From: a virus
Lineage: Duplodnaviria > Heunggongvirae > Uroviricota > Caudoviricetes
IMG/VR virus record: IMGVR_UViG_3300028591_000093
Location: 16,765 to 80,764 of that record
DNA length: 64,000 bases
Strand: one strand, 5' to 3'
In this document: in pieces, positions 1-64,000 of the stretch
Position numbering within the stretch: position 1 is the first letter of the stretch
Layout: every line of letters begins with the position of its first letter
The notes under the pieces: model-generated
What the model was told of the DNA's origin: nothing
The model's input: the letters and a program-made list of their open reading frames with translations, nothing else
Databases searched by the model: none
Program-made: the position numbers and the translations under genes

Positions 1-99
1 CACTAGATAACCCATGCAAGTGGGTCATAGACCTAACTGTGCAGGTAGAACTTACATGTGTAAATGTAGCCATCTCTTTCTGTGCCCTCCTTCAAGACA

Positions 100-1722
100 T
101 CAATTCTCTTTGGGAACTTGCAACAGTAGAGCATTTCTACTAAACCACGAACTTGCTCTTCTAAACTGCTCATTTCTTTGTATCAATTGTTGTTTAGGAA
201 TTTTTCCAAATCTCTTATATCCATACTCATCTGTATACCAGCCTATCTGTTCTGTGGAAGCTTTGGGAGGTGCTTGTTGAATTGTCTTACCAATCATATC
301 TTCATTAGCAAGCATACACATACCAAAAGCTGCTACAATATCGAACTTTCTTTTGTTAGCATAAGAGTACCTAAGTAACTCATTAAGTAACTCAGGAAAT
401 TCAATATAACTACAGTAGTCTGTTATATAGTCATTGATGAGGTCTAATTGATGGTTAATAATATCATCTGTTGCAGGAGTACCATACTGATTAGGATTTG
501 CTTTCCTAATAGTAGGCATAGTAGCTCTAGGTCTTTTTAGCAATAAGTCCATGCACTTCTTTTCTTTAAAGTAAGTTACAAGACTTATCTTAGTAGCTTC
601 TATCAGTCCTTTGCAGTTATACATTCTCATCAGCTTAATAGCATTATCAAATGCAATTCTAATATCTCTAGGTCTGTCTTTATATATTGCTACAGGTTTT
701 GGCGGGTTTAACCCCATCATCCTTTTATATATAATAATACAGAATTCAGATACATCAGATTGACCTGAAGAAGTAGAAGTATCATTGTCAATAGAGTCAA
801 TACCTGCAACATACAGATTATATGGGATTTGCCCATTATCATCCTTAGTAGGTAACTCTACTATTCTAATCTTACTATGAGAATCATATTCAAACTCAGG
901 AGGAGCAAACCTATCAACTTGATGAGGGTCATTCTTCAAAGGTCTGAATCTTAAACTAATACCTTGTGGAGGGTCAATCAGTTTATGTATCTCAATATTA
1001 TTTAGTTGAGTAGAAAGAGCTTCTTTATCAAACTTGTTCTCACCTTCAAGAATAAGAGCTTCTTCAGGAGTAAAGCAGTACTCTGCTTTATACATCATTA
1101 AATCTTTAGGGGAGTTCTCCAAAAGAGCTCTTCTATCCATGTAGTACTTCTTAGCTCTTTCTTCATCAACAACTCCTCTATTATCATAGCCTATCTCACC
1201 TTTATCTTGCTCGCCAAACCACATGGTGTAAGCAGGAATAAAGTAACCAGTATAAGCTACTTCTTGCGCTTCATTATATCTATTTTTATAAGGAAGAACT
1301 TTATACTTTTTAGGCTCATAGAACATTTTGGTGAGGCCTTCGAGATTAGGGCCAGAGTCACCACCAGTTCCCCAAGCATATCTGATACCAAACTTAATAC
1401 CATTGATTTCTGTTAAAGCTTCTCCTTTAATCCATGAGGCAATAAGGTGTTTATTAGAACCTGCTTCTTCAAATAAAAGCTTGTCAGTTCTATCACCTCT
1501 GACCTTATCTGGTACATCTGCTACTTTACCTTCAATTTCTGACATCCATCCAGATTCATTTCTTTCCTCGTCTAGAACAGATGCTCTCTTAAAGTCAGCA
1601 GTATCAATTACCATTCTTTGATGGGCAAACATTCCTTTAGTCCTTGTATTAAGGAAGTTCAGTTGTGTCCATATCTTATCAAGCAACTTACTCACAAAGA
1701 AGTCATTTGGAGCAGTTGCCAT
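100..1722 (-). CDS. terL: terminase large subunit, C-terminal part (Walker B and motif III of the packaging ATPase plus RNase H-like nuclease domain)
   Basis: 540-aa ORF. DKVRGDRTDKLLFEEAGS...AWGTGGDSGP parallels T4 gp17 DAVRGNSFAMIYIDECAF...TTTPNG. LYVAGIDSIDND fits the nuclease hhhGhD Asp motif. No Walker A here; it lies in ORF 2024-2659. TGA stop. Confidence 0.6.
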   Translation of the reverse strand: MATAPNDFFVSKLLDKIWTQLNFLNTRTKGMFAHQRMVIDTADFKRASVLDEERNESGWMSEIEGKVADVPDKVRGDRTDKLLFEEAGSNKHLIASWIKGEALTEINGIKFGIRYAWGTGGDSGPNLEGLTKMFYEPKKYKVLPYKNRYNEAQEVAYTGYFIPAYTMWFGEQDKGEIGYDNRGVVDEERAKKYYMDRRALLENSPKDLMMYKAEYCFTPEEALILEGENKFDKEALSTQLNNIEIHKLIDPPQGISLRFRPLKNDPHQVDRFAPPEFEYDSHSKIRIVELPTKDDNGQIPYNLYVAGIDSIDNDTSTSSGQSDVSEFCIIIYKRMMGLNPPKPVAIYKDRPRDIRIAFDNAIKLMRMYNCKGLIEATKISLVTYFKEKKCMDLLLKRPRATMPTIRKANPNQYGTPATDDIINHQLDLINDYITDYCSYIEFPELLNELLRYSYANKRKFDIVAAFGMCMLANEDMIGKTIQQAPPKASTEQIGWYTDEYGYKRFGKIPKQQLIQRNEQFRRASSWFSRNALLLQVPKEN

Positions 1723-2023
1723 AACTCTAGTATTTTCAAAAGCTGTGTATAAATTGACTGATATTGAAGCACTAATTTCAGAAGCACCTCAATTTGTTAC
1801 CCTATAGGCTTTTTATCCCATAGCTCTTATAGTTTCCTATAAGTTCAGCATATATTTTCAGCCACTCAAAGGTTGGGCTGTCCAACACTCTTGGGAGAAT
1901 TATATTTATTCATCTCCTATGCGTTACACTACTTACTAGCCTTTCGCTATCTAGTAAGTTAGCTAGATGTTAGCATTTTCAGCCTTCTTCTATTTTGCTG
2001 GATTTATTACCCTAATGTTCCCA

Positions 2024-2659
2024 TTAAGGAGTGCAAGTCTTTACACCTCTGCTCTTGAAAGCAACAACATCTTGCTTCAATTTAGCAGCCAATTCCATGT
2101 AATGAAAATACTCATATTGTTTTGCAATAAATGTAGGAAAGGTCTCATTTCTACCAGTTGCAGCTCCTTTGATACCAACAACACTCTTCATTCTGTAGTA
2201 GTTCAACCAGAAGTAGTTATCACCAGTAATGTGATATTTACCAATGGTAAGACCATTCATACATCTATCTAATTCTCTATAACACAGGTCAGCAAACATT
2301 ACCGTTCCTGGGATAAGAGATGTATACTCCCCAGTTTCTTCATAAGTCCTAGCCATTTCAGTAAATGGCGTAGGGTCAAAGTCTAGACCTTGTGTAGCAC
2401 TAATAGGTCTATAACCAGTGAGTTCATAAGAAAGTTCTGGGTCAAAATACTCTATAGGGTCTCCTATATGTACATCCCAGTCATCCTCTTTCTCAACTTT
2501 CTTAGTTTCCTGAACAGTCTGCTATTCCTTTTTTATATCTTCCTGGGGGATGTCTAGAATAACAGCTCTTCTTTTCTCTCTTTTAGCATCAAGAGCAGCC
2601 GCCTCTTTAGACAACTGCTCTTTTAATGCTGTTTTTTCTTCAGGAGATAACTTACCCAT
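2024..2659 (-). CDS. terL: terminase large subunit, N-terminal ATPase fragment with a P-loop-like GIKGAATGR; one in-frame TAG at 2522-2524 read as sense
   Basis: Frame is open from the ATG at 2659 to the TAA at 2024-2026 apart from a single TAG. No alternative start lies downstream of the TAG before M at 2356. Distance to the P-loop (about 170 aa) matches T4 gp17. The ORF track shows only the post-TAG piece 2024-2356. TAATG overlap with the upstream gene. Confidence 0.5.
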
Positions 2660-3246
2660 TATCTCTTATCAAAGAATCCTGGAGTCCTACCCCCTCTTAA
2701 TCCAGTAGATTCTGATTGTTCAGTTTTAAACTTTTCTTCAGCTTCTCTCTTAGCATCAAAGAGTTTTGGTAATTTGATATAATCATCCATAATATCTTTA
2801 GATGTAGTGAGAAACTTACCAGTAACCTCATCTCTCTCAGAGAGGTCAAGATTTTTATATCTTGCTGTTAACTTATGAACTGCATCGTTCATTGCTGCTA
2901 ACAGAGGACCAAATAAAGAAGAACTATCTTGTAATTGGTTATATCTGTCAAATGCCGCTTTAAACAATGGGTCTTGTAACTCTTCTTTAGTAAGACCTGT
3001 CGAAGCTAATGCCATCTCATGTCTTTCTTGAGGAGTACTCTTATTACCTGGTGCTAACCAATCTATAGCAAGATATATGTATGTCAGTTCCTTATATGCC
3101 TTAAGTCTTTTCTTACCAGTAGGGTCTTCCTTACATTTATTTCTATCTACATCCCATAAATCTTTGAATTCCTTCACTAGTAAAATTTCAGGTTCATTAA
3201 GAGTTAAGGCATTGGACTTATTATCATATACAAAAAACTTAACCAT
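2659..3246 (-). CDS. hypothetical protein (position immediately upstream of terL; possible small terminase subunit)
   Basis: 195-aa ORF, charged and helical. Gene order only; no motif recognised. Confidence 0.35.
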   Translation of the reverse strand: MVKFFVYDNKSNALTLNEPEILLVKEFKDLWDVDRNKCKEDPTGKKRLKAYKELTYIYLAIDWLAPGNKSTPQERHEMALASTGLTKEELQDPLFKAAFDRYNQLQDSSSLFGPLLAAMNDAVHKLTARYKNLDLSERDEVTGKFLTTSKDIMDDYIKLPKLFDAKREAEEKFKTEQSESTGLRGGRTPGFFDKR

Positions 3247-3257
3247 ATAGTAAACAA

Positions 3258-3668
3258 TTAGTGTAAGACAGGCAGGCCAGTACAGCTATCTACTTCAATA
3301 AGCCTGCCTCCAACTCTCTTGAGCATACAAGGACATTTCTTCTTAGGTTTACCACCTTGTCTAAGTTTCTTATAATACTCAAGTTTCATACCACACTTAG
3401 CTTTTGCAACGGCTTGCTGTACAATCTGTACAATTTGTGCAGTAATGTCTTTAGGTTGTGCACCTTCAGCAGCTAACTTACTAACAGATTCTGCTGCTTC
3501 TTTTACACCGCCAGCTGTTTGAATAAAGGCTTGTGCAATCTCAGGAGCATCATTCTCAGAAAGACCACCATCAATCAGAATCTTAACAATTCCTTGCGCA
3601 AGTTCTTCCTCAGAAGGAGCTTGAGTTGCACCACCTTCTTTAAATTTCTGTCTATTAAAGTATTGCAT
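3258..3668 (-). CDS. hypothetical protein with Ala/Gln-rich N-terminus and C-terminal CG...CPC zinc-ribbon-like motif
   Basis: 136-aa ORF, TAA stop. Confidence 0.4.
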   Translation of the reverse strand: MQYFNRQKFKEGGATQAPSEEELAQGIVKILIDGGLSENDAPEIAQAFIQTAGGVKEAAESVSKLAAEGAQPKDITAQIVQIVQQAVAKAKCGMKLEYYKKLRQGGKPKKKCPCMLKRVGGRLIEVDSCTGLPVLH

Positions 3669-3680
3669 AGTTATAAAAAA

Positions 3681-3944
3681 TTAGTCTTCTCTTCCAGACT
3701 TAACAAGAACTAAATCCTTTGTGGAGAATAAATTCTCTTGGAAAGCTCCTTCAGAAGTAAACCAGAAACAACTGATTCCCTTCAAAGTAGAGATAGAATT
3801 ATCCTTCAATTTATAAAGATTCTTGTCAATCTTAGAAACAACCATAATTGGTCTATTAGGAATGTCCTGTCTCAATGTAACAACATCACCAGGAACAAAA
3901 TATACTTTCTCTTCCATATTATTATACATTAGGATTATTGTCAA
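3681..3944 (-). CDS. hypothetical protein (87 aa)
   Basis: ORF track. Its start overlaps the end of the groES-like gene. Confidence 0.35.
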   Translation of the reverse strand: MTIILMYNNMEEKVYFVPGDVVTLRQDIPNRPIMVVSKIDKNLYKLKDNSISTLKGISCFWFTSEGAFQENLFSTKDLVLVKSGRED

Positions 3945-4257
3945 CTAATAAGAGGTTTTGTTCTGCAACAACCATATATCCAGACTCAAAGAATACAGGT
4001 CTAGCTCCTCTCATATCAAATAAAACATTGTCACCTTTGTGGACAACTTCACATTTATTACCAACAGCAAGAACCTTGCCCCATTTAAAGGGTTGTTCCT
4101 TATAATCAAGCTGACCACTGTCAGGGTTCTCAAACTCACCACCTGTTATTTCAAATTCATCCTCAGCAGCTTTCTTCTCATAAGGATTGAATTCATAAGG
4201 GTCAACTAAAATGTTAGTGAACACTGGAATAAAATTTTCTGTCATATCATTAAGCAT
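3922..4257 (-). CDS. groS: GroES-like co-chaperonin (Cpn10) with expanded mobile loop
   Basis: IPVFTNILVDPYE then loop then WGKVLAVGNKCEVVHKGDNVLFD matches GroES IRPLHDRVIVKR...GEVLAVGNG...VKVGDIVIF. Lies directly upstream of the GroEL-like gene. Confidence 0.55.
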   Translation of the reverse strand: MLNDMTENFIPVFTNILVDPYEFNPYEKKAAEDEFEITGGEFENPDSGQLDYKEQPFKWGKVLAVGNKCEVVHKGDNVLFDMRGARPVFFESGYMVVAEQNLLLVDNNPNV

Positions 4258-5707
4258 TAAGAATTAAACAAGAGCATGTTAAAATAATAGAGGCTGTATT
4301 TACAGCATTCTCTAAAGAAGTCTTAACAACTTCATATGGGTCTATCACACCTTCATTATATAAGTCATTTACCCATTTTCTAGTTTTAAAGTTATAACCT
4401 TGCCAATCTTGTGGGCATGGAATAACTTGTTCATTAGGACCAAAACAGTTCTTATATAATATATAATAAGGAGTAGTCAATACTTCTCTCAAGTACTTCA
4501 ATTGACTACCTAAATTAGTAGAAGCATCAAAAAGTGCTGTTCCACCACCAGGAAGAACTCCTCCTCTTAAAGCGGCTCTAGTAGCACCTACAGCATCTTC
4601 TACTCTATCCAATCTTTCTTTAACTTCTATCTCAGAGTAACCACCTACATAAATAGTGGCAATGCCTGCTGTGAAGTTAGCAAGTCTCTTTCTCTGGAAT
4701 TCTAAGTCTCCTTCATCAAGATTACCTTTTTCTAAAAGTCCTTGAATTGCTGTTACTTTTTCAGATACAGCTTGTTCATTACTTTTATATCCTACAAAGG
4801 TACAAGTATCAGCAGTAGCTACAACTTTATCACAATAAAGTGTATCTCCAAGAATATCTCTAATATCAGAAAGCAGAATACTTCTCTGGATACCAAAGTT
4901 AGGAGCAACTACCATACAGGAGTCTAACTTATGTAAGTTATTTAAAAGATTTATTTTTATCTCAGAATCAAAATCTGGAGCAATAAGCAATAGAGCTTTT
5001 TTCTTTCTGAGAGCTTCATTAGCTACCTCAGCAATTTTGGTAATCTCACTAATCTTTGTATCTGAGATGTATATCATTACATTGTTAAGTACACAAGTGT
5101 TTTCAGCAGTATTTACAAATCTGGAATCAAAGTAACCATTGTCAAATTGAAAACCTTCAGAGAATTCAATACCATCTGAGTTAGTTTTAGATTTCTCAAA
5201 CTTAACAATTCCATTCTTGCCTACTTTCTTAAAAGCTTCAGCAACAAGTGCACCTATTTTAATATCGTTGTTTGCAGAAAGTGTAGCAACTTTAGTTAAG
5301 TCATCAAGAGTAATATCTCTTTTATGTTCTTTTAACCAATCTACAACTTTCTTGCAATCTTCTTGTAAATCTCTTTGTATCTCTATAGGATTTTCCTTAC
5401 TATTACAAAGACTATTTACAATCTTGTTAGAAAGAATGGTAGCAGTAGTGCTACCATCTCCAATATCATTAGAAGTTTTTCTTGAAATATCTCTAACTGC
5501 ATCTATACCCATTTGAACAAAAGGATTCTCATGAGTAACATAAGTTGCTACAGTACTACCATCTTTAGTAACATGTAAATGTCTGCCAAGCTTAATCATT
5601 ACATTCTTACCACTTGGACCATAAGTAGCAGCAACACAATTAGAAACTAAATTTACACCTTTAATTAAAGATTCTCTGCATTCTTCAGTAAATTGTACAT
5701 TTTCCAT
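4250..5707 (-). CDS. groL: GroEL-like chaperonin (Cpn60), shortened C-terminus
   Basis: 485 aa. ATYGPSGKNVMIKL...VTKDGSTVA...NDIGDGSTTATILS parallels GroEL TLGPKGRNVVL...ITKDGVSVA...NDAAGDGTTTATVLA. Confidence 0.75.
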   Translation of the reverse strand: MENVQFTEECRESLIKGVNLVSNCVAATYGPSGKNVMIKLGRHLHVTKDGSTVATYVTHENPFVQMGIDAVRDISRKTSNDIGDGSTTATILSNKIVNSLCNSKENPIEIQRDLQEDCKKVVDWLKEHKRDITLDDLTKVATLSANNDIKIGALVAEAFKKVGKNGIVKFEKSKTNSDGIEFSEGFQFDNGYFDSRFVNTAENTCVLNNVMIYISDTKISEITKIAEVANEALRKKKALLLIAPDFDSEIKINLLNNLHKLDSCMVVAPNFGIQRSILLSDIRDILGDTLYCDKVVATADTCTFVGYKSNEQAVSEKVTAIQGLLEKGNLDEGDLEFQRKRLANFTAGIATIYVGGYSEIEVKERLDRVEDAVGATRAALRGGVLPGGGTALFDASTNLGSQLKYLREVLTTPYYILYKNCFGPNEQVIPCPQDWQGYNFKTRKWVNDLYNEGVIDPYEVVKTSLENAVNTASIILTCSCLILNA

Positions 5708-5713
5708 AATTTA

Positions 5714-6004
5714 TTACCATTTATTAAGAGGACACTTCTTAGAAGCTACCCTCAATGCTGCCTCATGTGGGCAGCCACATCCATTTATAAAACCTATTTT
5801 GTATTCCATAGACAATTCTCCTGTCTTTGGATTATACCATTTCATTCTATCACATTTACCTCCACCTACTGTATCAGTATGTAGAGGACAAGCTAAACAA
5901 ATTGGTTTTCTTTTATCGACAAGCTCCTGTTCTTTTTTAAGAACTCTGTTTGTCCACCCTTCTGCAATTTGTTCAACCTATTCAAAAGATTCTATACCAA
6001 ACAT
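5714..6004 (-). CDS. small Cys-rich protein (6 Cys) with in-frame TAG at codon 9
   Basis: ATG at 6004, TAG at 5978-5980, then an 86-codon open frame to TAATAA at 5711-5716. Missed by the ORF track because of the TAG. Confidence 0.45.
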
Positions 6005-6005
6005 T

Positions 6006-6557
6006 TTATCTTCTTTTTATTGGTCCACCTATACCTATCCCAGCATGTATACCAGCTTCAGGACCATGACCAAAAGTTCCATTGTTTACATTTCCATGTC
6101 CACCATAACCAGCTGAAAAACCAACAAACCAAACAATAGTAACTTTCTTAGGTGGTAAAACTACAGTTTCTTTCTTTTCATAATAGTTATGTTTCAAGCC
6201 AACCTCTTCAATGTTAGCATTAAAACCACTATACTTAATGTTAATTTCTGTAGATGTTGAATCTGTAGAAATTGTATCTTTATACTCTTTATGTTCTATT
6301 GGTAAATCTTGTACATAGACTGTATCACCATTATAAACATAAAAAGTATCAATTCTATCTATATATTTTACTTTTGTCTTTTCAACAATTCTTTCTTGAG
6401 TAACAGTTACTGTATCATGTACAGGAATATACTCAACTTTTGTAGTAGGTTCAGAACCTCTACAATTAGACATCAAACATATACACAAGATTATATTGAT
6501 TATAAATGATGCAATAAAATACTTGTGTTTATTCAGATAAGTCATTATCTTGCTCAT
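6006..6557 (-). CDS. lipoprotein with Gly/His-rich C-terminus
   Basis: N-terminal signal peptide with lipobox LMSNC. Start may be the second ATG at 6545. Confidence 0.5.
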   Translation of the reverse strand: MSKIMTYLNKHKYFIASFIINIILCICLMSNCRGSEPTTKVEYIPVHDTVTVTQERIVEKTKVKYIDRIDTFYVYNGDTVYVQDLPIEHKEYKDTISTDSTSTEINIKYSGFNANIEEVGLKHNYYEKKETVVLPPKKVTIVWFVGFSAGYGGHGNVNNGTFGHGPEAGIHAGIGIGGPIKRR

Positions 6558-6978
6558 GTTTCTTTCTCATTTTATGTAAAGCATAAGCTCCACCTAACAA
6601 AAATAAACAGAAAGGAGAGCCAACTGGAAATGTCTTACTGTTATATTCTACAAGGGCTACTTGTATAGCAGCTAAGAGACTTGCTTCACTTCGATAAGTA
6701 TTTTGTAAATCTAAACCTCCATCATTAAGAACATGTGCTATGTTATAATCAATTAGAAGTCCTGCACCAACCCAGTAAGTAACAGTAAAAGAGGTGCCAT
6801 CATTGGCAACTACTGTAACTGAGTGGTATCCAGGAGATTTGAGAGCTTGAGACTATTGATAATTTATATTATAACCAATAGCCTCACTCTATTTAAATCC
6901 CATGTTCTTTTGTATCTGTTCATTGCTAACTGGCTCTATAAGTAAAAGAATAGATAATAGCAATACTTTTAAATTCAT
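6529..6978 (-). CDS. secreted or membrane protein with two in-frame TAG codons (6889-6891 and 6853-6855)
   Basis: ATG at 6978 with signal-like MNLKVLLLSILLLI. Continuous 149-codon frame to TAA at 6529-6531. ATGA overlap with the upstream small gene. Confidence 0.45.
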
Positions 6979-7088
6979 TCTGCTTCTTTAGTTAAATTTT
7001 CAGGTACTTTTCTACCAGTAAATATTAAACTATATACAATCATTGCAATGCATAATTGTTTAAGTAACCATTTCCAAAACTTTTTCAT
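6975..7088 (-). CDS. small single-TM membrane protein (37 aa)
   Basis: MKKFWKWLLKQLCIAMIVYSLIF. ATGA overlaps at both ends link it to its neighbours. Confidence 0.4.
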   Translation of the reverse strand: MKKFWKWLLKQLCIAMIVYSLIFTGRKVPENLTKEAE

Positions 7089-7897
7089 AACATAATTGGA
7101 TTACATTGTTCTAAATCCTTTTTTAACTTTAAATCATTTATATGAAACCTAATCAATTTCTCAACTGTATTTTTAAGATATTCTACAGGATAAATAGCTT
7201 TTGGTTTCATATCTCTTACATGTACAATCTCTAACTTATCTATAATTAAATCTGGGTCTAATTGTTGTAAACACCAAGCATAAATAGAAAGTTGGAGATT
7301 ATAATGTGTGCCATTTACATCAGGTAGAGTATTCAGTGGGTATCTCATGTTTTTAGTCTTCATCCTACCTGTATCAAATCTACCCTTAAAAGATATTTTA
7401 TCAACATCTTTCCAATCAATAATGGAAATGTGTTTTCCTTGTTTGACAACTAAATCAGCTACTCCAACAAGAATATAGTCACCTACATTAACTTCCATCT
7501 TAAACTCTGGAAATAGTCCTGATTCAGTTACCATAAAATTATCAATCTGACAAACTGGAAGTTTTGCAATACCAAAAGTATTTTGTAGAGCTGCAACATC
7601 TTTAGTAAACATTTTCTCTAAAGCTTCATGAGTAGCAAGACCAGCTGCTTTAGCTTCATCGTTCTTATCTTTCCACTCTTTATTTATCTCTTCTAAAGCT
7701 TTCTCATATTCTTCTTTACCAACATCAGCAATGTACATTGGGAGAATTTTCTTACTTCTTAATAAACCTGTCTTAATTTCTGCAAATCTATCAGGTTCCA
7801 TTAACTTCTCTAAAGCTTTATATCCAGCCCAGAAATCACCATCAAAACAGTGATACTGTTGGAGTAATACAGTTGTTGCAATTCTATTGTCTTCCAT
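7085..7897 (-). CDS. PD-(D/E)xK nuclease, RecB/Cas4-like exonuclease family
   Basis: GVADLVV...IIDWKDVDK gives the D...ExK core. QLSIYAW gives a RecB-family QxxxY motif. Confidence 0.5.
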   Translation of the reverse strand: MEDNRIATTVLLQQYHCFDGDFWAGYKALEKLMEPDRFAEIKTGLLRSKKILPMYIADVGKEEYEKALEEINKEWKDKNDEAKAAGLATHEALEKMFTKDVAALQNTFGIAKLPVCQIDNFMVTESGLFPEFKMEVNVGDYILVGVADLVVKQGKHISIIDWKDVDKISFKGRFDTGRMKTKNMRYPLNTLPDVNGTHYNLQLSIYAWCLQQLDPDLIIDKLEIVHVRDMKPKAIYPVEYLKNTVEKLIRFHINDLKLKKDLEQCNPIML

Positions 7898-7900
7898 TTA

Positions 7901-8506
7901 TCATTTAACATTTGAAAAATCAAGGAGGGTTGAAATCTGTTGAGCTTTCTTGCTCAAGTCACCAGTAATAAATGATTTAGCAACTTTATGCTCACTCATG
8001 AATCCAACAATAATAAAACCTATAGGAGTATGCACACCTTGAAGAGGACAGACTACTACAGATTTAAAGCCATCCTCACTAAGTTCTTTATACATACCAG
8101 GGAATACAGATTTTAAGTCTTTGATGTCATCATACCAGACAATACCTTCCTTATCAATCCTATTTATAAAATGAGGTATTGATGAAAGTAACATATTACT
8201 AAACTGATTAGTCAACTCATCAATACCTAGTTTGTTCTGTTGAATAGTAGGAGTCATATGTAAGAATTGTAAACCTGTCAGATTAGCACCACCATTGTGA
8301 TATTCAAACACAATAGCTCTGTCAGCATCTGTTCTGTCTACAAGGTCCTTCATAACTTCCTTAACAAGCAATACTTTTTCTTTTCTTGCTTTTAATGACT
8401 TGGCATGAGTATCTTCTTTAGCATACTCTTCATGCCTTTTTTCAAAGTAGGGTTTCCAACTTGTAATGTAGGTTACAATGGCAAATACTATAAAGAAAAG
8501 TATCAC
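7901..8506 (-). CDS. membrane-anchored hypothetical protein
   Basis: 201 aa with an N-terminal TM helix MILFFIVFAIVTYI. Confidence 0.4.
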   Translation of the reverse strand: MILFFIVFAIVTYITSWKPYFEKRHEEYAKEDTHAKSLKARKEKVLLVKEVMKDLVDRTDADRAIVFEYHNGGANLTGLQFLHMTPTIQQNKLGIDELTNQFSNMLLSSIPHFINRIDKEGIVWYDDIKDLKSVFPGMYKELSEDGFKSVVVCPLQGVHTPIGFIIVGFMSEHKVAKSFITGDLSKKAQQISTLLDFSNVK

Positions 8507-8576
8507 ACCTAGAATACCCCACTAATTAAAAAAATCTAACACTGTACTAATGTTCATCTTTGTTCTTATTTTCTAG

Positions 8577-8648
8577 AGCACCTTTCCAGAATCGAACTGA
8601 AATCATCGGGTTACAAAGCCGAGGTAATAACCATTATACTAAAAGTGC
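8577..8648 (-). tRNA. tRNA-Thr(TGT)
   Basis: Manual cloverleaf. Acceptor GCACTTT/AAGGTGC, T-loop TTCGATT, anticodon loop TTTGTAA. One C-C mismatch closes the anticodon stem. Confidence 0.65.
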
Positions 8649-8652
8649 AAAT

Positions 8653-8727
8653 GCTGGCAGTACTGGACTCGAACCAGTAATCCCCTGATTAACAGTCAGG
8701 TGCAGTAACCATTTTGCTAACTACCAG
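8653..8727 (-). tRNA. tRNA-Asn(GTT)
   Basis: Acceptor CTGGTAG/CTGCCAG, anticodon arm CCTGA-CTGTTAA-TCAGG, T-loop TTCGAGT. Confidence 0.75.
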
Positions 8728-8733
8728 TAAAAG

Positions 8734-8806
8734 TAGTCTGGGATGGAGTTGAACCACCGACCTTCATCTTATCAGGATGACAATCTAACCACTGATATAC
8801 CAGACC
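8734..8806 (-). tRNA. tRNA-Ile(GAT)
   Basis: Acceptor GGTCTGG/CCAGACT, anticodon arm TCATC-CTGATAA-GATGA, T-loop TTCAACT. Confidence 0.75.
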
Positions 8807-8812
8807 AAAAAG

Positions 8813-8886
<74 letters not shown>

Positions 8887-8893
8887 ATATAAG

Positions 8894-8967
8894 ACACACT
8901 GATGAGATTTGAACTCATGAATAGCAGTTTTGCAGACTGCCCCCTTAGACCACTTGGGTACAGTGTG
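8894..8967 (-). tRNA. tRNA-Cys(GCA)
   Basis: Acceptor CACACTG/CAGTGTG, anticodon arm GCAGT-CTGCAAA-ACTGC, T-loop TTCAAAT. Confidence 0.8.
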
Positions 8968-8971
8968 AGAG

Positions 8972-9066
8972 TGGGAAGAGAGGGACTTGAACCCCCCTAC
9001 TGCAAAGGCCAATACAACAATTTGTTAAAGCAGGTAAGTTTTACAGACTTGTGTTGTTATCTTCCC
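8972..9066 (-). tRNA. atypical 95-nt tRNA-like gene (long-arm type II or intron-containing; anticodon unresolved, possibly TAA)
   Basis: Perfect 7-bp acceptor GGGAAGA/TCTTCCC and canonical T-arm GGGGG-TTCAAGT-CCCTC. D-loop lacks GG. There are 46 nt between the D-arm and T-arm that do not fold into a standard anticodon arm. Confidence 0.4.
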
Positions 9067-9071
9067 AATTG

Positions 9072-9144
9072 TCTAGATAGAGAGGCTCGAACTCCCGCTC
9101 ACTTGCTCCCAAAGCAAGAATGTTACCCATTACACCATATCTAG
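9072..9144 (-). tRNA. tRNA-Pro(TGG)
   Basis: Acceptor CTAGATA/TATCTAG, anticodon arm CTTGC-TTTGGGA-GCAAG, T-loop TTCGAGC. Confidence 0.75.
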
Positions 9145-9149
9145 AGTTG

Positions 9150-9221
9150 TGCAGCAGAAAGGATTCAAACCCTCCACTCCTGGTTGGAGGCCAGGTATGT
9201 TGTCACTAACACCACTACTGC
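9150..9221 (-). tRNA. tRNA-Gly(TCC)
   Basis: Acceptor GCAGTAG/CTGCTGC with one GU pair, anticodon arm CCTGG-CCTCCAA-CCAGG, T-loop TTTGAAT. Confidence 0.7.
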
Positions 9222-9226
9222 ATTTG

Positions 9227-9298
9227 TGCAGATAACCAGAATCGAACTGACATTTCCAGGCTGGCAGTCTGGAGCACTAACCGTTGTGCTATATCTGC
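9227..9298 (-). tRNA. tRNA-Gly(GCC)
   Basis: Perfect acceptor GCAGATA/TATCTGC, D-arm GCAC-AACGGTTA-GTGC, anticodon loop CTGCCAG, T-loop TTCGATT. Confidence 0.65.
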
Positions 9299-9302
9299 AT
9301 TG

Positions 9303-9374
9303 TGGAATCATAGGGAATCGAACCCTAATGAATAGCTTGCAAAGCTACCATAATAACCATTATATGATGACCCC
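9303..9374 (-). tRNA. tRNA-Ala(TGC)
   Basis: Acceptor GGGGTCA/TGATTCC with GU pairs, anticodon arm GTAGC-TTTGCAA-GCTAT, T-arm TAGGG-TTCGATT-CCCTA. Confidence 0.75.
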
Positions 9375-9378
9375 AAAG

Positions 9379-9451
9379 TATCCCCATCCTGATTTGAACA
9401 GGACCCTGCACCTTGAAAGAGTGCTGACCTAACCAGCTAGTCTATGAGGAC
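9379..9451 (-). tRNA. tRNA-Glu(TTC)
   Basis: Acceptor GTCCTCA/TGGGGAT, D-arm GACT-AGCTGGTTA-GGTC, anticodon arm GCACT-CTTTCAA-GGTGC, T-loop TTCAAAT. Confidence 0.8.
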
Positions 9452-9456
9452 ATAAG

Positions 9457-9528
9457 TTGCAGGGGCAAGAATCGAACTTGCGACCGTCAGCTTATGAAAC
9501 TGCTTAGCTACCACTGCTACACCCTGCA
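9457..9528 (-). tRNA. tRNA-Met(CAT); could be initiator, elongator or Ile2-type
   Basis: Acceptor TGCAGGG/CCCTGCA, D-arm TAGC-AGTGGTA-GCTA, anticodon loop TTCATAA, T-arm GCAAG-TTCGATT-CTTGC. Confidence 0.7.
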
Positions 9529-9690
9529 TAAAAATTTGCTGCAAAATTACAACAAATTATTCACACAAAAAACCCAAAATATTATTTTATAAAATAAAGC
9601 TCCTATTCACAAATGAGAAGCTTAAATTAAGTTTTGATTTCCTGACTTTTTTAGAAGGTAAATTTGTAGTACCTTTGCAAGCAAATTGAA

Positions 9691-10569
9691 ATGAACATGG
9701 ACAACATCCAAGAACTAATGAAAGACCTGAAAACTCTTCCCATGTTCAAGACTGGTGGAGGGATACACATCAAGCCAGAAAATAAAGGGAAGTTTACAGA
9801 GACTATGAAAAGAACTGGCAAGACTGCTGAGGAACTTTCACATAGTAAAAATGAGTTGACTAGAAAGAGGGCACAATTTGCTCTTAATGCTAGAAAGTGG
9901 AAACATCAAGAAGGTGGTATACTTGGTAAAGTATATTATAAAAGTAGTGAGGTAAAGAAAGAAGAACCTTATAAATATTACAGACAGCCATTACCTGGAG
10001 AGGAGAATTATGAAGAACTTATAGAAGAAGCTCCTGAAGAGGTAGTAGCTGAAGTTGAGGAGAGACCTGTTACTAACCCCACTCCAACCTCACCTAAAAA
10101 AGAAACAAGCCTTTACTATAAAGCACCAAAGCCAACTAGTAAAGAGCAATGGGTAAAGGACATGTATACTGCTTATATAGCAGCAGGAGTAAGCCCATCA
10201 CTAGCTACAGTACTTATAGCACAAGATGCTACAGAGACAGCTTATGGAAGAAAAACAGTTGGTAATTACAATTATGGTAATATACATGCTGGTAAGAATT
10301 GGTCAGGAGCTGTAGCAGTAGCAAATGATAAAGATGCTAATGGCAATCCTTATAGTGCTAGATTTAGAAGTTATGCTAATCTTAACTCATACATTGCTGA
10401 CAAAGTAAGTCTACTTAACAGATTATATGACATTACTAACAGTGATACACCTGAAACAGTTAAAGCTAAACTTGAAGGAAATAACAGAAATGGATATAGA
10501 TATGCTGAGGCTGGACAAGCAAGTCTCTTAACAACAGCAGCAACTATTTCTAGAATGTTACAAGCATAA
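9691..10569 (+). CDS. peptidoglycan hydrolase with C-terminal glucosaminidase (mannosyl-glycoprotein endo-beta-N-acetylglucosaminidase) domain
   Basis: SLATVLIAQDATETAYGRK...GNYNYGNIHAGKNW...YSARFRSYANLNSYIADKVSLL fits the glucosaminidase family (GxxQAxLESxxG...NNxFGIK...FRxY). TAA stop. Confidence 0.6.
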   Translation: MNMDNIQELMKDLKTLPMFKTGGGIHIKPENKGKFTETMKRTGKTAEELSHSKNELTRKRAQFALNARKWKHQEGGILGKVYYKSSEVKKEEPYKYYRQPLPGEENYEELIEEAPEEVVAEVEERPVTNPTPTSPKKETSLYYKAPKPTSKEQWVKDMYTAYIAAGVSPSLATVLIAQDATETAYGRKTVGNYNYGNIHAGKNWSGAVAVANDKDANGNPYSARFRSYANLNSYIADKVSLLNRLYDITNSDTPETVKAKLEGNNRNGYRYAEAGQASLLTTAATISRMLQA

Positions 10570-10609
10570 AAAATACCCCAATAGGAACTCTCCTACTGGG
10601 GTATTTTCG
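10568..10609. terminator. bidirectional rho-independent terminator between convergent genes
   Basis: TACCCCAATAGGAACTCTCCTACTGGGGTA hairpin, flanked by a T-run on the plus strand and by an A-run (a T-run on the minus strand). Confidence 0.6.
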
Positions 10610-11806
10610 TTATACAGTATAAGTAATACTTACAATTTGGTCATCTGCTGTAAGTATTCTAGTTTCCAAAGAAGGTTTGAAGTTCTTATAATCTTCATGA
10701 AAATCCTCTTCTTTTACACTAAAGACCTTACTCTTAGTTTCAATATGGAACTTACTATAGTCAGCTTCATAAGGAAGAAAGATTATAGAAATAGCAACAG
10801 GTTCACCGTTTCTAAATACAACTCTTTCACAATCAACTGAACATAAGTTAATTCCTAACTTGTTTGGGAAGGTTTCTAACTTAATAGGAAATTCTTGATT
10901 AACAGTATCTTCTCTAATTGGAAGTTCAATGGATACTGTATCCTTACATTCTACACAAGGAGCTTCTTCCTTGTTTAAGTCTTCCATATCCTTAACAGGG
11001 ATAAGAGTGTATCCCTCTAATTCATTTCTGGTATCGCACAAGTAGTTACCTTCTACAATCTCTTTACCATCTACTTTGAAAGATGCTTCTACCTTTTCTT
11101 GAGAAGCTTGCATTTCAACATGTAAAGTCTTTACTTGTGGTTCTTTACCTTCTTTTACTACAACAACTTCATCAAATCCAACAGAAGTAATAACATTTCT
11201 CTTTGGCAAAACAAAGAAATCAATGCCAAAGAAATCAAGTACTTCTTGGAATTCTTCCATGTTCATGTTGTGCTTAATTTGAATACACTTAACATCTTCA
11301 TCTTTATTTACTACTGGAGCAGGTTCTGCTGGCAGTGTTTCTACACAAGGAGTAGTAGGCATGAACATTGCTTCTACCTCATCTGGAGTAAGATAATAGA
11401 TTTTATTATCTTTTAATACCAGAACATTACCTTCTACAAAACCAATTCCCTTGAAAGTCATATACAGACAGAAATTAGGTCTGAAGTAGTGATGTAAAAT
11501 CTGGATACTAAATTCTCCAGTAAATGCAGACTTACCATTGTGCAGTAAAATGTTTGCCTTACCTTCAACATCGAAAGGAATTATCTCATGTAGTTTCTTG
11601 CAGTAATCTTCAGCCTCTTCTGCACTAGTAAATACATTCTTAATAACAAGATGAGGACACCAATCAGGAATATACTTAATTGCATCATCACCATTTTCCA
11701 AATGAAAAGCGTCTGCTTCTCTCTTTGCTTCTTGCTCTCTTTCCTTTGAACTATTTTCAAGAGCTTGTGCAAAGGTTCTTAAAACTTCTTCAAAATTCAT
11801 ATTCAT
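10610..11806 (-). CDS. hypothetical protein (398 aa, acidic, Cys-containing)
   Basis: ORF track, TAA stop. No motif recognised. Confidence 0.45.
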   Translation of the reverse strand: MNMNFEEVLRTFAQALENSSKEREQEAKREADAFHLENGDDAIKYIPDWCPHLVIKNVFTSAEEAEDYCKKLHEIIPFDVEGKANILLHNGKSAFTGEFSIQILHHYFRPNFCLYMTFKGIGFVEGNVLVLKDNKIYYLTPDEVEAMFMPTTPCVETLPAEPAPVVNKDEDVKCIQIKHNMNMEEFQEVLDFFGIDFFVLPKRNVITSVGFDEVVVVKEGKEPQVKTLHVEMQASQEKVEASFKVDGKEIVEGNYLCDTRNELEGYTLIPVKDMEDLNKEEAPCVECKDTVSIELPIREDTVNQEFPIKLETFPNKLGINLCSVDCERVVFRNGEPVAISIIFLPYEADYSKFHIETKSKVFSVKEEDFHEDYKNFKPSLETRILTADDQIVSITYTV

Positions 11807-11830
11807 TTACATTTAATTGTTATTGAGTAA

Positions 11831-12226
11831 TTATATAGGAGTATAATATGGATACTTCTTTGGCTGTAAGATTTGTCCTGTTGCACTAACAGCACTATTT
11901 CCTATTTGCTCAGCAGTTTGAAGTGCATTGACACCAACATTACCTGCTGTTTGGATGCCATTTGCTGCAACAGACCCAGCTGCTTGCATTCCTGTATTAG
12001 CCAATTGTCCACCTGCTCTAATACCAGCATTTGCCACCTGAGCAGTTGTTTGGAGACCTGTACCTAATACATTAGCACCTACATCCAATGTAGTACCTAA
12101 AATAGAGCCAATTGCTTGACCACCTATCTTAAGGCCTTCTTTAATACCATTTCCAACCTTTTGCATGAAGTCCACAAAACCTCCTGCATCCAACTTCTTA
12201 GGTTGATAATATGTTAAATTACTCAT
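11831..12226 (-). CDS. Gly/Ala/Gln-rich low-complexity protein
   Basis: 131 aa with repeated G-x-Q-x-A-x-G units. TAA stop. Confidence 0.4.
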   Translation of the reverse strand: MSNLTYYQPKKLDAGGFVDFMQKVGNGIKEGLKIGGQAIGSILGTTLDVGANVLGTGLQTTAQVANAGIRAGGQLANTGMQAAGSVAANGIQTAGNVGVNALQTAEQIGNSAVSATGQILQPKKYPYYTPI

Positions 12227-12229
12227 ATC

Positions 12230-12787
12230 TTATAATGTGTTATCTTTAATAATGTTTTTAATAAGTTCTGCATGTAATTCTGCAACTCTTTGTCTACCTT
12301 CTTCAGACATTATGAACTTGCAGTCTTTTTCTGTATCCATAAAGAAATTCTCAGTTAAGATAGCAGGACATTTAGTATACTTAATTATTTGATAGTTAGC
12401 TTCTTTATGTCCCCTACACTTCCATTCTGGAAATCTTTTCTTGAACATATCTACCATTCTATTAGCAATGGTATCTGATTTTGTTTTACCAGTAGAAGTA
12501 AAGACTTCCCAGCCAGTACCTTTACCAGCATTAGCATGTACTGAAATAAGGAAGCAATCTTTTTCAACATTTGTTCTCCTACATCTCGCGTTTAAGGATA
12601 TATCAGAATCTTCTGGAACTAATATAGAATAAGGGATTTTATCCTTATCTAAAAGTCTAGCAATTCTCTTCACAATATCCCTAGTGAACTCCCATTCAAA
12701 TAACTAGGAGCCATCTTTCCAAACAGGACTTCTCTTTCCAGGAGTTTCCTTACCGTGTCCTGCATCAAGTAATACTTTCTTAATCAT
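12230..12787 (-). CDS. N-acetylmuramoyl-L-alanine amidase (Amidase_3 family) with in-frame TAG at 12704-12706
   Basis: MIKKVLLDAGHG...KDGS[TAG]LFEWEFTRDIVKRIARLL...FLISVHANAG. The His, Glu and SVHANA motifs of one Amidase_3 domain lie on both sides of the TAG. The ORF track only reports 12230-12673, starting at GTG. Confidence 0.65.
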
Positions 12788-12944
12788 TGTGGTCAATTGT
12801 AGATAAATAATTTAAAGAATCCTCAAAATTTAAGAACCATTGAGAGTCTGTTAACTCTTGTTTCTCAACAAGGATTACAAATACATCACACAGTAGAATC
12901 ACTGCTTTAGATAATTGTTTTAAAATCCATTCTTTCATAGTCAT
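12780..12944 (-). CDS. small hypothetical protein (54 aa)
   Basis: ATGA overlap with the upstream stop at 12941-12944. Its TAA overlaps the amidase ATG. Confidence 0.35.
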   Translation of the reverse strand: MTMKEWILKQLSKAVILLCDVFVILVEKQELTDSQWFLNFEDSLNYLSTIDHND

Positions 12945-13228
12945 TCTTCCTTACTTGGAACATATAAAGTACAAACACATTTGTCATGCAATCTATATTG
13001 CTCACATGGACAGTGCTTGTCTCCAGTATCTTCATGATGACAAGGACACTTACCATTACATCTATTGATGCCTCTGATGATTCCTTGCACTATCTTTTCA
13101 TTAGGGTTTAAAATAAAACCTTTCTTACATCCTTTCTTAACTGTTTCTAAATCAATAGAATGCTCTTGCATAACCTTTTCTTTTATCATGTTCTGCACCC
13201 TTATTTGCTCTTTCAAAAGTCTCTTCAA
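12941..13228 (-). CDS. Cys-rich protein with CPC...CPC...CxC arrangement resembling the ferredoxin-thioredoxin reductase catalytic subunit
   Basis: CNGKCPCHHEDTGDKHCPCEQYRLHDKCVCTLY. The true start may be an internal ATG (13189 or 13171), because the first 77 nt overlap the upstream gene. Confidence 0.4.
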   Translation of the reverse strand: MKRLLKEQIRVQNMIKEKVMQEHSIDLETVKKGCKKGFILNPNEKIVQGIIRGINRCNGKCPCHHEDTGDKHCPCEQYRLHDKCVCTLYVPSKEE

Positions 13229-13856
13229 AAAGTACTGTCAAATCATCAAGAGTAGTATCTGGGTTATTCCAAGCTGCTTTGAAATCAACAACAGGAAATA
13301 ATCTACCTTCTCTTTCCCTATCTCCATACATTTTGTCTGTATAAGCAGCAATTTCTTCATAAGACTTCTTTAGTCCTACATTATTAGGATATTTCTCATG
13401 TTCTGCTTTTGCTCTTTCTAAGAGTGCTTTTTGTTTGTTATAGCCATCCATATAAATGTCCTGACCATTGTTAATTACCCATAAGAAGTAATCTACTTCT
13501 GGGTATTTACCTGGCTTATTGTTTTTAAGCCATTCTTTATAGTGTCTAGTTCTATCTCCAAGCATTTGGAAAAGACCAGTAGCACTAGATGTAGTACTAG
13601 AAGCATTTGTGTCAAAGCTAGATTCTTGCATGATATTACCCATCATAGCAGCAGCATTTCTTCTGCTTACTCCTTTTTCCAATAAGTAATTCCACAAGTC
13701 TGCCATTAAATCATATTTAGCAGGAGAGAAGTATTGTTCATTACCAATTCCTTTTAAATAAGATTCAATATCTACCTTAGCTTTAAATGGGGTATTGTCT
13801 TTATTGACATTACCACCAACTTCTAATTTCCTAATTGGTGTATAAAATGTACTCAT
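13152..13856 (-). CDS. putative peptidoglycan hydrolase (phage tail-lysozyme-like GNxMQESSF motif)
   Basis: 234 aa. AAAMMGNIMQESSFDTNASS resembles the phage lysozyme and amidase-associated motif. Lies in the lysis gene block. Confidence 0.4.
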   Translation of the reverse strand: MSTFYTPIRKLEVGGNVNKDNTPFKAKVDIESYLKGIGNEQYFSPAKYDLMADLWNYLLEKGVSRRNAAAMMGNIMQESSFDTNASSTTSSATGLFQMLGDRTRHYKEWLKNNKPGKYPEVDYFLWVINNGQDIYMDGYNKQKALLERAKAEHEKYPNNVGLKKSYEEIAAYTDKMYGDREREGRLFPVVDFKAAWNNPDTTLDDLTVLFEETFERANKGAEHDKRKGYARAFY

Positions 13857-13872
13857 ATATTGTATAATTTAG

Positions 13873-13959
13873 TCGCCCCTGAGGGACTCGAACCCTCACT
13901 TCTTCCAACAGAAGGACATGGTTTTAGAGACCAGCACACTACCATTATGTTAAGGGGCA
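13873..13959 (-). tRNA. suppressor tRNA, anticodon CTA (reads UAG), type II with long variable arm, discriminator A
   Basis: Acceptor TGCCCCT/AGGGGCG, D-arm ACAT-AATGGTA-GTGT, anticodon arm CTGGT-CTCTAAA-ACCAT, variable arm CTTCT-GTTGGA-AGAAG, T-arm GAGGG-TTCGAGT-CCCTC. Confidence 0.7.
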
Positions 13960-13986
13960 GAAAAATCCTCCAATAAGGAGGATGGA

Positions 13987-14157
13987 TTATTCACAAACTT
14001 TATCTGCAATTGCATATCCTGCTAAAGCACCTAAGCCAGCCGCTACAACTGTAAATAACCCTACATACCAGGTAATTGCAAATCCCACAAGTGCGAGGAT
14101 AACAGCTCCTGCACCACCAACCAGCTTTTGCCAGTTTTTCTTAAACCATTCTTTCAT
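13987..14157 (-). CDS. small two-TM membrane protein (holin-like position next to lysis genes)
   Basis: MKEWFKKNWQKLVGGAGAVILALVGFAITWYVGLFTVVAAGLGALAGYAIADKVCE. Replaces the spurious plus-strand ORF 13982-14167. Confidence 0.45.
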   Translation of the reverse strand: MKEWFKKNWQKLVGGAGAVILALVGFAITWYVGLFTVVAAGLGALAGYAIADKVCE

Positions 14158-14291
14158 AACTTCTTAACTTTAATTTATCATTCTTAATTTCTGTAAGAGC
14201 TTGCGCTATCTTGAAGTAAGCATCATCTCTTACCTTATCTCCTAGTAAGTGTTGATAACAGTATAGTATACAACTTTCTAGGAATTCTATT

Positions 14292-14447
14292 TCATTTAAC
14301 TGATTCATATTTATCTATCATTGTTGCCATTCCACTTAATCCTATAAAGAACCAAGTTGGAACCATTACTAAGCAAATAATTGCAATAATAAAAAATACT
14401 AAACCTGCATACCAGGCATAAGCTAAATCCTTAAAATACTTTCTCAT
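14292..14447 (-). CDS. small membrane protein (51 aa)
   Basis: MRKYFKDLAYAWYAGLVFFIIAIICLVMVPTWFFIGL. ATGA overlap with the stop of gene 14444-14674. Confidence 0.4.
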   Translation of the reverse strand: MRKYFKDLAYAWYAGLVFFIIAIICLVMVPTWFFIGLSGMATMIDKYESVK

Positions 14448-14674
14448 TTCTTTCTACTTGCTACATTTAAAATATAATCTATTGCTTCAGCTGCATAAGC
14501 AAACTTAACTCTTAATACAATATGAGTAAGAGAACTTACTATAATTGTACCATTAACATGGTTAAATACTACTTTAGGCCATCCTTTCTGAGAATATACC
14601 TGGCTGAACTCTTTATCTTCTCTAATATACCCAAACATTATGAGTAATTCCTTAAGATTATTTACATCATTCAT
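14444..14674 (-). CDS. hypothetical protein (76 aa)
   Basis: ORF track, TGA stop. Confidence 0.4.
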   Translation of the reverse strand: MNDVNNLKELLIMFGYIREDKEFSQVYSQKGWPKVVFNHVNGTIIVSSLTHIVLRVKFAYAAEAIDYILNVASRKK

Positions 14675-14793
14675 AACACATTAGTTTAATAATTATGATG
14701 CAAAATTACTATAAAATTAAGCAATAAAAAACCCAAACTATTAAAAATAAATTTAGCCCCCTCATTGTGTAATGAGAGAGCTAAATTTTTTGG

Positions 14794-15621
14794 TTATGCT
14801 CCACCTGAATGAGAACATCCTTCTGGAACAGATGAAGATAGTTGATTTATAGTATGGAATCCTGTACTATCATAAGTAAATACATGCCACCAAAGTTCAC
14901 CGTTTTCTACAGTTGGTGGGTATATTGTTTGAGATGTACCATCATCAAAAGTTACCTCAACTCTAGCCCCCATACTTGAAATTGTGCCACTTCCTGTATA
15001 GAAATGTACATAAAATTTAGTAGTATATTTATTATTATTCCAGGTACCAGACCTTAAATATAAAGAAGATGTTTCTACTGCATAATCTACATCAGCATGT
15101 TTATAGTGAGTTCCAGCTCCTGGTAAATCATCAGTATCCAATGAAATATATGCATTGTCTCCTACTGGCAATTCAGTATTAACATGTCCGTCTGCATAGT
15201 TAGCATATGCCGTTTTTGTATGAGGATTATCATCTTCATTCCACACAATCAAATGACTATCAAGGTCTTGACTTGTAGGAGGTTTGCCATCACACCATTT
15301 TAGAATAGCACTCATGAATGCTCCAATAAGATAAATAATCACATCACCATCTATACTTGGTACTGTAAATGTAGTATTTTTATATTGATTTTGTTCATCA
15401 ACAAATGTAACAGTTCTACCAATCCAGATGCTGTCAAATATAATTTTAGAAAAGTCAGAACTGTATGAAATTCCATCTGTTGTAATTCCTTGTGAATTAG
15501 ATAGAACTGTTGCACCACCATATGTTATAGAAGTATAATGATTATCGTGAGCATTACCAGTATTCTGTTCTATAAATTGTATTTTACAACCTTTAGGATA
15601 TAAATATTTCTTACAAATCAT
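14794..15621 (-). CDS. tail fibre or receptor-binding-like protein (Ser/Thr/Gly/Tyr-rich, beta-rich)
   Basis: 275-aa ORF. Composition only. ATGA overlap with the upstream gene. Confidence 0.4.
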   Translation of the reverse strand: MICKKYLYPKGCKIQFIEQNTGNAHDNHYTSITYGGATVLSNSQGITTDGISYSSDFSKIIFDSIWIGRTVTFVDEQNQYKNTTFTVPSIDGDVIIYLIGAFMSAILKWCDGKPPTSQDLDSHLIVWNEDDNPHTKTAYANYADGHVNTELPVGDNAYISLDTDDLPGAGTHYKHADVDYAVETSSLYLRSGTWNNNKYTTKFYVHFYTGSGTISSMGARVEVTFDDGTSQTIYPPTVENGELWWHVFTYDSTGFHTINQLSSSVPEGCSHSGGA

Positions 15622-16511
15622 TTTAATATTGGGTTAAAAAACAAACTCCTGGAGTTACCAGTTCTTAATGTGAAATCATTTAACTAAGGTACTACAAGTT
15701 GCCAAGTATTTGAAGAAATTTTGGTAGCTGTCACAACTGTGGTTTTAGTTTCTGATATTGATATTGGGTCAGTAAGTAATTCAAAACCATCAAGAATATC
15801 AGTATCTGAGGTTGTTATAGTAATAGTATCTCCATAACCAAATCCTGTATAACTAGCATAACCTGTCTGGGAATCATAAAGGGGTTGAGAAGATTCTCCT
15901 CCTGAAGAAAAACTTGTAGACCAAGTTTGACTCCAAGCTTGCCCATCTAATCCTATAGCTGAAAATGTAAAAGAATAAGATGTCTTATCTGTCTATAAAC
16001 TACCTTTTAGCCTAGACCTGTTATATCTAAATATACCATCTCTAGTTAACTTGAAAGTATTAACAACATCAGAAGAACCAATAGTACCAGAACTGTTTGT
16101 TTGAGATGAATATGTGTAACCAGATTTAGCGACATAAGAAAAAGTAAAGTAATCTCCTGTGTGTACAATAGTAGAGTTATTAGTAGCTACATCTCTACCA
16201 TTAACTCTAATTGTATAACTGGTTAAAGCTTTTAAACAACCAGCAGCAGAGAGATTATACCTATATAATTGATTAAATGTTGCATAATAATCTTGGTCTT
16301 GTGTTACTATTGCAATAGCTGGATTCCAACCATTGAAGGTATAATCATATATGGAATCACTAGCTTTCGTTGGTGTAGCACCTTTATAAGAAGGTGTTTG
16401 ACCACTTACATAAGTTTCTGTATCTAAAAGTGAGTCACCACCTGACAAGGATTGTAACCATCTAATTGTATATTCTGCAAAATTATATAAATATTTCTTT
16501 GAATATAACAT
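15618..16511 (-). CDS. tail fibre-like protein with two in-frame TAG codons (15993-15995 and 15684-15686)
   Basis: Frame is continuous for 297 codons from the ATG at 16511 to the TGA at 15618-15620. The ORF track truncates at the first TAG (15993-16511). Ser/Thr-rich composition is maintained across both TAGs. Confidence 0.55.
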
Positions 16512-16837
16512 TACTTTGTGGGTTTAATAGTTATTTCTGGAAGTACATTACCAGGAATACCAATATGTTTAAGTTTACTTAATTTATTGAGTCTATCTTT
16601 ATGATAATTATAAGCTTCTGGATTCTTTTTCTTATAAAAAGAATATGCTGTTTCATTACCTAAATCAATGTTTACAAGGTCTGGTGTAATTACAGTAGAT
16701 TCTGAACCAAGAGAACTTGTAAATGTATAATTCTTATCTTTACCTGTATTTGTAAGAGATGTGATTTGATAGCTCATTTTATTAGGATTATTTGATAACC
16801 ATTGATATATAATAGAGTTTACATCATATGGTGCCAA
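16511..16837 (-). CDS. hypothetical structural protein (108 aa)
   Basis: ORF track. TAATG overlap with the downstream gene. Confidence 0.4.
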   Translation of the reverse strand: MAPYDVNSIIYQWLSNNPNKMSYQITSLTNTGKDKNYTFTSSLGSESTVITPDLVNIDLGNETAYSFYKKKNPEAYNYHKDRLNKLSKLKHIGIPGNVLPEITIKPTK

Positions 16838-16875
16838 ACCTCCTTGCTATAATTTATAAGGTTTATAATATGTCA

Positions 16876-17214
16876 TTATTTAAAAAGTTTAATTATTTTA
16901 CTCCACAAAGAAAGTTTATCTTCAGCATTTTTCCATGCTTGTCTAGCTTGATTTAACCACATTTCTTTAGAATCAAAATCCTAGTCTTCTTTAAATCCTC
17001 CCCATTCATATGGGTCAGCCATGTAAACTTTTGGTTCTGTTTTAGAACCTATTGCTGGCCAAGTTACTTTATGTGTTGTTCCTCTAACACTTTTAGGTGT
17101 AATTAAAACAGTAGTATCACTAGGTGTAGCAGATAATAATTGTATGTCTGCCTTGATTGTATCAGTGGTATTACTATTTGACTTAGTGTACCAAGTTTGT
17201 TTTGTTTTACTCAT
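16876..17214 (-). CDS. hypothetical protein with in-frame TAG at 16981-16983
   Basis: The ORF-track ORF 16981-17214 ends in TAG. The frame continues 34 codons to TAA at 16876-16878. Confidence 0.4.
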
Positions 17215-17533
17215 ATCTGTACATGTATAAATAGTTATCTTCTATTTCTCCTTCTTCAAAGCCTAATCTCTTATAATAGGCAATTAACTTACTTAAATCT
17301 TCCTTAACTCTCAAGTAAGGAATCTTACCAGGGTATATACTAATTGCTTTTTCCAGTAAAAGCCTGCTATAACCCCTCCCCCTCTCTCCTGGAAAAATCC
17401 AAAGGTCAGAAAGACATACATATTTAGGGTCATCACTAAACACACTAGCTCTTATCATACTCAACATACTTTCTGTAAAGATATAAGTAGTGTGCATATC
17501 TCCCCAATCTTGAGTGTGTGTTATAAATTCCAT
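17207..17533 (-). CDS. GNAT-family N-acetyltransferase-like protein
   Basis: GERGRGYSRLLLEKAI resembles GNAT motif A (R/QxxGxG/A). Confidence 0.4.
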   Translation of the reverse strand: MEFITHTQDWGDMHTTYIFTESMLSMIRASVFSDDPKYVCLSDLWIFPGERGRGYSRLLLEKAISIYPGKIPYLRVKEDLSKLIAYYKRLGFEEGEIEDNYLYMYRYE

Positions 17534-17886
17534 ATAATATAAAATTTGGGTACAAAAGTACTATAAAAAGAGTAAAAGAAAAAGTCAAAATAATAAATAA
17601 TAAAATAAGCTTCTCATTGATAAATAAGACTGTTAATCTCATCTTTTAGTAAAAGAAGTATAAGTAGCCCTCACACATGTGTGTGCACATGTATATATAA
17701 TAAGGTGTAAAATAATGAGCAAAAAGAGGTGTTTTTGTGCAAGATTGTGAGCAAAAATATACAAGATTTAAAATTGTATATATGAATTAGATGTGCAAAG
17801 TGTATGGTAATCGGCCCCCTCCCCTCAACGGAGGAAAACCCAAAACTGAATCCTCTTTTAATTTTACAATCCAAAATAAAACCATT

Positions 17887-18177
17887 ATGAGACTCATTGG
17901 CATTCACAGTGGAGACTGCATTATTTGCACTGACTCTACTAGACTTATCTTTGTGGTTAATCCCACAAAGCGTTTTGACTACAACTCTAACCTTGCTACC
18001 TTAAAGGTTATGGCCATAGATATGGCATTGAAGGGAGAGTTAAATCCTGCACGCTCTTTGAAGAAGTTGCACACTATTGTGCACTTACAAGAGGAGCAGT
18101 ATGCTTTGGTGCTTAGAGCAGCAGAGACACACAATGCAGAGATATTTGAGAGTGTGGCAGAGATGATTCTGCCATAA
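17887..18177 (+). CDS. hypothetical protein
   Basis: Internal ATG of ORF 17791-18177. Lies in a GC-richer segment. Confidence 0.3.
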   Translation: MRLIGIHSGDCIICTDSTRLIFVVNPTKRFDYNSNLATLKVMAIDMALKGELNPARSLKKLHTIVHLQEEQYALVLRAAETHNAEIFESVAEMILP

Positions 18178-18290
18178 TCTCTGAGCCTATGCTTCCTTGA
18201 TTGGGGGCATAGGCACTTATTTATTTAGTTAACTGAACAGTGTCCGCATTGGGCTGTTCTAATTATTTACCTTTTTAAACTAGTTTTAAT

Positions 18291-18848
18291 ATGAAATTAG
18301 ATGAACTGAAAGCCTCTGAGGCCAAGTTGGCTGCTATGGGCTACAAAATTGATGATGGTTCCAAGAACCTGAATCAGGCATTTATGCCTCAGTCTTTTGC
18401 TGAGGGAGATACTATTGAGTCTCTTGACACTGCAATGGTTGCCAATGATGTAGAAATCAATGGTGAGACTCGTACTGTGATTGGTGTAGTCTGCAAGATT
18501 ACCAACAAAGCAGGTGTCAGCAGAACTCAGGTTGTTGCTTACAACACTCTGACAGGTTCTCTGATTATGGAGAAGAATGCTCTGACCACTGCTCCTCGCA
18601 AGCCTCGCTTTGCTGCACTGTTTGGTGCTCAATTTGAGGAGGTTAAGAATGAGGAAGGTAAGACTGTTGGTCGCAACTTCCCATTCAACTTCAAGTTGAA
18701 GATTGACCAGGAGGTTGATGCATTCAACACTGTCTTCCAGGATGGTTCTACCATCTATGAGGATGAGAATGGTGCTAAACACTATCGCACTGCTGAGGAG
18801 CCTGTTAAGAAGGGCATTTCCACAGGTGCTAACTTGATTAAGCACTAA
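18291..18848 (+). CDS. hypothetical, probably very highly expressed protein (strong codon bias: CTG, CGC/CGT, GCT; local GC about 45%)
   Basis: 185-aa ORF, TAA stop. Codon usage and GC content differ from the rest of the window. Confidence 0.5.
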   Translation: MKLDELKASEAKLAAMGYKIDDGSKNLNQAFMPQSFAEGDTIESLDTAMVANDVEINGETRTVIGVVCKITNKAGVSRTQVVAYNTLTGSLIMEKNALTTAPRKPRFAALFGAQFEEVKNEEGKTVGRNFPFNFKLKIDQEVDAFNTVFQDGSTIYEDENGAKHYRTAEEPVKKGISTGANLIKH

Positions 18849-19087
18849 TGAGGACACTTAGGACTGTAAAGGCATTCCACCATTGTGGTTGTGCCTTTAC
18901 TCTCCTACCTCAACTTCCTTATGGGGAGAAATCAAGTATTAGTCCAACCTTAGGTAAGACTTCTGAGATACTAGGAGTACAGCCATATATTTTACCCACA
19001 CTACAAGACAACAGGTATTACTACATCTTGTTAAAAGGTAAAGTTGTTATTGGTGCTATCTTATGTACAGAAGATGAGGAAGGTTAG
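18848..19087 (+). CDS. hypothetical protein (79 aa)
   Basis: ORF track. Confidence 0.3.
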   Translation: MRTLRTVKAFHHCGCAFTLLPQLPYGEKSSISPTLGKTSEILGVQPYILPTLQDNRYYYILLKGKVVIGAILCTEDEEG

Positions 19088-19312
19088 ACATATAGGTACA
19101 GGTTATTGGTTTAATCTGTACTTTCTAGGTTTGTTCATGATGGTTATTTAAGGTGCAAGGGTGTTTCTGTCTGTGAAGATAGAGCACCCAAGATTGGTTT
19201 TTGAGGTCTCATCTCAGTGTAATGGAATGGGCTGGTTGGCACTTGGCTGGAATCTCTTTTTTTATTTTCTCTATTAAGTTTAGTTCTATAAGTTTAGGTA
19301 AGTATAGTTAGA

Positions 19313-19420
19313 GTAAAGAAATTTTAGACAACCAGTAAAAAATTTTTAGGTAAGCAGTATTATTTTTTTAGGTAACCAGTAAAGAAATTTTAGGTGGTAA
19401 AGAAACTAGTAAAGTTTATT
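19313..19420 (+). repeat. array of 4-5 direct repeats CCAGTAAAGAAATTTTAGG (iteron-like) upstream of the winged-helix gene
   Basis: Repeat units at about 19316, 19336, 19356, 19377 and 19397. Confidence 0.5.
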
Positions 19421-19596
19421 TTAAAAACTGACTGCTTATTTGATAATGAGGAGCTTAATTTAACATTATTTACTCTGGCTTTTTTCTTTTGTAAAAATGT
19501 ATTACCTTTGCAGTATATTTTAAATACTATAATATTATGGAAGAAAGTAAGCAACATGTTTAGGTTCCAAGTATTCCTTCTCTTAAAGAAGAAGGT

Positions 19597-20289
19597 TTGA
19601 ACAACATTGACCCTTATGTATATGCACTTATTGCAGATTGTAAGAATGCAGAAACAGGAGAGTCATTTCCAAGTATTGAATATTTGATGTCTAAAAGTAA
19701 GTTAAGTAAACCTACAATCTTAAATGCAATTAACAGACTTGAACAAGCTCATTATTTGCATATAAGAAAAACTTTTGGTAAACCAAATATTTATACTTTT
19801 AATCAAAACAAGAAATTTGAGATATTTTCTAGAGAGTTTCTTTATAATGATGCTCTCACTGCTAAAGAGAAAGCATATTGGATTTCTACACAACAATTTA
19901 TGTTTAAAAATCCAGATTTGCACACAGGTAAGATAAGCTATAATACAGAAGTATTAGCACAAAAAATAAATTTATCTGTACCTACACTTATGCAAAGAGA
20001 ACAATCCTTAATTAAGAAAAATATCTTAACAATAGTTCCTTTAGAAAAAAGAGATAATATAACAGGTTTAGAGAAACAAGAAAGAATCTATAATTATGAT
20101 GAAGCTTTTAATATTGTAGCTCTTAAATTCATAGAAACTGATTCTAGACTTGAGAATTTGGAAAATACTAAGGTTGATAAAGCTGATTATGATAAGCTCT
20201 TAGAAGCTGTTAAACAACAACAACAGACTATTGAAGAATTGAAAAAGGAGTTGTACATGCAAAAGCCTCTGATTATGGGAAATTGTTAA
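19597..20289 (+). CDS. winged-helix DNA-binding protein (two wH-like repeats; replication initiator or transcription regulator-like)
   Basis: ETGESFPSIEYLMSKSKLSKPTILNAINRLEQAHYLHI has a wHTH-like pattern. C-terminal coiled coil. Iteron-like repeats lie upstream. Confidence 0.4.
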   Translation: MNNIDPYVYALIADCKNAETGESFPSIEYLMSKSKLSKPTILNAINRLEQAHYLHIRKTFGKPNIYTFNQNKKFEIFSREFLYNDALTAKEKAYWISTQQFMFKNPDLHTGKISYNTEVLAQKINLSVPTLMQREQSLIKKNILTIVPLEKRDNITGLEKQERIYNYDEAFNIVALKFIETDSRLENLENTKVDKADYDKLLEAVKQQQQTIEELKKELYMQKPLIMGNC

Positions 20290-20591
20290 TAAAGCTTGAC
20301 TTTGTTAAAGTTGTATGTGAGGTAAAGTGTGTAACTGACTGATACATAACACATTACAACCTTTCAACTTTCTCTTTTTCATCTCTCAGGCAGGGTCCAA
20401 CTCGGGGCAGTTTGGAATCAGAAAAATTATTTCCTATTAAAATTATAGTCTTTTTAGATATGTTTAGGTGGGTTTAAGAATTTTGAAAATTTCAAATTGG
20501 TTGTTTTTCTCTTCTTTTGTAGGTTTTTCCAGTATTTTTCTCTTTTGAATATTTCAAACTTAGGTTTAACAGCCTGAGTACACATTTTTAT

Positions 20592-20984
20592 ATGTCACAA
20601 ATTACTAAAGTCCTTCTGACCATTAACTTGGAGGGAGGCCTCACTGGAGCAGTGAGCAATGCAGGTTCTAAGAAAGAAAAGAACCGAATGAAGAAGTCAC
20701 CTATGTGGCTTGGTAAAGGACCACTTCCTAAAGGGTATTATCACTCTCAGGAGAAGTACAATGAGAGACCTCAGACTCAGTGTATTCAGAAGGTCAGAAT
20801 TTCTGAGGAGAATTATCGGGCTTATATTGCTCCTGTACCAAAGGAGAAATTTGAGACCAAGCAACAAGCAGCCAAGAGAGTTTGGTGGAACAAGTTAGAG
20901 CCGAAGCAGAGGCTTGAGTTCCATTTGGAACAAATTTCCTCTTCCCTTGGAGGTAAGTCTTACACTTATGAGATGATTGACTAA
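20592..20984 (+). CDS. hypothetical basic protein (130 aa)
   Basis: ORF track, TAA stop. TAATG overlap with the next gene. Confidence 0.4.
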   Translation: MSQITKVLLTINLEGGLTGAVSNAGSKKEKNRMKKSPMWLGKGPLPKGYYHSQEKYNERPQTQCIQKVRISEENYRAYIAPVPKEKFETKQQAAKRVWWNKLEPKQRLEFHLEQISSSLGGKSYTYEMID

Positions 20985-21229
20985 TGGCAACTGGAAGTAC
21001 TCTGCTTTGTAGACATGGCAGAATAAACCAGAAAGTTGCTATGCCTGTTAATCCTATTGGGTATATGTCTACTATGCCCAAAGGTACAGTTCTTGAACAT
21101 TGTGTTAAGACTGGCAGGCCTGGAAGATTTGCTTATAAGAAGACTTATTGGTCTTCTATGGGTAATGGAAAGGTTATTAGAACTCAAGAATATTCAAATT
21201 GTGAATAGTCATGTTTAGTCTTGGTGTAA
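20984..21229 (+). CDS. hypothetical Cys-containing protein; the ORF ends at TAG 21206-21208 and may read through 7 codons to TAA
   Basis: ORF track 20984-21208, extended. Confidence 0.3.
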
Positions 21230-21468
21230 TCTTGTGCATTATTGCCTTTCTTCTCTTAATCTTCTTATGTATTGTTTTGGGTTGTACTCATTATAATACT
21301 ATTATAGAGATTGGAGATTACAAGGTATTTTTCCATCTTATTGGTACAAGTATTTTCAGTACTAATGGTGCTAAAGTAATTCACCTCTCTTATTGGGATA
21401 TGATATTACTTTTGGTAGCTTTGGTATCATGTTCTATATTTGGACCTATGATTCTAGTTCTAGTTTAA
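21211..21468 (+). CDS. small membrane protein (two TM helices)
   Basis: MFSLGVILCIIAFLLLIFLCIVLG...MILLLVALVSCSIFGPMILVLV. Confidence 0.4.
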   Translation: MFSLGVILCIIAFLLLIFLCIVLGCTHYNTIIEIGDYKVFFHLIGTSIFSTNGAKVIHLSYWDMILLLVALVSCSIFGPMILVLV

Positions 21469-21734
21469 CTAGAGCTTGTTAGGGGTGTGTCTATTGGTTT
21501 AGGCACACCTTTCTTTTTTCATTCAATGTAGCCATTTTGATTGAACTTGCTTGCTTGTGATAAGTAGGCAAGGACTTACACTTGATAGGAGATTTTGGAT
21601 TAGACTATCCGAGGCTGTTTTTATCCTATTATTGAACTTACAAAACAGTTGATTAGTTTAGGTTTTGGCTGCCCTAACAGACTGGAAACCGACATCCTTT
21701 AAGATTTAGGGTATTATAGGATGTATAAAAACAG

Positions 21735-21804
21735 AGTATATTAGCTCAGTTGGTAGAGCACTACAGAGATGTAGCGGTCGGAGGTTCAAGTCCTTCATAT
21801 ACTC
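21735..21804 (+). ncRNA. tRNA-like RNA with canonical acceptor, D- and T-arms but a truncated anticodon arm (5-bp stem, 4-nt loop); pseudo-tRNA or Y-RNA-like
   Basis: AGTATAT/ATATACT acceptor, GCTC-AGTTGGTA-GAGC, CTACA-GAGA-TGTAG, GGAGG-TTCAAGT-CCTTC. Only 70 nt long. Confidence 0.45.
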
Positions 21805-21888
21805 CTTTGGTGAGAGTGGGGTTAGACTCACAAACAAAACAGATATGTGCTCACAGAATCTATATTACTAAAAAGTATATAAACTACA

Positions 21889-22749
21889 ATGAGAGAACAA
21901 TTTTTTGGACAAACTGGTTTGACTAGTACCAGTGCTAATCACACTGCTAATCTTGCTAAGGAGTTTATCCAATCTCAGAAGATGTATCTTAACAATCTTT
22001 GCTTTGTAGGTAAGACTACACAAGCAGGAGGTAACTCTTATGAGACTGGTGTTGCTACTCCAAGAGAGCAGTTTACTAGTATTAGTGTTGTTCTTGATAA
22101 GATTGCTCTTGCTACCCAGCTTATTGCTTGGTTAAGAGAAGCACTTAAAGAGAAGACTGATGCTTCTAACAACATCATGGATTTTGATGCTTGGTGTGTG
22201 GCTAATAAGGTAGAACTTACTAGACCTGTTAGGGAAGCTTATCTTACTGAAGCACAGGTTATTAAGTCTTGGGACATCAATAAGCTTAATGCTTATCTCC
22301 AAGCTCAGACTTATGCATCTGTAATTGGTGAATTTGTACATCCTGCTGGTCAGTATAGTAGTGCTAGAAAGCATCTTACTGATGTCATTGCTAATCCTAT
22401 TGAGGTAGAAGGTACTGGTCAGGATATTACTGTTATTACCTATAACCCTGTTTATTCACTTGAAGAAGTGGATAAGAAGTTCTTTGAACTCCAGGGTTCT
22501 CAAAGGGAACATCAGGCTAAGTTTAACCAGTATCAGCATGAGATTACTTCTGCTGTAGAAGCAGACAAAGCTAAGAAAGACAATGAGTTTGCTAAGGCAT
22601 ATTCTGAGTATTCTAAAGCTTTTGATAAGGCTTATGCTGAATATACTGCTTGGAAGACATCTGAGGGTCAGCACATAGCAGACCTTAAGATAGTTGTTCC
22701 TGAGGCTCTTGCAGGTATCTACAAAGAGATTCAGGGACTTGGTAAGTAA
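21889..22749 (+). CDS. hypothetical protein (286 aa, helical, Lys/Ala/Glu-rich C-terminus)
   Basis: ORF track, TAA stop. Confidence 0.45.
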   Translation: MREQFFGQTGLTSTSANHTANLAKEFIQSQKMYLNNLCFVGKTTQAGGNSYETGVATPREQFTSISVVLDKIALATQLIAWLREALKEKTDASNNIMDFDAWCVANKVELTRPVREAYLTEAQVIKSWDINKLNAYLQAQTYASVIGEFVHPAGQYSSARKHLTDVIANPIEVEGTGQDITVITYNPVYSLEEVDKKFFELQGSQREHQAKFNQYQHEITSAVEADKAKKDNEFAKAYSEYSKAFDKAYAEYTAWKTSEGQHIADLKIVVPEALAGIYKEIQGLGK

Positions 22750-23024
22750 CATTCTGGATTGCCAGAGGAATTACTGTATATGTAAGTAAGTAAGTGTATC
22801 TGTATTACTAATAACACTGTTTTATCATAACTGCAAGTTATTCAGCCCTGATGTCTTTTTAGGAGGACTGGTCTCGGGGCTATCATGAGCTTTGGGTTTA
22901 CCAAAGTGTTTTTCAAAGGAATATCAATAAAGAATCTTTTTCTTTGCTCTTGCTTTTGTAGATATTCCTTGCTTTTGTACTTGTTATTGTTATTGGTCAT
23001 TATTACACTGAAAACTTACATAGC

Positions 23025-23058
23025 CACCCCCAGGGAGAAGTAGTTGGTTCTACTTCTC
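23025..23058 (+). terminator. stem-loop GGAGAAGTAG-TTGGTT-CTACTTCTCC followed by TTTCT (possible terminator)
   Basis: Perfect 10-bp hairpin. Weak T-run. Confidence 0.35.
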
Positions 23059-23386
23059 CTTTCTAGTGCAGGCATAACCAATGTACACTTACCCCCAAGT
23101 TAAGTATACATTCCTGCCAAAAGTGGTAAGCTTGGGCAGTTTCAAACCTCCTGATGTGCAGCTGAAAACTGGGTTGATGGAGGTTCTAACTTGTTTATTA
23201 TGATTTTACAACACAATATTCTTTTTACTCTTAAAGATGGTTCAGTTAAGAAAGTCTCTACTTGTGTGGAGATAGGTTCTTTTGTTATACCAATTAAGAC
23301 AGTTTGTGACTTTGATGCTATACCTATACAGGATGTAGTAAATATAGCCACAGAAACAAAGTTAGACCAAATAATTGAGTGCTAGT

Positions 23387-23518
23387 ATGAAATACAAAAA
23401 GAAACTTGAGAAGCTTGCAGCAAGGCAGGCTTTTTATGAGCTGCATCCTAATAGTGCAGCAGGTGCAGGTGTAGCAAAGAAAGCTTTTAAGTTTACTAAA
23501 CCTGGGAGTATTAAGTAA
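23387..23518 (+). CDS. small basic protein (43 aa)
   Basis: MKYKKKLEKLAARQAFYELHPNSAAGAGVAKKAFKFTKPGSIK. TAATG overlap with the next gene. Confidence 0.35.
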   Translation: MKYKKKLEKLAARQAFYELHPNSAAGAGVAKKAFKFTKPGSIK

Positions 23519-23721
23519 TGACAAACAAGCAACTACAAAAACTTCTCTCTCATTATGCAGATGATGAAGAGATATTTATCTTTACTGGTAATTGGCCTAC
23601 TGAGATGCATGAACCTGTTGTAGGTACTAGAATTCAGGATGTCAACACCAATAAAGGTAAAGGAAGAGATAAGTTAGGAAAATGCTATAATGCCATTGTT
23701 TTAACTACTGTCAAAAGCTAG
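23518..23721 (+). CDS. hypothetical protein (67 aa)
   Basis: ORF track. Confidence 0.35.
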   Translation: MTNKQLQKLLSHYADDEEIFIFTGNWPTEMHEPVVGTRIQDVNTNKGKGRDKLGKCYNAIVLTTVKS

Positions 23722-23817
23722 GCATCTTAATGTCTCAAAGCTCAATTTGGCAGTAGGAGTATAAAGAGGTGACACAAAGCCAATTCCTCTTGGATTAGGT
23801 GTTCTAAACATCTCAAA

Positions 23818-24168
23818 GTGCAGTTGTGGCCGTTGGCACCATTAGAGTTGAAGAAGCCAAGACTCTTTGCTCATGTTTTCTTGGTTGAAAATGTGAGCTC
23901 TATGAAAACAGACTATGAAATTTTTAAGGAATTATCTCTCATACAGAAAACTTCTTTCTTAAAGAAGCATCCTGAATATGATAAAAGTTATTATGTCTCT
24001 TATGCTTTTAACAGAGATGGTTTTATGGGATTTGGTAGTACTACTTTAAGTGGCACTATACCTCTTCTACAGTATGGACCATCAAAAGGACATTTAGCAG
24101 AATATTTTGAGAAAGAGTTAAGAAAAAACTATTCTCATGTTGTCATAGTCAACTTTTGGGAGATATAA
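23818..24168 (+). CDS. hypothetical protein (116 aa)
   Basis: ORF track. Confidence 0.35.
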   Translation: MQLWPLAPLELKKPRLFAHVFLVENVSSMKTDYEIFKELSLIQKTSFLKKHPEYDKSYYVSYAFNRDGFMGFGSTTLSGTIPLLQYGPSKGHLAEYFEKELRKNYSHVVIVNFWEI

Positions 24169-25739
24169 CTATCCCTTCAGAACAATAGAAGGGTGTCAAG
24201 GAAGCTGAGGTTGTATGCTAGCTTAAAGCTAAAGCAGCATTCTAAGGTCGAGGTTGTGGATGAAAGTGTAGGTTTCCTTTTACTAAAAACTACTTGAGAG
24301 AGTTGCCAGGTTCCCCTCTCTCAGAATTACCTTACTGTCTGGAGTTAAGGTATGGGACAGTTTGAGTAGTGACTGTCACCTTTATTTGTAGTTCTCTACA
24401 AATCTTCTTAAGGTTGTCCAACAATGAGGACAATCTGACATGTGGGAAAGACCACAGCCTTATACAAAGTTTTGTTTGGAAGGTAATTCTTAGTTGCAAA
24501 TAAGGATTATTGAGTAGGACATTATGGAGTAAATGTTACTAGGGTGACTAGTATATAATGACTAGTGTTTGTAGCATTAACTAGTAAAAACATCTCTAAT
24601 TTAGCTCAAGGAAAGTAAATAGAGATATGAGGTATGAGTTTTGCTGAGTTTCTAGAGCTCAAAGTTTATAAGCCTCTTTACCATAACAGTTTACAGTCTG
24701 TTTAAAACTGTCCCTTTTCTCAATTAAAGTCCTATGAATATCCATTGTAGACTCTAATCTATATTATGGTAATGAAGGAAGATGTTTGGGTAAGAACCAA
24801 CTTCATAGGCAATTAGTCAAGATACTTCTAGTCACAATTCTTGACACAAATCTACAAAGATGTGAGTAGGTTTTTATTTAAATTAAAAATTCAGACCTTT
24901 TTATTATAGTTAAAGGAAAATAACTTTAAAAACCATTAAAAAGTAAGACATGCATGGTTAACTCCCTCCTGTCCACGAGAGATTGTTTACTTCTTATAAG
25001 AATACTAGTAAAACTTATAAGTTTCTTTATCGTGGAGTCAATAGTTGAAAGATACAACTATAAAAATATATAAGGATATTGCAGAGTGATTACTAGATTA
25101 GTCAAGACTGTCATGAAGGCCAAGGTGGTGAGAATCCTCAATAATAGAGTCTTATATCCTTATTAACCAAGTTGAAGGACATACAACTTAAATAAACCCC
25201 TTGACAGTTGGTCGTTAGTAAATTGTACAAAGTGTGTAGAGGAATAGTGGAAAAAAGACACCAAGAGAGATGAAATTCTAGGCTCTCAATTTTTTATAAC
25301 TTTAATTTTGTCTATCAGTTAAAACTATGACAACCCTATGATTGTTGTGGGATAGTAAATGGGAACTTATATAACCAAGCAAATTAAAGTTTTAATTTTA
25401 TTAGATTAGTTTTATCTTTCTGTAATTTGTAGGTTGGGCGACCTTAAAAACAGATGGCTGATAGGAAAGACTATCAATTTTGTAATCCGAGGTAGGAAAT
25501 TGTAGTAATACAAGAAGGTTAGGGATATAAAAATCCTTTACTAAAAGGATAATATATCATTAGGAAAGAAGTTGGGAATTGCGCAACTGTGTAGGATTAC
25601 ATTATTTTTACTTAAAAATTATATCTTCTCAAAGAATAAATAGGAGTAATTGCCCTATTCATGTAGCAAACCACTATTACACGCTTTGAAAACAGTATAG
25701 GAGAGATGTGGGAATCTCCTATACTTGAAGATATTATAC

Positions 25740-25815
25740 TCTCCATTAGCTCAGTTGGTCCAGTAGCAATACACTCATAATGTAGAGGTCCCTGGTTCAA
25801 GTCCAGGATGGAGAA
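25740..25815 (+). tRNA. tRNA-Met(CAT) with enlarged D-loop
   Basis: Acceptor TCTCCAT/ATGGAGA, anticodon arm ATACA-CTCATAA-TGTAG, T-arm CCTGG-TTCAAGT-CCAGG. Confidence 0.65.
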
Positions 25816-26008
25816 CTATCAACATAACAGAAACAAGGCTGAGATACTAATAGGGAAAAGTGATAAGGCTAACAGAAACATTGTTGATATTTACAGTGGC
25901 AGAGTGGAACGCATAAGCTTAACTAATCATTAGGCAAAAACCATCAGAGGCTCATAACCTCTGGATAGCAGGTTGGACTCCTGTTGCCGCAACTAAAAAC
26001 AGAAACAA

Positions 26009-26266
26009 ATGAAAGCAATTAAAGATAAAATTGTAATGAGTGATGCATATTATTTTGTGCTAGCTTATTTGAATGCAACAAATTTTGCTCCTGTTCAAGC
26101 AAAAGGTTTTTGTAAAATTGACCAAAGAACAGGACATCCAATATTTAGAATGAATATGCTTGATTATGAAACATTCAAAGAATTGTTTTATGATGGTATG
26201 CATTGGATGTTAAGCAAATCACAAGAGTTGACATTAGAAAATATTGACAAATACAATCTTGAATAA
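26009..26266 (+). CDS. hypothetical protein (85 aa)
   Basis: ORF track, TAA stop. Confidence 0.4.
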   Translation: MKAIKDKIVMSDAYYFVLAYLNATNFAPVQAKGFCKIDQRTGHPIFRMNMLDYETFKELFYDGMHWMLSKSQELTLENIDKYNLE

Positions 26267-26267
26267 T

Positions 26268-27083
26268 ATGGAAATCAACAAACAGTTATTTGAAGATGTA
26301 CTTGCTGGTAAATTAGAGGGGAATTTTGTACTTAAAAATGGATTTAGAGTTAATAGTAGTAGACTCTGTAAAAAAGAAGGAAAAAGAGCTATTTATTGTT
26401 ATTGGTTAAAAGGATTTTCTCCTTTATATACAGTAAATGGTATTCCTAACTCTATATTTGCTAGAAACTATACTATTGTAGATTTTATACCCAAATATCG
26501 AACAATAGATTTGGAAATGCTAGAATATTGCAGAAAAGATTTTGAGTTTTCACAAATGTTATCAAAAGCAATAAATAATATGAATACACTTGAAATTGAG
26601 ATTCCAGAAGGAAAAGAGATTGACTGGAAAGAATCTGAAAAACAAAATAGGATTATTCTGAAAGATAAGCAGTTGACTTATAAGGATATTTGTGAGAAAT
26701 TGTTTAAGTATAAAGAATTTTTCTTTACAAACAATACTGGAGTGATTCAAAGTAGTTCTCCTACTTCCAAAGAATATTTAGCTAATGCAGCAAATAATTC
26801 AACTTCCTATCATCAACTTGAGTGTATTCTTGCAAAAAATATGCTTGCTAATGTTGCAAAGTATCTAAATAATGGATGGAAGCCATCATATACCAGTGAA
26901 GGTCACTATGATGCCTGGATTTTATTCACAACTCCAGATAAAAATTACATAGGTACATTTAAAATAAATAATTGTAGTCAAAATAGTAATGTAATATTCA
27001 AGTCCTTTGAACTTGCACAACAAGCAATAAAAATCCTTGGAGAGGAAACTGTTAAACTTGCATTAGAACCTTTAGGAATATGA
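26268..27083 (+). CDS. hypothetical protein, member of a three-gene paralogous family (with 27343-27819 and 48265-48783)
   Basis: Shares LEIEIPEGKEIDWKESEKQNRIIL with 27343, and LANVAKYLNNGWKP / KSFELAQQAIKILGEETVKLALEPLGI with 48265. Confidence 0.45.
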   Translation: MEINKQLFEDVLAGKLEGNFVLKNGFRVNSSRLCKKEGKRAIYCYWLKGFSPLYTVNGIPNSIFARNYTIVDFIPKYRTIDLEMLEYCRKDFEFSQMLSKAINNMNTLEIEIPEGKEIDWKESEKQNRIILKDKQLTYKDICEKLFKYKEFFFTNNTGVIQSSSPTSKEYLANAANNSTSYHQLECILAKNMLANVAKYLNNGWKPSYTSEGHYDAWILFTTPDKNYIGTFKINNCSQNSNVIFKSFELAQQAIKILGEETVKLALEPLGI

Positions 27084-27361
27084 TAATAGCACAATATATC
27101 TGTGGAGGACTTATTATTCTTTTATCACTAATTCTTATCGGTATTGGAATATATGTCATTTGTAAAGGAGAAAGAAATGGATTTCTTCCAATACTGTTAG
27201 GCATTATGTTTACTTCTCCTGGTGTGGTGATTATTACTGATAAACCTATTCCTACTAAACAAGATGTTCTTGATGGTAAAGCAATTTATCAGGAGAGTAT
27301 TCACATTAGAAATAATGATACTATTAAGACTTATGAAATAGTATGGAAACAAAAGAATTAA
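27080..27361 (+). CDS. membrane protein (two TM helices)
   Basis: ORF track. Hydrophobic N-terminal half. Confidence 0.4.
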   Translation: MIIAQYICGGLIILLSLILIGIGIYVICKGERNGFLPILLGIMFTSPGVVIITDKPIPTKQDVLDGKAIYQESIHIRNNDTIKTYEIVWKQKN

Positions 27362-27819
27362 AAATTACAATTCCTGAAGGACAAGAAATTGATTGGCAAG
27401 AAAGTGCTAAGCAAGAGAAAATAGTGTTTAAGAAGAAGGATACTAAACCAAGAAGTTGGGAAGAGTATTTGAGGTTAAACACTGGATTTGATGGTATAGG
27501 AATTGATTGGAATATAGTTGGTGGTATTCAAGCAACTGGATTACATCACAGAGGTAAAGCAATTGTTCCAACTAAGTATGGTGCTCCATTTATTGCCATG
27601 ATGCAACTCATGTCTGTGAGAGAAGACTGGATTGGTAATTGGGAGCCTAATTGGAAAAATCCTGATACAAAGAAATGGTGTATTATCTTTGAATGTGAAT
27701 TAAAAGTTAGCTACTTTTATTCTAATTCAAGAGCTTTATCTTTTCCAACAGAAGAAATGGCAGTGGACTTTATAAATTGCTTCAAAGATTTGTTAGGAAT
27801 TGCAAAGTCATTGATTTAA
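27343..27819 (+). CDS. hypothetical protein, paralog family member
   Basis: LKITIPEGQEIDWQESAKQEKIVF matches 26268-27083. Confidence 0.45.
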   Translation: METKELKITIPEGQEIDWQESAKQEKIVFKKKDTKPRSWEEYLRLNTGFDGIGIDWNIVGGIQATGLHHRGKAIVPTKYGAPFIAMMQLMSVREDWIGNWEPNWKNPDTKKWCIIFECELKVSYFYSNSRALSFPTEEMAVDFINCFKDLLGIAKSLI

Positions 27820-27997
27820 AACAAATTACAAACTATCGGACAAGGCTTAGGCAGGTGATATTGAAGTGAATCAGGAGAATACTAGACTCAAAAGGTTTGG
27901 TGTAGGAATTCATTTGTACTGAATAGTTTCAATAAACAAACTGGTGGGATGCGAGTGGATAGTTTGTAGTTTTAAGTAACTAATTTTTCAAAAACAT

Positions 27998-28306
27998 ATG
28001 TTAATCTTGTTAAGACTTCTTTTTGTAATCCTAGGAATTGTATTATTTCCTATTTGGTTGATTACATGTCTAATCTGTGGTATTTACTCTATTCTTAGGT
28101 ACATACTTGTACCATTTGTTTGGATAGCAGGTGGTGGAGATGTCACAGATGATTATCTTGAGAAGAGTAGTATGGAATACATTGATGAGTATCTCTTTAA
28201 TGATTCTATCTCACCATGTTTTCCTATGTGGTATCCTTCTCTTCTAGAAAAAGTATACTCATATATCTATGAGTTGGATGAACAAAAACAAAAGAAAAAG
28301 AAATGA
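27998..28306 (+). CDS. membrane protein
   Basis: ORF track with N-terminal TM helices. Confidence 0.4.
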   Translation: MLILLRLLFVILGIVLFPIWLITCLICGIYSILRYILVPFVWIAGGGDVTDDYLEKSSMEYIDEYLFNDSISPCFPMWYPSLLEKVYSYIYELDEQKQKKKK

Positions 28307-28872
28307 AAAAGTTTATTTCACTATTAGTTGTATGCTTGTTAAGCATTACACTATTTGCAAAGACAAACGATGCTGAGATTGTCAAGGAAGCATCAGGAAA
28401 TTTTGTTGATGCTGTTAGTACAGTTCATCAAGATGTAAACACTGTAGTTGGTACAGTTTATAATGATGCTAAGTCTGTAACTACAACTCTTTATGAGGAT
28501 GGTAAGGATTTTGCTAAGGACCTCTATCCAGAGGTAAAAGCAGCTGTTATTTCTATTGCTAAAGGCCTTGGAGTAGCAGCAGAACATCTTTACACAGTTT
28601 TGGTAAAGAAATATGTAGTTGAAGGACTTGTACAACTCATACCATTTATAATTGGTCTTATCTTGGTAATAGTTGGTTGGATAAAGACAGAGAAATACTT
28701 TAAGACTGCTGAAAAGATTAAGTGGCAGTGTCTTTATCCAATTAGTCTCTTAGTTGTTGGTGCTATTACTCTTTCTTGTGTAGATTATAACACAATGTTT
28801 ATGGGTATCATCAATCCTGAATATGGAGCAATTAACTATATTCTTGAATATGCAAAAGAGATGATAAAATGA
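28303..28872 (+). CDS. secreted or membrane protein (signal peptide and C-terminal TM)
   Basis: MKKFISLLVVCLLSITLFA signal. ATGA overlap. Confidence 0.4.
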   Translation: MKKFISLLVVCLLSITLFAKTNDAEIVKEASGNFVDAVSTVHQDVNTVVGTVYNDAKSVTTTLYEDGKDFAKDLYPEVKAAVISIAKGLGVAAEHLYTVLVKKYVVEGLVQLIPFIIGLILVIVGWIKTEKYFKTAEKIKWQCLYPISLLVVGAITLSCVDYNTMFMGIINPEYGAINYILEYAKEMIK

Positions 28873-29384
28873 TAAGGCAATTCATAAATTGGGGTCTTTT
28901 CATATTATTTATTGTTCTTAATGTACTTATCTGGAAACCTACTTGGATTTACAAAGAAAAAGGAACTATCTGTAGTAAAGTTGTTAAGACTGAACAAGAT
29001 AGATTTATTGATGGTAATCCAACAGGTAGAAAGAACATTTCCTATGAATTTTCCTATAAAACACCTAAAGGAAGAACTGTCAAGGAGTCTGTAGACTATG
29101 TAGATGAACCTGATGGTTATGATAGGTATAAACTTAGGAAAATCACAGAAGAACATAAATATTATGGATGTAATGGCTGGATTATTTTTGGCAATATTCT
29201 CTTTATTATCTGGAGTGTTATTTGGTTAATCTTCTGTATATTCTCCACTTGTTGTTGGAGTGATATATTAGATAGAGGACTAACTCACTGTCATGAAGAA
29301 GATTGTTTCTTATACTTTATGTGTAGTGGCAAAAATGACATTAAAGAAGAATCTCAGAAAATAAGAGAATTCTGGGGGTACTAA
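28869..29384 (+). CDS. membrane protein, Cys-rich C-terminus
   Basis: ORF track. ATGA overlap. Confidence 0.4.
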   Translation: MIRQFINWGLFILFIVLNVLIWKPTWIYKEKGTICSKVVKTEQDRFIDGNPTGRKNISYEFSYKTPKGRTVKESVDYVDEPDGYDRYKLRKITEEHKYYGCNGWIIFGNILFIIWSVIWLIFCIFSTCCWSDILDRGLTHCHEEDCFLYFMCSGKNDIKEESQKIREFWGY

Positions 29385-29391
29385 CCCTGGA

Positions 29392-29463
29392 TGGCCCATT
29401 CTTCTATCGGTTAGGAAGGTAGGTTTTCATCCTAATAAGAGCAGTTCGACTCTGCTATGGGCT
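29392..29463 (+). tRNA. tRNA-Glu(TTC), second copy
   Basis: Acceptor GGCCCAT/ATGGGCT, D-arm TTCT-ATCGGTTA-GGAA, anticodon loop TTTTCAT, T-arm AGCAG-TTCGACT-CTGCT. Confidence 0.55.
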
Positions 29464-29577
29464 TCTTCCCATACAATGTCAAAAATTTGTCAAATTACAG
29501 GCAAGAAAGCCAAGAGTTCTTTCTGGGTGGTTAGGGTCAATTGAGTTTGGCCCTAATCTCTAAAAAATTAAACAACA

Positions 29578-29781
29578 ATGAAAAAGATTATTATTTGTGC
29601 AATTTGTGTTCTTGGACTAATTTTGTGTGCATTTGGTCCTAAATTAAGAGGAACATCACAAAGAGTTGCTTCTGGTAGCAGAGTTGAGGTAGAAGAAGTA
29701 AAGATAGATACTTGTGTTTATCATGCTTTCTATAACTGTTACAATGGTACAGGAGGAATTTTTGTAATTAGAGTCAAATAA
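29578..29781 (+). CDS. small secreted protein
   Basis: Signal peptide MKKIIICAICVLGLILCAFG. Confidence 0.4.
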   Translation: MKKIIICAICVLGLILCAFGPKLRGTSQRVASGSRVEVEEVKIDTCVYHAFYNCYNGTGGIFVIRVK

Positions 29782-29799
29782 CTTAAAAATCAAAAAATT

Positions 29800-29964
29800 A
29801 TGAGTTTTACAATTTATGACATCAAGGCTAAAAATCGCCGTGGTAGAAGAGCAGGTTTGAATATGCCTAGGAGAGCTAACTGTAGAAAAATGACTAAAGC
29901 TAGAATAGCTAATGGTCAACATGGTTATCTCTGTCACACTGGTGGTATTGTGCCTTCAAAGTAA
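29800..29964 (+). CDS. small basic Cys/His protein (54 aa)
   Basis: MSFTIYDIKAKNRRGRRAGLNMPRRANCRKMTKARIANGQHGYLCHTGGIVPSK. Not in the ORF track (under 60 aa). Confidence 0.35.
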   Translation: MSFTIYDIKAKNRRGRRAGLNMPRRANCRKMTKARIANGQHGYLCHTGGIVPSK

Positions 29965-30081
29965 ATAACAACTGAGTAATAAGAGTTCTAACTTGACAAA
30001 GAGAGTGAATGACTGTCTTTTGGATTGTAGCATATATTTTAAAAAAAGAATCAGTCAAGGATTCTCTCTTATTACTAAACT

Positions 30082-30219
30082 GGGGAGATGGTGAAATTTT
30101 TGAACAACCTCTTATGTATTTCTTCCTGAAAGGGATTGTCAACATGAGAGTTACTTCTATGGTTATACACGCTTTTTATTGGAAAAAAGATTCTCCTGGT
30201 TCGAGTCCAGGTCTCCCCA
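30082..30219 (+). ncRNA. 138-nt tRNA-like RNA: perfect 7-bp acceptor GGGGAGA/TCTCCCC with discriminator A and canonical T-arm, but about 107 nt in place of the D and anticodon arms (Y-RNA-like or tRNA with a large insertion)
   Basis: CCTGG-TTCGAGT-CCAGG T-arm. Internal 8-bp helix CTCTTATG/CATGAGAG. Contains a copy of the GGATTGTCA-N7-AGTTACTTC motif. D-region lacks GG. Confidence 0.45.
30132..30156 (+). promoter_or_regulatory. copy of the conserved motif GG(T/A)TGTCA-N6-7-(G/A)GTTACTTC
   Basis: One of four copies. This one lies inside the tRNA-like element. Confidence 0.3.
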
Positions 30220-30243
30220 CTTAATTTAAAAACAATTAAAAAT

Positions 30244-30549
30244 ATGAGTAATTTGCTTGCTTGTATTGTAGTAATTCTTCTTATAATCTTCTTTATAGGA
30301 ATAATTGTACTACAAGTTCATGAAAAAGTTAAGAATTTCCCACAAAGTATTTATGAGGTAATTACCCCATTACATACTGGGATTCTTCTAGTTATCTGTG
30401 CCATATTTTCTGGTTTAATGGGTCTATTATTTGACTATAATTGCCATGATTTTTGGGCAGAATTCTTGTTGTTGATAGCTTTAGTAGTTATCTGGGATTT
30501 TATTGTGAAATGTATTGCTTGGTTAATCTGTAAAATTAAATACAAATGA
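30244..30549 (+). CDS. membrane protein
   Basis: ORF track. Multiple TM helices. Confidence 0.4.
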   Translation: MSNLLACIVVILLIIFFIGIIVLQVHEKVKNFPQSIYEVITPLHTGILLVICAIFSGLMGLLFDYNCHDFWAEFLLLIALVVIWDFIVKCIAWLICKIKYK

Positions 30550-31052
30550 CTTGGTATTATGCACTAACTGGTACTGTTTATGCTATTTTTCTAATTCAGT
30601 TTTTGTTAGCTCTTCTTGGAGCTGATGCAGATGTGGATATAGATTTTGATGCAGATGGTACTGCTGATATAGGATGGTCAGACATTCTATCATTTAAAGG
30701 TCTTATTCATTTCCTTATGGGATTTGGTGGTTGGTTATCAGTTATGGGTTACAACAGAGGAACTCTTGTCTGGTATGATTACCTAATTGCCTTAGGCTTT
30801 GGTATCTGTTTCTTCTTATCTCTTTACTATCTTGGTAAGAGCATGTTAAAGTTGGAAAGTAAACCTACTCAACTAACAGGTAAAGACCTTATTGGCTCAG
30901 AAGCAATAGTTACAGTTGTATCAGCTGACTCTAATTATTACATTGGTCTGGTTGATGGTAGAGAATATATGGCAAAAGCCTGTAAGAAATTTTCACCTGG
31001 AGACAAAGTAGTAATTGCTGACTATGTTAATGGAATGTACATTATTCAATAA
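30546..31052 (+). CDS. NfeD-like membrane protein (TM helices plus C-terminal OB-fold-like domain), partner of the flotillin-like gene
   Basis: Architecture and position directly upstream of the SPFH gene. ATGA overlap. Confidence 0.45.
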   Translation: MTWYYALTGTVYAIFLIQFLLALLGADADVDIDFDADGTADIGWSDILSFKGLIHFLMGFGGWLSVMGYNRGTLVWYDYLIALGFGICFFLSLYYLGKSMLKLESKPTQLTGKDLIGSEAIVTVVSADSNYYIGLVDGREYMAKACKKFSPGDKVVIADYVNGMYIIQ

Positions 31053-31067
31053 TAAAATCAAACAAGT

Positions 31068-32948
31068 ATGAATTGGACAATTTTTGCTGTAATTGCAGTG
31101 ATTTTAGTAGTCCTAGTCATATCTGCTATCTGGCTTCTGTCCAGGTATCGGAGATGTCCTAGTGATGAAATTTTAGTAGTCTTTGGTAAGGCTGGTAAGA
31201 AAGAAGTAATGGTAAATGGAGAGAAGATTGAAACAATCTTACCTTCTAAAATTATTCATGGTGGTGGTACATTTGTATGGCCTGTAATCCAAGATTATAG
31301 GATGATGCAGTTGACACCTCATAAGATTCAACCTACTGTTACTGGTCTTTCTTCACAGAATATTAAGGTTACTATTCCTGTAACTCTTACCACTGGTATT
31401 GGTACAACTGATAATCTCATGCAGAATGCTGCTAGTAGATTCTTGAGTTCTTCTGTTCAACAGATGGATAATCAGTTGGAAGATATTATCATTGGTGAGG
31501 TTCGTTCCTTGATGGCTACAATGACCATTGAGGAAATCAATGCTGACAGAAATAAATTCCTGGATGAGGCCAAGAAAAGAATTGAGGTAGAACTGAACAA
31601 AGTAGGTTTCACTATCATTAACATCAATGTAGCTGACATTTCAGATAATGCTAACTACATCAACAATCTTGGTAAGAAAGCTGCAACTCAAGCACAAGCA
31701 CAGGCTGAGGCTGACATTGCAGAACAGGAGAAACAAGGTCAGGTAAAGATTGCTAACACCCAAAAGGAGAAAGAAATCCAAGTAGCTGCTGCTGAAAAGG
31801 AGAAAGCTACAACTGTAGCAAAGACTAAGCAAGAAGAAAGAGTAACTGTTGCTGAGGTAAACAAAGAACAGGATATTCAACTTGCTGAGGCTGCTAGAGC
31901 TAAAGCAGAAGGTGTTGCAATTGCCCAATCAGAACAAGCTATTGCTGTTGCTAAAGCAGAGCAGAAAGCACAATCTGAGCAGGCAGCACAGGAATCTATT
32001 AAGCAGATTAACATTGCTAAAGCAAAGGCAGAAGCAGCAGCAAAAGCCGCAGCTGCTGAGCAAGCAAAAGAATCTGCTGTTGCAGAAGCTACACAAGAGA
32101 AAGAGGCAAAGATTGCAGAGTATGAGTCTAATAAAAGACAAGTAGCTGCTGAAGCTTCTAAGAAAGCAGGTGTAGCAGAGCAAATGGCTACTATTGATGT
32201 AGCCAAAGCAAAAGCTGAAGCTGGTAAAGCAGAAGCTGATGCACAAAAAATAACAGGCATGGCCAAAGTTGAGGCTGAAATGGCAGTTGCTCAGAAAGAG
32301 CAGGAACAAAGAATTAAGGTCAATGAGACTACTGCAAAAGCCAAAGAGGCTGAAATGCAGGCAACAATGATTGTTCCTACTCAGAAAGCAAAAGAAAAAG
32401 CTGTCATTGAAGCTGAGAAAGTAAAACAAGTAGCAGTACTTGAAGCAGAAGCAAAAGCTGCACAAATCTTGAAAGAAGCTGAGGCTCAAGCTGAAGCAAT
32501 CAAGATTAAACAGTTAGCTGAGGCTGAAGGTAAAAGAAAAGTTTTACTTGCTGAAGCAGAAGGTAAGAGAGCATCTCTTATGGCTGAAGCAGAACAGCAA
32601 CAAGCTATTGCACTTGCACCAGCTCTCGCATTTGAGAAGATGGTTCAAACAGCAGGTGGTAATCCTGATGTAGTTGTTCAGTACATGATGACTGACAAGT
32701 ATGAAGGTATTGTAGGACAGCAAGTTAAGGCTCTTGAGCATATTCAGCTTGGTAATGTAAATGTGTATGGTGATGCCAACACAGGTGCACAATTCATGCA
32801 GAGTATGATTAAGAACTTTGCTCCTATGATGGATGGATTTAATGTAGGATTGAAAGACAAAGTTAAGAGTCTGTTCTTGGGCTCTAGTCCTAGTACTACT
32901 AATCCTCCTGTTACTGAAACAAAGGTGGAAATGCCTGAAGTAAAGTAA
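31068..32948 (+). CDS. SPFH/Band-7 (flotillin-like) membrane protein with long Ala/Glu/Lys/Gln-rich coiled coil
   Basis: N-terminal TM, SPFH-like region (EVRSLMATMTIEEINADRNKFLDEAKK), then about 300 aa of EA-type coiled-coil repeats typical of flotillins. Confidence 0.55.
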   Translation: MNWTIFAVIAVILVVLVISAIWLLSRYRRCPSDEILVVFGKAGKKEVMVNGEKIETILPSKIIHGGGTFVWPVIQDYRMMQLTPHKIQPTVTGLSSQNIKVTIPVTLTTGIGTTDNLMQNAASRFLSSSVQQMDNQLEDIIIGEVRSLMATMTIEEINADRNKFLDEAKKRIEVELNKVGFTIININVADISDNANYINNLGKKAATQAQAQAEADIAEQEKQGQVKIANTQKEKEIQVAAAEKEKATTVAKTKQEERVTVAEVNKEQDIQLAEAARAKAEGVAIAQSEQAIAVAKAEQKAQSEQAAQESIKQINIAKAKAEAAAKAAAAEQAKESAVAEATQEKEAKIAEYESNKRQVAAEASKKAGVAEQMATIDVAKAKAEAGKAEADAQKITGMAKVEAEMAVAQKEQEQRIKVNETTAKAKEAEMQATMIVPTQKAKEKAVIEAEKVKQVAVLEAEAKAAQILKEAEAQAEAIKIKQLAEAEGKRKVLLAEAEGKRASLMAEAEQQQAIALAPALAFEKMVQTAGGNPDVVVQYMMTDKYEGIVGQQVKALEHIQLGNVNVYGDANTGAQFMQSMIKNFAPMMDGFNVGLKDKVKSLFLGSSPSTTNPPVTETKVEMPEVK

Positions 32949-32974
32949 GTTAGGTAACTAACATGAGAACTGTA

Positions 32975-33017
32975 GTGAGGAAGCATACCATAAGAACTGC
33001 TCCTCACTCTTTCTCTC
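32975..33017 (+). terminator. hairpin GTGAGGAAGCA...TGCTCCTCAC followed by T/C-rich run
   Basis: Downstream of the flotillin gene stop. Confidence 0.35.
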
Positions 33018-33018
33018 T

Positions 33019-33092
33019 GACCCAGTAGCTCAGTTGGATAGAGCAACAGCCTTCTAAGCTGTGGGTCGAGTGTTCGAGTCACTCCTGGGCCA
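33019..33092 (+). tRNA. tRNA-Arg(TCT)
   Basis: Acceptor GACCCAG/CTGGGCC (one A-C mismatch), D-arm GCTC-AGTTGGATA-GAGC, anticodon arm ACAGC-CTTCTAA-GCTGT, T-arm GAGTG-TTCGAGT-CACTC. Confidence 0.75.
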
Positions 33093-33109
33093 CATAAAAC
33101 AAAAACAAT

Positions 33110-33331
33110 ATGAAAAAGGAAATAATTGAAAAATTAAAATCTCATAAACTTTTTAGAAATCCAAACATTATTAGTAATTTAGTGTTTGAACCTCTAGAAG
33201 TTGATGAAGAAAAGAAAACAATTAAAGTAAATTGTATTGATAGAGTATCAGGTTATTCTCATATAGAAGTATGGGATGATTGGGATATTACTCTCAATGC
33301 TTTTCTACTTGGTGAATATAAATTTCTTTAA
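33110..33331 (+). CDS. hypothetical protein (73 aa)
   Basis: ORF track. Confidence 0.35.
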   Translation: MKKEIIEKLKSHKLFRNPNIISNLVFEPLEVDEEKKTIKVNCIDRVSGYSHIEVWDDWDITLNAFLLGEYKFL

Positions 33332-33332
33332 T

Positions 33333-33980
33333 ATGGGATGTCATACATGGTTTTATGTTTATCTTGAACAAAAACAAAAGGAATTAAAGGAAGAATATTT
33401 TAACAGAATAGTAGATGGTGCTAGATTACTGTTAAAATTATATAAAGAAACAACTGAAGAGGAATGGAATAAAGATTTTACATCTTATGAAAAGGATGAT
33501 AATAGAGCTTATTGGAAAGATAAGACTTATCCTGAATGTAAATCTTTATCAGAACTTAAAGGTTGGTCTGATAAGAGTATACTTGAAGAAATCAAGCTTG
33601 CACAAACAAAAACTTGGCAAGAGTATAGAGATTTCTTCATTGGTTTAAACTCTTTACTTGTTGAAAGTCTTGAAACAAATTGTCATTGTCTAGAAGATGT
33701 AGCAAATTTGTTACCTGAACAATTGCATAGTGTAACGGGTCTTAAATATAAGAATGGTAAAGTTTACATAGATGCTAGTTCAGAAATTGCTGATAAATAT
33801 CTATCTAGAAGAATATGTGACATCTTTAGAATACATGATTATAGTGCAAAACCTTGCTACAGTGTAGCAGATTGTGTACAAAGATGTAAAGAACATAATG
33901 TTATTCTAAAAGATGAAGAGTTTCAAGAATTAAAAGAATGGTACCAGGAATATCCTGATACTATGATTACTTTTGGTTAA
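33333..33980 (+). CDS. hypothetical protein (about 215 aa, Cys-containing)
   Basis: Internal ATG of ORF 33276-33980, placed just after the stop of the upstream gene. Confidence 0.4.
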   Translation: MGCHTWFYVYLEQKQKELKEEYFNRIVDGARLLLKLYKETTEEEWNKDFTSYEKDDNRAYWKDKTYPECKSLSELKGWSDKSILEEIKLAQTKTWQEYRDFFIGLNSLLVESLETNCHCLEDVANLLPEQLHSVTGLKYKNGKVYIDASSEIADKYLSRRICDIFRIHDYSAKPCYSVADCVQRCKEHNVILKDEEFQELKEWYQEYPDTMITFG

Positions 33981-33988
33981 TCTAAGGA

Positions 33989-34013
33989 GGGTTGTCACAG
34001 AGAGGGTTACTTC
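33989..34013 (+). promoter_or_regulatory. conserved motif GGTTGTCA-CAGAGAG-GGTTACTTC abutting the tRNA-Thr 5' end
   Basis: Motif copy. The tRNA position 1 follows directly. Confidence 0.35.
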
Positions 34014-34087
34014 GTTTTATTAGCTCATTTGGTAGAGCACAAAAATTGGTAATTTTGGGGTACCTTGTTCAACTCAAGGATGAAACT
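34014..34087 (+). tRNA. tRNA-Thr(GGT)
   Basis: Acceptor GTTTTAT/ATGAAAC, D-arm GCTC-ATTTGGTA-GAGC, anticodon loop region ATTGGTAA, T-arm CCTTG-TTCAACT-CAAGG. Confidence 0.65.
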
Positions 34088-34132
34088 TTTATATCCCTTT
34101 CTACCTCTCTCCCTCCTTTTTACTATAAAGCA

Positions 34133-34156
34133 GGTTGTCAAATATGGAGTTACTTC
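34133..34156 (+). promoter_or_regulatory. conserved motif GGTTGTCA-AATATG-GAGTTACTTC overlapping the tRNA-Arg(CCT) 5' end
   Basis: Motif copy. Confidence 0.35.
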
Positions 34157-34226
34157 TTTTAGCTCAGCTGGATAGAGCATTTGCCTCCTAAGCAAAGTGT
34201 CGGTGGTTCAATTCCACTAAAGAAAT
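34153..34226 (+). tRNA. tRNA-Arg(CCT)
   Basis: D-arm GCTC-AGCTGGATA-GAGC, anticodon arm TTTGC-CTCCTAA-GCAAA, T-arm GGTGG-TTCAATT-CCACT. First acceptor pair is mismatched. Confidence 0.65.
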
Positions 34227-34267
34227 CCTTAAACACTCTATATTATTTCTCCTGCTTTTCCCATAGG

Positions 34268-34290
34268 GGATGTCAGTGTAAAGTTACTTC
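34268..34290 (+). promoter_or_regulatory. conserved motif GGATGTCA-GTGTAA-AGTTACTTC, about 108 nt upstream of the tmRNA
   Basis: Motif copy. Confidence 0.3.
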
Positions 34291-34397
34291 TATAATTAGC
34301 GTCATGGTTTGCCAATAACTGAAAAATACTTTGCTCTTTTTCTCCCCTTTTTACAATAGGAGAGGGTGGAGTTAATACCTCATCCTCTTTCTTATTA

Positions 34398-34771
34398 GGG
34401 CCTATTTGGTTTTGACAGCATTATATGATTAATGGGAACATGCAAAGAGAGTACTGCTCTAAATTACGGTACAAAAAATAAATGCTAGCAGAAGAAGACC
34501 TGTTAGATTGGTTGCCTAAGCTTAGGCTTACTTAACTGTAAACTAGCTTATTATGGCATAACCTGGGTAATTATACCTGGAAACAGAAAATAATTGACAT
34601 TGTGGAAAGACACATTTAACTTTCTTCAAAGTATAAATGAAGTGGTGGAGTGGCTAGTTGCCAAACCAATTAGCCCCTGTGGGTAAAGTAACCACATTAA
34701 AAAGAACTAAGCATGTAAAGTTTCCTATTAGTTGATATTGTTGGACCTGGGTTCGACTCCCAGTAGGTCCA
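34398..34771 (+). ncRNA. ssrA: tmRNA (SsrA), about 374 nt. Predicted tag reading frame GCT AGC AGA AGA AGA CCT GTT AGA TTG GTT GCC TAA, giving (A)SRRRPVRLVA
   Basis: 5' GGGCCTA pairs with 3' TAGGTCC plus discriminator A next to the T-arm CTGGG-TTCGACT-CCCAG. The segment AACTAAGCATGTA matches the conserved E. coli tmRNA segment CUAAGCAUGUAG. Resume codon lies at nt 87, preceded by AAAAAATAAAT as in E. coli AAAAAAUAGUC. Confidence 0.6.
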
Positions 34772-35307
34772 CTGGTCCTTGAGGTTTTTGTTTCTCTGTT
34801 AGTTTTTCTACGATTTTTCCTAGCAGAGTTTTTGTTTTTCCTCAAGAGTAGGTCTCTCCATCCCTATATAAAAAAGATGGTATCTATATAGACATAAGTC
34901 CACAATTAAGGAGGTCATTGTAGTGATACAGAATAGGCAAAAGCTATTTGTCAGAGAGCCTTGCTCACTAGGTTAAGACAAACTACATAATAAGCTAGAA
35001 TAAAAGTATGGAGACTCAGAGCACCTAGTATGGCAGTCTATAACCATAGGTATTTATATACTTTATTTTACTGTGTTTGGGCAAACACTTGAAACGGCAT
35101 CCTAGTTTGGAGGTTTAAAAGTTAAAACCTTCTGCGAGCATAGGCATCCCTTCACTGGGAAAGTTATGCTCAACATCTGGTGTTAAGTAGCACCTAAAAT
35201 ATACTTCTTATGTGATTCAATGGTTAATATTGTGTTTTTGTTTGCGCGGTGACTCTAGGCAAGATGGGTTGTGAAACTAGTCTTGCCACCTTCTTTTTCT
35301 AAAGTTT

Positions 35308-36519
35308 ATGAAAAATGTAAAAATATATGCAAAAACAGTTGAAGATGAGGCAATGTTACAAATTCAAAACATGTCTTTATCTGATGCTTATGGAGAATGT
35401 CCTGTAAGAATAATGCCTGATTGTCATGCAGGTGCAGGATGTACAATTGGTACTGTAATAGGTATTAAAGATAGAGTTGTACCTAATACAGTTGGAGTAG
35501 ATATAGGATGTGGAATGTTGGTTGTTCCTTTAGGTAATATTGAGATTGATTTAGCAGCTCTAGATAATTTCATTAAAACTGAAATACCTTCTGGATTCAA
35601 TATCAATGAACAGTTTCTTGGTAAAAGTTTTTATCATCCTAGTACACTTACTCAATTTAAATGTCAAGAAGTTATAGATGCTGATATGGCTTTAAAGTCT
35701 ATTGGTAGTCTTGGAGGAGGTAATCATTTTATTGAAGTTGATATAAATGAAAATGATGAAAAATTTCTTGTAATTCATACTGGTAGTAGAAATCTTGGTG
35801 TAAGAGTATGTAAGTATTATCAAGAAAAAGCTATAAAGAGTTGTAAAGCAAAGAGAACTGATTTTATAGAAATTATTAACAGTCTTAAAGAACAAGGAAG
35901 ACAGTCTGAAATCAATGCTACTCTTGCACAAATTAAAGCAACTCAATCACCTTTCAATGCTGAATTGGCATATCTTGAAGGTAAAGACCTTGAGGATTAT
36001 CTTAATGATATGAGATTATGTCAAGGATATGCTTCTTGTAATAGAAGAGCAATTGCTATTAGAATTCTTGATTTCTTAGGACTTTCTAATCTTCTTTCTG
36101 ATTTCTTAGAAGGACATGATAAATCTTTTACAACTATTCATAATTATATTGATTTACCACATAAGATTCTTAGAAAAGGTGCTGTGAGTGCACTTAATGG
36201 AGAAAAGCTTATTATTCCTATTAACATGAGAGATGGTTCTCTTATCTGTATAGGTAAAGGTAATCTTGATTGGTTGTATTCTGCACCTCATGGAGCAGGT
36301 AGACTTATGTCTAGAAAGAAAGCAAAAGAAAGTCTTAAAGAAGAGGACTTTATTGAAGCAATGAAAGGTATTTATACAACTACAGCAACTAAAGATACTA
36401 TTGATGAAGCACCTATGGTATATAAACCGATGGATGAAATCATGGAGTGTATCAAAGATACTGTAGATGTTGTAGATATTATTAAACCTATATATAATTT
36501 TAAAGCAGCAGAGCAATGA
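35308..36519 (+). CDS. rtcB: RtcB-family RNA 3'-phosphate/2',3'-cyclic phosphate ligase
   Basis: 403 aa. RIMPDCHAGAGCTIG and VGVDIGCGM match the RtcB metal-binding motifs. Confidence 0.75.
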   Translation: MKNVKIYAKTVEDEAMLQIQNMSLSDAYGECPVRIMPDCHAGAGCTIGTVIGIKDRVVPNTVGVDIGCGMLVVPLGNIEIDLAALDNFIKTEIPSGFNINEQFLGKSFYHPSTLTQFKCQEVIDADMALKSIGSLGGGNHFIEVDINENDEKFLVIHTGSRNLGVRVCKYYQEKAIKSCKAKRTDFIEIINSLKEQGRQSEINATLAQIKATQSPFNAELAYLEGKDLEDYLNDMRLCQGYASCNRRAIAIRILDFLGLSNLLSDFLEGHDKSFTTIHNYIDLPHKILRKGAVSALNGEKLIIPINMRDGSLICIGKGNLDWLYSAPHGAGRLMSRKKAKESLKEEDFIEAMKGIYTTTATKDTIDEAPMVYKPMDEIMECIKDTVDVVDIIKPIYNFKAAEQ

Positions 36520-36968
36520 TAAATAATCAAATTGATAAACTTATCATGGAGGCTATGAAGTCTCATGAGAATGTAAGAAAAGAGGCTTTAAGAGCAATTA
36601 AAGCTGCTTTCTTATTATGGAGAACTCAGAAAGAAAATGTTAATAAACCATTTACTGATGAAGTAGAAATTCAAATCATCAAGAAAATGGTAAAACAAAG
36701 AGAGGATTCTATTGAGCAATTTAAACAGGCTAATAGAATGGATTTAGTTGAGGCAGAAGAAGCACAACTTAAAGTTCTTAAAGAGTTTTTACCAGTAGAA
36801 GCAACTAGGGAAGACATTTTGAAATGTTTCAATGATGTAATTGGACAAGATGGTTTTGAGCCTGTAAAGAAGAACATGGGTGTCATTATCAAAACAATAA
36901 AAGGTTCACTTCCTAATGCTGATGGCAAATTAGTTGCAGAAGTTGTACAAGAATTTTTAAACAAATGA
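36516..36968 (+). CDS. GatB/YqeY-domain protein
   Basis: 150 aa. NVRKEALRAIKAAFLL and overall size and pattern match YqeY. ATGA overlap with rtcB. Confidence 0.5.
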   Translation: MINNQIDKLIMEAMKSHENVRKEALRAIKAAFLLWRTQKENVNKPFTDEVEIQIIKKMVKQREDSIEQFKQANRMDLVEAEEAQLKVLKEFLPVEATREDILKCFNDVIGQDGFEPVKKNMGVIIKTIKGSLPNADGKLVAEVVQEFLNK

Positions 36969-37561
36969 AAAAGACATTATTTGTTTTTAATATTCAAAGT
37001 ATTTCTGATGTTATTACTAATAGTTCTAGTGAACTGTTTGTTTTTGACAATAAAAATACTGTTGCAGAAGTAATAGCAATTCTTGATAGTATTTATCCTA
37101 ATTGGTCAACTGAGTATAATGACCCAGTTCTCCTTAGAGATGCAGATGATGAAGAGGTTGAAACCTACTTTGATTATAGTATGGCTTATTCAGATATTGA
37201 GGATTATGGTACATACTATAGAGAAGAAGATGGAAACCCCATTGAGTATGCTAAAAAGAGAGCTAAGACTTATAAATCTGCAATAACTAAGTTCCTTAAA
37301 AAGAATTGGAATCTTGATGTAAAATTCTCTGATTTCTACAAAGATGCAGATGATTGTTATAAGAAGTTTTTACCACACCATATGGAACAATTCAGAGGTT
37401 CTCTTAATATGTGGTGGTATCCTCAAATAACTGATTCTGGACTTTCTATGTTAAGAGAAAAGAATGGTGACAGAATTCTTTTGTTCTCTAAGGATGAGAA
37501 TCCTAATTGGGATTATCAAGAAAAGTTAATGGAAGTAGCAGAAAGGTATCATTTAGGATGA
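36965..37561 (+). CDS. hypothetical protein, paralog of 37558-38001
   Basis: Shares the N-terminal block FNIQSISDVITNSSSELFVF with the next gene. Confidence 0.4.
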   Translation: MKKTLFVFNIQSISDVITNSSSELFVFDNKNTVAEVIAILDSIYPNWSTEYNDPVLLRDADDEEVETYFDYSMAYSDIEDYGTYYREEDGNPIEYAKKRAKTYKSAITKFLKKNWNLDVKFSDFYKDADDCYKKFLPHHMEQFRGSLNMWWYPQITDSGLSMLREKNGDRILLFSKDENPNWDYQEKLMEVAERYHLG

Positions 37562-38001
37562 TTACATTCATTATACCTATTCAAAGTATATCTGACATAA
37601 TAACCAATAGTTCATCTGAACTCTTTGTAGCATTTGCAAATCCTGAACAAGAATTTACTAGTACTATTGTTGCTAAGAAATTACAGGAAATTTGGGATAA
37701 TGATGATAAAAAGAGAGAGGAGCTTTGGAACCAATACTGTAGTAGAGGTAAAAATAACTGGGATAAATATGATGAAGCTTTATACAAGTTAGGACTTGAT
37801 GAGTCTTCAGGTGATGCAGCAGAATGTGAAGTCACTACACTTTCTTATAAAGATATTGCTCATGATGTTAAAAGACATTTCAGGGGTAATGTTGATAAGA
37901 AAAATGGTTTGTTCTTACAAATTAGAATTGACCATAATAGAAGACATTCAATTGATTGGATTAGAAATAATCTGTCTGTTGTATCTAGTTACAGTTGTTA
38001 A
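37558..38001 (+). CDS. hypothetical protein, paralog of 36965-37561
   Basis: Starts MITFIIPIQSISDIITNSSSELFVAF. ATGA overlap. Confidence 0.4.
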   Translation: MITFIIPIQSISDIITNSSSELFVAFANPEQEFTSTIVAKKLQEIWDNDDKKREELWNQYCSRGKNNWDKYDEALYKLGLDESSGDAAECEVTTLSYKDIAHDVKRHFRGNVDKKNGLFLQIRIDHNRRHSIDWIRNNLSVVSSYSC

Positions 38002-38894
38002 TTATGAAAGATTTTACTCACTTTGGTATTAAACAGAGGAATTTTTCAGAATATAACTATAATGCTATATGGCAAAATCTAAAAACAGTAAGATTAGGAC
38101 AAGGAGTAGCTCAAGAGTTACCACCTATCTGTTCTGAGTTTTATGATGTAAGTCTTGGTACTAAGTGTAATCTAGAATGTCCTTTCTGTTATACTAATGC
38201 ATTACATACAGGTGTATTCTATAAGGATGTATGTGAGAAAGCAAAAAAGTTCTTTGGAGAGATGGATGAAAATTCCAAACCTTTTCAAATAGCAATAGGG
38301 AGTGAAGGTGAGCCAACAATTCATCCTGAATTCATTCCTTTCTTACAAACTATATATAACTTAGGAATAGTACCTAACTACACTACCAATGGTATAACTC
38401 TAGCTTCTGAAGACAATAAAGAATTGTTGGAAGCAACAGAGAAGTACTGTGGTGGTGTAGCTGTAAGTGCAAACACTTGGAATGAAAATATCAATAAGAC
38501 TTGGAAGAAAGCTGTTGATAATTTAAAAGGTATAGACATTAACATTAACATTCATTACATAATTTCAGATAAAGCTTCTGTTGACAAATTTGTCAGTGAA
38601 GTATATCCATATGTAAATGATATATTGTATTTTGTTCTATTACCACTTATGCCTTCTGGTAGAAGTGTTTGCAAATATACACAAGAAGAATTTGAGTATT
38701 TGTTAAGTAAAAATTTAAATTGGTCTAAAATAGCTTTTGGAGCACATTTCTATGACTTACTTAAACAACAAAATAAAATCAAATGCTGGTTGTATCCTCC
38801 TGAGAGTTTCTCAAAGAATTTAATTTTGGGAAATCCTATAAAAATAACAAAAAGTTCTTTTCACAAAGAGCCAATCTGGCAAAAAGATGTATGA
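37995..38894 (+). CDS. radical SAM enzyme (299 aa)
   Basis: CNLECPFC gives the Cx3Cx2C cluster motif. GSEGEPTIHPEF...TTNGITL is the SAM-binding glycine-rich motif. Confidence 0.55.
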   Translation: MLIMKDFTHFGIKQRNFSEYNYNAIWQNLKTVRLGQGVAQELPPICSEFYDVSLGTKCNLECPFCYTNALHTGVFYKDVCEKAKKFFGEMDENSKPFQIAIGSEGEPTIHPEFIPFLQTIYNLGIVPNYTTNGITLASEDNKELLEATEKYCGGVAVSANTWNENINKTWKKAVDNLKGIDININIHYIISDKASVDKFVSEVYPYVNDILYFVLLPLMPSGRSVCKYTQEEFEYLLSKNLNWSKIAFGAHFYDLLKQQNKIKCWLYPPESFSKNLILGNPIKITKSSFHKEPIWQKDV

Positions 38895-39487
38895 GAAGTG
38901 GTGTTTTCTGTTTAGACACTTATATGGAACCCTTTGAGCGGGGTCAGTGGAAAGACTACAGAGAACCTCAAGGAGTTCTTGTAATGAAGGATGATTATGG
39001 TATTATATTACCACCTGCTCCTCCATTTAGAGCTGCTTGGGGAGTTCCTGGAAGTAATGAAAGACTCATTACTGATGTGGAAACTATCAGTGGTCTTGGA
39101 GCTACTTTAAGAATGCATGAAGTTCTAAAAGATAAAGAATATACTGTTCAAGGAGAACCTTTCTCTTATTTTAAAGGTTCACCTGCTGCACAAGGAGCAC
39201 TTAACTTAAGTTATGGTTCTATTGGTAAAGGTAGATGGTATGTTCCTAGTAAGATAGAACTTAACATGGTATTCTTTAACAATTGGTTAGAGGAAATAAA
39301 TAAATGCTATCTAGTAATGGGTATTCCAGTAATCAGATATGGTTATTATTGGAGTAGTATTGCTAGAGAAGGATACCAGTCTAATGCCTGGTATGTGTAC
39401 CAGAGTTACGCTGACTATGCTCTCTGGGACAATGGTAGCAAGCGTTACCAGGATGGTGTGCTGGCCTGTGCTTCTTTTATCCTTTAA
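38891..39487 (+). CDS. hypothetical protein (198 aa)
   Basis: ORF track. ATGA overlap with the radical SAM gene. Confidence 0.4.
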   Translation: MRSGVFCLDTYMEPFERGQWKDYREPQGVLVMKDDYGIILPPAPPFRAAWGVPGSNERLITDVETISGLGATLRMHEVLKDKEYTVQGEPFSYFKGSPAAQGALNLSYGSIGKGRWYVPSKIELNMVFFNNWLEEINKCYLVMGIPVIRYGYYWSSIAREGYQSNAWYVYQSYADYALWDNGSKRYQDGVLACASFIL

Positions 39488-39551
39488 TCTTGTTACCGAC
39501 CCACTCACTTTAATGAGTGGGTAAATAAATATAAACTAACAATATAGACTT

Positions 39552-40397
39552 ATGAAATATAGGTTTTTAGCTAAAGAAACAACTGAAGCTCTTATAAAGT
39601 ATTTACAATCTTGGTTTGAACAAAATGGACCAGGATGTAATGCTGTAATAGGTATATCAGGAGGTAAAGACTCTACTATTGCAGCAGCACTCTGTGTAAA
39701 AGCTTTAGGTGCTGAAAGAGTCATAGGTGTATTGTTGCCAAATGGTGTTCAACATGATTTCAATATAGCACAGAAAGTGTGTGAAACTCTTGGAATCAAG
39801 AACCTGTCTATTCCTATTGGGACTATCTTTGAAGAATTCCAGGATAGATATAAGATGGCAAATGTACACAATACTCTTAATGAAGTAACTGAGCAAGCAA
39901 GAATTAACTTAGCTCCTAGAATTAGGATGACTATGTTAAGATATGTAGCACAAGCAAATAATGGCAGATTGATTAACACTTCTAACTTATCTGAAGACTG
40001 GGTTGGTTATGCAACTGTTGATGGAGATAGTGCAGGAGATGTATCACCATTATGTATGCTTACTGTACAAGAAGTAAAAGCTATTGGACATGAACTTGGA
40101 CTTCCTGCTGAACTTGTTGAGAAAGTTCCTGAAGATGGACTTGTTGGTACATCTGATGAACAAACACTTGGAATCACTTACAAAGATATAGACACCTATA
40201 TCAGAGAAGGTGAAGGAAGTGCTGAAGTAATTGAAAAGATTAACAAAAAGTTTGAAGCAAACAAGTTCAAGATTTATAGAATGGCAAGTATGCCTTGCTT
40301 CTGGCCTGAAATTGAAATGTTGTTTGACTTAACTGAAAAGCCTACCAATGTAGAGATAATGTCTCTAGGTATGGCTAAAGACCCAAGATTCCAATGA
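39552..40397 (+). CDS. nadE: NH3-dependent NAD+ synthetase
   Basis: 281 aa. VIGISGGKDSTIAAAL gives the PP-loop SGGxDS. Overall NadE pattern. Confidence 0.7.
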   Translation: MKYRFLAKETTEALIKYLQSWFEQNGPGCNAVIGISGGKDSTIAAALCVKALGAERVIGVLLPNGVQHDFNIAQKVCETLGIKNLSIPIGTIFEEFQDRYKMANVHNTLNEVTEQARINLAPRIRMTMLRYVAQANNGRLINTSNLSEDWVGYATVDGDSAGDVSPLCMLTVQEVKAIGHELGLPAELVEKVPEDGLVGTSDEQTLGITYKDIDTYIREGEGSAEVIEKINKKFEANKFKIYRMASMPCFWPEIEMLFDLTEKPTNVEIMSLGMAKDPRFQ

Positions 40398-40945
40398 GAA
40401 AGGTTCTTATTTTGATTGATTGTCAAAATGATTTCTGTGCACAAGGTGGTGTTTTGGCAAATAAAGAGTCTATTGCAATTGCAAAAGACATTGCTAAAAC
40501 ATTACCTGAGCTTATTTCTGAAAAAGGTTTTGACTATATTCTTGCTACAAGAGATACTCATTATAGGCAATCTTATGATGTCACAGTAGAAGGTAAACAT
40601 TTACCTGTTTTACATTGTATATGTGAAACTGCTGGTTGGTGTCTAAGAGATGATATTATGGAAGCTCTTGACAATTGTCAAGTTCCTAAAAAGTTTATAA
40701 ACAAACATACATTTGGTTATAACAATTGGGAACAAATAATTGGTTCAGATAAGTCAGAAATAAGAGAGTTCTATTTAGTAGGATTCTGTACTGATATTTG
40801 TGTTGTTACCAATGCTCTTGTTCTCAAGACATTATACCCTAATTCAGAAGTGTATGTCTATGAAGGACTGACAGCAGGTGTAACTCCTGAAAAGAAAGAG
40901 GCAGCTATTGAGACAATGAGAAGCTGCCACATAAACATTATTTGA
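40394..40945 (+). CDS. pncA: nicotinamidase/pyrazinamidase (isochorismatase fold)
   Basis: LILIDCQNDF (Asp), GFCTDICV (catalytic Cys), 183 aa. ATGA overlap with nadE. Confidence 0.65.
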   Translation: MRKVLILIDCQNDFCAQGGVLANKESIAIAKDIAKTLPELISEKGFDYILATRDTHYRQSYDVTVEGKHLPVLHCICETAGWCLRDDIMEALDNCQVPKKFINKHTFGYNNWEQIIGSDKSEIREFYLVGFCTDICVVTNALVLKTLYPNSEVYVYEGLTAGVTPEKKEAAIETMRSCHINII

Positions 40946-41020
40946 TATGGACAATATTGTTGAGATGGCAAGTTTTATTGCAGGTGTAACAGTTGGTTTC
41001 GCTTCAATGTTTCTTTTCTT

Positions 41021-41230
41021 ATGAGTGAAAATGCTAAAACAAATATAACTATAAGTTTCAATCTTCCACTTATTTTAACAATTGCTTTCTTTATTGCTAA
41101 GGTGACAGAGAAAATTGATTGGAATTGGTGGTGGGTATTTAGTCCTTTGTGGATTACTGGAACTTTAGTTGTTTTAATGTTTATAATCTACATAATTATT
41201 CAATGCTTTTCGTCAACAAAATACCTGTAA
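41021..41230 (+). CDS. small membrane protein (69 aa)
   Basis: ORF track. Two TM helices. Confidence 0.35.
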   Translation: MSENAKTNITISFNLPLILTIAFFIAKVTEKIDWNWWWVFSPLWITGTLVVLMFIIYIIIQCFSSTKYL

Positions 41231-42033
41231 AGGTAGAACATTTCCAGGATGGTACTCAAAAGATAAATATGCCAGATTTTGGTGTAAATGCTTTTCATAT
41301 AGTATGGAAGTATCATTGTGATGAAGAATTAGTCACATTGATATTTGTTTGTGGTTATCTCAGAGATAATTATCAAGACTGTACTATATCTCTGGAAATG
41401 TTGTATGTTCCTAATGCTAGAATGGACAGAGTAGAAGAAAGAGGAGATGTCTTTACCCTTAAGTATTTCTGCAATGTTATTAACAGTTTACAGTTTGAAA
41501 GTGTAACAGTTTTTGATACTCATTCAAAAGTAACTGATGCTCTAGTTGATAGGATGTGTAAAATACCAACTGATGTATCATTGAAAGAAGCCCTTGATGT
41601 TATACATAGTGGGATGTTTGATGATAAATTCAGTAAGGTTACAATTGTATTTCCTGATAGAGGTGCTTATGATAGATACAGTTCTCTTGAAATCTTAAAG
41701 CCTTTTAGAAAGGTAATAGGAAACAAATCAAGAGACTGGAAAACTGGCACTTTGCAAGACCAGGAGCTATATGGAGTAGATACATTGGAGACAGGTATTC
41801 CTGTTCTGATTATTGATGACATATTATCCTCAGGTGGTACCATCTGTAAGACTATTGCAAATATCAGGGAAAAAGTGAATTGTCCAATTTATGTATATGC
41901 TTCCCACTGTGAGAATAAACTTATAGAAGATAATACAGAGAATTGGCAATACATTCTAAGTAATGTAACAAAATTGTTTACAACAAATGGGATATATTCT
42001 CATGAAATTGAAAAGGTTGTGATATTATGGTAG
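41203..42033 (+). CDS. prs: ribose-phosphate pyrophosphokinase (PRPP synthetase)
   Basis: FQDGTQKINM, YVPNARMDRVEERG (compare Prs YARQDRK), VFDTHS (compare DLHA) and PRPP-binding VLIIDDILSSGGTICK. Start taken at the internal ATG 41203. Confidence 0.6.
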   Translation: MLFVNKIPVKVEHFQDGTQKINMPDFGVNAFHIVWKYHCDEELVTLIFVCGYLRDNYQDCTISLEMLYVPNARMDRVEERGDVFTLKYFCNVINSLQFESVTVFDTHSKVTDALVDRMCKIPTDVSLKEALDVIHSGMFDDKFSKVTIVFPDRGAYDRYSSLEILKPFRKVIGNKSRDWKTGTLQDQELYGVDTLETGIPVLIIDDILSSGGTICKTIANIREKVNCPIYVYASHCENKLIEDNTENWQYILSNVTKLFTTNGIYSHEIEKVVILW

Positions 42034-43208
42034 CAATAAACCCTGCAAGTATGTTGGATAATGACCTCTATAAGTTTAGCATGAGCTATGCTTATATGAA
42101 GTTATTTCCTGAAGCAGAGGGTACATTTGTTTTCTGTGATAGAGGTAAAACAGAGTATACTGCTAAATTTGTAACCGCTTTGCAACAAGAGTTACATAGA
42201 CTGGCAGAAAGAATGTTGTCTAATGCAGAGAGACAATGGTGTGTACAAAACATACCATACATTCCTGAGTGGTATTGGGAATGGTTAGAGTCTTTCTATT
42301 TTAATCCAAACTTAATTAAACTTTCCCTTGAGAAAGATGGTGAGTTGAAGATTGAAGTTACAGATAAACTTTATAAAGTTACTCTGTATGAGGTACCTAT
42401 TCTCTATACAGTTGCAGAAACATACTATAAAATCTATGGTAAATCTCTAACTGTTGACCAGTATCAAGAGATATGTAGAAAAACTGAAGAGAAATGTAAG
42501 ATTGCTGAAGAAGCAGGATTTAAATTCTCTGAGTTTGGTACCAGAAGAAGATATAGTTATGAAGTACAAGATACAGTTGTAGCTGTTTGTAAGAACTCTA
42601 CATCCTGCGTCGGTACTTCAAATGTACATCTTGCAATGAAATATGACATGAAACCTATTGGAACTGTAGCACATGAATGGGTAATGTTTCATGGTGCTAT
42701 GTATGGTTACAATGAGGCTAACTACATGGCATATAAAAACTGGGTAAAGGTTTATGATGGCAATCTTGGTATTGCTTTAACTGATACCTATACTTCTAAA
42801 GTCTTTTTCAAGAATTTTTCTTTACAACATGCAAAATTGTTTGATGGTATAAGACAAGATTCTGGAGATGAGAAAGACTTTGTTGAGAGAGCACTAGTTA
42901 GATATGATGAGTTAGGTATCAACCCACTCACAAAAACTATAGTGTTCTCTAATGCTTTGGATTTTCCAAAAGCTGCTCAAATTGCTGAATACTGTAAAGG
43001 AAAGATAAAAGCTTCCTTTGGTATAGGCACTAATCTTACCAATGATATTGAAGGTGTACAGCCTAGAAATATTGTCATGAAGTTAATGCATTGCAGAATG
43101 AACCCAAGACAAGAATGGGTAAATTGTGTAAAGATTTCTGATGACATTGGTAAAGTAATGGGAGCAGATGAGGAAGTAAAAACTGCTATTTATAAATTAG
43201 GTCTATGA
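42027..43208 (+). CDS. pncB: nicotinate phosphoribosyltransferase
   Basis: 393 aa. N-terminal LDNDLYKFSM and EFGTRRR signature of PncB. Confidence 0.65.
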   Translation: MVAINPASMLDNDLYKFSMSYAYMKLFPEAEGTFVFCDRGKTEYTAKFVTALQQELHRLAERMLSNAERQWCVQNIPYIPEWYWEWLESFYFNPNLIKLSLEKDGELKIEVTDKLYKVTLYEVPILYTVAETYYKIYGKSLTVDQYQEICRKTEEKCKIAEEAGFKFSEFGTRRRYSYEVQDTVVAVCKNSTSCVGTSNVHLAMKYDMKPIGTVAHEWVMFHGAMYGYNEANYMAYKNWVKVYDGNLGIALTDTYTSKVFFKNFSLQHAKLFDGIRQDSGDEKDFVERALVRYDELGINPLTKTIVFSNALDFPKAAQIAEYCKGKIKASFGIGTNLTNDIEGVQPRNIVMKLMHCRMNPRQEWVNCVKISDDIGKVMGADEEVKTAIYKLGL

Positions 43209-43681
43209 GAAATTTTCCAGTAGAACATGAAGGAAAAACCTACTGGATAAGTAGGTCTGTAGCAGTTGCAGGTTTCATCTTCACCAAAGATAGTCAAGGA
43301 AATTGGTTAGTTCTTGCAAATAAGAGAGGACCAGGTTGTCCTGATAATGTTGGTAAATGGGTTTGTCCTTGTGGATACCTAGATTATGATGAAACCCTCA
43401 AAACAGCTATTATAAGAGAAGTTTATGAGGAAACAGGAGTTCTTGTACCTGCTGATAAACTTCAATTTGCAGGTATAGATGATGTACCTGAAGGTAGACA
43501 AAACTTAACAGTAAAATTTACTGCATATCTTGGTTCTGATTCACCTGCTGTGAAGATGTTATCTAAAGAGCATTGTGAACCAGATGAGGTAGATGAAGTT
43601 ATGTGGATACCAGTAGCTAAAGCAGGTGAGTATGATTGGGCTTTTGGACATTATGAACTAATTAGGAGTTTTGTACCATGA
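43205..43681 (+). CDS. Nudix hydrolase (ADP-ribose/NADH pyrophosphatase-like)
   Basis: Nudix box GYLDYDETLKTAIIREVYEETGV. ATGA overlap. Confidence 0.65.
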   Translation: MRNFPVEHEGKTYWISRSVAVAGFIFTKDSQGNWLVLANKRGPGCPDNVGKWVCPCGYLDYDETLKTAIIREVYEETGVLVPADKLQFAGIDDVPEGRQNLTVKFTAYLGSDSPAVKMLSKEHCEPDEVDEVMWIPVAKAGEYDWAFGHYELIRSFVP

Positions 43682-44265
43682 ACCCAAAAGTAGCTCATCT
43701 ATTTCTTACAGACAAGTGCACTAATCAGTGTCCTATGTGCTGTAACAACAACTACACTGTAGACAGTATTCCTTTTATAACAAAAGAGGAGTTGTCTACA
43801 GTGGAAACTGTTTGTTTAACAGGTGGTGAACCTTTTCTTCTAGATAATCTTTATGGGATTGTAAATGTAATAAGTTCTTTTGCTAAGAATATCTATGTTT
43901 ATACTTCAGGTTATGAGTTACTCTATTACTTGAAAAAACATACCTTACCTTGTATAACTGGAATTTCCATTTGTCCAAAAGGTAAAAAAGATTGGGATGC
44001 ATTACAAGAACTTATACACAATACAAGAGCTAGATTGAGGATTTCAGAATGTAGTAATAGACTATATGTTCTTTTAAAACAAGAAGATAGAGCTAACTAT
44101 GTTACTGAAACTGATATTAGTTTGAGGGCAATTGAACATTTTGCTGAAGAGTTAAATGCTAAGATATTGTTCAGAACTTGGCTTCCTGAAATTACATCTC
44201 CAGATGGAGAGATATTTAGAAGAGTTAATTTAGAGGATTTAAAACAATGGAAATCAGAACTATAA
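43678..44265 (+). CDS. small radical SAM protein (QueE/NrdG-size)
   Basis: CTNQCPMC Cx3Cx2C motif and LTGGEPFL SAM motif. 195 aa. ATGA overlap. Confidence 0.5.
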   Translation: MNPKVAHLFLTDKCTNQCPMCCNNNYTVDSIPFITKEELSTVETVCLTGGEPFLLDNLYGIVNVISSFAKNIYVYTSGYELLYYLKKHTLPCITGISICPKGKKDWDALQELIHNTRARLRISECSNRLYVLLKQEDRANYVTETDISLRAIEHFAEELNAKILFRTWLPEITSPDGEIFRRVNLEDLKQWKSEL

Positions 44266-44879
44266 GAGGAAGAGCTGTCTTATATGGAGGTTCTTTCAAT
44301 CCTATACATAATGGACATATAGAAGCAATACAAATGCTCTTAGATAGAAGAGATACCAATGGTATGTACTATTATAATAAGGTAATTGTAGCTCCAAGCT
44401 TTGCAAGTCCTTTTAAGGAGTTTAATGTGTGTTTTGCAGACAGATTTGAAATGGCTGCAACTTCTATAAAAAGAGTAATAGGAGATGAAAGAGTAGAAGT
44501 CATCTTTGATAGTAATGCATCGCCATTATTTCAATATACTTACTATTTCCTAAAGCATCTATCTCTTAAGTATTCTGATTATTCCATTGATTTAGCTATA
44601 GGTGCAGATTGTCTTGCACAAATAACTAAATGGGCATGTTTTAAAGACATACTTTATCAGTTTGATATTGTAGTAATACCTAGAGAAGGAGTTGAAATGA
44701 AAGTTCCTGAGGGATTAACTCTAGCTAGAAGTATTACTAAAATGTCAGAAATTCCTTCTAATATAAGTTCAACCTATATCAGACAATGTATTGATGAGTG
44801 TAATCCAGAATGGAAAACACTTGTTCCTAAATATGTTGCTGATTATATTCAAAAACATCATCTATATGACTGTAGTTAA
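44247..44879 (+). CDS. nadD: nicotinate-nucleotide adenylyltransferase
   Basis: YGGSFNPIHNGH (HxGH nucleotidyltransferase motif) and C-terminal ISSTYIR (NadD ISSTxIR motif). 210 aa. Confidence 0.7.
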   Translation: MEIRTIRGRAVLYGGSFNPIHNGHIEAIQMLLDRRDTNGMYYYNKVIVAPSFASPFKEFNVCFADRFEMAATSIKRVIGDERVEVIFDSNASPLFQYTYYFLKHLSLKYSDYSIDLAIGADCLAQITKWACFKDILYQFDIVVIPREGVEMKVPEGLTLARSITKMSEIPSNISSTYIRQCIDECNPEWKTLVPKYVADYIQKHHLYDCS

Positions 44880-45372
44880 TCGGACAGGAAATCTATTAGA
44901 TTCAGAAGCACAGATAATCATGCACCAAGTAAATGATGCTGGTGTAATGGGGAGTGGAGTTGCTGCTGCTATTGCACACAAGTGGCCTTATGTACAAGAA
45001 CAATACACTGTTCTTATGCAACAAGGTGGCCTTAAACTAGGTGTTGTACAGGTTGTTGAGCATGAACAATGTGTAGAAGGACAGGAAGAACCAAACTATC
45101 CTTACATTGCAAATTTGTGTGCTCAAGACTTATACCAAAAAGAGCATTCTTTCTTGAGTATAGGATGTCCTACAAGTTATGATGCTTTGTGGATGTGCCT
45201 AGTTAAATTGGCAAAAATCTGTGAAGAAAACAAAATAAGAACAATTGCAATGCCTTATCTCATGAGTTCTTGTAGAGGTGGTGCTAACTGGAATGTAGTA
45301 CATTCTATGGTTCTAGCAGCATTTGAAAACCTTGATATTACTATTGAGATTTGGCAGTTGCCAAAAGAATAG
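44866..45372 (+). CDS. macro-domain protein (ADP-ribose binding or hydrolysing)
   Basis: IMHQVNDAGVMGSGVAAAIAHKWP resembles the macro-domain NAANxxLxGGGGVxGAI motif. Start at the internal ATG 44866 just before the nadD stop. Confidence 0.55.
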   Translation: MTVVNRTGNLLDSEAQIIMHQVNDAGVMGSGVAAAIAHKWPYVQEQYTVLMQQGGLKLGVVQVVEHEQCVEGQEEPNYPYIANLCAQDLYQKEHSFLSIGCPTSYDALWMCLVKLAKICEENKIRTIAMPYLMSSCRGGANWNVVHSMVLAAFENLDITIEIWQLPKE

Positions 45373-45641
45373 CAATGATAACAATAAAGGTAGTATTTGT
45401 TCAGCAACCAGTACCTGAACAACAAGCTTCACGGCTAAGGCAGTATACTTTTGCAGCTGAAACTGAAGAAGGTATGGAACTACATGTAGGAGATTGCATA
45501 CAATCTCCAAGATATGATTCCCTACTTCAAGTTTGTGAAATAATCAATGAGCAGTATCTGTTCTATAGCCCTATAACAGGAGCTTTGAGCAGAGAAGCTG
45601 GACCAGGTTATTTGCCTTTAAAGTTGCTAAAAGTTCATTGA
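45351..45641 (+). CDS. hypothetical protein (96 aa)
   Basis: ORF track. Confidence 0.35.
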   Translation: MAVAKRIAMITIKVVFVQQPVPEQQASRLRQYTFAAETEEGMELHVGDCIQSPRYDSLLQVCEIINEQYLFYSPITGALSREAGPGYLPLKLLKVH

Positions 45642-46189
45642 AATATTGCTGGCTCATAGCCTTTCTGTAAAGAAACAAGCATACATGAGCCTGTCCATAG
45701 GGACTGCACCCAGTCATAGGGTAAAGAAAAAATATATGAATACTGTGCTCTCCTAACAGGAAATTTTAATACTTATTTGGTGTATCTTGAATTAGTAATT
45801 CCCTATTACAAAAGGGGACTAAGGATGGTGTGCCCAGGAGTCCTGGTAGAGTTTAAAAGAACAAGTAGCCTTGTAGTTCCTGCCAAAAGAAAAAAATCCA
45901 TAGCCCAAAAGTACCTAATATATTTTAGCGGGGTAAGCAAATAATGTATGGCTATGAGAAAGTTAAGGTAACTCACTATTGGCAATAGTGAAGTTTGTAT
46001 AGTAAAGTGCCAATTGTTATAAGTATATCTCCAGACATATTAAAAAGTAAGGCTGTGTTGAGCTTTATTTCTTCTGTAAAGTGACAGTGCAGAGATGTGC
46101 TACTGGGGTTTGCAGTTATGCTTCTGCATAGGCTCTGGGATAACAATTTATAGGGTAGAGGGATTAGTTTCTCTCTGCCCTTCTATTAT

Positions 46190-46262
46190 GCATGTGTAGC
46201 TCAATTGGTAGAGTGCTAGTCTCCAAAACTAGTTGTTGTGGGTTCGAGTCCTTCCACATGTG
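46190..46262 (+). tRNA. tRNA-Trp(CCA)
   Basis: Acceptor GCATGTG/CACATGT, D-arm GCTC-AATTGGTA-GAGT, anticodon arm CTAGT-CTCCAAA-ACTAG, T-loop TTCGAGT. Confidence 0.75.
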
Positions 46263-46283
46263 CTAACTAAAAACAACAAAAAT

Positions 46284-46700
46284 ATGTGTTTACTTGATAC
46301 AAGAAGATTCAGGTTTACTCTGAAAAGAATACCTGTATATAAAGTGGTTGTAGAAAGAGATAATCATTATAGGTCTCCATATAAAAGTGGATTTATTTCT
46401 AAATGTTTACCTTTTATACAGAAAAGCATTACAGATAATTCACCACATTACATTAAATATTATAAATGTTATGAATATGGTCCTGGATTTGTATTTGCTT
46501 TTGCTTCAAAGTCAATGGCAGAACTCAGAAAATTTCATTTAGAGGCAGAAGATGAATTTAACTTTCTTAATGAAAATACAGAAATTGCTCATTTTGTAAT
46601 TCTTGAAGGATATATTCCTGCATTTACAAGATATGCAATTGATGGCAGATGCCAAATTTGTGCTAGAGAAATGGTATTTACAAAAGTGTTACAATCATGA
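46284..46700 (+). CDS. hypothetical protein (138 aa)
   Basis: Internal ATG of ORF 46233-46700, placed downstream of tRNA-Trp. Confidence 0.4.
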   Translation: MCLLDTRRFRFTLKRIPVYKVVVERDNHYRSPYKSGFISKCLPFIQKSITDNSPHYIKYYKCYEYGPGFVFAFASKSMAELRKFHLEAEDEFNFLNENTEIAHFVILEGYIPAFTRYAIDGRCQICAREMVFTKVLQS

Positions 46701-47053
46701 ATATATATTGGTTAAAGAAGCTTAGAAAAGAAGCTAAGAAAAATGTCTGTGCTGTTGTAAATCAGGATTTAGATAGTTGGGCAGTAGTTTGTGACAACTA
46801 TTTTAAAGAAAGACATTTTTTAAGAATCTATATGGATGATTCTTGGCGATGTAAGCAGCCTACAGAAAGGTTAGAGTGGAATACAGAAAGATATAACTAC
46901 AGTAGCTTTGATTCTGTAGAAAAAGTCAAAGAAGCTCTTACTAAAGCTAGAAGATTTTATATATCTACTAGACTAGAAGCTTTAAAGAAAGCAAGAATTA
47001 AACAACAAAAGGCTGTTGAAGCTGATAAAGTTCTTAAAGCTTTAAACGGATAA
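46697..47053 (+). CDS. hypothetical basic protein (118 aa)
   Basis: ORF track. ATGA overlap. Confidence 0.4.
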   Translation: MNIYWLKKLRKEAKKNVCAVVNQDLDSWAVVCDNYFKERHFLRIYMDDSWRCKQPTERLEWNTERYNYSSFDSVEKVKEALTKARRFYISTRLEALKKARIKQQKAVEADKVLKALNG

Positions 47054-47059
47054 AGTGAT

Positions 47060-47130
47060 TGCCCTTTAGCATAGTGGTAGTGCATCAGATTTTGGTTCTG
47101 GGTAGGTAGGTTCGATTCCTGCAAGGGCAA
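47060..47130 (+). tRNA. tRNA-Gln(TTG)
   Basis: Acceptor TGCCCTT/AAGGGCA, D-arm GCAT-AGTGGTA-GTGC, anticodon arm TCAGA-TTTTGGT-TCTGG, T-arm GTAGG-TTCGATT-CCTGC. Confidence 0.7.
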
Positions 47131-47147
47131 CTAAATTTAAAAACATT

Positions 47148-47483
47148 ATGGCAGACTTAGATATAATAGTTAGAGCACAAAATCAGTCATATGAAAATAT
47201 TATGAAGACTTATGAGTTACTAGTTGAGAGTATTAGACAATACTTATCTAGAATGCTCATGTTTCATGATGAAAATAATCCATTAGACTGTAACTTTATT
47301 ATTTCTACTTCTGAAGATTGTGGACTTAGTGAATTGGAAAAGCCTACAGTCATTAGTATGTATCAAATGTCAGGTGAAGGTATCATCTATCTCAAGTTTG
47401 AAGGAGATAATGATTATATTGAACTTGATGAGTTAGAGGTAGAGATACAGTTAAGTATTCTTGAAGCAATTGAAAATAGCTAA
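47148..47483 (+). CDS. hypothetical acidic protein (111 aa)
   Basis: ORF track. Confidence 0.4.
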   Translation: MADLDIIVRAQNQSYENIMKTYELLVESIRQYLSRMLMFHDENNPLDCNFIISTSEDCGLSELEKPTVISMYQMSGEGIIYLKFEGDNDYIELDELEVEIQLSILEAIENS

Positions 47484-47856
47484 TATGTTTGGAATATTAC
47501 AAGACAGAATTGATAAGTTACAGAAAGATGTAGAATCTTTGACTATCAAGGAAATAGACAAAATTAACAAACAAGGTGGTGCTTTAATTGCTATTAGAGG
47601 TCACAGAGATAGTTATTATGGTTTTGTAGACAAGATTGTAACAGATGACTTGAGAAATGCTGTACAGTTCCATTTTACAACAGTTGTATGCAATGTACCA
47701 GGTCATGGTGAAGAAGGTTATAAGTATGTATTTGAAAAAGATTTTGATATGATAATCAGTATTTCTATCAAAGATTCAAATACTGTAGAGTATATTACTC
47801 CTAAAACTTTTGCAAATATTGTTGCAGCTTGTCTTACAGAAAATAAAATTTGTTAA
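47461..47856 (+). CDS. hypothetical protein (131 aa)
   Basis: ORF track. Confidence 0.4.
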   Translation: MKQLKIANMFGILQDRIDKLQKDVESLTIKEIDKINKQGGALIAIRGHRDSYYGFVDKIVTDDLRNAVQFHFTTVVCNVPGHGEEGYKYVFEKDFDMIISISIKDSNTVEYITPKTFANIVAACLTENKIC

Positions 47857-48275
47857 TTGTGGATGTAACTAATGAAAAAATCAGTAAACTTCTTAAAAAG
47901 AAAGAACAACTAACTGAATTTTTAAGAGATGTTGAAAACGAGTTAAGAGCAGTTCAAGCACAAGAATATAATGATAAATATAAAGGACATTACATTATTG
48001 TTCAAAGACAAGGTGAGACTTATTATGGCCTTGTAACAGAAGTAATGAAACTTAACCCTAATTGTTGTTCTTTTTATGTATCTTTTGGTATTATAGAAAG
48101 ACATACTTTAATAGGCAAAAGTGCATATAGTTTTGTTGATGATAGCTGTTTTTCACTTAGCTCAACTGATAACATAAAAATTATTAGCAAAGAATCTTTT
48201 AAGGAAGCTATTGAAGCATTTAAAAGAAGTTTAAGTGAAAGTATAGATAAATATCTAGATTCAGATGGAAAGTGA
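47850..48275 (+). CDS. hypothetical protein (141 aa)
   Basis: ORF track. Confidence 0.4.
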   Translation: MLIVDVTNEKISKLLKKKEQLTEFLRDVENELRAVQAQEYNDKYKGHYIIVQRQGETYYGLVTEVMKLNPNCCSFYVSFGIIERHTLIGKSAYSFVDDSCFSLSSTDNIKIISKESFKEAIEAFKRSLSESIDKYLDSDGK

Positions 48276-48783
48276 TACTACAAGACAAGTTGAAATTAGT
48301 TTTACAACTGCTAAAGAGTGGTACAATAAAGGAGGTTTCCTTAAATCAGTAGCTTTACAAGCATTTACTGAGGAAGAATTAAAATCTCCAACATATGAAG
48401 ATATTGCTAAAGAAATGTTTAAGAATAATAGAGGAGTATACATTACATTCAGAGGTACTATTCTAAATAATTATAATAGAACACCTTTTGAAGGTCAAAC
48501 AGTTGCTCCAAATAATTCTTTACATAAGTCTAATTTAGAAGCACTACTTGCAAAGAATAAACTCATCAATGTTGCTAATTATTTGAACGGTGATTGGAAA
48601 CCAGAACCCTGTACAAAAGTGTATTATCTTGCAGGATGTAATCCTATTACTGTAAAACCAGCAATGTTTAATCATATTGATTTTGATGCAGTTGTCTTTA
48701 AAAGTGCTAACCTAGCAATACAAGCCAAATTTATATTAGGAGATAGAACTATTAGATTAGCTTTATCTCCTTTAGGCTTTTAA
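48265..48783 (+). CDS. hypothetical protein, paralog family member (with 26268 and 27343)
   Basis: C-terminal LINVANYLNGDWKP...VFKSANLAIQAKFILGDRTIRLALSPLGF matches 26268-27083. Confidence 0.45.
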   Translation: MESDTTRQVEISFTTAKEWYNKGGFLKSVALQAFTEEELKSPTYEDIAKEMFKNNRGVYITFRGTILNNYNRTPFEGQTVAPNNSLHKSNLEALLAKNKLINVANYLNGDWKPEPCTKVYYLAGCNPITVKPAMFNHIDFDAVVFKSANLAIQAKFILGDRTIRLALSPLGF

Positions 48784-48790
48784 ATAAGGA

Positions 48791-48863
48791 GCCTCTATAG
48801 CTTAGTTGGTAAAGCATCTGACTCTTAATCAGAGGAGCCTAGGTTCGAGTTCTAGTGGAGGCA
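48791..48863 (+). tRNA. tRNA-Lys(CTT)
   Basis: Acceptor GCCTCTA/TGGAGGC, D-arm GCTT-AGTTGGTA-AAGC, anticodon arm TCTGA-CTCTTAA-TCAGA, T-arm CTAGG-TTCGAGT-TCTAG. Confidence 0.8.
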
Positions 48864-48968
48864 CATGAGTAAATTAAGAACATGTAAAAATTGTTGGCAT
48901 GACTATCATTGTCCTGCAAGGCAGGAAGGATTAGATTTAGCACCAACTTGTGAAGATTATTCAGAGGT

Positions 48969-49322
48969 ATGAGTAATGTAGTAATTTTGATTATCCTCAT
49001 CTTTATCATGGTTGGACTTCCAGCAATGTTAGTTTATGAGGATGAAAAGAAAATGGAAAAAGTTGATAAGTTATATGAAGAATTGAAAGAAAGTCAAGTA
49101 CTTCATATTACTGATGAGAACAGATTCCCAAAAACAACGTTTTACATTTATCATAAGGTAACAAAGAGAGATGACATTCAAGCTTTAATTCTAGATGTAG
49201 ATACAATTACATATGAAGGAACAAAGCCTCAGCAATCTGTTGTACCTATGATAATCTCTTATAGGGAAATTACTTCTGGTAAGAAGACCTATAAAGTAAC
49301 AAATAAGTATTTAAATGTTTGA
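48969..49322 (+). CDS. hypothetical protein with N-terminal TM (117 aa)
   Basis: ORF track. Confidence 0.4.
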   Translation: MSNVVILIILIFIMVGLPAMLVYEDEKKMEKVDKLYEELKESQVLHITDENRFPKTTFYIYHKVTKRDDIQALILDVDTITYEGTKPQQSVVPMIISYREITSGKKTYKVTNKYLNV

Positions 49323-49608
49323 TGGTAGAACACTTTCTGAAATGTTTGAGGATACTATGGCAAATTTTCTAGATAATGTAGAGAATATGCACAAAGCAGC
49401 TCTCAAACAACTTCAGAATCAATTAAATATAGCACTTACTTTCAATCAAACTCTATTGTCTGTTATACAAAGAGCTTACAATGAGGGTAAGCTTGATAAG
49501 GAATACTATGATATAATTTGTGTCATGGTAAATGGTCCTGAAGAGAAAGAAGAAGAACCAAAACAGGTTATTATACCATTACATAAACCAAATGAAAGTC
49601 AAGTATGA
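49315..49608 (+). CDS. hypothetical protein (97 aa)
   Basis: ORF track. Confidence 0.4.
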   Translation: MFDGRTLSEMFEDTMANFLDNVENMHKAALKQLQNQLNIALTFNQTLLSVIQRAYNEGKLDKEYYDIICVMVNGPEEKEEEPKQVIIPLHKPNESQV

Positions 49609-49799
49609 TAACAGTATATTATCCACTTTGTTCATGTAGGAATAATAAATGTTCATATAACACAATAGCTTATGATTTAACAGGAACTTATAGTGCTTTT
49701 AGTGATATAAGAGATTTCTTTAAGTTCTTTGTTAAATGTTTCTTCTCAAAAAAGAGATGTGATAAGTTTTGTGAGAAATTAAATAAGGAATATGGCTAA
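49605..49799 (+). CDS. hypothetical Cys-rich protein (64 aa)
   Basis: ORF track. ATGA overlap. Confidence 0.35.
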   Translation: MITVYYPLCSCRNNKCSYNTIAYDLTGTYSAFSDIRDFFKFFVKCFFSKKRCDKFCEKLNKEYG

Positions 49800-50037
49800 T
49801 GCAATATTTAATCCATCTTTTTCTATAACAGCAAGAGAATCTGCTCAACTAGAAAAAGAGTATGAAATAAACAATATTCTTTATTATCTTAATAGGGCAA
49901 GTATGTTAGTTGGAGGTGGACATAAGACAATCAATGAAGCAATTGATATTCTTAAACCTCAAACTAGATTTGCAAAAGAAGTTGAAAAACAAATCAATAG
50001 TGCATGGAGTTATGAAACCGAACATAAAACAGTGTAA
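49792..50037 (+). CDS. hypothetical protein (81 aa)
   Basis: ORF track. Confidence 0.35.
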   Translation: MANAIFNPSFSITARESAQLEKEYEINNILYYLNRASMLVGGGHKTINEAIDILKPQTRFAKEVEKQINSAWSYETEHKTV

Positions 50038-50272
50038 AGATTTAATCAAGAAACATAAACAAATTCTTGAAAAAGAAGTACAAATTGAAGAACAAAAACA
50101 AAAGTTCTTCAAACAGCAATTGGAAGATTCCAGAACTGGGATTCATAACCACAAACTGTTGAATCACATAAGTGATGACACTTCTGTCATGATAAACTCT
50201 CTTAAAGTTCTTAATAAAGAATTTAACTTACTTATGGAAGAGTTTGAAAAAGTAGTAAACCAAAAAGAATAA
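50012..50272 (+). CDS. hypothetical coiled-coil protein
   Basis: Internal ATG (MKPNIKQ) of ORF 49910-50272, chosen to limit overlap with the upstream gene. Confidence 0.3.
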   Translation: MKPNIKQCKDLIKKHKQILEKEVQIEEQKQKFFKQQLEDSRTGIHNHKLLNHISDDTSVMINSLKVLNKEFNLLMEEFEKVVNQKE

Positions 50273-50274
50273 TT

Positions 50275-50679
50275 ATGAATCAAGAACAAGTATTACAACT
50301 TGCTAATTTGCAGTTAGCACTTGAACAAAGAGTTGAAGAAATCAGAGATATTCTTGGTGGATGTAAAAAGTATGAGGCTGCTAATTATGTAAAGGGTGAC
50401 GCTTGTACTCTTTATGTATATAAGAATCAAAATAACACACTTGATATAAATGTAACAGGTAGTGGTTATGGTAATTGTTGCATGGGAGAATGTGAGCATT
50501 TTGAACTTTGGTTTCCTGCTGAATATCTTTGGATGTCAAAAGAAGAACTTATCTCAACTATAGAAAAAATTAAGGAGGAGGAAAAACAATCTGAACTTCT
50601 TCTTGAGAAAAAGAGAAAAGAGTGTATTGAAGCAAATGAAAGAGCTCAATATGAGAAGTTAAAAGCAAAATATGGCTAA
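50275..50679 (+). CDS. hypothetical protein (134 aa)
   Basis: ORF track. Confidence 0.4.
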   Translation: MNQEQVLQLANLQLALEQRVEEIRDILGGCKKYEAANYVKGDACTLYVYKNQNNTLDINVTGSGYGNCCMGECEHFELWFPAEYLWMSKEELISTIEKIKEEEKQSELLLEKKRKECIEANERAQYEKLKAKYG

Positions 50680-50929
50680 TATGATATACAGATTACTATT
50701 TTTATGGTTACTTTTACATTTGATTGCTATTTTACATGAAGTAGCTCAGTATAGTAGAAGTAAAAAGTGGGGAATTAAATGGTGGATGGACAACCATTTA
50801 GGAGGTCTTTCTGGAGCTCTTTTAGCTATAGATGTAATTGGTTTAGGTATATTAGCAATTCTTCTTATAATAGCTTTTGTTGCTGAAGGATTAGAAGGCA
50901 TTGTCAAAATATTTAGATTTATATTCTAA
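50672..50929 (+). CDS. membrane protein (85 aa)
   Basis: ORF track. TM helices. Confidence 0.4.
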   Translation: MANMIYRLLFLWLLLHLIAILHEVAQYSRSKKWGIKWWMDNHLGGLSGALLAIDVIGLGILAILLIIAFVAEGLEGIVKIFRFIF

Positions 50930-51041
50930 TGAGTAGAATTTTTGATGTATGCTTTCCAAAATGTCCATTGTTTTATATGTGTGAGAATTTCCATATACAT
51001 AACAGTTTAAATCAATGTGCAGGATTTAAGCTTAGAAAAGA

Positions 51042-51446
51042 ATGGAAAAGAATTTACAAGAATTGATTATGGAACATGAACCTCATGTATCATTAGATAC
51101 TGCAAACCTTCTTAAACAGGCAGGATTTGATTGGAATTGTCAAGGCTTCTATAAAGAAAATGTCTTCTATAGTGGTTCTATAGAATACTGTTCTAATTAT
51201 CATTATCAAGAGTCTGTTTATGCAAAAGCTCCAACTCTCGATGTAGCACAAAGATGGTTAAGAGAAGTACATCATTTACATATAACTATCTTTTCATCAT
51301 CACAAGAGTCTTGGATGTTTAGAATTACCAAACAACATCAAAGTTTAGAAGATGGTGTTTATGGAGAAGATTTTTATACTTATGAAGAAGCTCAAGAAGC
51401 AAGTATAAAGAAAGCACTTGAAATAATTTTGGAAAAAGGAGAATAA
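51042..51446 (+). CDS. hypothetical protein, paralog of 52605-53012
   Basis: VSLDTANLLKQAGF...APTLDVAQRWLREVHH parallels VSLETAKMLKEAGF...APTLATAQRWLQQVHH. Confidence 0.4.
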   Translation: MEKNLQELIMEHEPHVSLDTANLLKQAGFDWNCQGFYKENVFYSGSIEYCSNYHYQESVYAKAPTLDVAQRWLREVHHLHITIFSSSQESWMFRITKQHQSLEDGVYGEDFYTYEEAQEASIKKALEIILEKGE

Positions 51447-51448
51447 TT

Positions 51449-51685
51449 ATGTCAGAATTAGGATTAGATATGCTTGATGGTTGTCTAAAAGCATTTGCAT
51501 GGATAGCTGGAATTTGCATAATCACTATGATATTAGGATTATGTATTTGGGACTTAGAAGTTCCTAAAGACCATTGTATTAAGTGTGGTAGGGTTATCTG
51601 CAATGAAAACTATTGTCCTAATTGTGGTATGTCAACAGATAGTGTTGATACATATAATTATTGGAATAATCCAAAGAGAAAATGA
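51449..51685 (+). CDS. small membrane protein with CxxC...CPNC zinc-ribbon
   Basis: ORF track. Confidence 0.4.
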   Translation: MSELGLDMLDGCLKAFAWIAGICIITMILGLCIWDLEVPKDHCIKCGRVICNENYCPNCGMSTDSVDTYNYWNNPKRK

Positions 51686-51689
51686 AGTT

Positions 51690-51830
51690 ATGACAAGCAA
51701 TCAAAAATTTGGGAGACTTGTTGCTAACCTAATGTGGAATACTGGATGGGAAAAATGTCCATTTATTTTAAACATGGAGCAGACAGTGGCATGTTGGAGT
51801 AGATGGAAAGAATTAAAGAAAGGACAATAA
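51690..51830 (+). CDS. small hypothetical protein (46 aa)
   Basis: Internal ATG of ORF 51585-51830, placed after the upstream TGA. Confidence 0.3.
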   Translation: MTSNQKFGRLVANLMWNTGWEKCPFILNMEQTVACWSRWKELKKGQ

Positions 51831-51833
51831 GTT

Positions 51834-51980
51834 ATGATAGCTAAGGAATTAGCAGAAATTTTATTGCAAAATCCAGACAAAGAAGTTCATTTTGCAACTG
51901 GTGATGGTGGATGTTCTGGTGCACTTCCAGTAGAAACAGTCGAAATATTTAATAATAATATTTTATTAGATTGTAAATAA
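51834..51980 (+). CDS. small hypothetical protein (48 aa)
   Basis: MIAKELAEILLQNPDKEVHFATGDGGCSGALPVETVEIFNNNILLDCK. Fills the gap between called ORFs. Confidence 0.3.
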   Translation: MIAKELAEILLQNPDKEVHFATGDGGCSGALPVETVEIFNNNILLDCK

Positions 51981-51982
51981 TC

Positions 51983-52192
51983 ATGGAAGAGACAATTACT
52001 GCTTGGATAGCAAGAGATAAAGTTGAGAATAGAATATACTTATATCTTTACAAACCACATAAAAATCCTAAGGGATGGTGGTATTTAGAAAATGACAAAG
52101 ATAAGGTAATTGATTCTAATTTATTTCCTGAAGTCAAATGGGAAGATAAAGAACCTACTAAAGTGGAATTGACCATTAAAATTTGTGAATAA
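51983..52192 (+). CDS. hypothetical protein (69 aa)
   Basis: ORF track. Confidence 0.35.
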   Translation: MEETITAWIARDKVENRIYLYLYKPHKNPKGWWYLENDKDKVIDSNLFPEVKWEDKEPTKVELTIKICE

Positions 52193-52194
52193 AC

Positions 52195-52404
52195 ATGAAA
52201 ACTTTATTTGAAATTTTACCAGATTTTCTTAATGGTAAGAAAATTCGTAGAGTATCTTGGAATCAAAATCTTTGGCTTGAAACTACAGATGGTACATTAA
52301 CTAGGTTAATGATTAAAGAAGATTCTGGTATTAGACTGTTACATATAGGTGAAGGATTTTCTCTTGATGATGTTAAAGCAAAAGATTGGGAAATAGTACA
52401 ATAA
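52195..52404 (+). CDS. hypothetical protein (69 aa)
   Basis: ORF track. Confidence 0.35.
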   Translation: MKTLFEILPDFLNGKKIRRVSWNQNLWLETTDGTLTRLMIKEDSGIRLLHIGEGFSLDDVKAKDWEIVQ

Positions 52405-52420
52405 AAATAACAGTTAAAAT

Positions 52421-52618
52421 TTGTGGGTAATTATGACTAAGAAAGAATTTATATTAGCCATAAATGAGGAATATGGTACTCCTGGATTTAGCAGTATAAT
52501 CTGGCACCCTGAATGTAAAAAATGGAGAGCTAGGAAAGTTATAGGTGGTAATAATGTTTGTATGTGGCTTACAACAGCATATAAACATAAAATACAGAAA
52601 GAAAATGGTATGGGATAA
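52421..52618 (+). CDS. hypothetical protein (65 aa)
   Basis: ORF track. Confidence 0.35.
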   Translation: MWVIMTKKEFILAINEEYGTPGFSSIIWHPECKKWRARKVIGGNNVCMWLTTAYKHKIQKENGMG

Positions 52619-53012
52619 ATGTGTGAGTCTTGAAACTGCTAAAATGTTGAAAGAAGCAGGTTTCAATCTTGAATGTATGTCTTACTATCAGCATGGTATT
52701 TTCTATCAATATTCTGTAGATAGGGATAGGATTGTATTGTGTGATTGTAATGCAGCTCCTGCGTATATGGACCAATATTCTGCACCTACTTTGGCAACAG
52801 CTCAAAGATGGTTACAACAAGTTCACCATATTGAGGTATATGGCTGCAAGAATTTCTTTCCAAATGAGAAAGAGACAGCTAATACTTATGGAGCTTTCAT
52901 AGGAAATGTTGGTGTTGAGTGTATTGCTTTATATCCTGACTATGATTCTGCATTAGAAGCAGGAATACAATATGCACTTAATATAATCATAAAAGGTTTA
53001 CCATTTGCATGA
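52605..53012 (+). CDS. hypothetical protein, paralog of 51042-51446
   Basis: Internal ATG (MVWDKCVSLETAKM) of ORF 52545-53012. Confidence 0.4.
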   Translation: MVWDKCVSLETAKMLKEAGFNLECMSYYQHGIFYQYSVDRDRIVLCDCNAAPAYMDQYSAPTLATAQRWLQQVHHIEVYGCKNFFPNEKETANTYGAFIGNVGVECIALYPDYDSALEAGIQYALNIIIKGLPFA

Positions 53013-53185
53013 ATGAAACATTAAATAGTCTTATTAAGGCTGCAAGTAATTTTGGCTTAAATTATGTGTTTGTTGATAAGTATTTACTTGATAATGATAC
53101 AATTGAACACTTAAAAAGTCAGAATTATTCAATTTTAATAGGTCAAGGAACTGCTGCTAGGATAAAGATTAGCTGGTAAGTTACA

Positions 53186-53763
53186 GGGCACCTTGGCGAA
53201 ATTGGCAGACGCGCTAGACTTTATCTATAATTTGAGTGCTTATAAAGAAACTTATAGAGTAGAACCTCCCTAATTCGGTGAAGACTAAGTTAGAATAAAA
53301 AAGAAAGTGTAAGTTTTGAAGAAGATTTCACGAATCTCTGGACAATCCTGCATCCTCGCTGAGTTTTTCTTTTTCTAATATGTTAATACCGAGCCAATGT
53401 TAAAACTCAATGATAGGTCTCAATAAAATGGAAGAAGAGACTGATGATATGTCATCCTGAAAGAATTGAGATAATAGACAGTGTGTAGAGACTATACAGG
53501 AGGAACCTAAGTTAGAATTGTAAATTAGAGAACCATATGCATTCTGGGTAAACCGCTAGGTCAGTGAACATCTAATTTACATCTTGCAAGATTCTAATAA
53601 GGTTAAGATAGAGTCCAGACTACAACAAATAATTAGTTTACAGCCATGCAAAACGAGCTAGGTGAACATGCAATCGTTCTAGTTATTTGGCTATGGAAAC
53701 ATAGAGTAGTAAGAAAATCTAGTGGCCAGTGATGGCTGTGTGGGTTCAAGTCCCATAGGTGCT
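53186..53763 (+). tRNA. tRNA-Leu(TAA) interrupted by a group I intron: exon 1 53186-53220, exon 2 53713-53763
   Basis: Exons join to GGCACCT-TG-GCG-AAATTGGCAGA-CGC-G-CTAGA-CTTAAAA-TCTAG plus a 17-nt variable arm and GTGGG-TTCAAGT-CCCAT-AGGTGCT-A. The split lies between U34 and A35, the classical tRNA-Leu(UAA) intron site. Confidence 0.7.
53221..53712 (+). other. group I intron (492 nt, no ORF) in the anticodon loop of tRNA-Leu(UAA)
   Basis: Last exon-1 base is U and the intron ends in G. GGTGAAGACTAAGT (about 53278) resembles the group I R element. TAAGATAGAGTCC (about 53594) resembles the S element AAGATATAGTCC. Confidence 0.6.
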
Positions 53764-53769
53764 ACAATT

Positions 53770-54189
53770 ATGGAATTGACATTAGAACAATATCTTGAAA
53801 GAGAGAAAAGGTTTTTTGATAAGTATGATGAATATATCAGAAAACTTATAGCAATTAACAAATCAGAAAATGACAGTAATGAAGAGGAATGTGTGGAGAA
53901 GAGAAAAGCCTTAAAGAAAGAATATGAAGGTTATACTTCTATTTACCATTGTGACTTCTTTACTGAACTAACACAAAGTTATATTGATACTCATCCTGGA
54001 TGTGTCAATGCTCCTAAAATTCTAAAAGAAGTGGAGAAGAACAAGGGAAGAAAGTTTTTCTTTGGCGATAAAATCTGCACTATGACAAGAGCAATTGTTG
54101 GAACAGATGATTATTACTATGAACTTGTAGATAACAAACAAGGAAGACATTACTATACTTGTGTTGGATTTCCAACTAGAGCTGATTAA
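53770..54189 (+). CDS. hypothetical Cys-containing protein (139 aa)
   Basis: Internal ATG (MELTLEQ) of ORF 53722-54189, placed beyond the tRNA-Leu 3' end. Confidence 0.4.
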   Translation: MELTLEQYLEREKRFFDKYDEYIRKLIAINKSENDSNEEECVEKRKALKKEYEGYTSIYHCDFFTELTQSYIDTHPGCVNAPKILKEVEKNKGRKFFFGDKICTMTRAIVGTDDYYYELVDNKQGRHYYTCVGFPTRAD

Positions 54190-54194
54190 CTCTT

Positions 54195-54779
54195 ATGAAT
54201 TACATATTTGGAATAGATATTGATGAAGTACTTAGGAGTACTCTATCAAAGATGTTAGAGGTGTATAATAGAGAATTCAAAGACAATAAGACAATGGATG
54301 ATGTTCATAGTTTTGTTGTTGAGGAAAGTTTTCCAAGAATTCTTACTGAAACTGGTATAAAAGCTGGAGATTGGTTCTTCCAATTACACAGTAAGGAAAT
54401 CTTTGAAGATGCTGCTTTACTGCCTCATGTTGTAGAAGCAATAGAGATTCTCAAGAAGTTTGGTAAGATAGTCATTATATCCTACCAGAAAACACCTCTT
54501 AATAAAGAACAAGCTATTGAATGGCTTGACAAACATGGGATTACCTATGATGGATTATGTTTCCTTAAAGATAAATCATTGCTTCATGTAGATTATCTTA
54601 TTGATGATAATGATTGGAACTTTAAAGGAAGTACTGCTCAATATGGTGTACTTATTAAAGCACCATATAATAAAAATGTAGATGTTTCAGAACTCTGTAC
54701 ACACGGAGATTGTATGGACATCTACAGATTTGATACTTTGCATGATTTTGCTAAATGGTTTGAAATGTGTCATGAGTAA
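54195..54779 (+). CDS. HAD-superfamily phosphatase, 5'(3')-deoxyribonucleotidase-like
   Basis: HAD motif I FGIDIDEVL (DxDxV). Size (194 aa) and pattern are similar to the NT5C family. Confidence 0.45.
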   Translation: MNYIFGIDIDEVLRSTLSKMLEVYNREFKDNKTMDDVHSFVVEESFPRILTETGIKAGDWFFQLHSKEIFEDAALLPHVVEAIEILKKFGKIVIISYQKTPLNKEQAIEWLDKHGITYDGLCFLKDKSLLHVDYLIDDNDWNFKGSTAQYGVLIKAPYNKNVDVSELCTHGDCMDIYRFDTLHDFAKWFEMCHE

Positions 54780-55392
54780 AATTGTTGATAATATTGACAA
54801 AGTTATTCCTTTACTTGATTTTGAACCAGGCGGAAGGTCACTTATACTTGTATGGGTTGTAAGTAGACACAAAGATGGTAACACCACAGTAAAAGGAAGC
54901 AACAGAGTGAGAACTATTAAGTCTTATCATTTCCAATCTAAGGAACATTTCTTGGAGAAAGTAGATGAGATAAAGCAACTATGTAATATGTTCAATTGTA
55001 GAGCATATGTCTGCTTAAATAGTAAACACTTAATCAAGGTATTATTCAGACTATTAAGCATTATAACAGACAATATACAAGGTTTAATGTCTTCAAAACA
55101 GATTATATCTTTAAGAGGTACCATAGATTCGGCAATTATGAAAACTGAAGGTATCAAAGGACATAAATTTTGGTTGATAGATGTTGATACTAAAGATGAT
55201 GAAGTACTTAAAAAGGTTCTGGATGAAGTAAAATCTGCTCAAAGTGGATTTGAAAATCCTGTTGAAGCTGTTCTTGAAACTGTAAGTGGGAGACATGTTA
55301 TTACTAGACCTTTTGACAGAAGAGTACTTACATCATCTGATGTTGTTAGTTTGCAAACACAATGTTTAGCTTTACTATATTGTAATGTATAA
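54772..55392 (+). CDS. hypothetical protein (about 206 aa)
   Basis: Internal ATG (MSKIVDN) of ORF 54682-55392. Confidence 0.4.
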   Translation: MSKIVDNIDKVIPLLDFEPGGRSLILVWVVSRHKDGNTTVKGSNRVRTIKSYHFQSKEHFLEKVDEIKQLCNMFNCRAYVCLNSKHLIKVLFRLLSIITDNIQGLMSSKQIISLRGTIDSAIMKTEGIKGHKFWLIDVDTKDDEVLKKVLDEVKSAQSGFENPVEAVLETVSGRHVITRPFDRRVLTSSDVVSLQTQCLALLYCNV

Positions 55393-55655
55393 TGGCACAA
55401 TATCAAGGTAAAGAACTATTTGTGGAGAAATCTAAAAGGGATGGAAGATTGTTTACTCCAGAAGAGCAAATATCTGAAATTCCCTTTGTAGATGGCTCTG
55501 AACTAATTGAAACTACAGAGGATGAGATAAAAGCAGGAGTAGAGTATTACTTAAAGTACAAGCAATGTAAGTTGCATATGGTATATGATACTTCTTCTTG
55601 GATTTATCATGAAAGAATCTGTGGTATTTGTGGGCAACATATAGCATTTATTTGA
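55392..55655 (+). CDS. hypothetical protein (87 aa)
   Basis: ORF track. Confidence 0.35.
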   Translation: MAQYQGKELFVEKSKRDGRLFTPEEQISEIPFVDGSELIETTEDEIKAGVEYYLKYKQCKLHMVYDTSSWIYHERICGICGQHIAFI

Positions 55656-55656
55656 T

Positions 55657-55866
55657 ATGTGGATAGTACAAGATGGTAGAGGTAAACAGTTTATTACTGC
55701 AATAAGACCTACTGATTATGAATGTAAAGATATGTCTAACTGGTTGCCAAAGAAGTTATATGACTTTAAACAAGAACTTCATTGTGACTATGGTAGAATT
55801 AACTTTGCAGACCCTAATACTTGTGCAGTAGCTCAGTTAGAACCTACAAAACTAATGTATATATGA
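55657..55866 (+). CDS. hypothetical protein (69 aa)
   Basis: ORF track. ATGA overlap with the next gene. Confidence 0.35.
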   Translation: MWIVQDGRGKQFITAIRPTDYECKDMSNWLPKKLYDFKQELHCDYGRINFADPNTCAVAQLEPTKLMYI

Positions 55867-57086
55867 GTGAATTACATTTTACTGTTGGAACTAATATAGG
55901 AGAAATCCTGTATGATATAGCAACTGAGAAACTGTTACAAAAAGCAAATTATCAAGGATGTATAGATACCTATCTAAAGAGTTTTAGAGGAATTGAACTA
56001 GAAATGGTAAAAAGAATTCTTCTAGGAGAACTGGCTGTAGTAGGCAATAATGATTGTACAGTTAGTATAGGTAAATATAGTCCTGAGGAATTTCCTGATT
56101 TTACTCCTATTGATTTTAAGAATTGGATTACTGAAAAAGTAAACAAGTTAAAAGAGACTTCTCAAAGTGGTAGTTTACAAGTAGCTTGGAACAATCTGGA
56201 AATCTGTAGGAATGATTCAGTGACAGTAGAAGTAGAAAAGGATAACTTTGAGAAAATTTGTTTACTGTGTGGTTATGACTGTAAGTTACCAAATCTTAAT
56301 ATAGAGATTGGTGCTTATGTTAGATTTACTCCAATGAAGCTATTAGCAGCTTTAACTAGTCTTGAAACTCCTGAATTTCTATTTACTGATGCATTACTAG
56401 ATTATTGTGATGATGAAAAATTTAGAAGGTTATACTATCAAATGAAGTTCCTTTTAGGATATAGACTTGATTGTATACACTATTACAAAGTAAATGAAAT
56501 TCTGTTACAAGAACTTGGAGTAGATGCTGGTGTAAAGCCTTGGTTAGAAAATCAAATGGTAGATTGGAAGATAAAGTTTGATTACTATATCAGTTCTGAT
56601 TTTAGTGAAAGAGACCAAGTTAAAGATTCAATTAAGGCTTTTATAGCTGCTGAACTTGATTATGCTAAGATGGGTGCTATTGAACCTGTAAACATTAAAG
56701 ACAAATATGATGCTGGATGGATAAATCCAGATGGTCTGGTGTTTGCAATGAATGGTGAGATAAGCAACATGCTACACTGTAAAATTGCTGATAAAATAGC
56801 AGAAAAGTATGATATGAAATTTACTTATGCTTCTGAATCTGACAGATGGTTAGAGAAGGAAGGTTGGGTTAAGTTTCATAATGGTTGGGTGTTGTTTGAA
56901 GGCAGATGGGATGAAAGACATCCTGCTACTTGGAAGAAACTTACTGATGCACAAGTTAATGTAATTGCAGATTATATTGATACTTGTGAGGAAGGATGTA
57001 TCTTTGGTTTCAGAAGGATTCCTGTAACTCGCAATATGTGGATTAATATGGAACCTTTAATGAGAGAACAATTATTTATGTATTGA
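55863..57086 (+). CDS. hypothetical protein (407 aa)
   Basis: Internal ATG (MSELHF) of ORF 55821-57086, at the ATGA overlap. Confidence 0.45.
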   Translation: MSELHFTVGTNIGEILYDIATEKLLQKANYQGCIDTYLKSFRGIELEMVKRILLGELAVVGNNDCTVSIGKYSPEEFPDFTPIDFKNWITEKVNKLKETSQSGSLQVAWNNLEICRNDSVTVEVEKDNFEKICLLCGYDCKLPNLNIEIGAYVRFTPMKLLAALTSLETPEFLFTDALLDYCDDEKFRRLYYQMKFLLGYRLDCIHYYKVNEILLQELGVDAGVKPWLENQMVDWKIKFDYYISSDFSERDQVKDSIKAFIAAELDYAKMGAIEPVNIKDKYDAGWINPDGLVFAMNGEISNMLHCKIADKIAEKYDMKFTYASESDRWLEKEGWVKFHNGWVLFEGRWDERHPATWKKLTDAQVNVIADYIDTCEEGCIFGFRRIPVTRNMWINMEPLMREQLFMY

Positions 57087-57412
57087 TGAAAAAACAAATT
57101 ATATTTTTATTATTTGTACTATTTACATTAGTAGGATGTGGTAGTACAAAGAATCTTAACAAACCAAAATGGTTTGAAAGAGATTCTAGAATTGAAGTTG
57201 TTAATGAATCTACAGTCATCTTTAAAGATGTATTGAAGATTGAAATTAAAACTAATGACAAAAATCAAGTTACATATGTTTATAATTTAAATCATAGTAA
57301 ACTTGTAAAGGTAGCTAGAGGTTCTTTTGAAGTTGATTTGTCAAGAGGAGATTATCTTGTACAATCTGATAAAAGAATTACAAAAACAATTTATGAAGTT
57401 GTTATTGAATAA
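57083..57412 (+). CDS. lipoprotein
   Basis: Signal peptide with lipobox LVGC. Confidence 0.5.
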   Translation: MMKKQIIFLLFVLFTLVGCGSTKNLNKPKWFERDSRIEVVNESTVIFKDVLKIEIKTNDKNQVTYVYNLNHSKLVKVARGSFEVDLSRGDYLVQSDKRITKTIYEVVIE

Positions 57413-57433
57413 CATTTAAAATTTAGATATATT

Positions 57434-57775
57434 ATGAATTTACAATCTTTTGAAAAGGCATTGAATGCTTCTGCCGCTGATTTGCGGCAAACTAGAGTAA
57501 GTAACTTTGTGAAGAATGCAAAAGCTGATGCTGATTTGCTGATTCAGACAAAGGAGAGAACTATCCGCCAGATGGAAGACAGACTTTCTAGTTTGCTTGA
57601 CCTTGGTGAGGATAATACTATGTCCATTGCTAAGAAGGTACAGAATGTAAATACCAACCAGTTGATGAGTAAAATCTATCAGCTGTCTGTTGATATTGAA
57701 CTGGCTAAGCAGGACTTAGAGATTATGAAGAAAGTAAATGCACAACTGTTCCCTGAGAAGGAGGAAACAAAATGA
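57434..57775 (+). CDS. hypothetical coiled-coil protein (113 aa)
   Basis: ORF track. Confidence 0.4.
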   Translation: MNLQSFEKALNASAADLRQTRVSNFVKNAKADADLLIQTKERTIRQMEDRLSSLLDLGEDNTMSIAKKVQNVNTNQLMSKIYQLSVDIELAKQDLEIMKKVNAQLFPEKEETK

Positions 57776-58293
57776 AAACTTTTGAAGAGATAGATGCTAT
57801 CTTGATGAAAATTGGTACAGCAGAATATGCTTGTGCAACTCTTACTGATGGTAGTAAAATTTTATTTTATATACCAGATAGTTATGATAACTCTTTCTCA
57901 TCTAGATTCATGTTTTCTTGTTGTGCTCAAAGTACTGATGAAGTAGAAGATAAGTGTGATAATTTCTCTCATAGTTTCCTTATGCTACATCCAGAAGATA
58001 TTGCTAATATTGTAGCAATTGACTATTGTCAAATTGAAAAACTACTTACTGCTCCAGATAGTAGTTTTGACATTATGGATGATGACTTTGATTTTTGTAA
58101 CTTTGAGGATTATCTTATGGACTTCTTTTCTGAAGGAGGAACTGTTGCTTTTTATAGTAATCCTTTTGAATCCTTTGACCAACAAAGAAATCTTCCTAAC
58201 CCTTCTGTAGTAGTTGCTAAAGAAGCTCCTGTAACAAAAGATGTTACAACACAGTCTATTGTTATCGGTAGAAAAAGAAAACTTTTTGTATGA
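57772..58293 (+). CDS. hypothetical acidic protein (173 aa)
   Basis: ORF track. ATGA overlap. Confidence 0.4.
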   Translation: MKTFEEIDAILMKIGTAEYACATLTDGSKILFYIPDSYDNSFSSRFMFSCCAQSTDEVEDKCDNFSHSFLMLHPEDIANIVAIDYCQIEKLLTAPDSSFDIMDDDFDFCNFEDYLMDFFSEGGTVAFYSNPFESFDQQRNLPNPSVVVAKEAPVTKDVTTQSIVIGRKRKLFV

Positions 58294-58592
58294 TTAAACC
58301 AGAAGTCTGGAAATATCTTGCTAGAGTTTATCCAGAAATTGCATTAAAACCCTCTATAGACATATTGAGTGTTCTTGATGCATTAGCTAAAAGAGGCTGG
58401 GAGGTCACTGTTAACCATTTTCTTGAGTCTAGAGAGCATGGACCTGTTAAAAGGTATAAATATACCATTGAAGGTCAGATAACCTCTATACAGGGCTCTT
58501 TTGAGTCTTATACAGAAGCTTATGAAAATGCTCTCATAGAAATTGGTAAAACAGAGTACTGTCTTAGACAAAACTCTACTGCAAAAGATTAA
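58290..58592 (+). CDS. hypothetical protein (100 aa)
   Basis: ORF track. ATGA overlap. Confidence 0.4.
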   Translation: MIKPEVWKYLARVYPEIALKPSIDILSVLDALAKRGWEVTVNHFLESREHGPVKRYKYTIEGQITSIQGSFESYTEAYENALIEIGKTEYCLRQNSTAKD

Positions 58593-58674
58593 AAACTATG
58601 CACAAGAAGGGTAATACCTAATTGTGTTTACACCTGATTAAGTTCTTACTGTGTAAGTTTATAGGGTGTTGTGT

Positions 58675-58749
58675 GGTGTTGTTAGTTCAGTTGGTTAGAA
58701 TTCCTGTTTGTGGCACAGGAGGTCCTCAGTTCGAGTCTGAGACAATACC
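58675..58749 (+). tRNA. tRNA-His(GTG) with genomically encoded G-1
   Basis: G-1 paired to C73, acceptor GTGTTGT/ACAATAC, D-arm GTTC-AGTTGGTTA-GAAT, anticodon arm CCTGT-TTGTGGC-ACAGG, T-arm CTCAG-TTCGAGT-CTGAG. Confidence 0.75.
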
Positions 58750-58759
58750 CCACAAAAAT

Positions 58760-58833
58760 AGGGTAATAGTTCAGTTGATTAGAATGCTAGTTTTGGGAAC
58801 TAGTGGTCGCCAGTTTGAGTCTGGCTTACCCTA
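58760..58833 (+). tRNA. tRNA-Pro(TGG), second copy
   Basis: Acceptor AGGGTAA/TTACCCT, D-arm GTTC-AGTTGATTA-GAAT, anticodon arm CTAGT-TTTGGGA-ACTAG, T-arm GCCAG-TTTGAGT-CTGGC. Confidence 0.65.
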
Positions 58834-58854
58834 CTAATTAAAAACAAAGTTATT

Positions 58855-59778
58855 ATGCCAAAGGTAAGAGATTTAGAAGCTGATTATCTGCAAAGAAGTT
58901 CTAGTAAGAAAGCAGTAAGAGAAAGTACTCGCTATCATAAATGGTGGGGGCATGGTGATGAAAAATGGCATTATCTTTATACAGTTCTTGATGCTATGCT
59001 TGAAAAAGGTATAGGTAAGAATGTAGATGATGTCTTTTCTGAGTACTGTAAAAAGTTTGCTAGTGGTTGGGATAGTTTTGACTATAAGAAAATATTCTGG
59101 GATAATTTTAGACTTAAATACTATTATTATTTTAAACCTGAATATTACTTAGAAGGTAAGATTATCAGAAAAAGACCAACTACATCTAAGCATAGAAGAA
59201 GGACAATTACTGTTGGTGGTTATTGGAAAGAAGTAAAGATTTTCAAAAAGGATAAACCTTATTATACACATACTTATGACAAACAGAAATTTGTTGAGAA
59301 TTATTTTAGGCTTAGAAATTGGCCTTTAGATAAGTCTTTTGAGGTATGGGAAATGTCTGATGTAATTGAAGATATTGTTTCTTATTATAGAACACATCCT
59401 CAATTATGGATTGATGAAGGTAATAGTAACTTTCACAGAATTGTATATCCTGAAGAGATTAGATATTATCTACAAGGAGCTTTTTGTAAAGAATCTCTTT
59501 TAGTAGGTAGTCATGTGGTTGTTCCTGGAACAGCTGAATGGAGAAAAGTTAAAGCTAAAGAGAAAGGAGAAAGCCAAAGAGCTGCTCTTTCTAGAAAGTT
59601 AGCTGAAAAAGAAAGTGCTAAAACTTTTGATTATACTTTGTGGTATAAGAAAAAGACTAGACAAAATAAACTTCATGAAAGTGAAGACATAATAACAAGA
59701 GATAGATTAGGCTTTGATGAGTATTCATTCAAAGGAGAATTTTATCATGGATGCAAGAGAAAGAAAAAAAGCAGTTGA
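58855..59778 (+). CDS. hypothetical basic protein (307 aa, Lys/Tyr/Trp-rich)
   Basis: ORF track. Confidence 0.45.
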   Translation: MPKVRDLEADYLQRSSSKKAVRESTRYHKWWGHGDEKWHYLYTVLDAMLEKGIGKNVDDVFSEYCKKFASGWDSFDYKKIFWDNFRLKYYYYFKPEYYLEGKIIRKRPTTSKHRRRTITVGGYWKEVKIFKKDKPYYTHTYDKQKFVENYFRLRNWPLDKSFEVWEMSDVIEDIVSYYRTHPQLWIDEGNSNFHRIVYPEEIRYYLQGAFCKESLLVGSHVVVPGTAEWRKVKAKEKGESQRAALSRKLAEKESAKTFDYTLWYKKKTRQNKLHESEDIITRDRLGFDEYSFKGEFYHGCKRKKKSS

Positions 59779-60100
59779 ACTTCTTTCTGATGTTGGAGAT
59801 AGACACAATGCTTACAAGCATCTAAGAAAATCTATCTGTGATAATATGTACCAAGATTTCTTGAATTTCTTTTTACTAAATGGTCAAGAATTTCCTTGTG
59901 AATTTTGGGCTGGTGGTAGAGTTAAGATTACAAGTTTCTTTATTGAGAGAAACACTGTATATTGTAAATGTTTAGAGAATCCTTTATTTGGTTTTTCTAA
60001 AGTATCTACACCAAATGTAAGAAGACTAGATAGAGTCTTTGGTGATAAGACATTAGAGAAGTACCTTGAACTGTCACAACTGCTTATAAGCAAAATATAA
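59747..60100 (+). CDS. hypothetical protein (117 aa)
   Basis: Internal ATG (MDARERKK) of ORF 59714-60100. Confidence 0.35.
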   Translation: MDARERKKAVELLSDVGDRHNAYKHLRKSICDNMYQDFLNFFLLNGQEFPCEFWAGGRVKITSFFIERNTVYCKCLENPLFGFSKVSTPNVRRLDRVFGDKTLEKYLELSQLLISKI

Positions 60101-60103
60101 GAT

Positions 60104-60595
60104 ATGAAAGGTGCTGATTTATTAACTGCAAAAAGAATAGGAGAATTCCTTAAAAGTAAGTCCTGGACTATAGCAACAGCTGAATCTTGTACGGCAGGAG
60201 GTATATCTAATGCTTTAGCAAGAGTTGAAGGAGCTTCCCAATATCTCAAAGGTGGTGTTGTGTCCTATACTAATGAGATTAAAGAGAAAATCTTATGGGT
60301 AAATCCTAAAACAATTGAGAATTTTGATGTTGTTAGTCTTGAAGTAGCTCAAGAAATGGCTAGTTCAATTAGAAACCTTTACAATACAGATGTAGGAGTT
60401 GGAATTACAGGGTATGTAGGTCAAACTGGTGGTAATAGTAAGGTTCCTAATGGTACAGTTTGGATTAGTGTTAAATGTGAAGGTATTCAGAATACAGTTA
60501 GATGTAGTGTATGTAATTCCAGAAATGAAAACATAGATGAAATGATAGGAACTGCATTGAACTTAATTCTGGAAACACTTGAGTGTACTAACTAA
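60104..60595 (+). CDS. pncC: CinA C-terminal domain protein, NMN deamidase
   Basis: TIATAESCTAGGISNALARVEGASQYLKGGVVSYTNEIKEKIL matches the CinA/PncC core (ATAESCTGG...pGsS...gGvVaYsneaK). 163 aa. Confidence 0.6.
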   Translation: MKGADLLTAKRIGEFLKSKSWTIATAESCTAGGISNALARVEGASQYLKGGVVSYTNEIKEKILWVNPKTIENFDVVSLEVAQEMASSIRNLYNTDVGVGITGYVGQTGGNSKVPNGTVWISVKCEGIQNTVRCSVCNSRNENIDEMIGTALNLILETLECTN

Positions 60596-60776
60596 ATCCA
60601 TATCATTTCGAGACTTTGAAAGGATATTACTTAAAAATGGTTATACCTTAGACAGAAAGAAAGGAGACCATTTCATTTATACTAAACCTTCTGCTAATCA
60701 TATTAGTATTCCTAAAAACATATGTTTTATGATAGCAAGAAGATTGGTAAAAGAAAATAATTTAGATATAGACTGA
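60579..60776 (+). CDS. hicA: HicA-like mRNA interferase toxin domain protein
   Basis: FRDFERILLKNGYTLDRKKGDHFIYTKPSANHISIPKN fits the HicA pattern (...iLkkaGfelvrqkGSHhiy...vtvPvH). Confidence 0.5.
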   Translation: MSVLTKSISFRDFERILLKNGYTLDRKKGDHFIYTKPSANHISIPKNICFMIARRLVKENNLDID

Positions 60777-60779
60777 TAT

Positions 60780-61211
60780 ATGTTTTATAAAATTTTAAGA
60801 GGTAGACCTAGTAGTCACAGATGGGCAATTGCACTTGTATCATTACCAAAAGAGGCTGAATACGATGTTTGGCCACTTAAAGTAAGAGCTTCTGCAATTC
60901 ACATCAACCATATTTTTGAAGTAACAGCAAAAGACAACAAGTTTGCTTTTGTGCCAGTAAATGAGTTTGAACATGCTAATACTTTCAGTTTAGATGCTAC
61001 TCCAACTACCTTTGTTGTAGGTAAGGATTTTGTAGTTCAGAACTTTGAAAACAAACATTTGTTAACAGGTAATGGATATTACTTTCTGCAAACACCTGAT
61101 AACTTACAGAAGTTTTATAACATGATTTCAGGCTCTAACGATGACCATTGTATAATCAAAGCCTTTTTAAATGATAAAGGCGTTAAAAATGCTATGTGTC
61201 AATGCAAATAG
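60780..61211 (+). CDS. hypothetical protein (possible HicB-position antitoxin; no motif support)
   Basis: ORF track, directly downstream of the hicA-like gene. Confidence 0.3.
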   Translation: MFYKILRGRPSSHRWAIALVSLPKEAEYDVWPLKVRASAIHINHIFEVTAKDNKFAFVPVNEFEHANTFSLDATPTTFVVGKDFVVQNFENKHLLTGNGYYFLQTPDNLQKFYNMISGSNDDHCIIKAFLNDKGVKNAMCQCK

Positions 61212-61492
61212 ATGTTCCATACAGTATAGGTCAAGAGCTGTTTTATGTGAGACCTTGTAGTTATTTATCTTCTGAACCTGAAAACAAGGATAAGATAATA
61301 ACCAAGTATAATGTTGAGAAAGTACCTATTACTCACTTACATATTCATCTTACAAACAAAGAGATGGAAGTAGAAGTGTATGTTGAGATAAATAGATTAT
61401 CTATCAACAGAAAGCTTGCAGCAAATATCTTTGATACAGAGGAAGAAGCAATTGAAAAAGCTAATGAACTTAATTCTAAAAGGACATCTTAG
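61196..61492 (+). CDS. hypothetical protein (98 aa)
   Basis: ORF track. Confidence 0.35.
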   Translation: MSMQIDVPYSIGQELFYVRPCSYLSSEPENKDKIITKYNVEKVPITHLHIHLTNKEMEVEVYVEINRLSINRKLAANIFDTEEEAIEKANELNSKRTS

Positions 61493-61817
61493 CATCTTTA
61501 AACAGAAGTTGGAAGACATACAAGAATATCGAGAAAACTTGATAGGCAGTATTGAAGGTTTGTTTACCAACAATGTTGTTGAAAGTATTGTCTTTCCAAA
61601 AGATGTTGAAGTTGTAATGATTGGTACAAAATCTGTGCCTGTCAGAATTGACAAGGTTCTTTATGATTGGGAAGAAAATGAAGCATATGTAGTTGATAAC
61701 AAAGGAATTGCATATGGTTGGGATTGGATTTCCAATGATGAACTTGTAAAAATTGCTGAAGCAATAATTAAATTTTACAAAGATGAATCTGAAATACCGT
61801 TTCCTGTACAAGAATAA
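61464..61817 (+). CDS. hypothetical protein
   Basis: Internal ATG of ORF 61416-61817. Confidence 0.35.
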   Translation: MNLILKGHLSIFKQKLEDIQEYRENLIGSIEGLFTNNVVESIVFPKDVEVVMIGTKSVPVRIDKVLYDWEENEAYVVDNKGIAYGWDWISNDELVKIAEAIIKFYKDESEIPFPVQE

Positions 61818-61968
61818 TCCACAGGATAAGCAGAAAATGATTGTAGTTCAAGCACAAAGTAATGCTGAGGCATTTATTCAACTTAGAACTATTTGTGAGA
61901 AGAGAAAGTTAGACCCTAATGACTTTACTGGTTATTTAGGTGACAACTTGCAGTATGCTGTAAAGTAA
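61783..61968 (+). CDS. hypothetical protein (start uncertain; may be the internal ATG at 61837)
   Basis: ORF track. Confidence 0.3.
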   Translation: MNLKYRFLYKNNPQDKQKMIVVQAQSNAEAFIQLRTICEKRKLDPNDFTGYLGDNLQYAVK

Positions 61969-61995
61969 GCTAATTATTATTCTTTCTGTAAAGAA

Positions 61996-63612
61996 ATGTC
62001 AAGATTTAGCAAAATGAATGTAGGAGTTCTTGCTACTACTAAAGTACAAGCTCCTAACACTGTTAATAGACAAGGACATGCTGCTTATGCATTAGGAGAT
62101 GAGTTAAAACTTTTATCAGCACTGAATGTTCTCAAGTTAGAACAACAGTACTATAGAGGTGTTAACCAACAAATGCTAGAAGTTATTGAACTTGTTGAAA
62201 AAGTGGCAAGGAAAGACCCTTATTTGGCTGCACAATGTATTGTGTATTCTAGATGGGAGGGAGAAGGTTTAAGAAGTGTAAATCATTTAGCAGCAGCCGC
62301 ATTGGCTGATTACATTGCTGGAAGAGAATGGGCTAAGAGATTTTACAGTTCTTATGATAAAAAGAACAAGAGAGGTGGATGTATATGTAGACCTGATGAT
62401 ATGTCTGAGATTAAGATGATTTATTTCGCTATGAATGCTCCTCATAAACTCAGTATGGCAATGAAGAAAGGTTTCAAGAACTATATTGAAGCATTGTCAC
62501 CATATCAGATGTTTAAATATAAAAAGCCTGTTATTGATATATCTAACTTAGTACATCCAAATCCTAATGTTACAGAAGACATTGAGGCTGAAGGTAGAAG
62601 AGTTAAGTCATTAACTGCTCTCATGACTGGTATGCATGTTGCTGCTAATACATGGGAGACTAGACAGTCTGCTGCTGGACAAGAAATAGCAGAACAAGTA
62701 AAAAGAGGTGAAATATCTGCACAAGAGGCTGAGTTGGCTCTTGACCAGGCTAAGAGTGAAAACTGGAATGACATGTTGATGAACAATCAACTTGGTATTC
62801 TTGCTGCTCTTAGAAACATAAGAAACATTCTCAAGACTGCTAACATCAATTCTATCAAGAAACTTTGTGGAATGTTAGAAGATGCTAAAAGAATCAGAGA
62901 AGGTAATATTATGCCACAACAGATAGATGTAGCCTATGACATTGTTATGGATGAATTTGCAAGTACTCAGACTGGTAAATTGATAGCTGCTTCCTTGATA
63001 AAAGGATATGAACTGTCTACTACTAATCTTGGTCCTGCATTGCCAGGTAGAAATTTGGTTATCTTAGATTGCTCAGGCTCTATGGGTTGGAGTAATGTAT
63101 ATGACCTTAGAAAGAAATCTGCTGGTAGAAATACAGTTCTGGATAAAGCATCACTTGTAGCTGCTACTATTTTAAAAGCAACTGGTGGTGATTTAATTGT
63201 ATTTGGTAGTGGTGCAAGAGAAGGTACCTATAATCCTATGCAAAATGTATTTGAGATTGCAAGAAGTCTCAGAAATACCAGCATGGGTGGTACTAACTTA
63301 GCTTCTGCTTTTGATTTAGTAGCTAAGAATTGGAACAATATCAAGTATAACAGAATTTTCATTCTTTCTGACAATGAATGCAATCAGGGTAGTAATGTAC
63401 AAGCTTATAAGAGATTACTGTCTAAATGTAGTGCAGATGAAATGCCTTACATTTACTCAGTAGATATGGCTGCATATGGTACTACTCCTATTAAACATGA
63501 TGGTAGAGTTAACTACTATTATGGCTTTGGATATGCAATGTTTGATGATGTAGCTAAACTGGAGTTCAATCCACAAGCTCACATTGAAAAAGTTAAACAG
63601 ATTGTCATTTAA
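61996..63612 (+). CDS. rsr: Ro60-like ribonucleoprotein (TROVE domain plus C-terminal vWA domain)
   Basis: 538 aa. N-terminal NRQGHAAYALGDELKLLSAL...YYRGVN...DPYLAAQCIVYSRWEGE fits the TROVE pattern. C-terminal LVILDCSGSM gives the vWA MIDAS DxSxS motif. Confidence 0.6.
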   Translation: MSRFSKMNVGVLATTKVQAPNTVNRQGHAAYALGDELKLLSALNVLKLEQQYYRGVNQQMLEVIELVEKVARKDPYLAAQCIVYSRWEGEGLRSVNHLAAAALADYIAGREWAKRFYSSYDKKNKRGGCICRPDDMSEIKMIYFAMNAPHKLSMAMKKGFKNYIEALSPYQMFKYKKPVIDISNLVHPNPNVTEDIEAEGRRVKSLTALMTGMHVAANTWETRQSAAGQEIAEQVKRGEISAQEAELALDQAKSENWNDMLMNNQLGILAALRNIRNILKTANINSIKKLCGMLEDAKRIREGNIMPQQIDVAYDIVMDEFASTQTGKLIAASLIKGYELSTTNLGPALPGRNLVILDCSGSMGWSNVYDLRKKSAGRNTVLDKASLVAATILKATGGDLIVFGSGAREGTYNPMQNVFEIARSLRNTSMGGTNLASAFDLVAKNWNNIKYNRIFILSDNECNQGSNVQAYKRLLSKCSADEMPYIYSVDMAAYGTTPIKHDGRVNYYYGFGYAMFDDVAKLEFNPQAHIEKVKQIVI

Positions 63613-63926
63613 TGACTACTGAAGAAGCTATCCTAGCAAAAATTTTGAAGTTAAGAAGTGCATTAGTTCAAAGAGCTGTTATTACAAATCCTAATTTACT
63701 ACAAATGGTGATACTAGATATAGGAGATTTGACTCTAGAAGTTAAGTTAGCTGAATCTAGGAAGAAGATACCTTTGTGGGATATTTCTCTAAAAAGAAAT
63801 GGACAGTTTGTGTTTATTACACAAACAGAGGATAAACAGTACTTTGACTATTGTACTGTCTTAGCTCAAACTTGGAGACAACAAAATACTGAAATAGGAA
63901 TCCAAGAATTTCTCAGACTTGTATGA
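63612..63926 (+). CDS. hypothetical protein (104 aa)
   Basis: ORF track. TAATG overlap with rsr. Confidence 0.35.
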   Translation: MTTEEAILAKILKLRSALVQRAVITNPNLLQMVILDIGDLTLEVKLAESRKKIPLWDISLKRNGQFVFITQTEDKQYFDYCTVLAQTWRQQNTEIGIQEFLRLV

Positions 63927-64000
63927 GAGTATATAGATGTAGGGGTGCTGGTCATCCCAAGTTACTGTTAGCAATAATGATACTTGTATTTAGTATCTTT

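Follow-up and report, generated by a model that had tools for sequence, protein, structure and literature searches.

Does the region at positions 34398 to 34771, initially annotated as a phage-encoded tmRNA (ssrA) gene with an unusual Arg-rich tag ending in LVA, contain a complete and working tmRNA, and is its tag a trait of the phage lineage or a peculiarity of one sequence? We analyzed the surrounding 64,000-nt stretch (the window) within a circular genome of 169,149 bp with a 141-nt end overlap, which encodes a terminase large subunit (phrog_6681, 5e-55), a portal protein (phrog_6547, 5e-31), and 23 tRNAs. One tRNA (13872..13959, minus strand; ARAGORN, RF00005 51.2 bits), 88 nt in length with a long extra arm, has the anticodon CUA of a TAG suppressor and is not part of the tmRNA. 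In-frame TAG codons occur once in the portal gene and twice in a tail-fibre-like ORF, and all strain-variable TAG positions (3/3) are CAG in the other strain. The phage is predicted to read TAG as glutamine in its late genes; the evidence comes from late genes just past the window start, and the ORF statistics of the window were not decisive. These in-frame TAGs, the TAG/CAG alternation, and an RtcB gene downstream of the tmRNA bear out the recoding and RNA-repair context initially suggested for the locus.

A real, full-length tmRNA gene on the phage genome is confirmed. ARAGORN called a tmRNA at 34398-34772 (+ strand) with the tag ASRRRPVRLVA* and a coding part at gene positions 87-122. The Rfam tmRNA model RF00023 matched 34398-34774 with 93.2 bits (gathering score 47; E 5.2e-35), and the match spanned the full model (1-374), with low posterior probability over gene positions 123-300. 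The minimum free energy (MFE) of -106.3 kcal/mol compared with -85.4 +/- 5.2 kcal/mol for shuffled sequences (z = -4.03), and 0/100 shuffles were as stable. Together with covariation across three relatives, these results describe a standard one-piece tmRNA of 375 nt (34398..34772, + strand). Its identification as a phage-encoded one-piece tmRNA is thereby upheld, with a covariance-model score twice the gathering score, and its proposed extent was right, the end at 34771 being the discriminator A. Three other forms were ruled out: an attP-type ssrA 3' fragment, as the 5' acceptor strand, PK1, and the tag frame are all present; a two-piece (circularly permuted) tmRNA, as ARAGORN and RF00023 both give the standard order; and, for the window gene, an intron-form tmRNA, as the T-loop is uninterrupted.

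Three relatives (L195, L196, and L199) were reached via neighboring genes; they are 82-98% identical and have the same gene order. The L195 tmRNA scored 86.9 bits against RF00023, and the tRNA-tmRNA-RtcB order is common to three further samples (kept in L195 and L199). Across lineages that have diverged by 18%, the tmRNA kept its position and an intact tag frame. The L196 copy carries a 240-nt group I intron in the T-loop after the second loop U (RF00028, 87.7 bits), which is predicted to be splice-competent (U at -1, terminal G, and P1 pairing). Searches beyond this clade covered several collections. A blastn search of the GenBank phage collection gave no match to the window tmRNA or to a close relative, and the exact 3'-end and H5 patterns had no match in IMG/VR. 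An RtcB-guided IMG/VR search kept 80 loci (57-60% identity), and a tmRNA was found in 0 of the 40 scanned (L001-L040). A search via an SPFH neighbor yielded a single relative (380 kb), in which no tmRNA lies within 8 kb of the SPFH gene. Apart from two matches in bacterial genomes, rejected as chance hits, the 5' 19-mer GGGCCTATTTGGTTTTGAC matched only an unrelated tmRNA family with the tag GENVNSPAYEYAIAA (L110, L164, L165, L167, and L169), which has only the tRNA-like domain in common with the window gene.

The tRNA-like end proposed for the gene, consisting of acceptor stem and T arm, can be read directly from the sequence. The 5' acceptor strand GGGCCUA (34398..34404, + strand) pairs with UAGGUCC at 34764-34770, followed by the discriminator A at 34771, and all seven acceptor pairs are unchanged in 4/4 family members (the window gene and its three relatives). 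G3:U70, the identity pair for alanyl-tRNA synthetase (AlaRS), corresponds to G34400:U34768 and is G:U in 4/4 family members and in 27/27 sequences including crAss-like relatives. The T arm (34747..34763, + strand), with the stem CUGGG/CCCAG and the 7-nt loop UUCGACU, was placed by the Rfam alignment with high posterior probability, and its first pair changes from C-G to A-U in L195/L196, a compensatory substitution. The internal match to the conserved tmRNA segment likewise held up, with CUAAGCAUGUAA agreeing at 11/12 bases of the conserved block. The encoded 3' end reads ...UCC-A-C-U-G, with the final C of the gene as the sole CCA base supplied by the DNA; CCA is encoded neither in the tmRNA nor in any tRNA gene called in the window. 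Many lineages normally add CCA to the finished transcript, so the missing CCA is no bar to tmRNA membership.

Structural conservation was scored for a curated structure on the four sequences, with slid partners as control. Standard pairs filled 97.4% of cells on the curated structure versus 36-44% in the slid controls. Eleven pairs had changed on both sides and were still paired (six in H2, two each in PK3 and PK4, and one in the T arm) versus 0-3 both-side changes in the controls, each double change counting as a single event because the covariation comes from only two independent lineages (82% identical). Helix H2, whose 5' strand (34416..34443, + strand; gene positions 19-46) pairs with 34711-34743 (314-346) and which includes the conserved GCAUGU block, was also found by unconstrained MFE folding; among its 25 pairs, six show both-side changes and two are broken in L195/L196, and comparison with crAss-like tmRNAs added more compensatory changes. 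PK1 (34446..34472, + strand), with S1 AGAG/CUCU (49-52/60-63) and S2 GUACUG/CGGUAC (54-59/70-75), emerged from an H-type search in which 1/300 shuffles was as stable. The acceptor stem, PK1, and H5 show no variation among the four sequences, and PK1 is thus without covariation, with substitutions in the family confined to its loop 3.

The downstream knots were resolved to different degrees. PK3 (34601..34624, + strand) was placed by covariation: in S1, UGUG/CACA (204-207/214-217), two pairs change from G-C to A-U on both sides, with a G-U intermediate in L199, and S2, GAAAG/CUUUC (208-212/223-227), is kept with one pair broken in L195/L196. In the PK4 region (34646..34696, + strand), hairpin c has 9 bp (255-263/270-278), stem b, UGG/CCA (249-251/264-266), pairs into its loop, and hairpin d (281-285/295-299) follows. 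Hairpins c and d contribute one compensatory pair each, through both-side changes in c and a U-A to A-U swap in d. A first drawing of PK3 (GGAAAG/CUUUCU) and of a PK4 stem (GUGG/CCAC, 245-248/295-298) was dropped because the relatives do not keep those pairings; covariation favors UGUG/CACA and the hairpin 281-285/295-299. In the PK2 region (34536..34586, + strand), CUGU/ACAG (139-142/186-189) surrounds a hairpin (166-172/177-183) as nested helices only, with the pairs kept in the family save for one one-sided change, and with low Rfam posterior probability. Here, the pseudoknot was not demonstrable, 266/300 shuffles being as good in the H-type search. Run on the single sequence, that search supported only PK1, and PK2-PK4 were no better than shuffles. 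The proposed PK1-PK4 architecture is thus partly borne out, for PK1 by the shuffle comparison and for PK3 and PK4 by covariation, and falls short at PK2. Knots PK2-PK4 are usual in tmRNAs but dispensable, and several lineages have them in reduced form. As judged from these alignments, compensatory substitutions have preserved the tmRNA elements within a small clade of phages.

The tag frame (34484..34519, + strand; ARAGORN and Rfam alignment) is GCU AGC AGA AGA AGA CCU GUU AGA UUG GUU GCC UAA, translated as ASRRRPVRLVA*, and UAA is still a stop in the TAG-recoded genome. AAAAAAUAAAU lies directly before the resume codon GCU (gene position 87), with U(-5) and A(-4) present, and the Rfam alignment placed this GCU on the consensus resume codon with high posterior probability; the mRNA-like part thus begins behind an A-rich leader ~87 nt from the 5' end, as had been proposed. 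A frame starting at GCA (gene position 91, AEEDLLDWLPKLRLT) was rejected: it has no hydrophobic end and no A(-4), its stop falls outside H5, and the Rfam alignment disagrees with it. Helix H5 (34514..34527, + strand), read from the sequence as the hairpin GCCUA-AGCU-UAGGC around the UAA stop, has five pairs that are invariant in the family. Because relatives encode ASRRRPVRLAA and ADRRPVRLAA, which differ by an in-frame one-codon indel, the Arg-rich tag is a conserved clade trait, and the clade shares the conserved, UAA-terminated frame A[S/D]RR(R)PVRL[A/V]A. At the nucleotide level, tag and flanks are conserved alike, so selection on the peptide is inseparable from selection on the RNA. The tag has an Arg fraction of 0.36 and a net charge of +4; the maximum Arg fraction among 45 unique phage tags sampled was 0.14. 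In composition the tag is thus an outlier. The LVA ending is not special: it is a one-base variant of the canonical LAA, which occurs in two of three tag variants and in a relative 98.4% identical to the window gene. Both LAA and LVA are fast-degrading ssrA endings in E. coli (GFP-ssrA variants). We know of no tested precedent for a degron with four Arg in 11 residues.

The three neighboring tRNAs of the proposed RNA island exist according to ARAGORN. tRNA-Arg(UCU) (33019..33093, + strand; RF00005 63.9 bits) reads AGA, the codon of all four tag Arg residues, and AGA makes up 479/579 Arg codons in the window ORFs. tRNA-Thr(GGU) (34014..34087, + strand) is conserved in L195, L196, and L199, and no Rfam tRNA match was obtained at its site even at E <= 1. 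tRNA-Arg(CCU) lies at 34153..34228 (+ strand; RF00005 58.1 bits). The motif TGTCA-N7-8-RGTTACTTC has four copies in the window versus 0.03 expected. Two copies abut tRNA 5' ends, the first directly before tRNA-Thr(GGU) and the second overlapping tRNA-Arg(CCU) by 4 nt. The third (34271..34290, + strand; TGTCA-N7-RGTTACTTC) lies 107 nt upstream of the tmRNA and may serve as a phage promoter for its precursor. All three island copies are positionally conserved in L195, L196, and L199. The shared upstream motif that had been noted is thus borne out only in part, by the tRNA copies and this third copy; a partial match directly upstream of the tmRNA (GGAGTTAATAC) was not significant. A GA-rich/CU-rich hairpin followed by a U-rich run (34355..34396, + strand) ends 1 nt before the tmRNA 5' end and folds at -16 to -23 kcal/mol in all four related sequences, which differ in sequence and keep the pairing; it is a putative leader structure or terminator-like element. 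Downstream, 536 nt beyond the tmRNA, lies an RtcB RNA ligase gene (35308..36519, + strand; PF01139, 1.5e-62), then a YqeY/GatB-like gene (36516..36968; PF09424, 1e-29). The 533-nt gap before RtcB is overall not significantly structured (z = -1.6), and Rfam searches in E-value mode gave no further RNA family in this gap or near a Ro60-like gene at 61996-63612. The 9 kb downstream of the RtcB and YqeY/GatB-like genes encode NAD-salvage, NUDIX, and Macro functions.

We hypothesize that the gene is a functional, standard one-piece tmRNA of a ~169-kb, tRNA-rich, TAG-to-Gln phage, and consider this probable. It would be transcribed as a precursor, possibly from the motif 107 nt upstream, and trimmed by RNase P and 3' exonucleases. 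A CCA-adding enzyme would complete the 3' end, a step proposed because only ...A-C is encoded. The terminator-like hairpin directly upstream of the 5' end complicates this simple precursor model. Host AlaRS would charge the RNA with alanine via G3:U70, and SmpB and EF-Tu (presumably the host's) would deliver it to ribosomes that have reached the 3' end of a broken or stop-less mRNA and stalled there. Translation would then resume at GCU, add ASRRRPVRLVA, and end at UAA, and the ribosome would be recycled. The hydrophobic L-V-A/L-A-A C-terminus would mark the product for host proteases of the ClpXP, Lon, or Tsp type. No tblastn match to E. coli SmpB was detected in the window (best E = 2), no SmpB in the ~20 kb flanks or the relatives' loci, and no PF01668 in the gene tables. 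Because no SmpB gene was found in the ~84 of 169 kb examined, tmRNA function would depend on compatibility with host SmpB. The tmRNA gene sits among genes for translation and RNA maintenance (tRNAs, RtcB, and YqeY), and the likely benefit to the phage is added capacity for ribosome rescue at a time when mRNAs of both host and phage undergo degradation or cleavage. A more far-reaching version, in which the Arg-rich tag is functionally specialized in the ~170-kb TAG-to-Gln clade and the RNA, RtcB, and tRNAs form a translation-damage repair module in code switching or RNA-cleaving defence, seems improbable to us. Such a tag might direct its products to one specific protease, perhaps a ClpP-family enzyme of the phage itself, or might be tuned to the phage tRNA-Arg(UCU). 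Phage ClpP was nonetheless not counted as a tag partner: the best PHROGs matches of the ClpP-family gene, which lies ~8 kb beyond the end of the window, are head-maturation proteases.

The roles initially suggested for the gene, rescue of ribosomes stalled at TAG or under tRNA-cleaving defence, gained no support from these analyses. The proximity of RtcB and the conserved tRNA-tmRNA-RtcB-YqeY order suggest a counter-defence module in which RtcB reseals tRNAs and the tmRNA frees ribosomes on mRNAs cut by anticodon nucleases, mRNA interferases, or Cas13-like systems. The NAD-salvage, NUDIX, and Macro functions nearby would fit anti-defence roles, and the Ro60-like gene points the same way. We judge this rather unlikely: the argument is one of adjacency, RtcB homologs in the 40 other viral loci scanned have no nearby tmRNA, the 380-kb relative has none near its SPFH gene, and the proposal is a special case of the general rescue function rather than an alternative to it. 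Doubt is greater for a recoding safety valve, by which the tmRNA would clear ribosomes stalled at late-gene TAG codons when tRNA(CUA) is limiting or RF1 is blocked. The idea draws on the reading of TAG as sense in late genes, the tRNA(CUA) carried by the phage, the UAA stop of the tag, and the tRNA(CUA) found within 6 kb of an unrelated tRNA-rich phage tmRNA locus (L164). However, tmRNA-SmpB works on ribosomes with no mRNA left in their channel; for a stall at an internal TAG, the mRNA would first have to be cleaved. In recoded E. coli lacking RF1, tmRNA tagging partly resolved ribosomes at unassigned UAG, but tmRNA at UAG harmed UAG-containing viruses (PMC6207430), and in this phage the proteins tagged and destroyed would be its own late products. 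A suppressor tRNA was nearby in only 3/86 phage tmRNA loci sampled from IMG/VR, most tmRNA phages show no recoding (PMC9004378), and the window tmRNA lies among early/middle-type genes, 20 kb from the suppressor tRNA.

The tag itself invites other readings. Its outlier composition and the Arg run conserved in the clade could suit another purpose, such as relocalization or escape from host adaptors, or the RNA could compete with host tmRNA for SmpB, for which the coding-less tmRNA-like RNA of mycobacteriophage DS6A is a precedent cited in PMC11915505. We regard both as very improbable. The C-terminus is the canonical LAA in two of three variants and LVA in the window gene, and tags of the crAss-like family, [G/D]NT(S)Y[R/K]VAA, normally have a basic residue at -4 as well. 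The complete conserved frame, the resume-codon context, and the in-helix stop favor real trans-translation, unlike DS6A. Least probable of all is a passenger without a phage role, whether host ssrA captured recently, an attP-type fragment, or a pseudogene in decay. Temperate phages often carry 3' portions of ssrA because the gene serves as an integration site (PMC9004378, PMC11915505), and tmRNA copies from five samples show 100% identity, an observation uninformative on selection when taken alone. Yet the gene is full length (model 1-374), it keeps its position across 18% divergence with 11 compensatory pairs and the tag frame unbroken, and its G+C content (38%) and use of AGA for Arg agree with the phage; the L196 copy apparently stays splice-competent around its group I intron. 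The passenger reading is close to refuted, and ribosome rescue by a standard tmRNA remains our preferred explanation.

Set against E. coli SsrA (tag ANDENYALAA) and RF00023, the window gene shares the tRNA-like domain, G3:U70, the discriminator A, the T arm, H2 with GCAUGU, and PK1, as well as the A-rich leader with U(-5) and A(-4), the Ala resume codon, the stop in H5, and probable further knots downstream. In both, the tag is 10-11 residues long and terminates in a hydrophobic L-[A/V]-A. The gene differs from standard bacterial tmRNAs in being phage-encoded, in its basic tag (four Arg and no acidic residue instead of polar/acidic), in the lack of an encoded CCA, in a PK2 that is not demonstrable, in having no SmpB gene found alongside, and in its 5' region (UGGUUUUGAC versus UGGAUUCGAC). 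Intron-form tmRNAs, with a group I intron in the T-loop, comprise 883 bacterial sequences (PMC11915505). The L196 intron would occupy subsite 3 if the loop is numbered as in that study, where this subsite is reported only in the class Bacteroidia; the L196 copy lies on a phage-type contig rather than a bacterial chromosome, and the window gene has no intron. DS6A RNA resembles the window gene in being phage-encoded with a tRNA-like domain, but has no tag frame and inhibits host tmRNA, as cited in PMC11915505. The tmRNA of methylophage Melnitz and pelagimyophages is circularly permuted, two-piece, and under a glutamine riboswitch, unlike the window gene.

About 2.3% of phage genomes (402/18,146) carry a tmRNA (PMC9004378), and tmRNA is known from huge phages, some of which encode SmpB as well (PMC7162821). 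Like the window phage, mycobacteriophage cluster C, the Streptomyces BE-cluster, Stenotrophomonas phage Marzo, and huge phages (Al-Shayeb 2020) have a complete tmRNA. In the accessible parts of PMC1475703, PMC5764925, PMC8928761, PMC7162821, and PMC9004378, complete tmRNAs occur in large, tRNA-rich, lytic-type phages with no experimentally proven role, and no Arg-rich tag is described there. By itself, then, a tmRNA is an expected gene in a large tRNA-rich phage; the present one adds a well-supported, structure-validated lineage to those known. Because the gene lies beside RtcB and tRNAs in a TAG-to-Gln phage, the genome is a reasonable candidate for asking why large phages bring ribosome rescue, a question on which the literature only speculates.

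The nearest tmRNA sequence family we found beyond the clade is that of crAss-like phages of Bacteroides, with uncultured phage cr106_1 (MT774378), in which SsrA is annotated, cr128_1, and Kehishuvirus 'tikkala' as examples and 26 unique IMG/VR sequences. These tmRNAs are ~49% identical to the window gene overall and 85% identical from PK4 to the H2 3' strand (gene positions 275-319), with the same PK4 layout. Both groups share UGGUUUUGA in the tRNA-like domain and a basic residue at tag position -4, and both are phage-borne and near tRNA genes. By contrast, the phages show no protein similarity in the loci compared and differ in genome size (~95 kb versus 169 kb), the acceptor sequence and PK1 differ, and the crAss-like tags, [G/D]NT(S)Y[R/K]VAA, are short, contain one basic residue, and resemble those of Bacteroidetes. 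Phage tmRNAs, including crAss-like ones, are already well known, and the unusual part here is the conserved Arg-rich tag. Its persistence in the clade shows that a tag of strongly basic character can be kept stably, extends the spectrum of natural ssrA tags known so far, and offers a simple test case for whether the tag body matters for degradation.

The 23 RNA genes that ARAGORN called in the window include a 375-nt tmRNA at 34398-34772 (+) with the predicted tag ASRRRPVRLVA*, and the Rfam tmRNA model RF00023 matched 34398-34774 over its whole length with 93.2 bits (E 5.2e-35; gathering score 47). The identification as a tmRNA in the initial annotation is correct and well supported. The sequence features listed there are present: an acceptor stem GGGCCUA/UAGGUCC that includes a G3:U pair, with the discriminator A at 34771, and a T arm CUGGG-UUCGACU-CCCAG (both read from the sequence); the conserved tmRNA block, with which CUAAGCAUGUAA agrees at 11/12 bases; and the A-rich run AAAAAAUAAAU preceding GCU (gene position 87, counted from 34398), which opens a tag frame terminating in UAA. 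An encoded CCA is absent from the tmRNA, whose 3' end reads ...UCC-A-C-U-G, and from every tRNA gene of the window. The fold energy of the 375-nt RNA was -106.3 kcal/mol, compared with -85.4 +/- 5.2 in dinucleotide shuffles (z = -4.03, 0/100 shuffles equally good), and unconstrained folding returned the acceptor stem, the T arm, and a long H2 helix (gene positions 19-46 with 314-346).

The phage genome carries a complete tmRNA that is under purifying selection. The gene and its flanks were 100% identical across five samples, which is uninformative about selection; no match was found in GenBank phages, and the nearest finds of exact-pattern scans of IMG/VR were two other phage tmRNA families. 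Relatives were reached via neighbouring proteins: a homolog of the upstream 215-aa ORF and RtcB fragments led to three loci. The tmRNA of L199 is 98.4% identical (tag ASRRRPVRLAA) and that of L195 82% identical (tag ADRRPVRLAA), while the L196 copy contains a 240-nt group I intron, without which it matches the intron-less tmRNA of L195 at 99.7% identity. Gene order (tRNA-Thr, second tRNA, tmRNA, RtcB) is retained in L195 and L199, and up to the tmRNA in L196, a 2.6-kb contig. We drew the pseudoknotted structure on the alignment of these four sequences and counted pairs, using partners slid by 1-3 columns as controls. Standard pairs occupied 97.4% of cells (36-44% in slid controls), and 11 pairs had changed on both sides (0-3 in controls): six in H2, two in PK3 stem 1, and one each in PK4 hairpin c, hairpin d, and the T stem. 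Because this alignment varies between two lineages only, each of these double changes amounts to one event. The acceptor including G3:U, both PK1 stems, and H5 were invariant, and substitutions near PK1 were confined to loop 3. As an independent check, the gene was aligned with 26 tmRNAs of crAss-like phages; RNAalifold again returned the acceptor, T arm, and H2, the G:U pair was invariant in 27/27 sequences, and six H2 pairs showed single both-sides changes, likely contributed by the window sequence.

The pseudoknots were recovered in part. From the single sequence, PK1 formed an H-type knot that only 1/300 shuffles equalled in stability; PK2, PK3, and PK4 were not better than shuffles, and the posterior probability of the Rfam alignment was low over gene positions 123-300. 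With the relatives, PK3 resolves as UGUG/CACA plus GAAAG/CUUUC, and PK4 as UGG/CCA into the loop of a 9-bp hairpin followed by a hairpin UGUGG/CCACA, both with compensatory changes; the crAss-like family shares an identical PK4 layout, with 85% identity to the window gene at positions 275-319. For PK2, the pairs formed two nested helices, and a knot could not be demonstrated. PK2-PK4 of tmRNAs are variable between lineages and dispensable, so their weaker support does not weigh against membership.

The tag frame reads GCU AGC AGA AGA AGA CCU GUU AGA UUG GUU GCC UAA, with its stop codon within the H5 hairpin. Upstream of the resume codon are U(-5) and A(-4), which correspond to U85 and A86 of the E. 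coli tmRNA. Among the relatives, the differences are AGC to GAC, GUU to GCU, and the absence of exactly one AGA triplet; the frame is therefore kept, the arginine run is a trait of the clade, and LVA differs from LAA by a single base. The description of the tag as unusually Arg-rich holds within a sample of 45 unique tags from 86 IMG/VR phage tmRNA loci, biased by the search patterns: its Arg fraction was 0.36 against a maximum of 0.14, and its net charge of +4 was reached or exceeded by only one sampled tag. CrAss-like tags, [G/D]NT(S)Y[R/K]VAA, have in common with it a basic residue at position -4. All four arginines are encoded by AGA, which is the predominant Arg codon of the phage (479/579 in window ORFs) and is read by a tRNA-Arg(UCU) encoded 1.3 kb upstream of the tmRNA; we regard AGA in the tag as ordinary codon usage.

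The window is phage DNA, with a large terminase at 100-1722 (-) (family match 5e-55) and a portal gene just outside its start (match 5e-31). Its sequence also lies on an ENA contig of 169,149 bp whose ends overlap by 141 nt (within window 52258-52398); by this overlap, the genome assembles as a circle of ~169 kb. The terminase is split: ORFs 100-1722 (-) and 2024-2356 (-), ~300 nt apart and in different frames, match positions 227-740 and 76-173 of one PHROG profile. An intron or other intervening element may be responsible; Rfam detected no intron at the split. Near the tmRNA lie a gene for an SPFH protein, tRNA-Arg(UCU), tRNA-Thr(GGU), and tRNA-Arg(CCU), and, 3' of it, RtcB (1.5e-62), a YqeY/GatB-like gene, and a radical-SAM protein. 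The tRNA-Thr(GGU) at 34014-34087 (+) was called by ARAGORN only, the Rfam tRNA model giving no match even at E <= 1, yet it is conserved in the three relatives. Between tRNA-Thr and the tmRNA, two near-identical strains carry otherwise identical tRNAs (L195 1097-1173 and L196 1376-1452) that differ by a single anticodon base, giving a CUU (Lys) and a CCU (Arg) anticodon. ARAGORN also called a tRNA with an abnormal 2-base anticodon at 21735-21805 (+) (RF00005, 53.4 bits). RtcB is intact in the window (35308-36519), whereas in two related loci (L198 1331-3434, L199 4698-6801) an insert divides it into parts of 150 and 266 aa, the L199 insert encoding a LAGLIDADG-type ORF. A full NAD salvage and repair set also lies near the tmRNA (39552-45372 (+): NAD synthase, isochorismatase-type nicotinamidase, PRTase, NAPRTase, NUDIX, nucleotidyltransferase, and Macro domain), with CinA and NADAR genes further along in L204, part of the same genome beyond the window; the set is consistent with phage NAD+ reconstitution against NAD-depleting defence. 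L204 also holds a ClpP-family gene (20079-20606, ~8.3 kb beyond the window end; Pfam 3.3e-28) that keeps its Ser, His, and Asp motifs; a role as ssrA-tag protease is unsupported, the best PHROG match being a head-maturation protease. Downstream of tRNA-His and tRNA-Pro, a Ro60-like protein (61996-63612 (+)) shows weak TROVE and vWA matches, and Rfam found no Y-RNA family near it, even at E <= 1.

The motif TGTCA-N7-8-RGTTACTTC occurs four times in the window (30137, 33993, 34136, and 34271, all +; 0.03 expected). Two copies run up to or into tRNA 5' ends, a third is located 107 nt 5' of the tmRNA, and another precedes ORF 30244; within the tRNA-tmRNA island, the positions of the three copies are conserved in L195, L196, and L199. 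The motif is a candidate phage promoter, not sigma-70-like in appearance. A strong GA-rich/CU-rich hairpin with a U-rich run (34355-34396 (+)) ends 1 nt 5' of the tmRNA, its pairing conserved in relatives through compensatory changes; a terminator and a processing element are candidate roles. Similar hairpins with U-rich runs directly precede the tRNAs at 33019, 25740, 46190, and 48791. The noncoding 533-nt gap between the tmRNA and RtcB (34775-35307 (+)), 98% identical in L198, has no significant overall structure (z = -1.6). A long symmetric hairpin opens the gap, and a strong hairpin and U-run close it (~35250-35300). We propose that transcription, perhaps initiated at the conserved 20-nt motif that lies 107 nt 5' of the gene, would yield a precursor, which RNase P and 3' processing would trim before CCA addition. 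AlaRS would charge the RNA with alanine via G3:U70, and SmpB and EF-Tu would deliver it to ribosomes on broken mRNAs, where the tag would be translated up to UAA, freeing the ribosome and consigning the product to degradation through its L-[A/V]-A end. SmpB was not found in the window, ~20 kb of flanks, or the relatives' loci (about half of the genome covered); it is therefore presumed to be supplied by the host.

The initial annotation had linked the tmRNA to recoding and RNA repair. Recoding itself is borne out by late genes outside the window and is not visible within it: in the same genome (L202, from 141 nt before window position 1), in-frame TAGs number one in the portal gene (11863-14058) and two in a tail-fibre-like gene of 1,237 codons (15606-19319), neither gene having in-frame TAA or TGA, and in a related strain (L203) the same genes have TAG at three further positions, all of them CAG in this phage. 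A reading of TAG as glutamine in these late genes is therefore very probable. Inside the window, TAG terminates 5/77 ORFs, and ARAGORN called an 88-nt tRNA with anticodon CUA and a long extra arm at 13872-13959 (-). That the tmRNA serves recoding specifically, by clearing ribosomes at TAG, is nevertheless very unlikely. A tmRNA acts on ribosomes whose mRNA channel is empty, which at a TAG would require prior cleavage of the mRNA, and a suppressor tRNA is nearby in only 3/86 sampled phage tmRNA loci. In RF1-free recoded E. coli, tmRNA partly resolves ribosomes at unassigned UAG, a precedent for such a role, but there it harmed UAG-containing viruses (PMC6207430). A role in RNA repair with RtcB, as a special case of general rescue, is doubtful: the adjacency of the two genes is conserved, but RtcB homologs in the 40 other viral loci scanned lack a neighbouring tmRNA.

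The group I intron of L196 (1964-2203, Logan SRR18336227_57023; 240 nt, RF00028 87.7 bits, E 2e-21) interrupts the T-loop between GGGUU and CGACUCC, with a -1 U, a terminal G, and P1 pairing. Such T-loop introns are known from 883 bacterial tmRNA sequences in a study that reports those at subsite 3 only from class Bacteroidia (PMC11915505). The L196 intron lies after the second loop U, which is subsite 3 if the loop is numbered as in that paper. This position, the crAss-like relatives, and the labelling of some RtcB homologs as Prevotella or Bacteroidales provide a lead, not proof, towards a Bacteroidia host. In L198 (1-1340, Logan SRR34413441_4132), homology to the window starts exactly at the 3' half of the T-loop (CGACTCCCAGTAGGTCCAC); upstream, unrelated AT-rich DNA with two small minus-strand ORFs extends to the contig end, reflecting either a larger insertion at the same site or loss of the 5' part of the gene.

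Phage tmRNAs are a kind already well documented: three among the first 30 mycobacteriophage genomes (PMC1475703), others in Streptomyces BE-cluster phages (PMC5764925) and phage Marzo (PMC8928761), together with SmpB in huge phages (PMC7162821), and in 402/18,146 phage genomes, two-piece forms included (PMC9004378). The present case is of modest interest for its conserved basic tag, TAG-recoded genome, tRNA-tmRNA-RtcB arrangement, and intron-bearing relative. A separate family in tRNA-rich phages (metagenome contigs L164, L165, L167, and L169, and locus L110) has the tag GENV[N/Y]SPAYEYAIAA and shares the first 19 nt with the window gene and nothing else; its L167 member, of 465 nt, contains repeated hairpin units, and L164 carries a tRNA(CUA) as well. 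The closest family is that of the crAss-like Bacteroides phages, of which cr106_1 and Kehishuvirus 'tikkala' are already annotated with SsrA.

Follow-up and report, generated by a model that had tools for sequence, protein, structure and literature searches.

The rtcB locus

The window analyzed here, a stretch of 64,000 nucleotides, is part of a phage-like contig, about 169 kb long and recovered from several metagenomes, whose host probably belongs to the rumen Bacteroidales. It contains a gene for an RtcB-family RNA ligase, located between a tmRNA gene and a gene for a small YqeY-like protein, and followed on the same strand by a module with a radical-SAM protein and by a cluster of NAD-salvage genes. 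The main features of the window are these:

34398..34774, + strand, tmRNA gene, uninterrupted here (Rfam RF00023, 93.2 bits)
34775..35257, + strand, stretch free of open reading frames between the tmRNA gene and the leader hairpin, with only short conserved blocks in relatives
35258..35287, + strand, leader hairpin GGCAAGA-[TGGGTTGTGAAACTAG]-TCTTGCC, located 21-50 nt before the start codon of rtcB
35308..36519, + strand, rtcB, stand-alone RtcB-family RNA ligase of 403 aa (Pfam, PHROG and PDB alignments)
36516..36968, + strand, yqeY, single-domain YqeY-like protein of 150 aa with the GatB-tail / tRNA-binding helper fold
36965..38894, + strand, downstream module with the paralogs h198 (36965-37561) and h147 (37558-38001) and a radical-SAM protein (38004-38894)
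39552..45372, + strand, NAD-salvage / ADP-ribose cluster with NadE, isochorismatase/PncA-like, NAPRTase, NUDIX, NMNAT-like and Macro genes (Pfam matches)
53187..53765, + strand, tRNA-Leu(UAA) gene with a 492-nt intron of group I type after U34 (ARAGORN intron mode, Rfam)
61996..63612, + strand, Ro60-like TROVE and VWA protein, 25.5 kb downstream of rtcB (weak matches to both Pfam TROVE and Pfam VWA_2)

The gene at 35308-36519 is, judged from its sequence, a full-length RtcB with a complete predicted active site. It matches the Pfam profile RtcB (PF01139) with an E-value of 1.5e-62 (212.6 bits, cut-off 27) over profile positions 13-425 of 426, and PHROG 1075, “tRNA splicing ligase,” with an E-value of 1.5e-127, which bears out the original prediction of an RNA ligase at this position. 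In the numbering of the P. horikoshii enzyme, the metal ligands of RtcB are Asp95, Cys98, His203, His234 and His329, plus Asn202, and the nucleophile that forms the His-GMP intermediate is His404 in the HGAGR motif. Alignment to RtcB proteins in the PDB placed the corresponding codons of the phage gene as follows:

35500-35502, + strand, D65 (P. horikoshii D95)
35509-35511, + strand, C68 (C98)
35722-35727, + strand, N139 and H140 (N202 and H203)
35776-35778, + strand, H157 (H234)
36139-36141, + strand, H278 (H329)
36289-36291, + strand, H328 (H404)

H328 is located within a PHGAGR motif and aligns to the nucleophile H404 of 1uc2/4dwq, and all seven residues are invariant in six phage RtcB proteins with 40-81% identity. 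The Cys and His ligands, the loss of which had been named beforehand as grounds for refutation, are thus all in place, and the gene is a genuine RtcB. The protein is at most 65% identical to proteins outside its own genus, and it scores far below the cut-off of the TIGR03073 “release_rtcB” family (87.5 bits, cut-off 271.8) and also below that of the NCBIfam equivalog PRK09588 (116.7, cut-off 407).

YqeY has been an orphan protein for decades. The YqeY domain alone spans the phage protein from end to end, matching Pfam YqeY (PF09424) with an E-value of 9.8e-30 (104 bits, cut-off 27) over positions 2-143 of 143, and the solved YqeY structures 8xjg and 1ng6 with E-values of 4.9e-14 and 1.3e-13, respectively. 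The protein belongs to PHROG 1460. Since the catalytic N-terminal domain of GatB is missing, the common phage label “tRNA amidotransferase” is, from its domain content, a misnomer. The listed database homologs are all single-domain proteins of about 136-158 aa, with no fusion proteins among them that could serve as Rosetta-stone evidence. The closest cellular relatives, with 53-59% identity, were identified in metagenome-assembled genomes of rumen Bacteroidales/Paludibacteraceae; in this putative host lineage the neighbors of yqeY are efp, an AraC-type regulator and hsp20, and neither rtcB nor NAD genes were found alongside. The free YqeY protein is still described as poorly characterized, and its gene adjoins rpsU in many bacteria (PMC13374519), as it also does at one of the loci examined here (L237). 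Binding to tRNA is known only for the fused YqeY domain of D. radiodurans GlnRS, which increases the affinity for tRNA in cis only, and for the GatB tail (PMC1865053).

Variation among close relatives

The relatives of this phage within its genus differ at rtcB in ways that indicate that the gene is an accessory one. In one of them, L240, which is represented by a single metagenome contig of 14 kb, blastn alignments join window positions 35258-35306 (L240 3219-3264) almost directly to 36476-36999 (3272-3790). The segment missing from L240, and a site that is invaded in another relative, are as follows:

35307..36475, + strand, segment absent from L240, comprising the coding sequence of rtcB except for approximately 44 nt at its 3′ end (blastn)
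35713..35730, + strand, uninvaded target site, GGAGGAGGT joined to AATCATTTT, in the GGG/NHF active-site motif of rtcB

Despite this clean deletion, L240 retains yqeY, h198, h144, the radical-SAM gene and the NAD genes, and a degenerate 3′ remnant of rtcB with the ATGA junction persists. In L239, an insertion of 892 nt encoding a LAGLIDADG protein interrupts rtcB exactly at the GGG/NHF point. Its length is not a multiple of three, U is the last nucleotide of the 5′ exon and G that of the insertion, and an Rfam search of the insertion gave no match; we refer to it as intron-like, the basis for a putative group I assignment being only the splice-site nucleotides and the LAGLIDADG reading frame. 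Such natural variants of otherwise syntenic phages, with rtcB intact, deleted or invaded, represent a ready comparison for studies of the role of RtcB during phage infection.

The leader hairpin is also conserved within the genus. Its 16-nt loop is invariant in five members, while two variants of the stem exist, with a single compensatory A-U to G-C change and a single G-U change between them, and the hairpin is still present in L240, where rtcB has been deleted. We considered whether it is a motif used throughout the phage genome and rejected this idea, as it occurs once in the window. We also searched for a structured RNA or a Y RNA in the 533-nt gap between the tmRNA gene and rtcB. The Rfam scan gave only noise at E<=10, the folding z-score of -0.92 for positions 34850-35307 did not indicate a structured RNA, and the gap showed no similarity outside the genus, and so, except for the one short hairpin, this candidate was dismissed.

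Genomic context of YqeY

The original prediction singled out the yqeY-like gene, joined to rtcB by an ATGA overlap, as an unusual companion. The overlap of the rtcB stop and yqeY start codons is indeed seen at 36516-36519. However, ATGA/TTGA overlaps are the commonest junction in the window (18 of 96 same-strand gene pairs), and four of them in succession run from rtcB to h147. The adjacency of the two genes is limited to a single genus, in which it was observed in the window and in L099, L241 and L239, with YqeY identities down to 72%. Elsewhere the two families were found apart: YqeY is not encoded within 6 kb of RtcB at any of 82 other phage RtcB loci in GenBank and IMG/VR, RtcB is not encoded within 10 kb of YqeY at any of 57 viral YqeY loci in IMG/VR, and, of 78 metagenomic YqeY loci with 52-66% identity, those with sufficient flanking sequence all lack RtcB within 5 kb. 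The scan for YqeY loci worked with a profile built from five sequences, a profile from 12 divergent YqeY proteins being too diverse, and the GenBank entry “Acinetobacter phage MD-2021a” was left out of the phages used for comparison, being bacterial chromosome.

The usual neighbors of YqeY in viruses are instead NAD-salvage genes, which were identified on the same strand within about 6 kb at 46 of the 57 IMG/VR loci, many of which come from related gut phages and do not count as independent events. The same linkage was observed in two jumbo phages of the Xanthomonadaceae with partly different NAD enzymes: in RAS14, YqeY is flanked by NadM and NadV, and in XacN1, NadE is located 0.7 kb upstream. 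One tentative hypothesis, which we find possible but on balance doubtful, is that YqeY is a so far unrecognized functional part of phage cassettes that rebuild NAD+ as a counter-defense, with rtcB recruited to the head of the operon in one genus. The cassette in the window would then be of a Preiss-Handler type (PncA-like, NAPRTase, NMNAT-like and NadE, with NUDIX and Macro), unlike the published NARP1-3. If this is true, YqeY would either link tRNA and translation to the restoration of NAD+ or have an NAD-related activity of its own. NAD-depletion immunity and NAD reconstitution by phages is a field that is moving fast, and the regular placement of YqeY at the end of NAD-salvage cassettes in phages provides a testable lead on its function.

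The genes between yqeY and the NAD cluster have another affiliation. The h198 and h147 proteins share an N-terminal TNSSSEL motif, the radical-SAM protein matches Pfam Radical_SAM with an E-value of 2.3e-9, and in contigs of unrelated phages without YqeY or RtcB, homologs of h198 likewise adjoin a radical-SAM gene. This set is a module independent of rtcB and yqeY. A comparison of the AF2 model of h198 (pLDDT 88) with the PDB gave no informative match.

RNA genes and the Ro60 homolog

The RNA-rich setting that had been noted at the outset, with about 25 tRNA genes, a tmRNA, a tRNA intron and a Ro60 homolog, is present. We counted 24 tRNA genes, of which 22 were identified with ARAGORN, one is the intron-bearing tRNA-Leu and one was recovered with Rfam only. 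The tag peptide of the tmRNA was predicted by ARAGORN as ASRRRPVRLVA*. A tRNA(CUA) gene hinted at stop-codon recoding, which was rejected as none of the ORFs in the window becomes longer when TAG is read as sense. The tRNA-Leu intron aligns to the full Rfam model Intron_gpI (positions 1-253 of 253) with 34 bits and an E-value of 9.5e-7, short of the gathering score of 50, and it is located at U34/A35, the classic site. In L099, a group I intron with a score of 87.7 bits interrupts the tmRNA gene. The Ro60-like protein matches PHROG 850 (E 4.5e-30) and the TROVE proteins 9kop/9l5y in the PDB (E 8e-9). Searches of the approximately 105 ORFs in the window identified no members of the bS21, Rnl, Pnkp, RtcA, archease, PrfH and EndA families.

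Alternative explanations

Could RtcB and YqeY be the two members of a dedicated unit for tRNA repair, in which YqeY binds the body of the tRNA and holds the broken halves together or presents them to RtcB? The overlapping, co-directional genes and the retention of their adjacency in four genus members would fit this idea, as would the YqeY/GatB-tail fold, known as an enhancer of tRNA affinity (PMC1865053). Furthermore, RtcB, a calcineurin-like phosphoesterase and YqeY are encoded within 3 kb on one strand in a distant lineage (L227/L228), which leaves room for a loose functional affinity between RtcB and YqeY. Yet in L227 four ORFs lie between the two genes, the pairing was recovered from none of the 82 RtcB loci and none of the 57 viral YqeY loci, no fusion proteins were identified among the listed homologs, the overlap is the default junction in the window, and the YqeY domain of D. 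radiodurans is active only in cis (PMC1865053). We find such a unit improbable. Because rtcB has been lost and yqeY kept in L240, and because YqeY is elsewhere encoded with NAD-salvage genes, YqeY is probably co-expressed with RtcB without being a dedicated subunit of it, and the suggestion of a meaningful companion was not upheld.

The substrates of the ligase can also be viewed differently. One suggestion is that RtcB joins the exons of phage tRNA or tmRNA genes that contain introns; the tRNA-Leu gene in the window and the interrupted tmRNA and rtcB genes of L099 and L239 could be taken to favor it. However, group I introns are self-splicing by transesterification, which leaves no 2′,3′-cyclic phosphate ends and needs no ligase. 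Since the intron of tRNA-Leu, the sole intron-bearing tRNA in the window, is of the group I type, it has no need of RtcB; the tmRNA intron in L099 is a clear group I intron, and neither a splicing endonuclease nor an archease was found among the window ORFs. The proposed link between RtcB and the tRNA intron thereby falls away, and we consider the chance of a splicing role close to negligible. Somewhat better founded, yet still very doubtful, is the idea that RtcB, a Y-like RNA and the Ro60-like protein of the phage form a ribonucleoprotein for RNA repair, along the lines of what has been put forward for the Salmonella rsr-yrlBA-rtcBA operon. The association of Ro60 with RtcB is known from cells. 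The window does encode a TROVE/VWA protein, and Ro60 is also encoded by some large phages (PMC7824862), but here the distance between the two genes is 25.5 kb, searches beside each of them gave no Y RNA or tRNA-like element, and the RtcA and RtcR families were not found in the window, all of which argues against the connection drawn originally between RtcB and Ro60. The main substrate might alternatively be rRNA or tmRNA, through ribosome repair as in the PrfH-RtcB2 system or upkeep of the adjacent phage tmRNA. In favor of this, every genus member with an rtcB gene carries it 533 nt downstream of the tmRNA gene, and RtcB2 reportedly repairs damaged 16S rRNA. Against it, prfH was not found in the window, the score against the release_rtcB family is far too low, and two other RtcB loci (L005 and L007) have neither tRNA nor tmRNA genes within 6 kb. 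We judge this reading very unlikely for ribosome and tmRNA repair alike.

A proposed role for the phage RtcB

The explanation that we favor, and hold with reasonable confidence, is that the phage encodes an intact, stand-alone RtcB as a dispensable accessory gene with a job in tRNA repair, and that YqeY is not its dedicated subunit. By homology, the enzyme would use GTP and Mn2+ to guanylylate His328 and pass the GMP to an RNA 3′-phosphate, itself generated from a 2′,3′-cyclic phosphate, whereupon the 5′-OH end would attack the activated 3′ end and the break would be resealed. The RNAs rejoined are most likely tRNAs, either those of the host or the 24 of the phage itself, or other RNAs of translation, and the breaks may be cuts made by metal-independent host ribonucleases during infection. 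Judged from its family, a role for RtcB in counter-defense against RNA cleavage by the host is plausible, and such a role has been put forward before for phage RtcB proteins (PMC7824862).

In this view, rtcB is the first gene of a compact accessory block, with all genes in one direction, that follows the conserved leader hairpin and is put together as a mosaic from modules found apart elsewhere: rtcB, yqeY, h198-h147-radical SAM, h198b and the NAD-salvage genes. YqeY would contribute a host-like helper with the GatB-tail fold. Phage RtcB proteins are common, with PHROG 1075 identified in 649 GenBank phage records, and it has already been proposed that they religate tRNAs cut by metal-independent RNases (PMC7824862). 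The gene in the window is one more member of this class; our findings add a phage RtcB to a large and recognized group, and remove an unsupported account of YqeY as its partner.

Comparison with known systems

The YqeY protein of the phage resembles B. subtilis YqeY (1ng6, 8xjg and 8xje), the C-terminal tail of GatB and the D. radiodurans GlnRS domain in size and full-length profile match, and the fold that it shares with the latter two is associated with tRNA binding. It differs from GatB in the absence of the catalytic domains, and from the yqeY of many bacteria in being phage-borne and not located beside rpsU; in phages it is linked to NAD salvage. The NAD cluster in turn resembles NARP1 (Adps and Namat), NARP2 (Nampt and Nmnat) and NARP3 (PnuC and NadR) in being a set of phage-encoded NAD-making enzymes, presumably for the same purpose of countering NAD-depleting defenses. 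Unlike these, it follows a deamidated route of the Preiss-Handler type and adds NUDIX and Macro genes; the NARP literature that we examined mentions neither such a route nor a YqeY-like gene.

The same ligase chemistry is expected as for RtcB in E. coli and in the Salmonella rsr-yrlBA-rtcBA genes, and a Ro60 homolog is likewise encoded in the window. In contrast to the rtcBA and rsr operons, RtcA and RtcR were not found among the approximately 105 ORFs, a Y RNA was not found, and the Ro60 gene is distant. The locus does not correspond to the PrfH-RtcB2 pair, the release-factor family not having been found in the window, nor, within the 64 kb, to the archaeal and eukaryal tRNA splicing system of EndA, RtcB and archease. 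Phage T4 repairs tRNA-Lys cleaved by PrrC with Pnkp and Rnl1, and the RtcB studied here may be alike in outline, as a phage enzyme that reverses the damage inflicted by an anticodon nuclease of the host. The enzymes and their chemistry are nevertheless unrelated, as RtcB seals 3′-phosphate or 2′,3′-cyclic phosphate ends directly with GTP and without a kinase-phosphatase.

The closest counterparts are the other phage RtcB proteins of PHROG 1075, such as those of BS-TP1 (gp87), Deep Blue, Bcp1 and many mycobacteriophages, which share family, length and active site with the protein in the window (50% identity to that of Bacteroides phage BS-TP1 and 48% to those of the Bacillus phages Deep Blue and Bcp1). 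Here as there, the phage is large and rich in tRNA genes and its rtcB stands alone, the role proposed for such proteins being the religation of cleaved tRNAs (PMC7824862). What sets the gene apart from them is its position, directly downstream of the tmRNA gene and upstream of yqeY, and its variable presence in the genus, with intron-like invasion in some of the close relatives.

Identity of the Ligase and Natural Loss of Its Gene

The block of genes around rtcB contains the following features:

35258-35287, leader hairpin with an invariant 16-nt loop (five relatives compared)
35308-36519, plus strand, rtcB, 403 aa (Pfam RtcB and PHROG 1075)
36516-36968, plus strand, yqeY, 150 aa (Pfam YqeY, PHROG 1460, structures 8xjg and 1ng6)
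36965-38894, paralogue pair h198 and h147, preceding a radical-SAM protein gene
39552-45372, co-directional NAD cluster (NadE, isochorismatase/PncA-like, NAPRTase (PncB), NUDIX, NMNAT-like cytidylyltransferase and Macro-domain proteins)

The assignment of the first gene product to RtcB was borne out by the HMM search, which covered the whole Pfam profile (E = 1.5e-62; 212.6 bits, cut-off 27), and by a match to PHROG 1075, "tRNA splicing ligase" (E = 1.5e-127). In an alignment to the RtcB proteins of P. horikoshii and T. thermophilus, residues D65, C68, N139, H140, H157 and H278 (HNY motif) correspond to D95, C98, N202, H203, H234 and H329 of P. horikoshii, and H328 (HGAGR motif) to H404, the GMP-accepting nucleophile. 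These residues do not vary across six phage RtcBs of 40-81% identity, and all of the Cys/His metal ligands on which the original prediction turned are retained; at the level of the alignment, the active site is shown to be intact. As in other members of the family, the enzyme would seal 2',3'-cyclic phosphate or 3'-phosphate ends to 5'-OH ends in a GTP- and Mn2+-dependent reaction via His328-GMP. Going by genomic context and the literature, its substrates would be tRNAs, or other RNAs of translation, that a metal-independent host RNase has cut, such as an anticodon nuclease, a HEPN toxin, Cas13 or a type III accessory RNase. No members of the RtcA, RtcR, PrfH, archease, splicing endonuclease, Rnl or Pnkp families were found among the approximately 105 ORFs of the window.

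Two metagenome contigs from the same genus, L240 and L239, carry natural variants of the gene:

L240 3219-3310 (window 35307-36475), clean deletion of rtcB with a degenerate 13-codon remnant overlapping the yqeY start
L239 6580-7471 (target site at window 35713-35730), 892-nt insertion in rtcB with a two-motif LAGLIDADG endonuclease

The DNA homology to L240 extends across the leader hairpin as far as window position 35306 and picks up again at 36476, with the rtcB coding sequence missing except for a degenerate remnant of the last codons and the ATGA. The contig keeps yqeY (84% identity at the protein level), h198, an ORF of this block named h144, the radical-SAM gene and the entire NAD cluster, and rtcB is shown to be an accessory, dispensable gene. 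Since the hairpin is kept where rtcB is deleted, it is part of the operon's leader, not of rtcB; it occurs once in the window, and its stem exists in two variants that differ by one compensatory and one G-U change. The 533-nt ORF-free stretch upstream of rtcB folds no better than shuffled sequence (z = -0.92) and is conserved across the genus in short blocks only, one of which is the hairpin.

The insertion in L239 lies exactly inside the active-site motif GGG/NHF of rtcB (the slash marks the insertion point). The insertion length is not divisible by three, its last nucleotide is G and the 5' exon before it closes with U; its class is inferred, since it has no match in Rfam. Split RtcB fragments of 91-95% identity recur on further contigs, and the insertion therefore looks polymorphic. 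Some RtcB genes of Bacillus phages also matched in two pieces in a tblastn search.

Introns, tRNAs and the Ro60-Like Gene

The original prediction placed RtcB in a setting of about 25 tRNA genes, a tmRNA, a tRNA intron and a Ro60 homologue. The inventory was essentially correct, with 24 tRNA genes, one of them intron-bearing, and the following features:

34398-34774, tmRNA, uninterrupted
53187-53765, tRNA-Leu(UAA) with 492 nt inserted after U34
61996-63612, TROVE/VWA Ro60-like ORF, 25.5 kb from rtcB
L099 2151-3415, split tmRNA of a sister phage (~81% protein identity) with a ~900-nt insertion near the T-arm

The proposed connections to RtcB fared less well. The match of the tRNA-Leu intron to the Rfam group I model spans the whole model (34 bits, E = 9.5e-7, under the gathering score of 50), and the intron occupies the position classically taken by the group I intron of cyanobacteria and plastids. 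The tmRNA insertion in L099 holds a clear group I intron (RF00028, 87.7 bits). Group I introns are self-splicing and generate no cyclic-phosphate ends, so these introns provide no reason for a phage RtcB, and the suggested link to the tRNA intron is not supported, the only intron-bearing tRNA having an insert of this type. Likewise, the TROVE gene is real but distant from rtcB, and sensitive Rfam scans identified no Y RNA or tRNA-like element beside either gene.

The tmRNA tag is arginine-rich (ASRRRPVRLVA; ...RLAA in L239). An amber-suppressor-type tRNA of 88 nt with anticodon CUA, called tRNA-Pyl by ARAGORN, is encoded on the minus strand at 13872-13959; no ORF in the window is lengthened by reading TAG as sense, and any recoding would therefore occur elsewhere in the genome. 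A tRNA-like gene at 21735-21805 (Rfam, 53 bits) was given no anticodon by ARAGORN, only a two-base "ag".

YqeY Is Mostly Found With NAD Genes, Not With RtcB

The second gene product matches the full length of the Pfam YqeY profile (E = 9.8e-30) as well as PHROG 1460 and two solved structures of YqeY, 8xjg and 1ng6 (E ~1e-13), and its ORF shares an ATGA overlap with rtcB, as had been predicted. Whether it is a partner of RtcB is a different question. ATGA overlaps outnumber every other type of junction in the window (18 of 96 same-strand pairs), and the four successive junctions from rtcB to h147 are all of this kind. The pairing is kept in the genus members L099, L241 and L239, but YqeY was found within 6 kb of none of 82 phage RtcB loci outside it, and RtcB within 10 kb of none of 57 YqeY loci in IMG/VR. 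Nor was RtcB found within 5 kb of YqeY in those of 78 metagenomic loci (52-66% identity, mostly host-like) that had sufficient flank, and no YqeY fusion proteins occur among the homologues listed. The chromosomal yqeY of the putative host neighbours efp, an AraC-type regulator and hsp20. The sole counter-indication comes from L227/L228, distant 100-120 kb contigs binned as Firmicutes/Tenericutes MAGs, in which RtcB (37% identity), a calcineurin-like phosphoesterase and YqeY (41%) lie inside 3 kb on one strand, and which may represent another RNA-repair island; with an AAA ATPase, these genes form one co-directional block at 932-5468. Given the generic overlap, the absence of the pairing outside the genus, the rtcB deletion in L240 and the lack of fusions, we conclude that YqeY is probably not a dedicated partner of RtcB. 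One further locus, "Acinetobacter phage MD-2021a" (CAKLQH020000004.1), has rpsU-yqeY, gcp, purF, pyrD and type II secretion genes; it is a bacterial chromosome and thus not countable as a phage YqeY.

The contrast with the NAD genes is clear. At 46 of the 57 IMG/VR loci, many from related gut phages and hence not independent events, YqeY is the last gene of a PncA-like/NAPRTase/NadE/NMNAT-like/NUDIX array, on the same strand as NUDIX and 0.46-3.3 kb downstream of it. The other 11 comprise five with host-like YqeYs (51-65% identity; contigs of 26-380 kb in four cases), a further two with 44% identity, one on a contig ending just upstream and three Lak-like megaphages. In the genus of the window, the corresponding genes are located 2.6 kb downstream of yqeY, not upstream as in the arrays. 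Furthermore, YqeY is flanked by NadM and NadV in Stenotrophomonas jumbo phage RAS14 and lies 0.7 kb from NAD+ synthetase in Xanthomonas phage XacN1, so the linkage is repeated with NAD enzymes that are in part non-homologous; it was not seen in phi92-like phages, Lak phages, two very large uncultured phages and an Enterococcus phage. These patterns argue for a YqeY function tied to the NAD cassette, or autonomous. The protein is probably co-transcribed with the block and may bind tRNA.

A Chain of Accessory Modules and Its Probable Host

From rtcB onward, the genes are co-directional and tightly packed behind the conserved leader. The trio of h198, h147 and radical-SAM genes, or the h198-radical-SAM pair, is found again in large phage contigs that are unrelated and have no YqeY, RtcB or NAD genes, and the block is therefore a string of accessory modules that move separately: rtcB, yqeY, h198-h147-radical-SAM, the ORF h198b and NAD salvage. 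An N-terminal TNSSSEL motif is invariant in h198 and h147; the pair has no Pfam family, and the confident AF2 model of h198 has no informative PDB neighbour.

The window belongs to a ~169-kb phage-like contig present in several metagenomes. The GC content of ~34%, the absence of Shine-Dalgarno sequences from the genes, and the closest cellular YqeYs (53-59% identity, rumen Bacteroidales/Paludibacteraceae MAGs) point to a rumen Bacteroidales as the putative host. Also encoded are a CinA-family protein, a HicA toxin, a GNAT acetyltransferase, an NT5C nucleotidase and:

4250-5707, minus strand, Cpn60-type chaperonin
31068-32948, plus strand, SPFH/Band 7 protein (Band_7)

Comparison With Known Systems

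The original interpretation is partly supported: a genuine RtcB with an intact active site is borne out, whereas the intron link, the Ro60 link and the YqeY partnership are not supported. The NAD cluster would be a deamidated, Preiss-Handler-type route to NAD+; the phage NAD papers examined, including those on NARP1-3, the published phage NAD+ reconstitution pathways, and a 2022 survey, mention neither a PncA/PncB/NadE route nor YqeY/GatB-like genes. We consider the YqeY-NAD linkage a lead worth following, as are the natural rtcB-positive, rtcB-deleted and intron-bearing variants of one phage genus.

The window RtcB scores under the cut-offs of both the curated E. coli-type equivalog PRK09588 and the PrfH-associated equivalog TIGR03073. 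RtcB is not unusual in phages: tblastn identified homologues in 649 GenBank phage records from many host genera, and a large protein database holds thousands of relatives, the closest outside the genus (57-65% identity) being on phage-sized contigs. A phage RNA-repair role for such ligases is already in print, in a jumbo-phage survey that interprets RtcB-type and ATP-grasp ligases, large tRNA sets and the occasional Ro60/TROVE protein as a response to host RNases through RNA repair (PMC7824862).

Follow-up and report, generated by a model that had tools for sequence, protein, structure and literature searches.

The phage system NARP1 (Adps and Namat) and its variant NARP1-AP, which adds Adpp (Osterman et al. 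2024, 2026), recycle ADP-ribose (ADPR) and nicotinamide (Nam). The operon described here, encoded in a 64,000-nucleotide stretch of viral DNA (the window), shares this logic and likewise combines a PRPS-fold kinase of the Adps clade with a macro domain, but Namat is absent and PncB, NadD, NadE, and PncA are present instead; whereas NARP1 uses a single ligation, the window operon would proceed through NaMN and NaAD, with either ADPR or ribose-5-phosphate (R5P) as the kinase substrate. Macro add-ons to NARP1 were reported in 2026 (Osterman et al.). NARP2 (Nampt and Nmnat) resembles the window operon in converting a pyridine base and PRPP to a mononucleotide that is passed to an adenylyltransferase, and in the company of an ADPR-type Nudix with that adenylyltransferase; the window operon differs in using nicotinate, with PncB in place of Nampt, in needing PncA and NadE, and in its separate Nudix gene. 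In the NARP2 of Vibrio phage KVP40, the adenylyltransferase NatV bears a Nudix domain. NARP3 (PnuC and NadR; Sci Adv 2026) is also a phage NAD+ restoration pathway but imports nicotinamide riboside and has no component in common with the window operon. The bacterial pyridine nucleotide cycle (PncA, PncB, NadD, and NadE, plus PncC) has the same enzyme families and reaction order, and the window PncB and NadD pass NCBIfam equivalog cutoffs; the window operon differs in being a tight phage-encoded unit with ADPR-processing genes that would feed PRPP. Also close are the pncB-nadD-nadE clusters of gut jumbo phages, for which a role against NAD+ depletion was suggested (Li et al., Microbiome 2024) in a purely bioinformatic study whose main text names just these three genes and does not contain the word Nudix. 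These clusters, also from gut phages and with predicted Bacteroidota hosts, reduce the novelty over described phage systems that a first-pass annotation of the window had claimed. The window differs from them by its Adps-clade kinase and its crAss-like phage; the cassette of which its PncB, Nudix, and NadD are part occurs on 243 IMG/VR contigs. We found no description in the literature of NARP1 parts joined to the nicotinic-acid (Preiss–Handler) route.

The window encodes a TerL, a GroEL-like protein, and RtcB. The TerL shares 44% identity with its counterpart in MT835470.1, which encodes PncA-PncB-NadE-NadD-Nudix, and ∼30% with Crassvirales TerL; by TerL placement, the phage is a crAss-like gut phage. 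The eight co-directional ORFs of the first-pass annotation are real, all lying on the + strand at the coordinates given below with no internal stops, and every motif quoted for them was found. The genes had been described as mostly joined by ATGA overlaps: three of the seven junctions are of this kind, but at three others the genes overlap further (by 7, 14, and 19 nt), and PncA and the Adps-like gene have no direct junction, the gap being occupied by an ORF of 69 aa (41021..41230, + strand) that is predicted to contain two transmembrane segments. This ORF overlaps the start of the Adps-like gene by 28 nt, where the ATG at 41203 is a more likely start than the GTG at 41149. It is found at the equivalent position in two loci from related phage(s), L094 and L179 (43 to 44% identity), and many IMG/VR loci have a homolog upstream of PncB; by this conservation, the unit is a nine-gene operon with the 69-aa membrane ORF as its ninth member. 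A 96-aa ORF directly 3′ of the macro gene (45351..45641, + strand), 81% identical in L179 and without a match in a Pfam search, may be the unit's final gene; the first strong hairpin with a T-run on the + strand after the macro gene and this ORF is at 46152-46181. The argument that an absence of TAG codons fits early expression proved baseless: TAG stops end two module genes (Adps-like and macro), and TAG readthrough adds no length to the long ORFs.

The gene order of the window operon is kept in L094 and L179 at 36 to 82% protein identity, and because both preserve it, the clustering exceeds chance; in one related contig, the order is intact from PncA to macro, with NadE cut by the contig end. 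The two best-conserved genes are Adps-like (80%) and PncB (80 to 82%), followed by NadE (64 to 70%), Nudix (68%), the radical SAM gene (67 to 69%), macro (66%), and PncA (55%). For NadD, identity to its counterpart at the equivalent position in L179 is only 36%, a sign that the allele was swapped in place.

Four operon genes encode credible Preiss–Handler enzymes, as judged from family profiles and motifs. NadE (39552..40397, + strand; 281 aa, single domain), an NH3-dependent NAD+ synthetase predicted to convert NaAD to NAD+, matched NAD_synthase PF02540 (161 bits), TIGR00552 (155 bits; cutoff 64), and phrog_11189 (186 bits) and has the motif SGGKDS at residue 36. The PncA-like nicotinamidase (40394..40945, + strand; 183 aa), predicted to convert Nam to nicotinate, matched Isochorismatase PF00857 (59.7 bits; cutoff 27) and contains LIDCQNDF and GFCTDICV. 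Its best solved relatives are the PncA proteins of P. horikoshii and M. tuberculosis, and in alignments to these, the catalytic residues (Asp9, Lys104, Cys136) and those that bind the metal (Asp54, His56, His74) are all present. PncB (42027..43208, + strand; 393 aa), a type-I nicotinate phosphoribosyltransferase with the motifs DLYKFSM and FGTRRR, matched NAPRTase (203 bits), NAPRTase_N (95 bits), TIGR01514 (408; cutoff 270), and NF003704 (417.7; cutoff 379), and its predicted reaction is nicotinate plus PRPP (plus ATP) to NaMN. NadD (44247..44879, + strand; 210 aa), a nicotinate-mononucleotide adenylyltransferase predicted to convert NaMN to NaAD, contains GGSFNPIHNGH and ISSTYIR and matched CTP_transf_like (46 bits) and TIGR00482 (114.7; cutoff 112.45). 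A distal gene (60104..60595, + strand) was correctly recognized as PncC by its CinA domain (PF02464, 156.6 bits) and is predicted to convert NMN to NaMN; no PncC homolog was detected within 10 kb in ∼160 related loci of the two cassettes described below.

Profile searches agreed with seven of the eight original family assignments; the exception was “Prs” (41203..42033, + strand; 276 aa). Although YVPNARMDRVEERG and VLIIDDILSSGGT are present, this protein scored 68.6 against TIGR01251 (cutoff 113), compared with 96.5 for FADO Adps and 422.7 for E. coli Prs, and reached no Prs family cutoff. It matched phrog_619 (185 bits) and was far closer to phage Adps-type proteins (7e-37) than to solved Prs structures (2e-8), five cellular Prs were split from all phage sequences in a phylogenetic tree (bootstrap 0.995), and its nearest viral relatives adjoin Namat-like genes in ∼75 of 80 loci. 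Neither the N-terminal segment found in cellular Prs nor the C-terminal α11-α12 module is present; loss of the latter is a signature of the Adps family according to the Adps structure paper. Sequence, phylogeny, and the gene context of its relatives thus place the protein in the phage clade of Adps, the NARP1 ADP-ribose pyrophosphokinase, and reject an ancestry among cellular-type PRPP synthetases. Its catalytic core is conserved, and since the catalytic residues are common to true Prs, substrate choice is not readable from them; the predicted product is an activated ribose-1-pyrophosphate, formed by conversion of either ADPR to ADPR-PP or R5P to PRPP. The protein sits on a long branch, and of 65 positions that its Namat-linked relatives conserve, 9 are lost, the large PP-loop residue among them.

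There is a sizable chance, if short of even, that the protein nonetheless acts as a plain PRPP synthetase in a self-contained Preiss–Handler pathway mechanistically unrelated to NARP1, with Nudix acting first on ADPR. Its PP loop, DDILSSGGT, resembles the archaeal Prs sequence DDIISTGGT and has Ser210 where all 32 Namat-linked relatives have the larger Y, F, R, or K; conserved sites of the Adps-like gene have changed faster in the window lineage; and no Namat or NAMPT-family gene was found anywhere in the 64-kb window. The Nudix protein, altered in the window lineage at 1 of 38 conserved positions, hardly departs from those of phages without Adps and so probably still takes plain ADPR. Against this reading stand the Adps-like ancestry and the absence of the N-terminal segment and the α11-α12 module.

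The window operon is, by the gene context of its relatives, a chimera, drawn from two phage cassettes that are both widespread. The first, PncA–Adps–Namat-like–(macro)–NadE, occupies ∼75 of the 80 nearest viral loci of the Adps-like gene, and the second, PncB–NadE–NadD–Nudix, is common in gut phages. The window PncB is 51 to 61% identical to the PncB of 243 viral contigs in IMG/VR; among 83 PncB loci scored (80 from the scan of viral contigs and three fetched earlier), NadE was present in 73, Nudix in 68, and NadD in 55, and an Adps-clade kinase alongside PncB occurred only in the window lineage. The window NadE scored 190 to 250 bits against NadE of the first cassette and 45 to 65 bits against that of the second. 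The best explanation is that NadE, PncA, the Adps-like kinase, and macro came from a NARP1-type cassette in which the Namat ligase was replaced by PncB, Nudix, the radical SAM gene, and NadD of a Preiss–Handler gut-phage cassette. The earlier statement that the module uses neither NARP1 nor NARP2 therefore falls on the NARP1 side, the kinase being of the Adps-like clade and NadE, PncA, and macro being nearest to the Adps-Namat-type cassette.

The first cassette itself appears to be adapted to nicotinate. At the position of the Asp that is hydrogen-bonded to the amide (D219 of human NAMPT, D215 of SPbetaL1 Namat), its Namat-like proteins have Ala or Ser in 62 of 62 unique sequences, whereas six canonical NARP1 operons of cultured phages, including the experimentally studied FADO, Bas63, and ICP1, have Asp or Glu. 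PncA and/or NadE are present in 61 of the 62 Ala/Ser-type loci and in none of the six canonical operons, and NAMPT D219S is listed as a switch of substrate affinity. Because Ala/Ser replaces the amide-reading Asp of NAMPT and Namat, we predict that the Namat-like enzyme takes nicotinate as its substrate. The same chemistry in the window, with the Adps-like kinase producing ADPR-PP, PncB joining it to nicotinate to give NaAD directly, NadE amidating, and NadD and Nudix relegated to a side route, would accord with the Adps-like and PncB genes being translationally coupled (overlap ATGGTAG) and forming the most conserved pair. We consider it very unlikely: PncB is of a different subfamily from Namat, and compared with phage PncBs that have no Adps link, and whose bearers must draw on host PRPP, it keeps 108 of 113 columns conserved at ≥95% and 141 of 149 at 90%, with no extra loop and no added adenine-clamp element. 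NadD and Nudix are moreover kept under selection, NadD having been swapped in place.

The Nudix hydrolase (43205..43681, + strand; 158 aa) matched PF00293 (59.8 bits), and its Nudix box is intact; 16 residues past the box, it has a Pro that is also found in most aligned family members. Top solved matches to its family profile were NrtR (3gz8 and 3gz5), 2fml, and NadM-Nudix 2qjt, with NCBIfam matches also to NadM-Nudix; the best solved relatives are thus ADP-ribose-binding Nudix proteins of NAD metabolism, in keeping with the link to ADPR originally proposed. We predict an ADP-ribose pyrophosphatase yielding AMP and R5P from ADPR, and possibly a second activity yielding AMP and PRPP from ADPR-PP, a cleavage to PRPP that NudC performs in vitro.

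The macro domain protein (44866..45372, + strand; 168 aa, ATG start) belongs to the family first assigned (PF01661, 26.8 bits; cutoff 22). Its model is of the DarG/TARG1/Poa1p structural class (Foldseek: DarG 3e-13, TARG1 1e-10, Poa1p 5e-9; query-normalized TM ∼0.7 to 0.75). The leading reading, by analogy, is an Adpp-like ADPR-1″-phosphate phosphatase supplying ADPR, ahead of the earlier suggestion that it frees ADPR from conjugates or cyclic derivatives: the macro protein Adpp inside NARP1 operons dephosphorylates ADPR-1″-phosphate (Osterman et al. 2026), and accessory genes supplying ADPR are tolerated in those operons. The activity may be different or weakened, given that 16 of 47 family-conserved positions are altered in the window lineage and that the loop of residues 91-99 is poorly modeled. 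DarG macrodomains being the best solved matches, and orphan antitoxin-like enzymes against DarTG being known in phages, the locus could also be an anti-defense island for which the NAD genes are mere neighbors. Macro would then undo DNA ADP-ribosylation of the DarT type, and nucleotide immune signals would be destroyed by Nudix or by the radical SAM enzyme, whose nearest folds belong to proteins acting on nucleotides. This is improbable. A Gln aligns with the DarG catalytic Lys, the NCBIfam DarG score was 69 bits (cutoff 250), and the protein has no DarT-binding domain; in 42 of 80 scanned loci, a macro homolog stands between the Namat-like and NadE genes, and this fixed placement, together with the pairing of Nudix and PncB in 68 of 83 loci, indicates a functional link to NAD synthesis.

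The small radical SAM enzyme (43678..44265, + strand; 195 aa) is real, as had been proposed, despite no Pfam match and only weak NCBIfam matches: CX3CX2C begins the search motif at residue 14, a TGGEPF motif is conserved in 37 homologs, and its AlphaFold2 model (pLDDT 91) best matched solved BlsE, a viperin-like enzyme, and MoaA (TM ∼0.5). A homolog adjoins PncB in two loci (L099 and L175), and distant homologs occur on phage contigs without NAD genes.

Taken together, homology and gene context, from which every step of the following chain is drawn, make it reasonably probable that this crAss-like gut phage operon, hybrid in origin, rebuilds NAD+ from nicotinamide and ADPR by a deamidated route. 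PncA would convert Nam to nicotinate, and macro would generate ADPR by dephosphorylating ADPR-1″-phosphate, which RES-type NAD+ phosphorylases produce. The Adps-like pyrophosphokinase and Nudix would jointly convert ADPR to PRPP, either with Nudix first (ADPR to AMP and R5P, then R5P to PRPP) or with the kinase first (ADPR to ADPR-PP, then Nudix cleavage to AMP and PRPP); the two orders have the same net reaction and are rated about equal. PncB would then form NaMN from nicotinate and PRPP, NadD would convert NaMN to NaAD, and NadE would amidate NaAD to NAD+. Conversion of Nam and ADPR to NAD+ through NaMN and NaAD, the net chemistry advanced in the first-pass annotation, is still the best reading. 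Counting against the proposed chain are the radical SAM enzyme, which like the conserved 69-aa membrane protein and 96-aa ORF has no step in it, the altered conserved positions of the macro domain, and the long branch and lost positions of the Adps-like kinase.

The operon might instead be an auxiliary metabolic module, providing more NAD+ for replication enzymes or for a salvage-deficient host with no anti-defense role, since NAD pathways of gut jumbo phages complement host pathways and phages encode many NAD-consuming enzymes (Li et al. 2024). This is unlikely: three of the genes (Adps-like, Nudix, and macro) handle ADP-ribose species and one handles nicotinamide, which are the cleavage products of NADases rather than ordinary precursors, and the related NARP1 parts have been validated as counter-defense. 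The locus reads, as first proposed, as a phage operon for NAD+ salvage and reconstitution whose inputs are NADase products, and, by its likeness to NARP1, NARP2, and NARP3, its purpose would be counter-defense.

The eight open reading frames (ORFs) of the module (39552–45372) are found at the positions given in the first-pass annotation. All are encoded on the + strand, none has an internal stop, and every motif that the annotation quoted is present in them. The domain assignments were checked by profile searches of the window ORFs, which supported NadE (PF02540, 161 bits; TIGR00552, 155 bits against a cutoff of 64; PP-loop SGGKDS), PncB as an NAPRTase (TIGR01514, 408 bits, cutoff 270; NF003704, 418 bits, cutoff 379), NadD by a narrow margin (TIGR00482, 114.7 bits, cutoff 112.45; HxGH-type and ISSTxxR motifs), and the Nudix (59.8) and macro (PF01661, 26.8, cutoff 22) proteins. 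All three Preiss–Handler members, PncB, NadD, and NadE, are thus present in the window by family score. The PncA-like protein matches the isochorismatase profile (59.7, cutoff 27) and misses the NCBIfam PncA equivalog cutoff (34.8 vs. 174); alignment to 1ilw and 6a8l places the Asp-Lys-Cys triad (D9, K104, and C136) and the Asp/His/His metal site (D54, H56, and H74) on an isochorismatase fold. The distal PncC was likewise confirmed, with a CinA domain scoring 156.6 bits.

The gene junctions had been described as mostly ATGA, which is true of three of the seven; three others are longer overlaps of 7 to 19 nt, and PncA and the Prs-like gene are separated by a gap holding a 69-aa ORF with two transmembrane segments (41021–41230, +). 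This membrane ORF is kept in L094 and L179, the two IMG/VR viral loci closest to the window, and homologs precede PncB in many other IMG/VR phage loci. The Prs-like gene probably starts at ATG 41203, and the macro gene at ATG 44866. Nothing can be built on the stated lack of TAG codons in the module, two of the genes ending in TAG, and stop-codon recoding was rejected, as readthrough of TAG, TGA, or TAA leaves the long ORFs no longer. The macro stop is overlapped by a 96-aa ORF (orf96; 45351–45641, +), and the first strong terminator-like site downstream is a hairpin with a 12-bp stem and a T-rich tail (46152–46181). A σ70 promoter scan gave 31 matches, with 29.9 expected from shuffling.

The window is phage DNA encoding a large terminase (100–1722, −), a GroEL-like chaperonin (phrog_5725, 347 bits; 4250–5707, −), and RtcB. 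The terminase is 44% identical to that of MT835470.1, a 117-kb human fecal phage contig, and ∼30% identical to Crassvirales terminases. At a strand switch near 17–18 kb, the GC skew reverses as well. Genes for an RNA ligase, RtcB, and a YqeY-like protein (35308–36968) are found just upstream of the module, and MT835470.1 has an RNA-repair gene (HAD_SAK_2/YqeY) close to its own NAD module, so that RNA-repair genes lie near NAD genes in both phages. At the DNA level, cultured phages gave just short matches of 66–71% over PncB and no closer relative; Bacteroides phage DAC17 was rejected as a relative of the module, carrying the canonical Namat-Adps pair only.

The order NadE-PncA-TM-Prs-like-PncB-Nudix-radical SAM-NadD-macro-orf96 is identical in L094 and L179, which derive from related phage(s). 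Protein identities to the window are 80% for the Prs-like protein, 80–82% for PncB, 68% for Nudix, 67–69% for radical SAM, 66% for macro, 64–70% for NadE, 55% for PncA, and 81% for orf96 (in L179); the conserved order and identities therefore argue that the operon as a whole is under selection. Because NadD (44247–44879) is only 36% identical to its L179 counterpart (L179:4206–4838), with flanking genes at 66–82% and the nucleotide alignment interrupted exactly across NadD, the NadD allele appears from these sequences to have been swapped in place between the two phages.

The product of the gene first annotated as Prs (41203–42033) does not group with the cellular PRPP synthetases: it scores below the family cutoff, lacks both terminal segments, and falls outside cellular Prs in a phylogenetic tree. 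With TIGR01251 (cutoff 113), the window protein scored 68.6 bits, compared with 96.5 for the Adps of phage FADO, from a NARP1 operon validated by deletion, 106.6 for that of KoopaTroopa, and 422.7 for E. coli Prs. It matched the phage "ribose-phosphate pyrophosphokinase" family phrog_619 at 185 bits and 1,423 phage records (best 7e-37), and solved Prs structures at just 2e-8. No solved Adps structure was matched in the PDB; published residue numbers of ICP1 Adps served as the reference instead. We constructed a neighbor-joining tree from six Adps proteins of canonical NARP1 operons in cultured phages (FADO, KoopaTroopa, Bas63, phiSA012, ICP1, and DAC17; NARP1 of FADO, Bas63, and ICP1 has been studied experimentally), 32 metagenomic homologs, and five cellular Prs sequences (two archaeal fragments and the enzymes of E. 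coli, B. subtilis, and human). Cellular Prs split from all phage sequences with a bootstrap of 0.995, and the window clade was monophyletic at 0.855; the tree gave no firm order among the phage subclades. The window protein is devoid of the N-terminal segment and the C-terminal α11-α12 module seen in E. coli, B. subtilis, and human Prs. Loss of the α11-α12 module is a signature of the Adps family according to the Adps structure paper. The catalytic-core residues are conserved in the window protein, but these are common to Prs too. On these sequence grounds, we assign the kinase to the phage Adps clade and set it apart from cellular Prs.

An IMG/VR scan whose query was an alignment of the Prs-like family gave 80 loci; a scan of viral contigs with the single Prs-like protein had found none. 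About 75 of the 80 encode PncA, an Adps-like protein, a Namat-like NAMPT-family protein, and NadE, often with a macro domain (cassette 1; L003 and L006–L086, for example L006:959–5106); macro homologs sit between the Namat-like gene and NadE in 42 of the 80. PncB, NadD, and the window-type Nudix are absent from all of these ∼75 loci. A scan with PncB identified 243 viral contigs at 51–61% identity (cassette 2), from which the best 80 loci, together with three fetched earlier, were scored: NadE is encoded in 73 of these 83, the window-type Nudix in 68, NadD in 55, and PncA in at least 19. The gene order in MT835470.1 is PncA-PncB-NadE-AAA-NadD-Nudix. Among the 83, an Adps-like gene occurs only in L094, the window's own relative. 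The window NadE, PncA, and macro proteins score best against cassette 1; for its PncB, Nudix, NadD, and radical SAM proteins, the best scores are to cassette 2. The operon is therefore chimeric, with Namat replaced. A TBLASTN search of the 64-kb window with two Namat queries gave no match at E values up to 0.01. An NT5C-type 5′-nucleotidase is encoded in the window at 54195–54779, and its cassette-1 homologs either adjoin NadE (L037) or form a fusion with it (L006), which suggests that this enzyme is linked to the NAD module.

The Namat-like proteins of cassette 1 differ from those of canonical NARP1 operons at an active-site position. In SPbetaL1 Namat, an Asp, D215, forms the hydrogen bond to the amide of nicotinamide; it corresponds to D219 of human NAMPT. 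All 62 unique cassette-1 proteins have Ala (36) or Ser (26) there, and PncA and/or NadE is present in 61 of the 62 loci, whereas the six Namats of canonical NARP1 operons have Asp or Glu and are without PncA or NadE neighbors. D219S is listed as a NAMPT mutation that switches substrate affinity. From these residues and neighborhoods we infer that cassette 1 is a nicotinate-dependent NARP1, predicted to form NaAD. PncA would convert nicotinamide to nicotinic acid, the Adps-like kinase would convert ADPR to ADPR-PP, the Namat-like enzyme would ligate nicotinate and ADPR-PP, forming NaAD directly, and NadE would finish the synthesis of NAD+. Replacement of this one active-site Asp by Ala or Ser is predicted to make Namat a nicotinate ADP-ribose transferase. 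We found no literature in which Adps or Namat is described alongside NadE or PncA, and none that describes such a cassette.

In the window operon, the place of Namat is taken by PncB, which retains 108 of 113 columns with conservation of 95% or more in PncBs of phages without Adps (141 of 149 at 90%). An additional loop or clamp that could admit ADPR-PP was sought and none was found, and PncB most likely still uses PRPP, judging by its sequence. The Nudix protein has an intact Nudix box (residues 57–78) and a Pro at +16, a position common to most aligned family members; the top solved matches of its family profile are NrtR (3gz8 and 3gz5), 2fml, and NadM-Nudix (2qjt). A Pro 16 residues after the box reportedly marks ADP-ribose pyrophosphatases, a rule said to go back to Dunn and colleagues in 1999, and the window protein is predicted to be of this type. 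The inputs of the operon are all products of NAD+ cleavage. In the best-supported chain, PncA would convert nicotinamide to nicotinic acid, the macro protein would convert ADPR-1′′-phosphate to ADPR, Nudix and the Adps-like kinase together would convert ADPR to PRPP, and PncB, then NadD, and then NadE would complete NAD+ synthesis.

Whichever of the two middle enzymes acts first, the net reaction would be the same, ADPR + ATP → PRPP + 2 AMP. The kinase may come first, making ADPR-PP from which Nudix would release PRPP, an order favored by the Adps ancestry of the kinase and by the published cleavage of ADPR-PP to PRPP by NudC in vitro. Alternatively, Nudix may come first, the kinase having reverted to ribose-5-phosphate as the substrate from which it makes PRPP. 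Favoring this order, nine of 65 positions conserved in Namat-linked relatives are changed in the window lineage's kinase, one of them the large PP-loop residue (Y/F/R/K), which is Ser210 in the window, in a loop (DDILSSGGT) close to that of archaeal Prs (DDIISTGGT); Nudix itself is unchanged but for one of 38 conserved positions in the window lineage. That an Adps-derived kinase and an ADPR-type Nudix form a previously undescribed ADPR-to-PRPP shunt, via ADPR-PP or via a kinase reverted to ribose-5-phosphate, and that the parent cassette is a nicotinate-dependent NARP1 make up a joint reading that we advance tentatively, as possible rather than probable. If true, the shunt would couple NADase debris to the Preiss–Handler route.

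The macro protein model (pLDDT 85) matched DarG (3e-13), TARG1 (1e-10), and Poa1p (5e-9), all with a query-normalized TM of ∼0.7–0.75; by fold it is of the DarG/TARG1/Poa1p class, matching both DarG-like and Poa1p-like proteins, with Poa1p a good structural match and not the best. DarG itself was rejected, as the catalytic Lys of its FPTKKHW motif aligns to Gln, the protein has 168 aa compared with a 338-position model, and it scores 69 vs. 250 bits; the C-terminal DarT-binding domain of DarG is absent from the window protein. In a 2026 preprint, Osterman et al. showed that 15% of NARP1 operons encode macro proteins with ADPR-1′′-phosphate phosphatase activity (Adpp), which let NARP1 overcome RES-domain NAD+ phosphorylases. 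As in NARP1-AP, the window macro gene lies inside an NAD+ reconstitution operon, and our leading reading, by analogy, is a putative Adpp-like ADPR-1′′-phosphate phosphatase, in a copy with 16 of 47 family-conserved positions changed.

The small radical SAM protein belongs to a real family with a conserved CX3CX2C motif, a GGE SAM-binding motif (TGGEPF), and a partial TIM-barrel fold. Its model (pLDDT 91) is nearest to BlsE, a viperin-like enzyme, and MoaA (TM ∼0.5), all generic matches to nucleotide-acting radical SAM enzymes; homologs adjoin PncB in a minority of loci and occur at other places in phage genomes too, and the proposed chain includes no step for it. Another radical SAM protein, larger than the first (299 aa; Pfam, 38 bits), is encoded at 37995–38894, and the ORF after it (198 aa) has a weak Lcl_C match; in L169, a 290-bit homolog is found ∼6 kb from PncB.

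Bacterial antiphage systems commonly end in NAD+ depletion. Three phage NAD+ repair pathways have been shown experimentally: NARP1 (Adps and Namat), NARP2 (Nampt and Nmnat), and NARP3 (PnuC and NadR). The window operon differs from NARP3 in its genes and from NARP2 in having no Nampt. With NARP1 it has the kinase clade in common, but Namat with its adenine selectivity clamp is absent and a type-I PncB adjoins instead. The first-pass annotation had therefore overstated the operon's independence from NARP1, its kinase being of the Adps clade and its NadE, PncA, and macro proteins closest to cassette 1. It had also overstated the lack of prior description, since the pncB-nadD-nadE clusters of gut jumbo phages, for which Li et al. 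(2024) proposed a counter-defense role, overlap with the operon. What is new here is the coupling of an Adps-clade kinase to PncB, a Nudix and a membrane ORF that recur, and a parent cassette predicted to depend on nicotinate.

Together, the operon and the two cassettes suggest a fourth, nicotinic acid strategy in gut phages, including crAss-like lineages, in which NARP1 parts are mixed with Preiss–Handler enzymes. This strategy predicts a kinase of Adps ancestry that works without Namat and an ADPR-type Nudix that acts as a supplier of PRPP. It bears on why phages deamidate nicotinamide and on the engineering of phages for Bacteroidota hosts.
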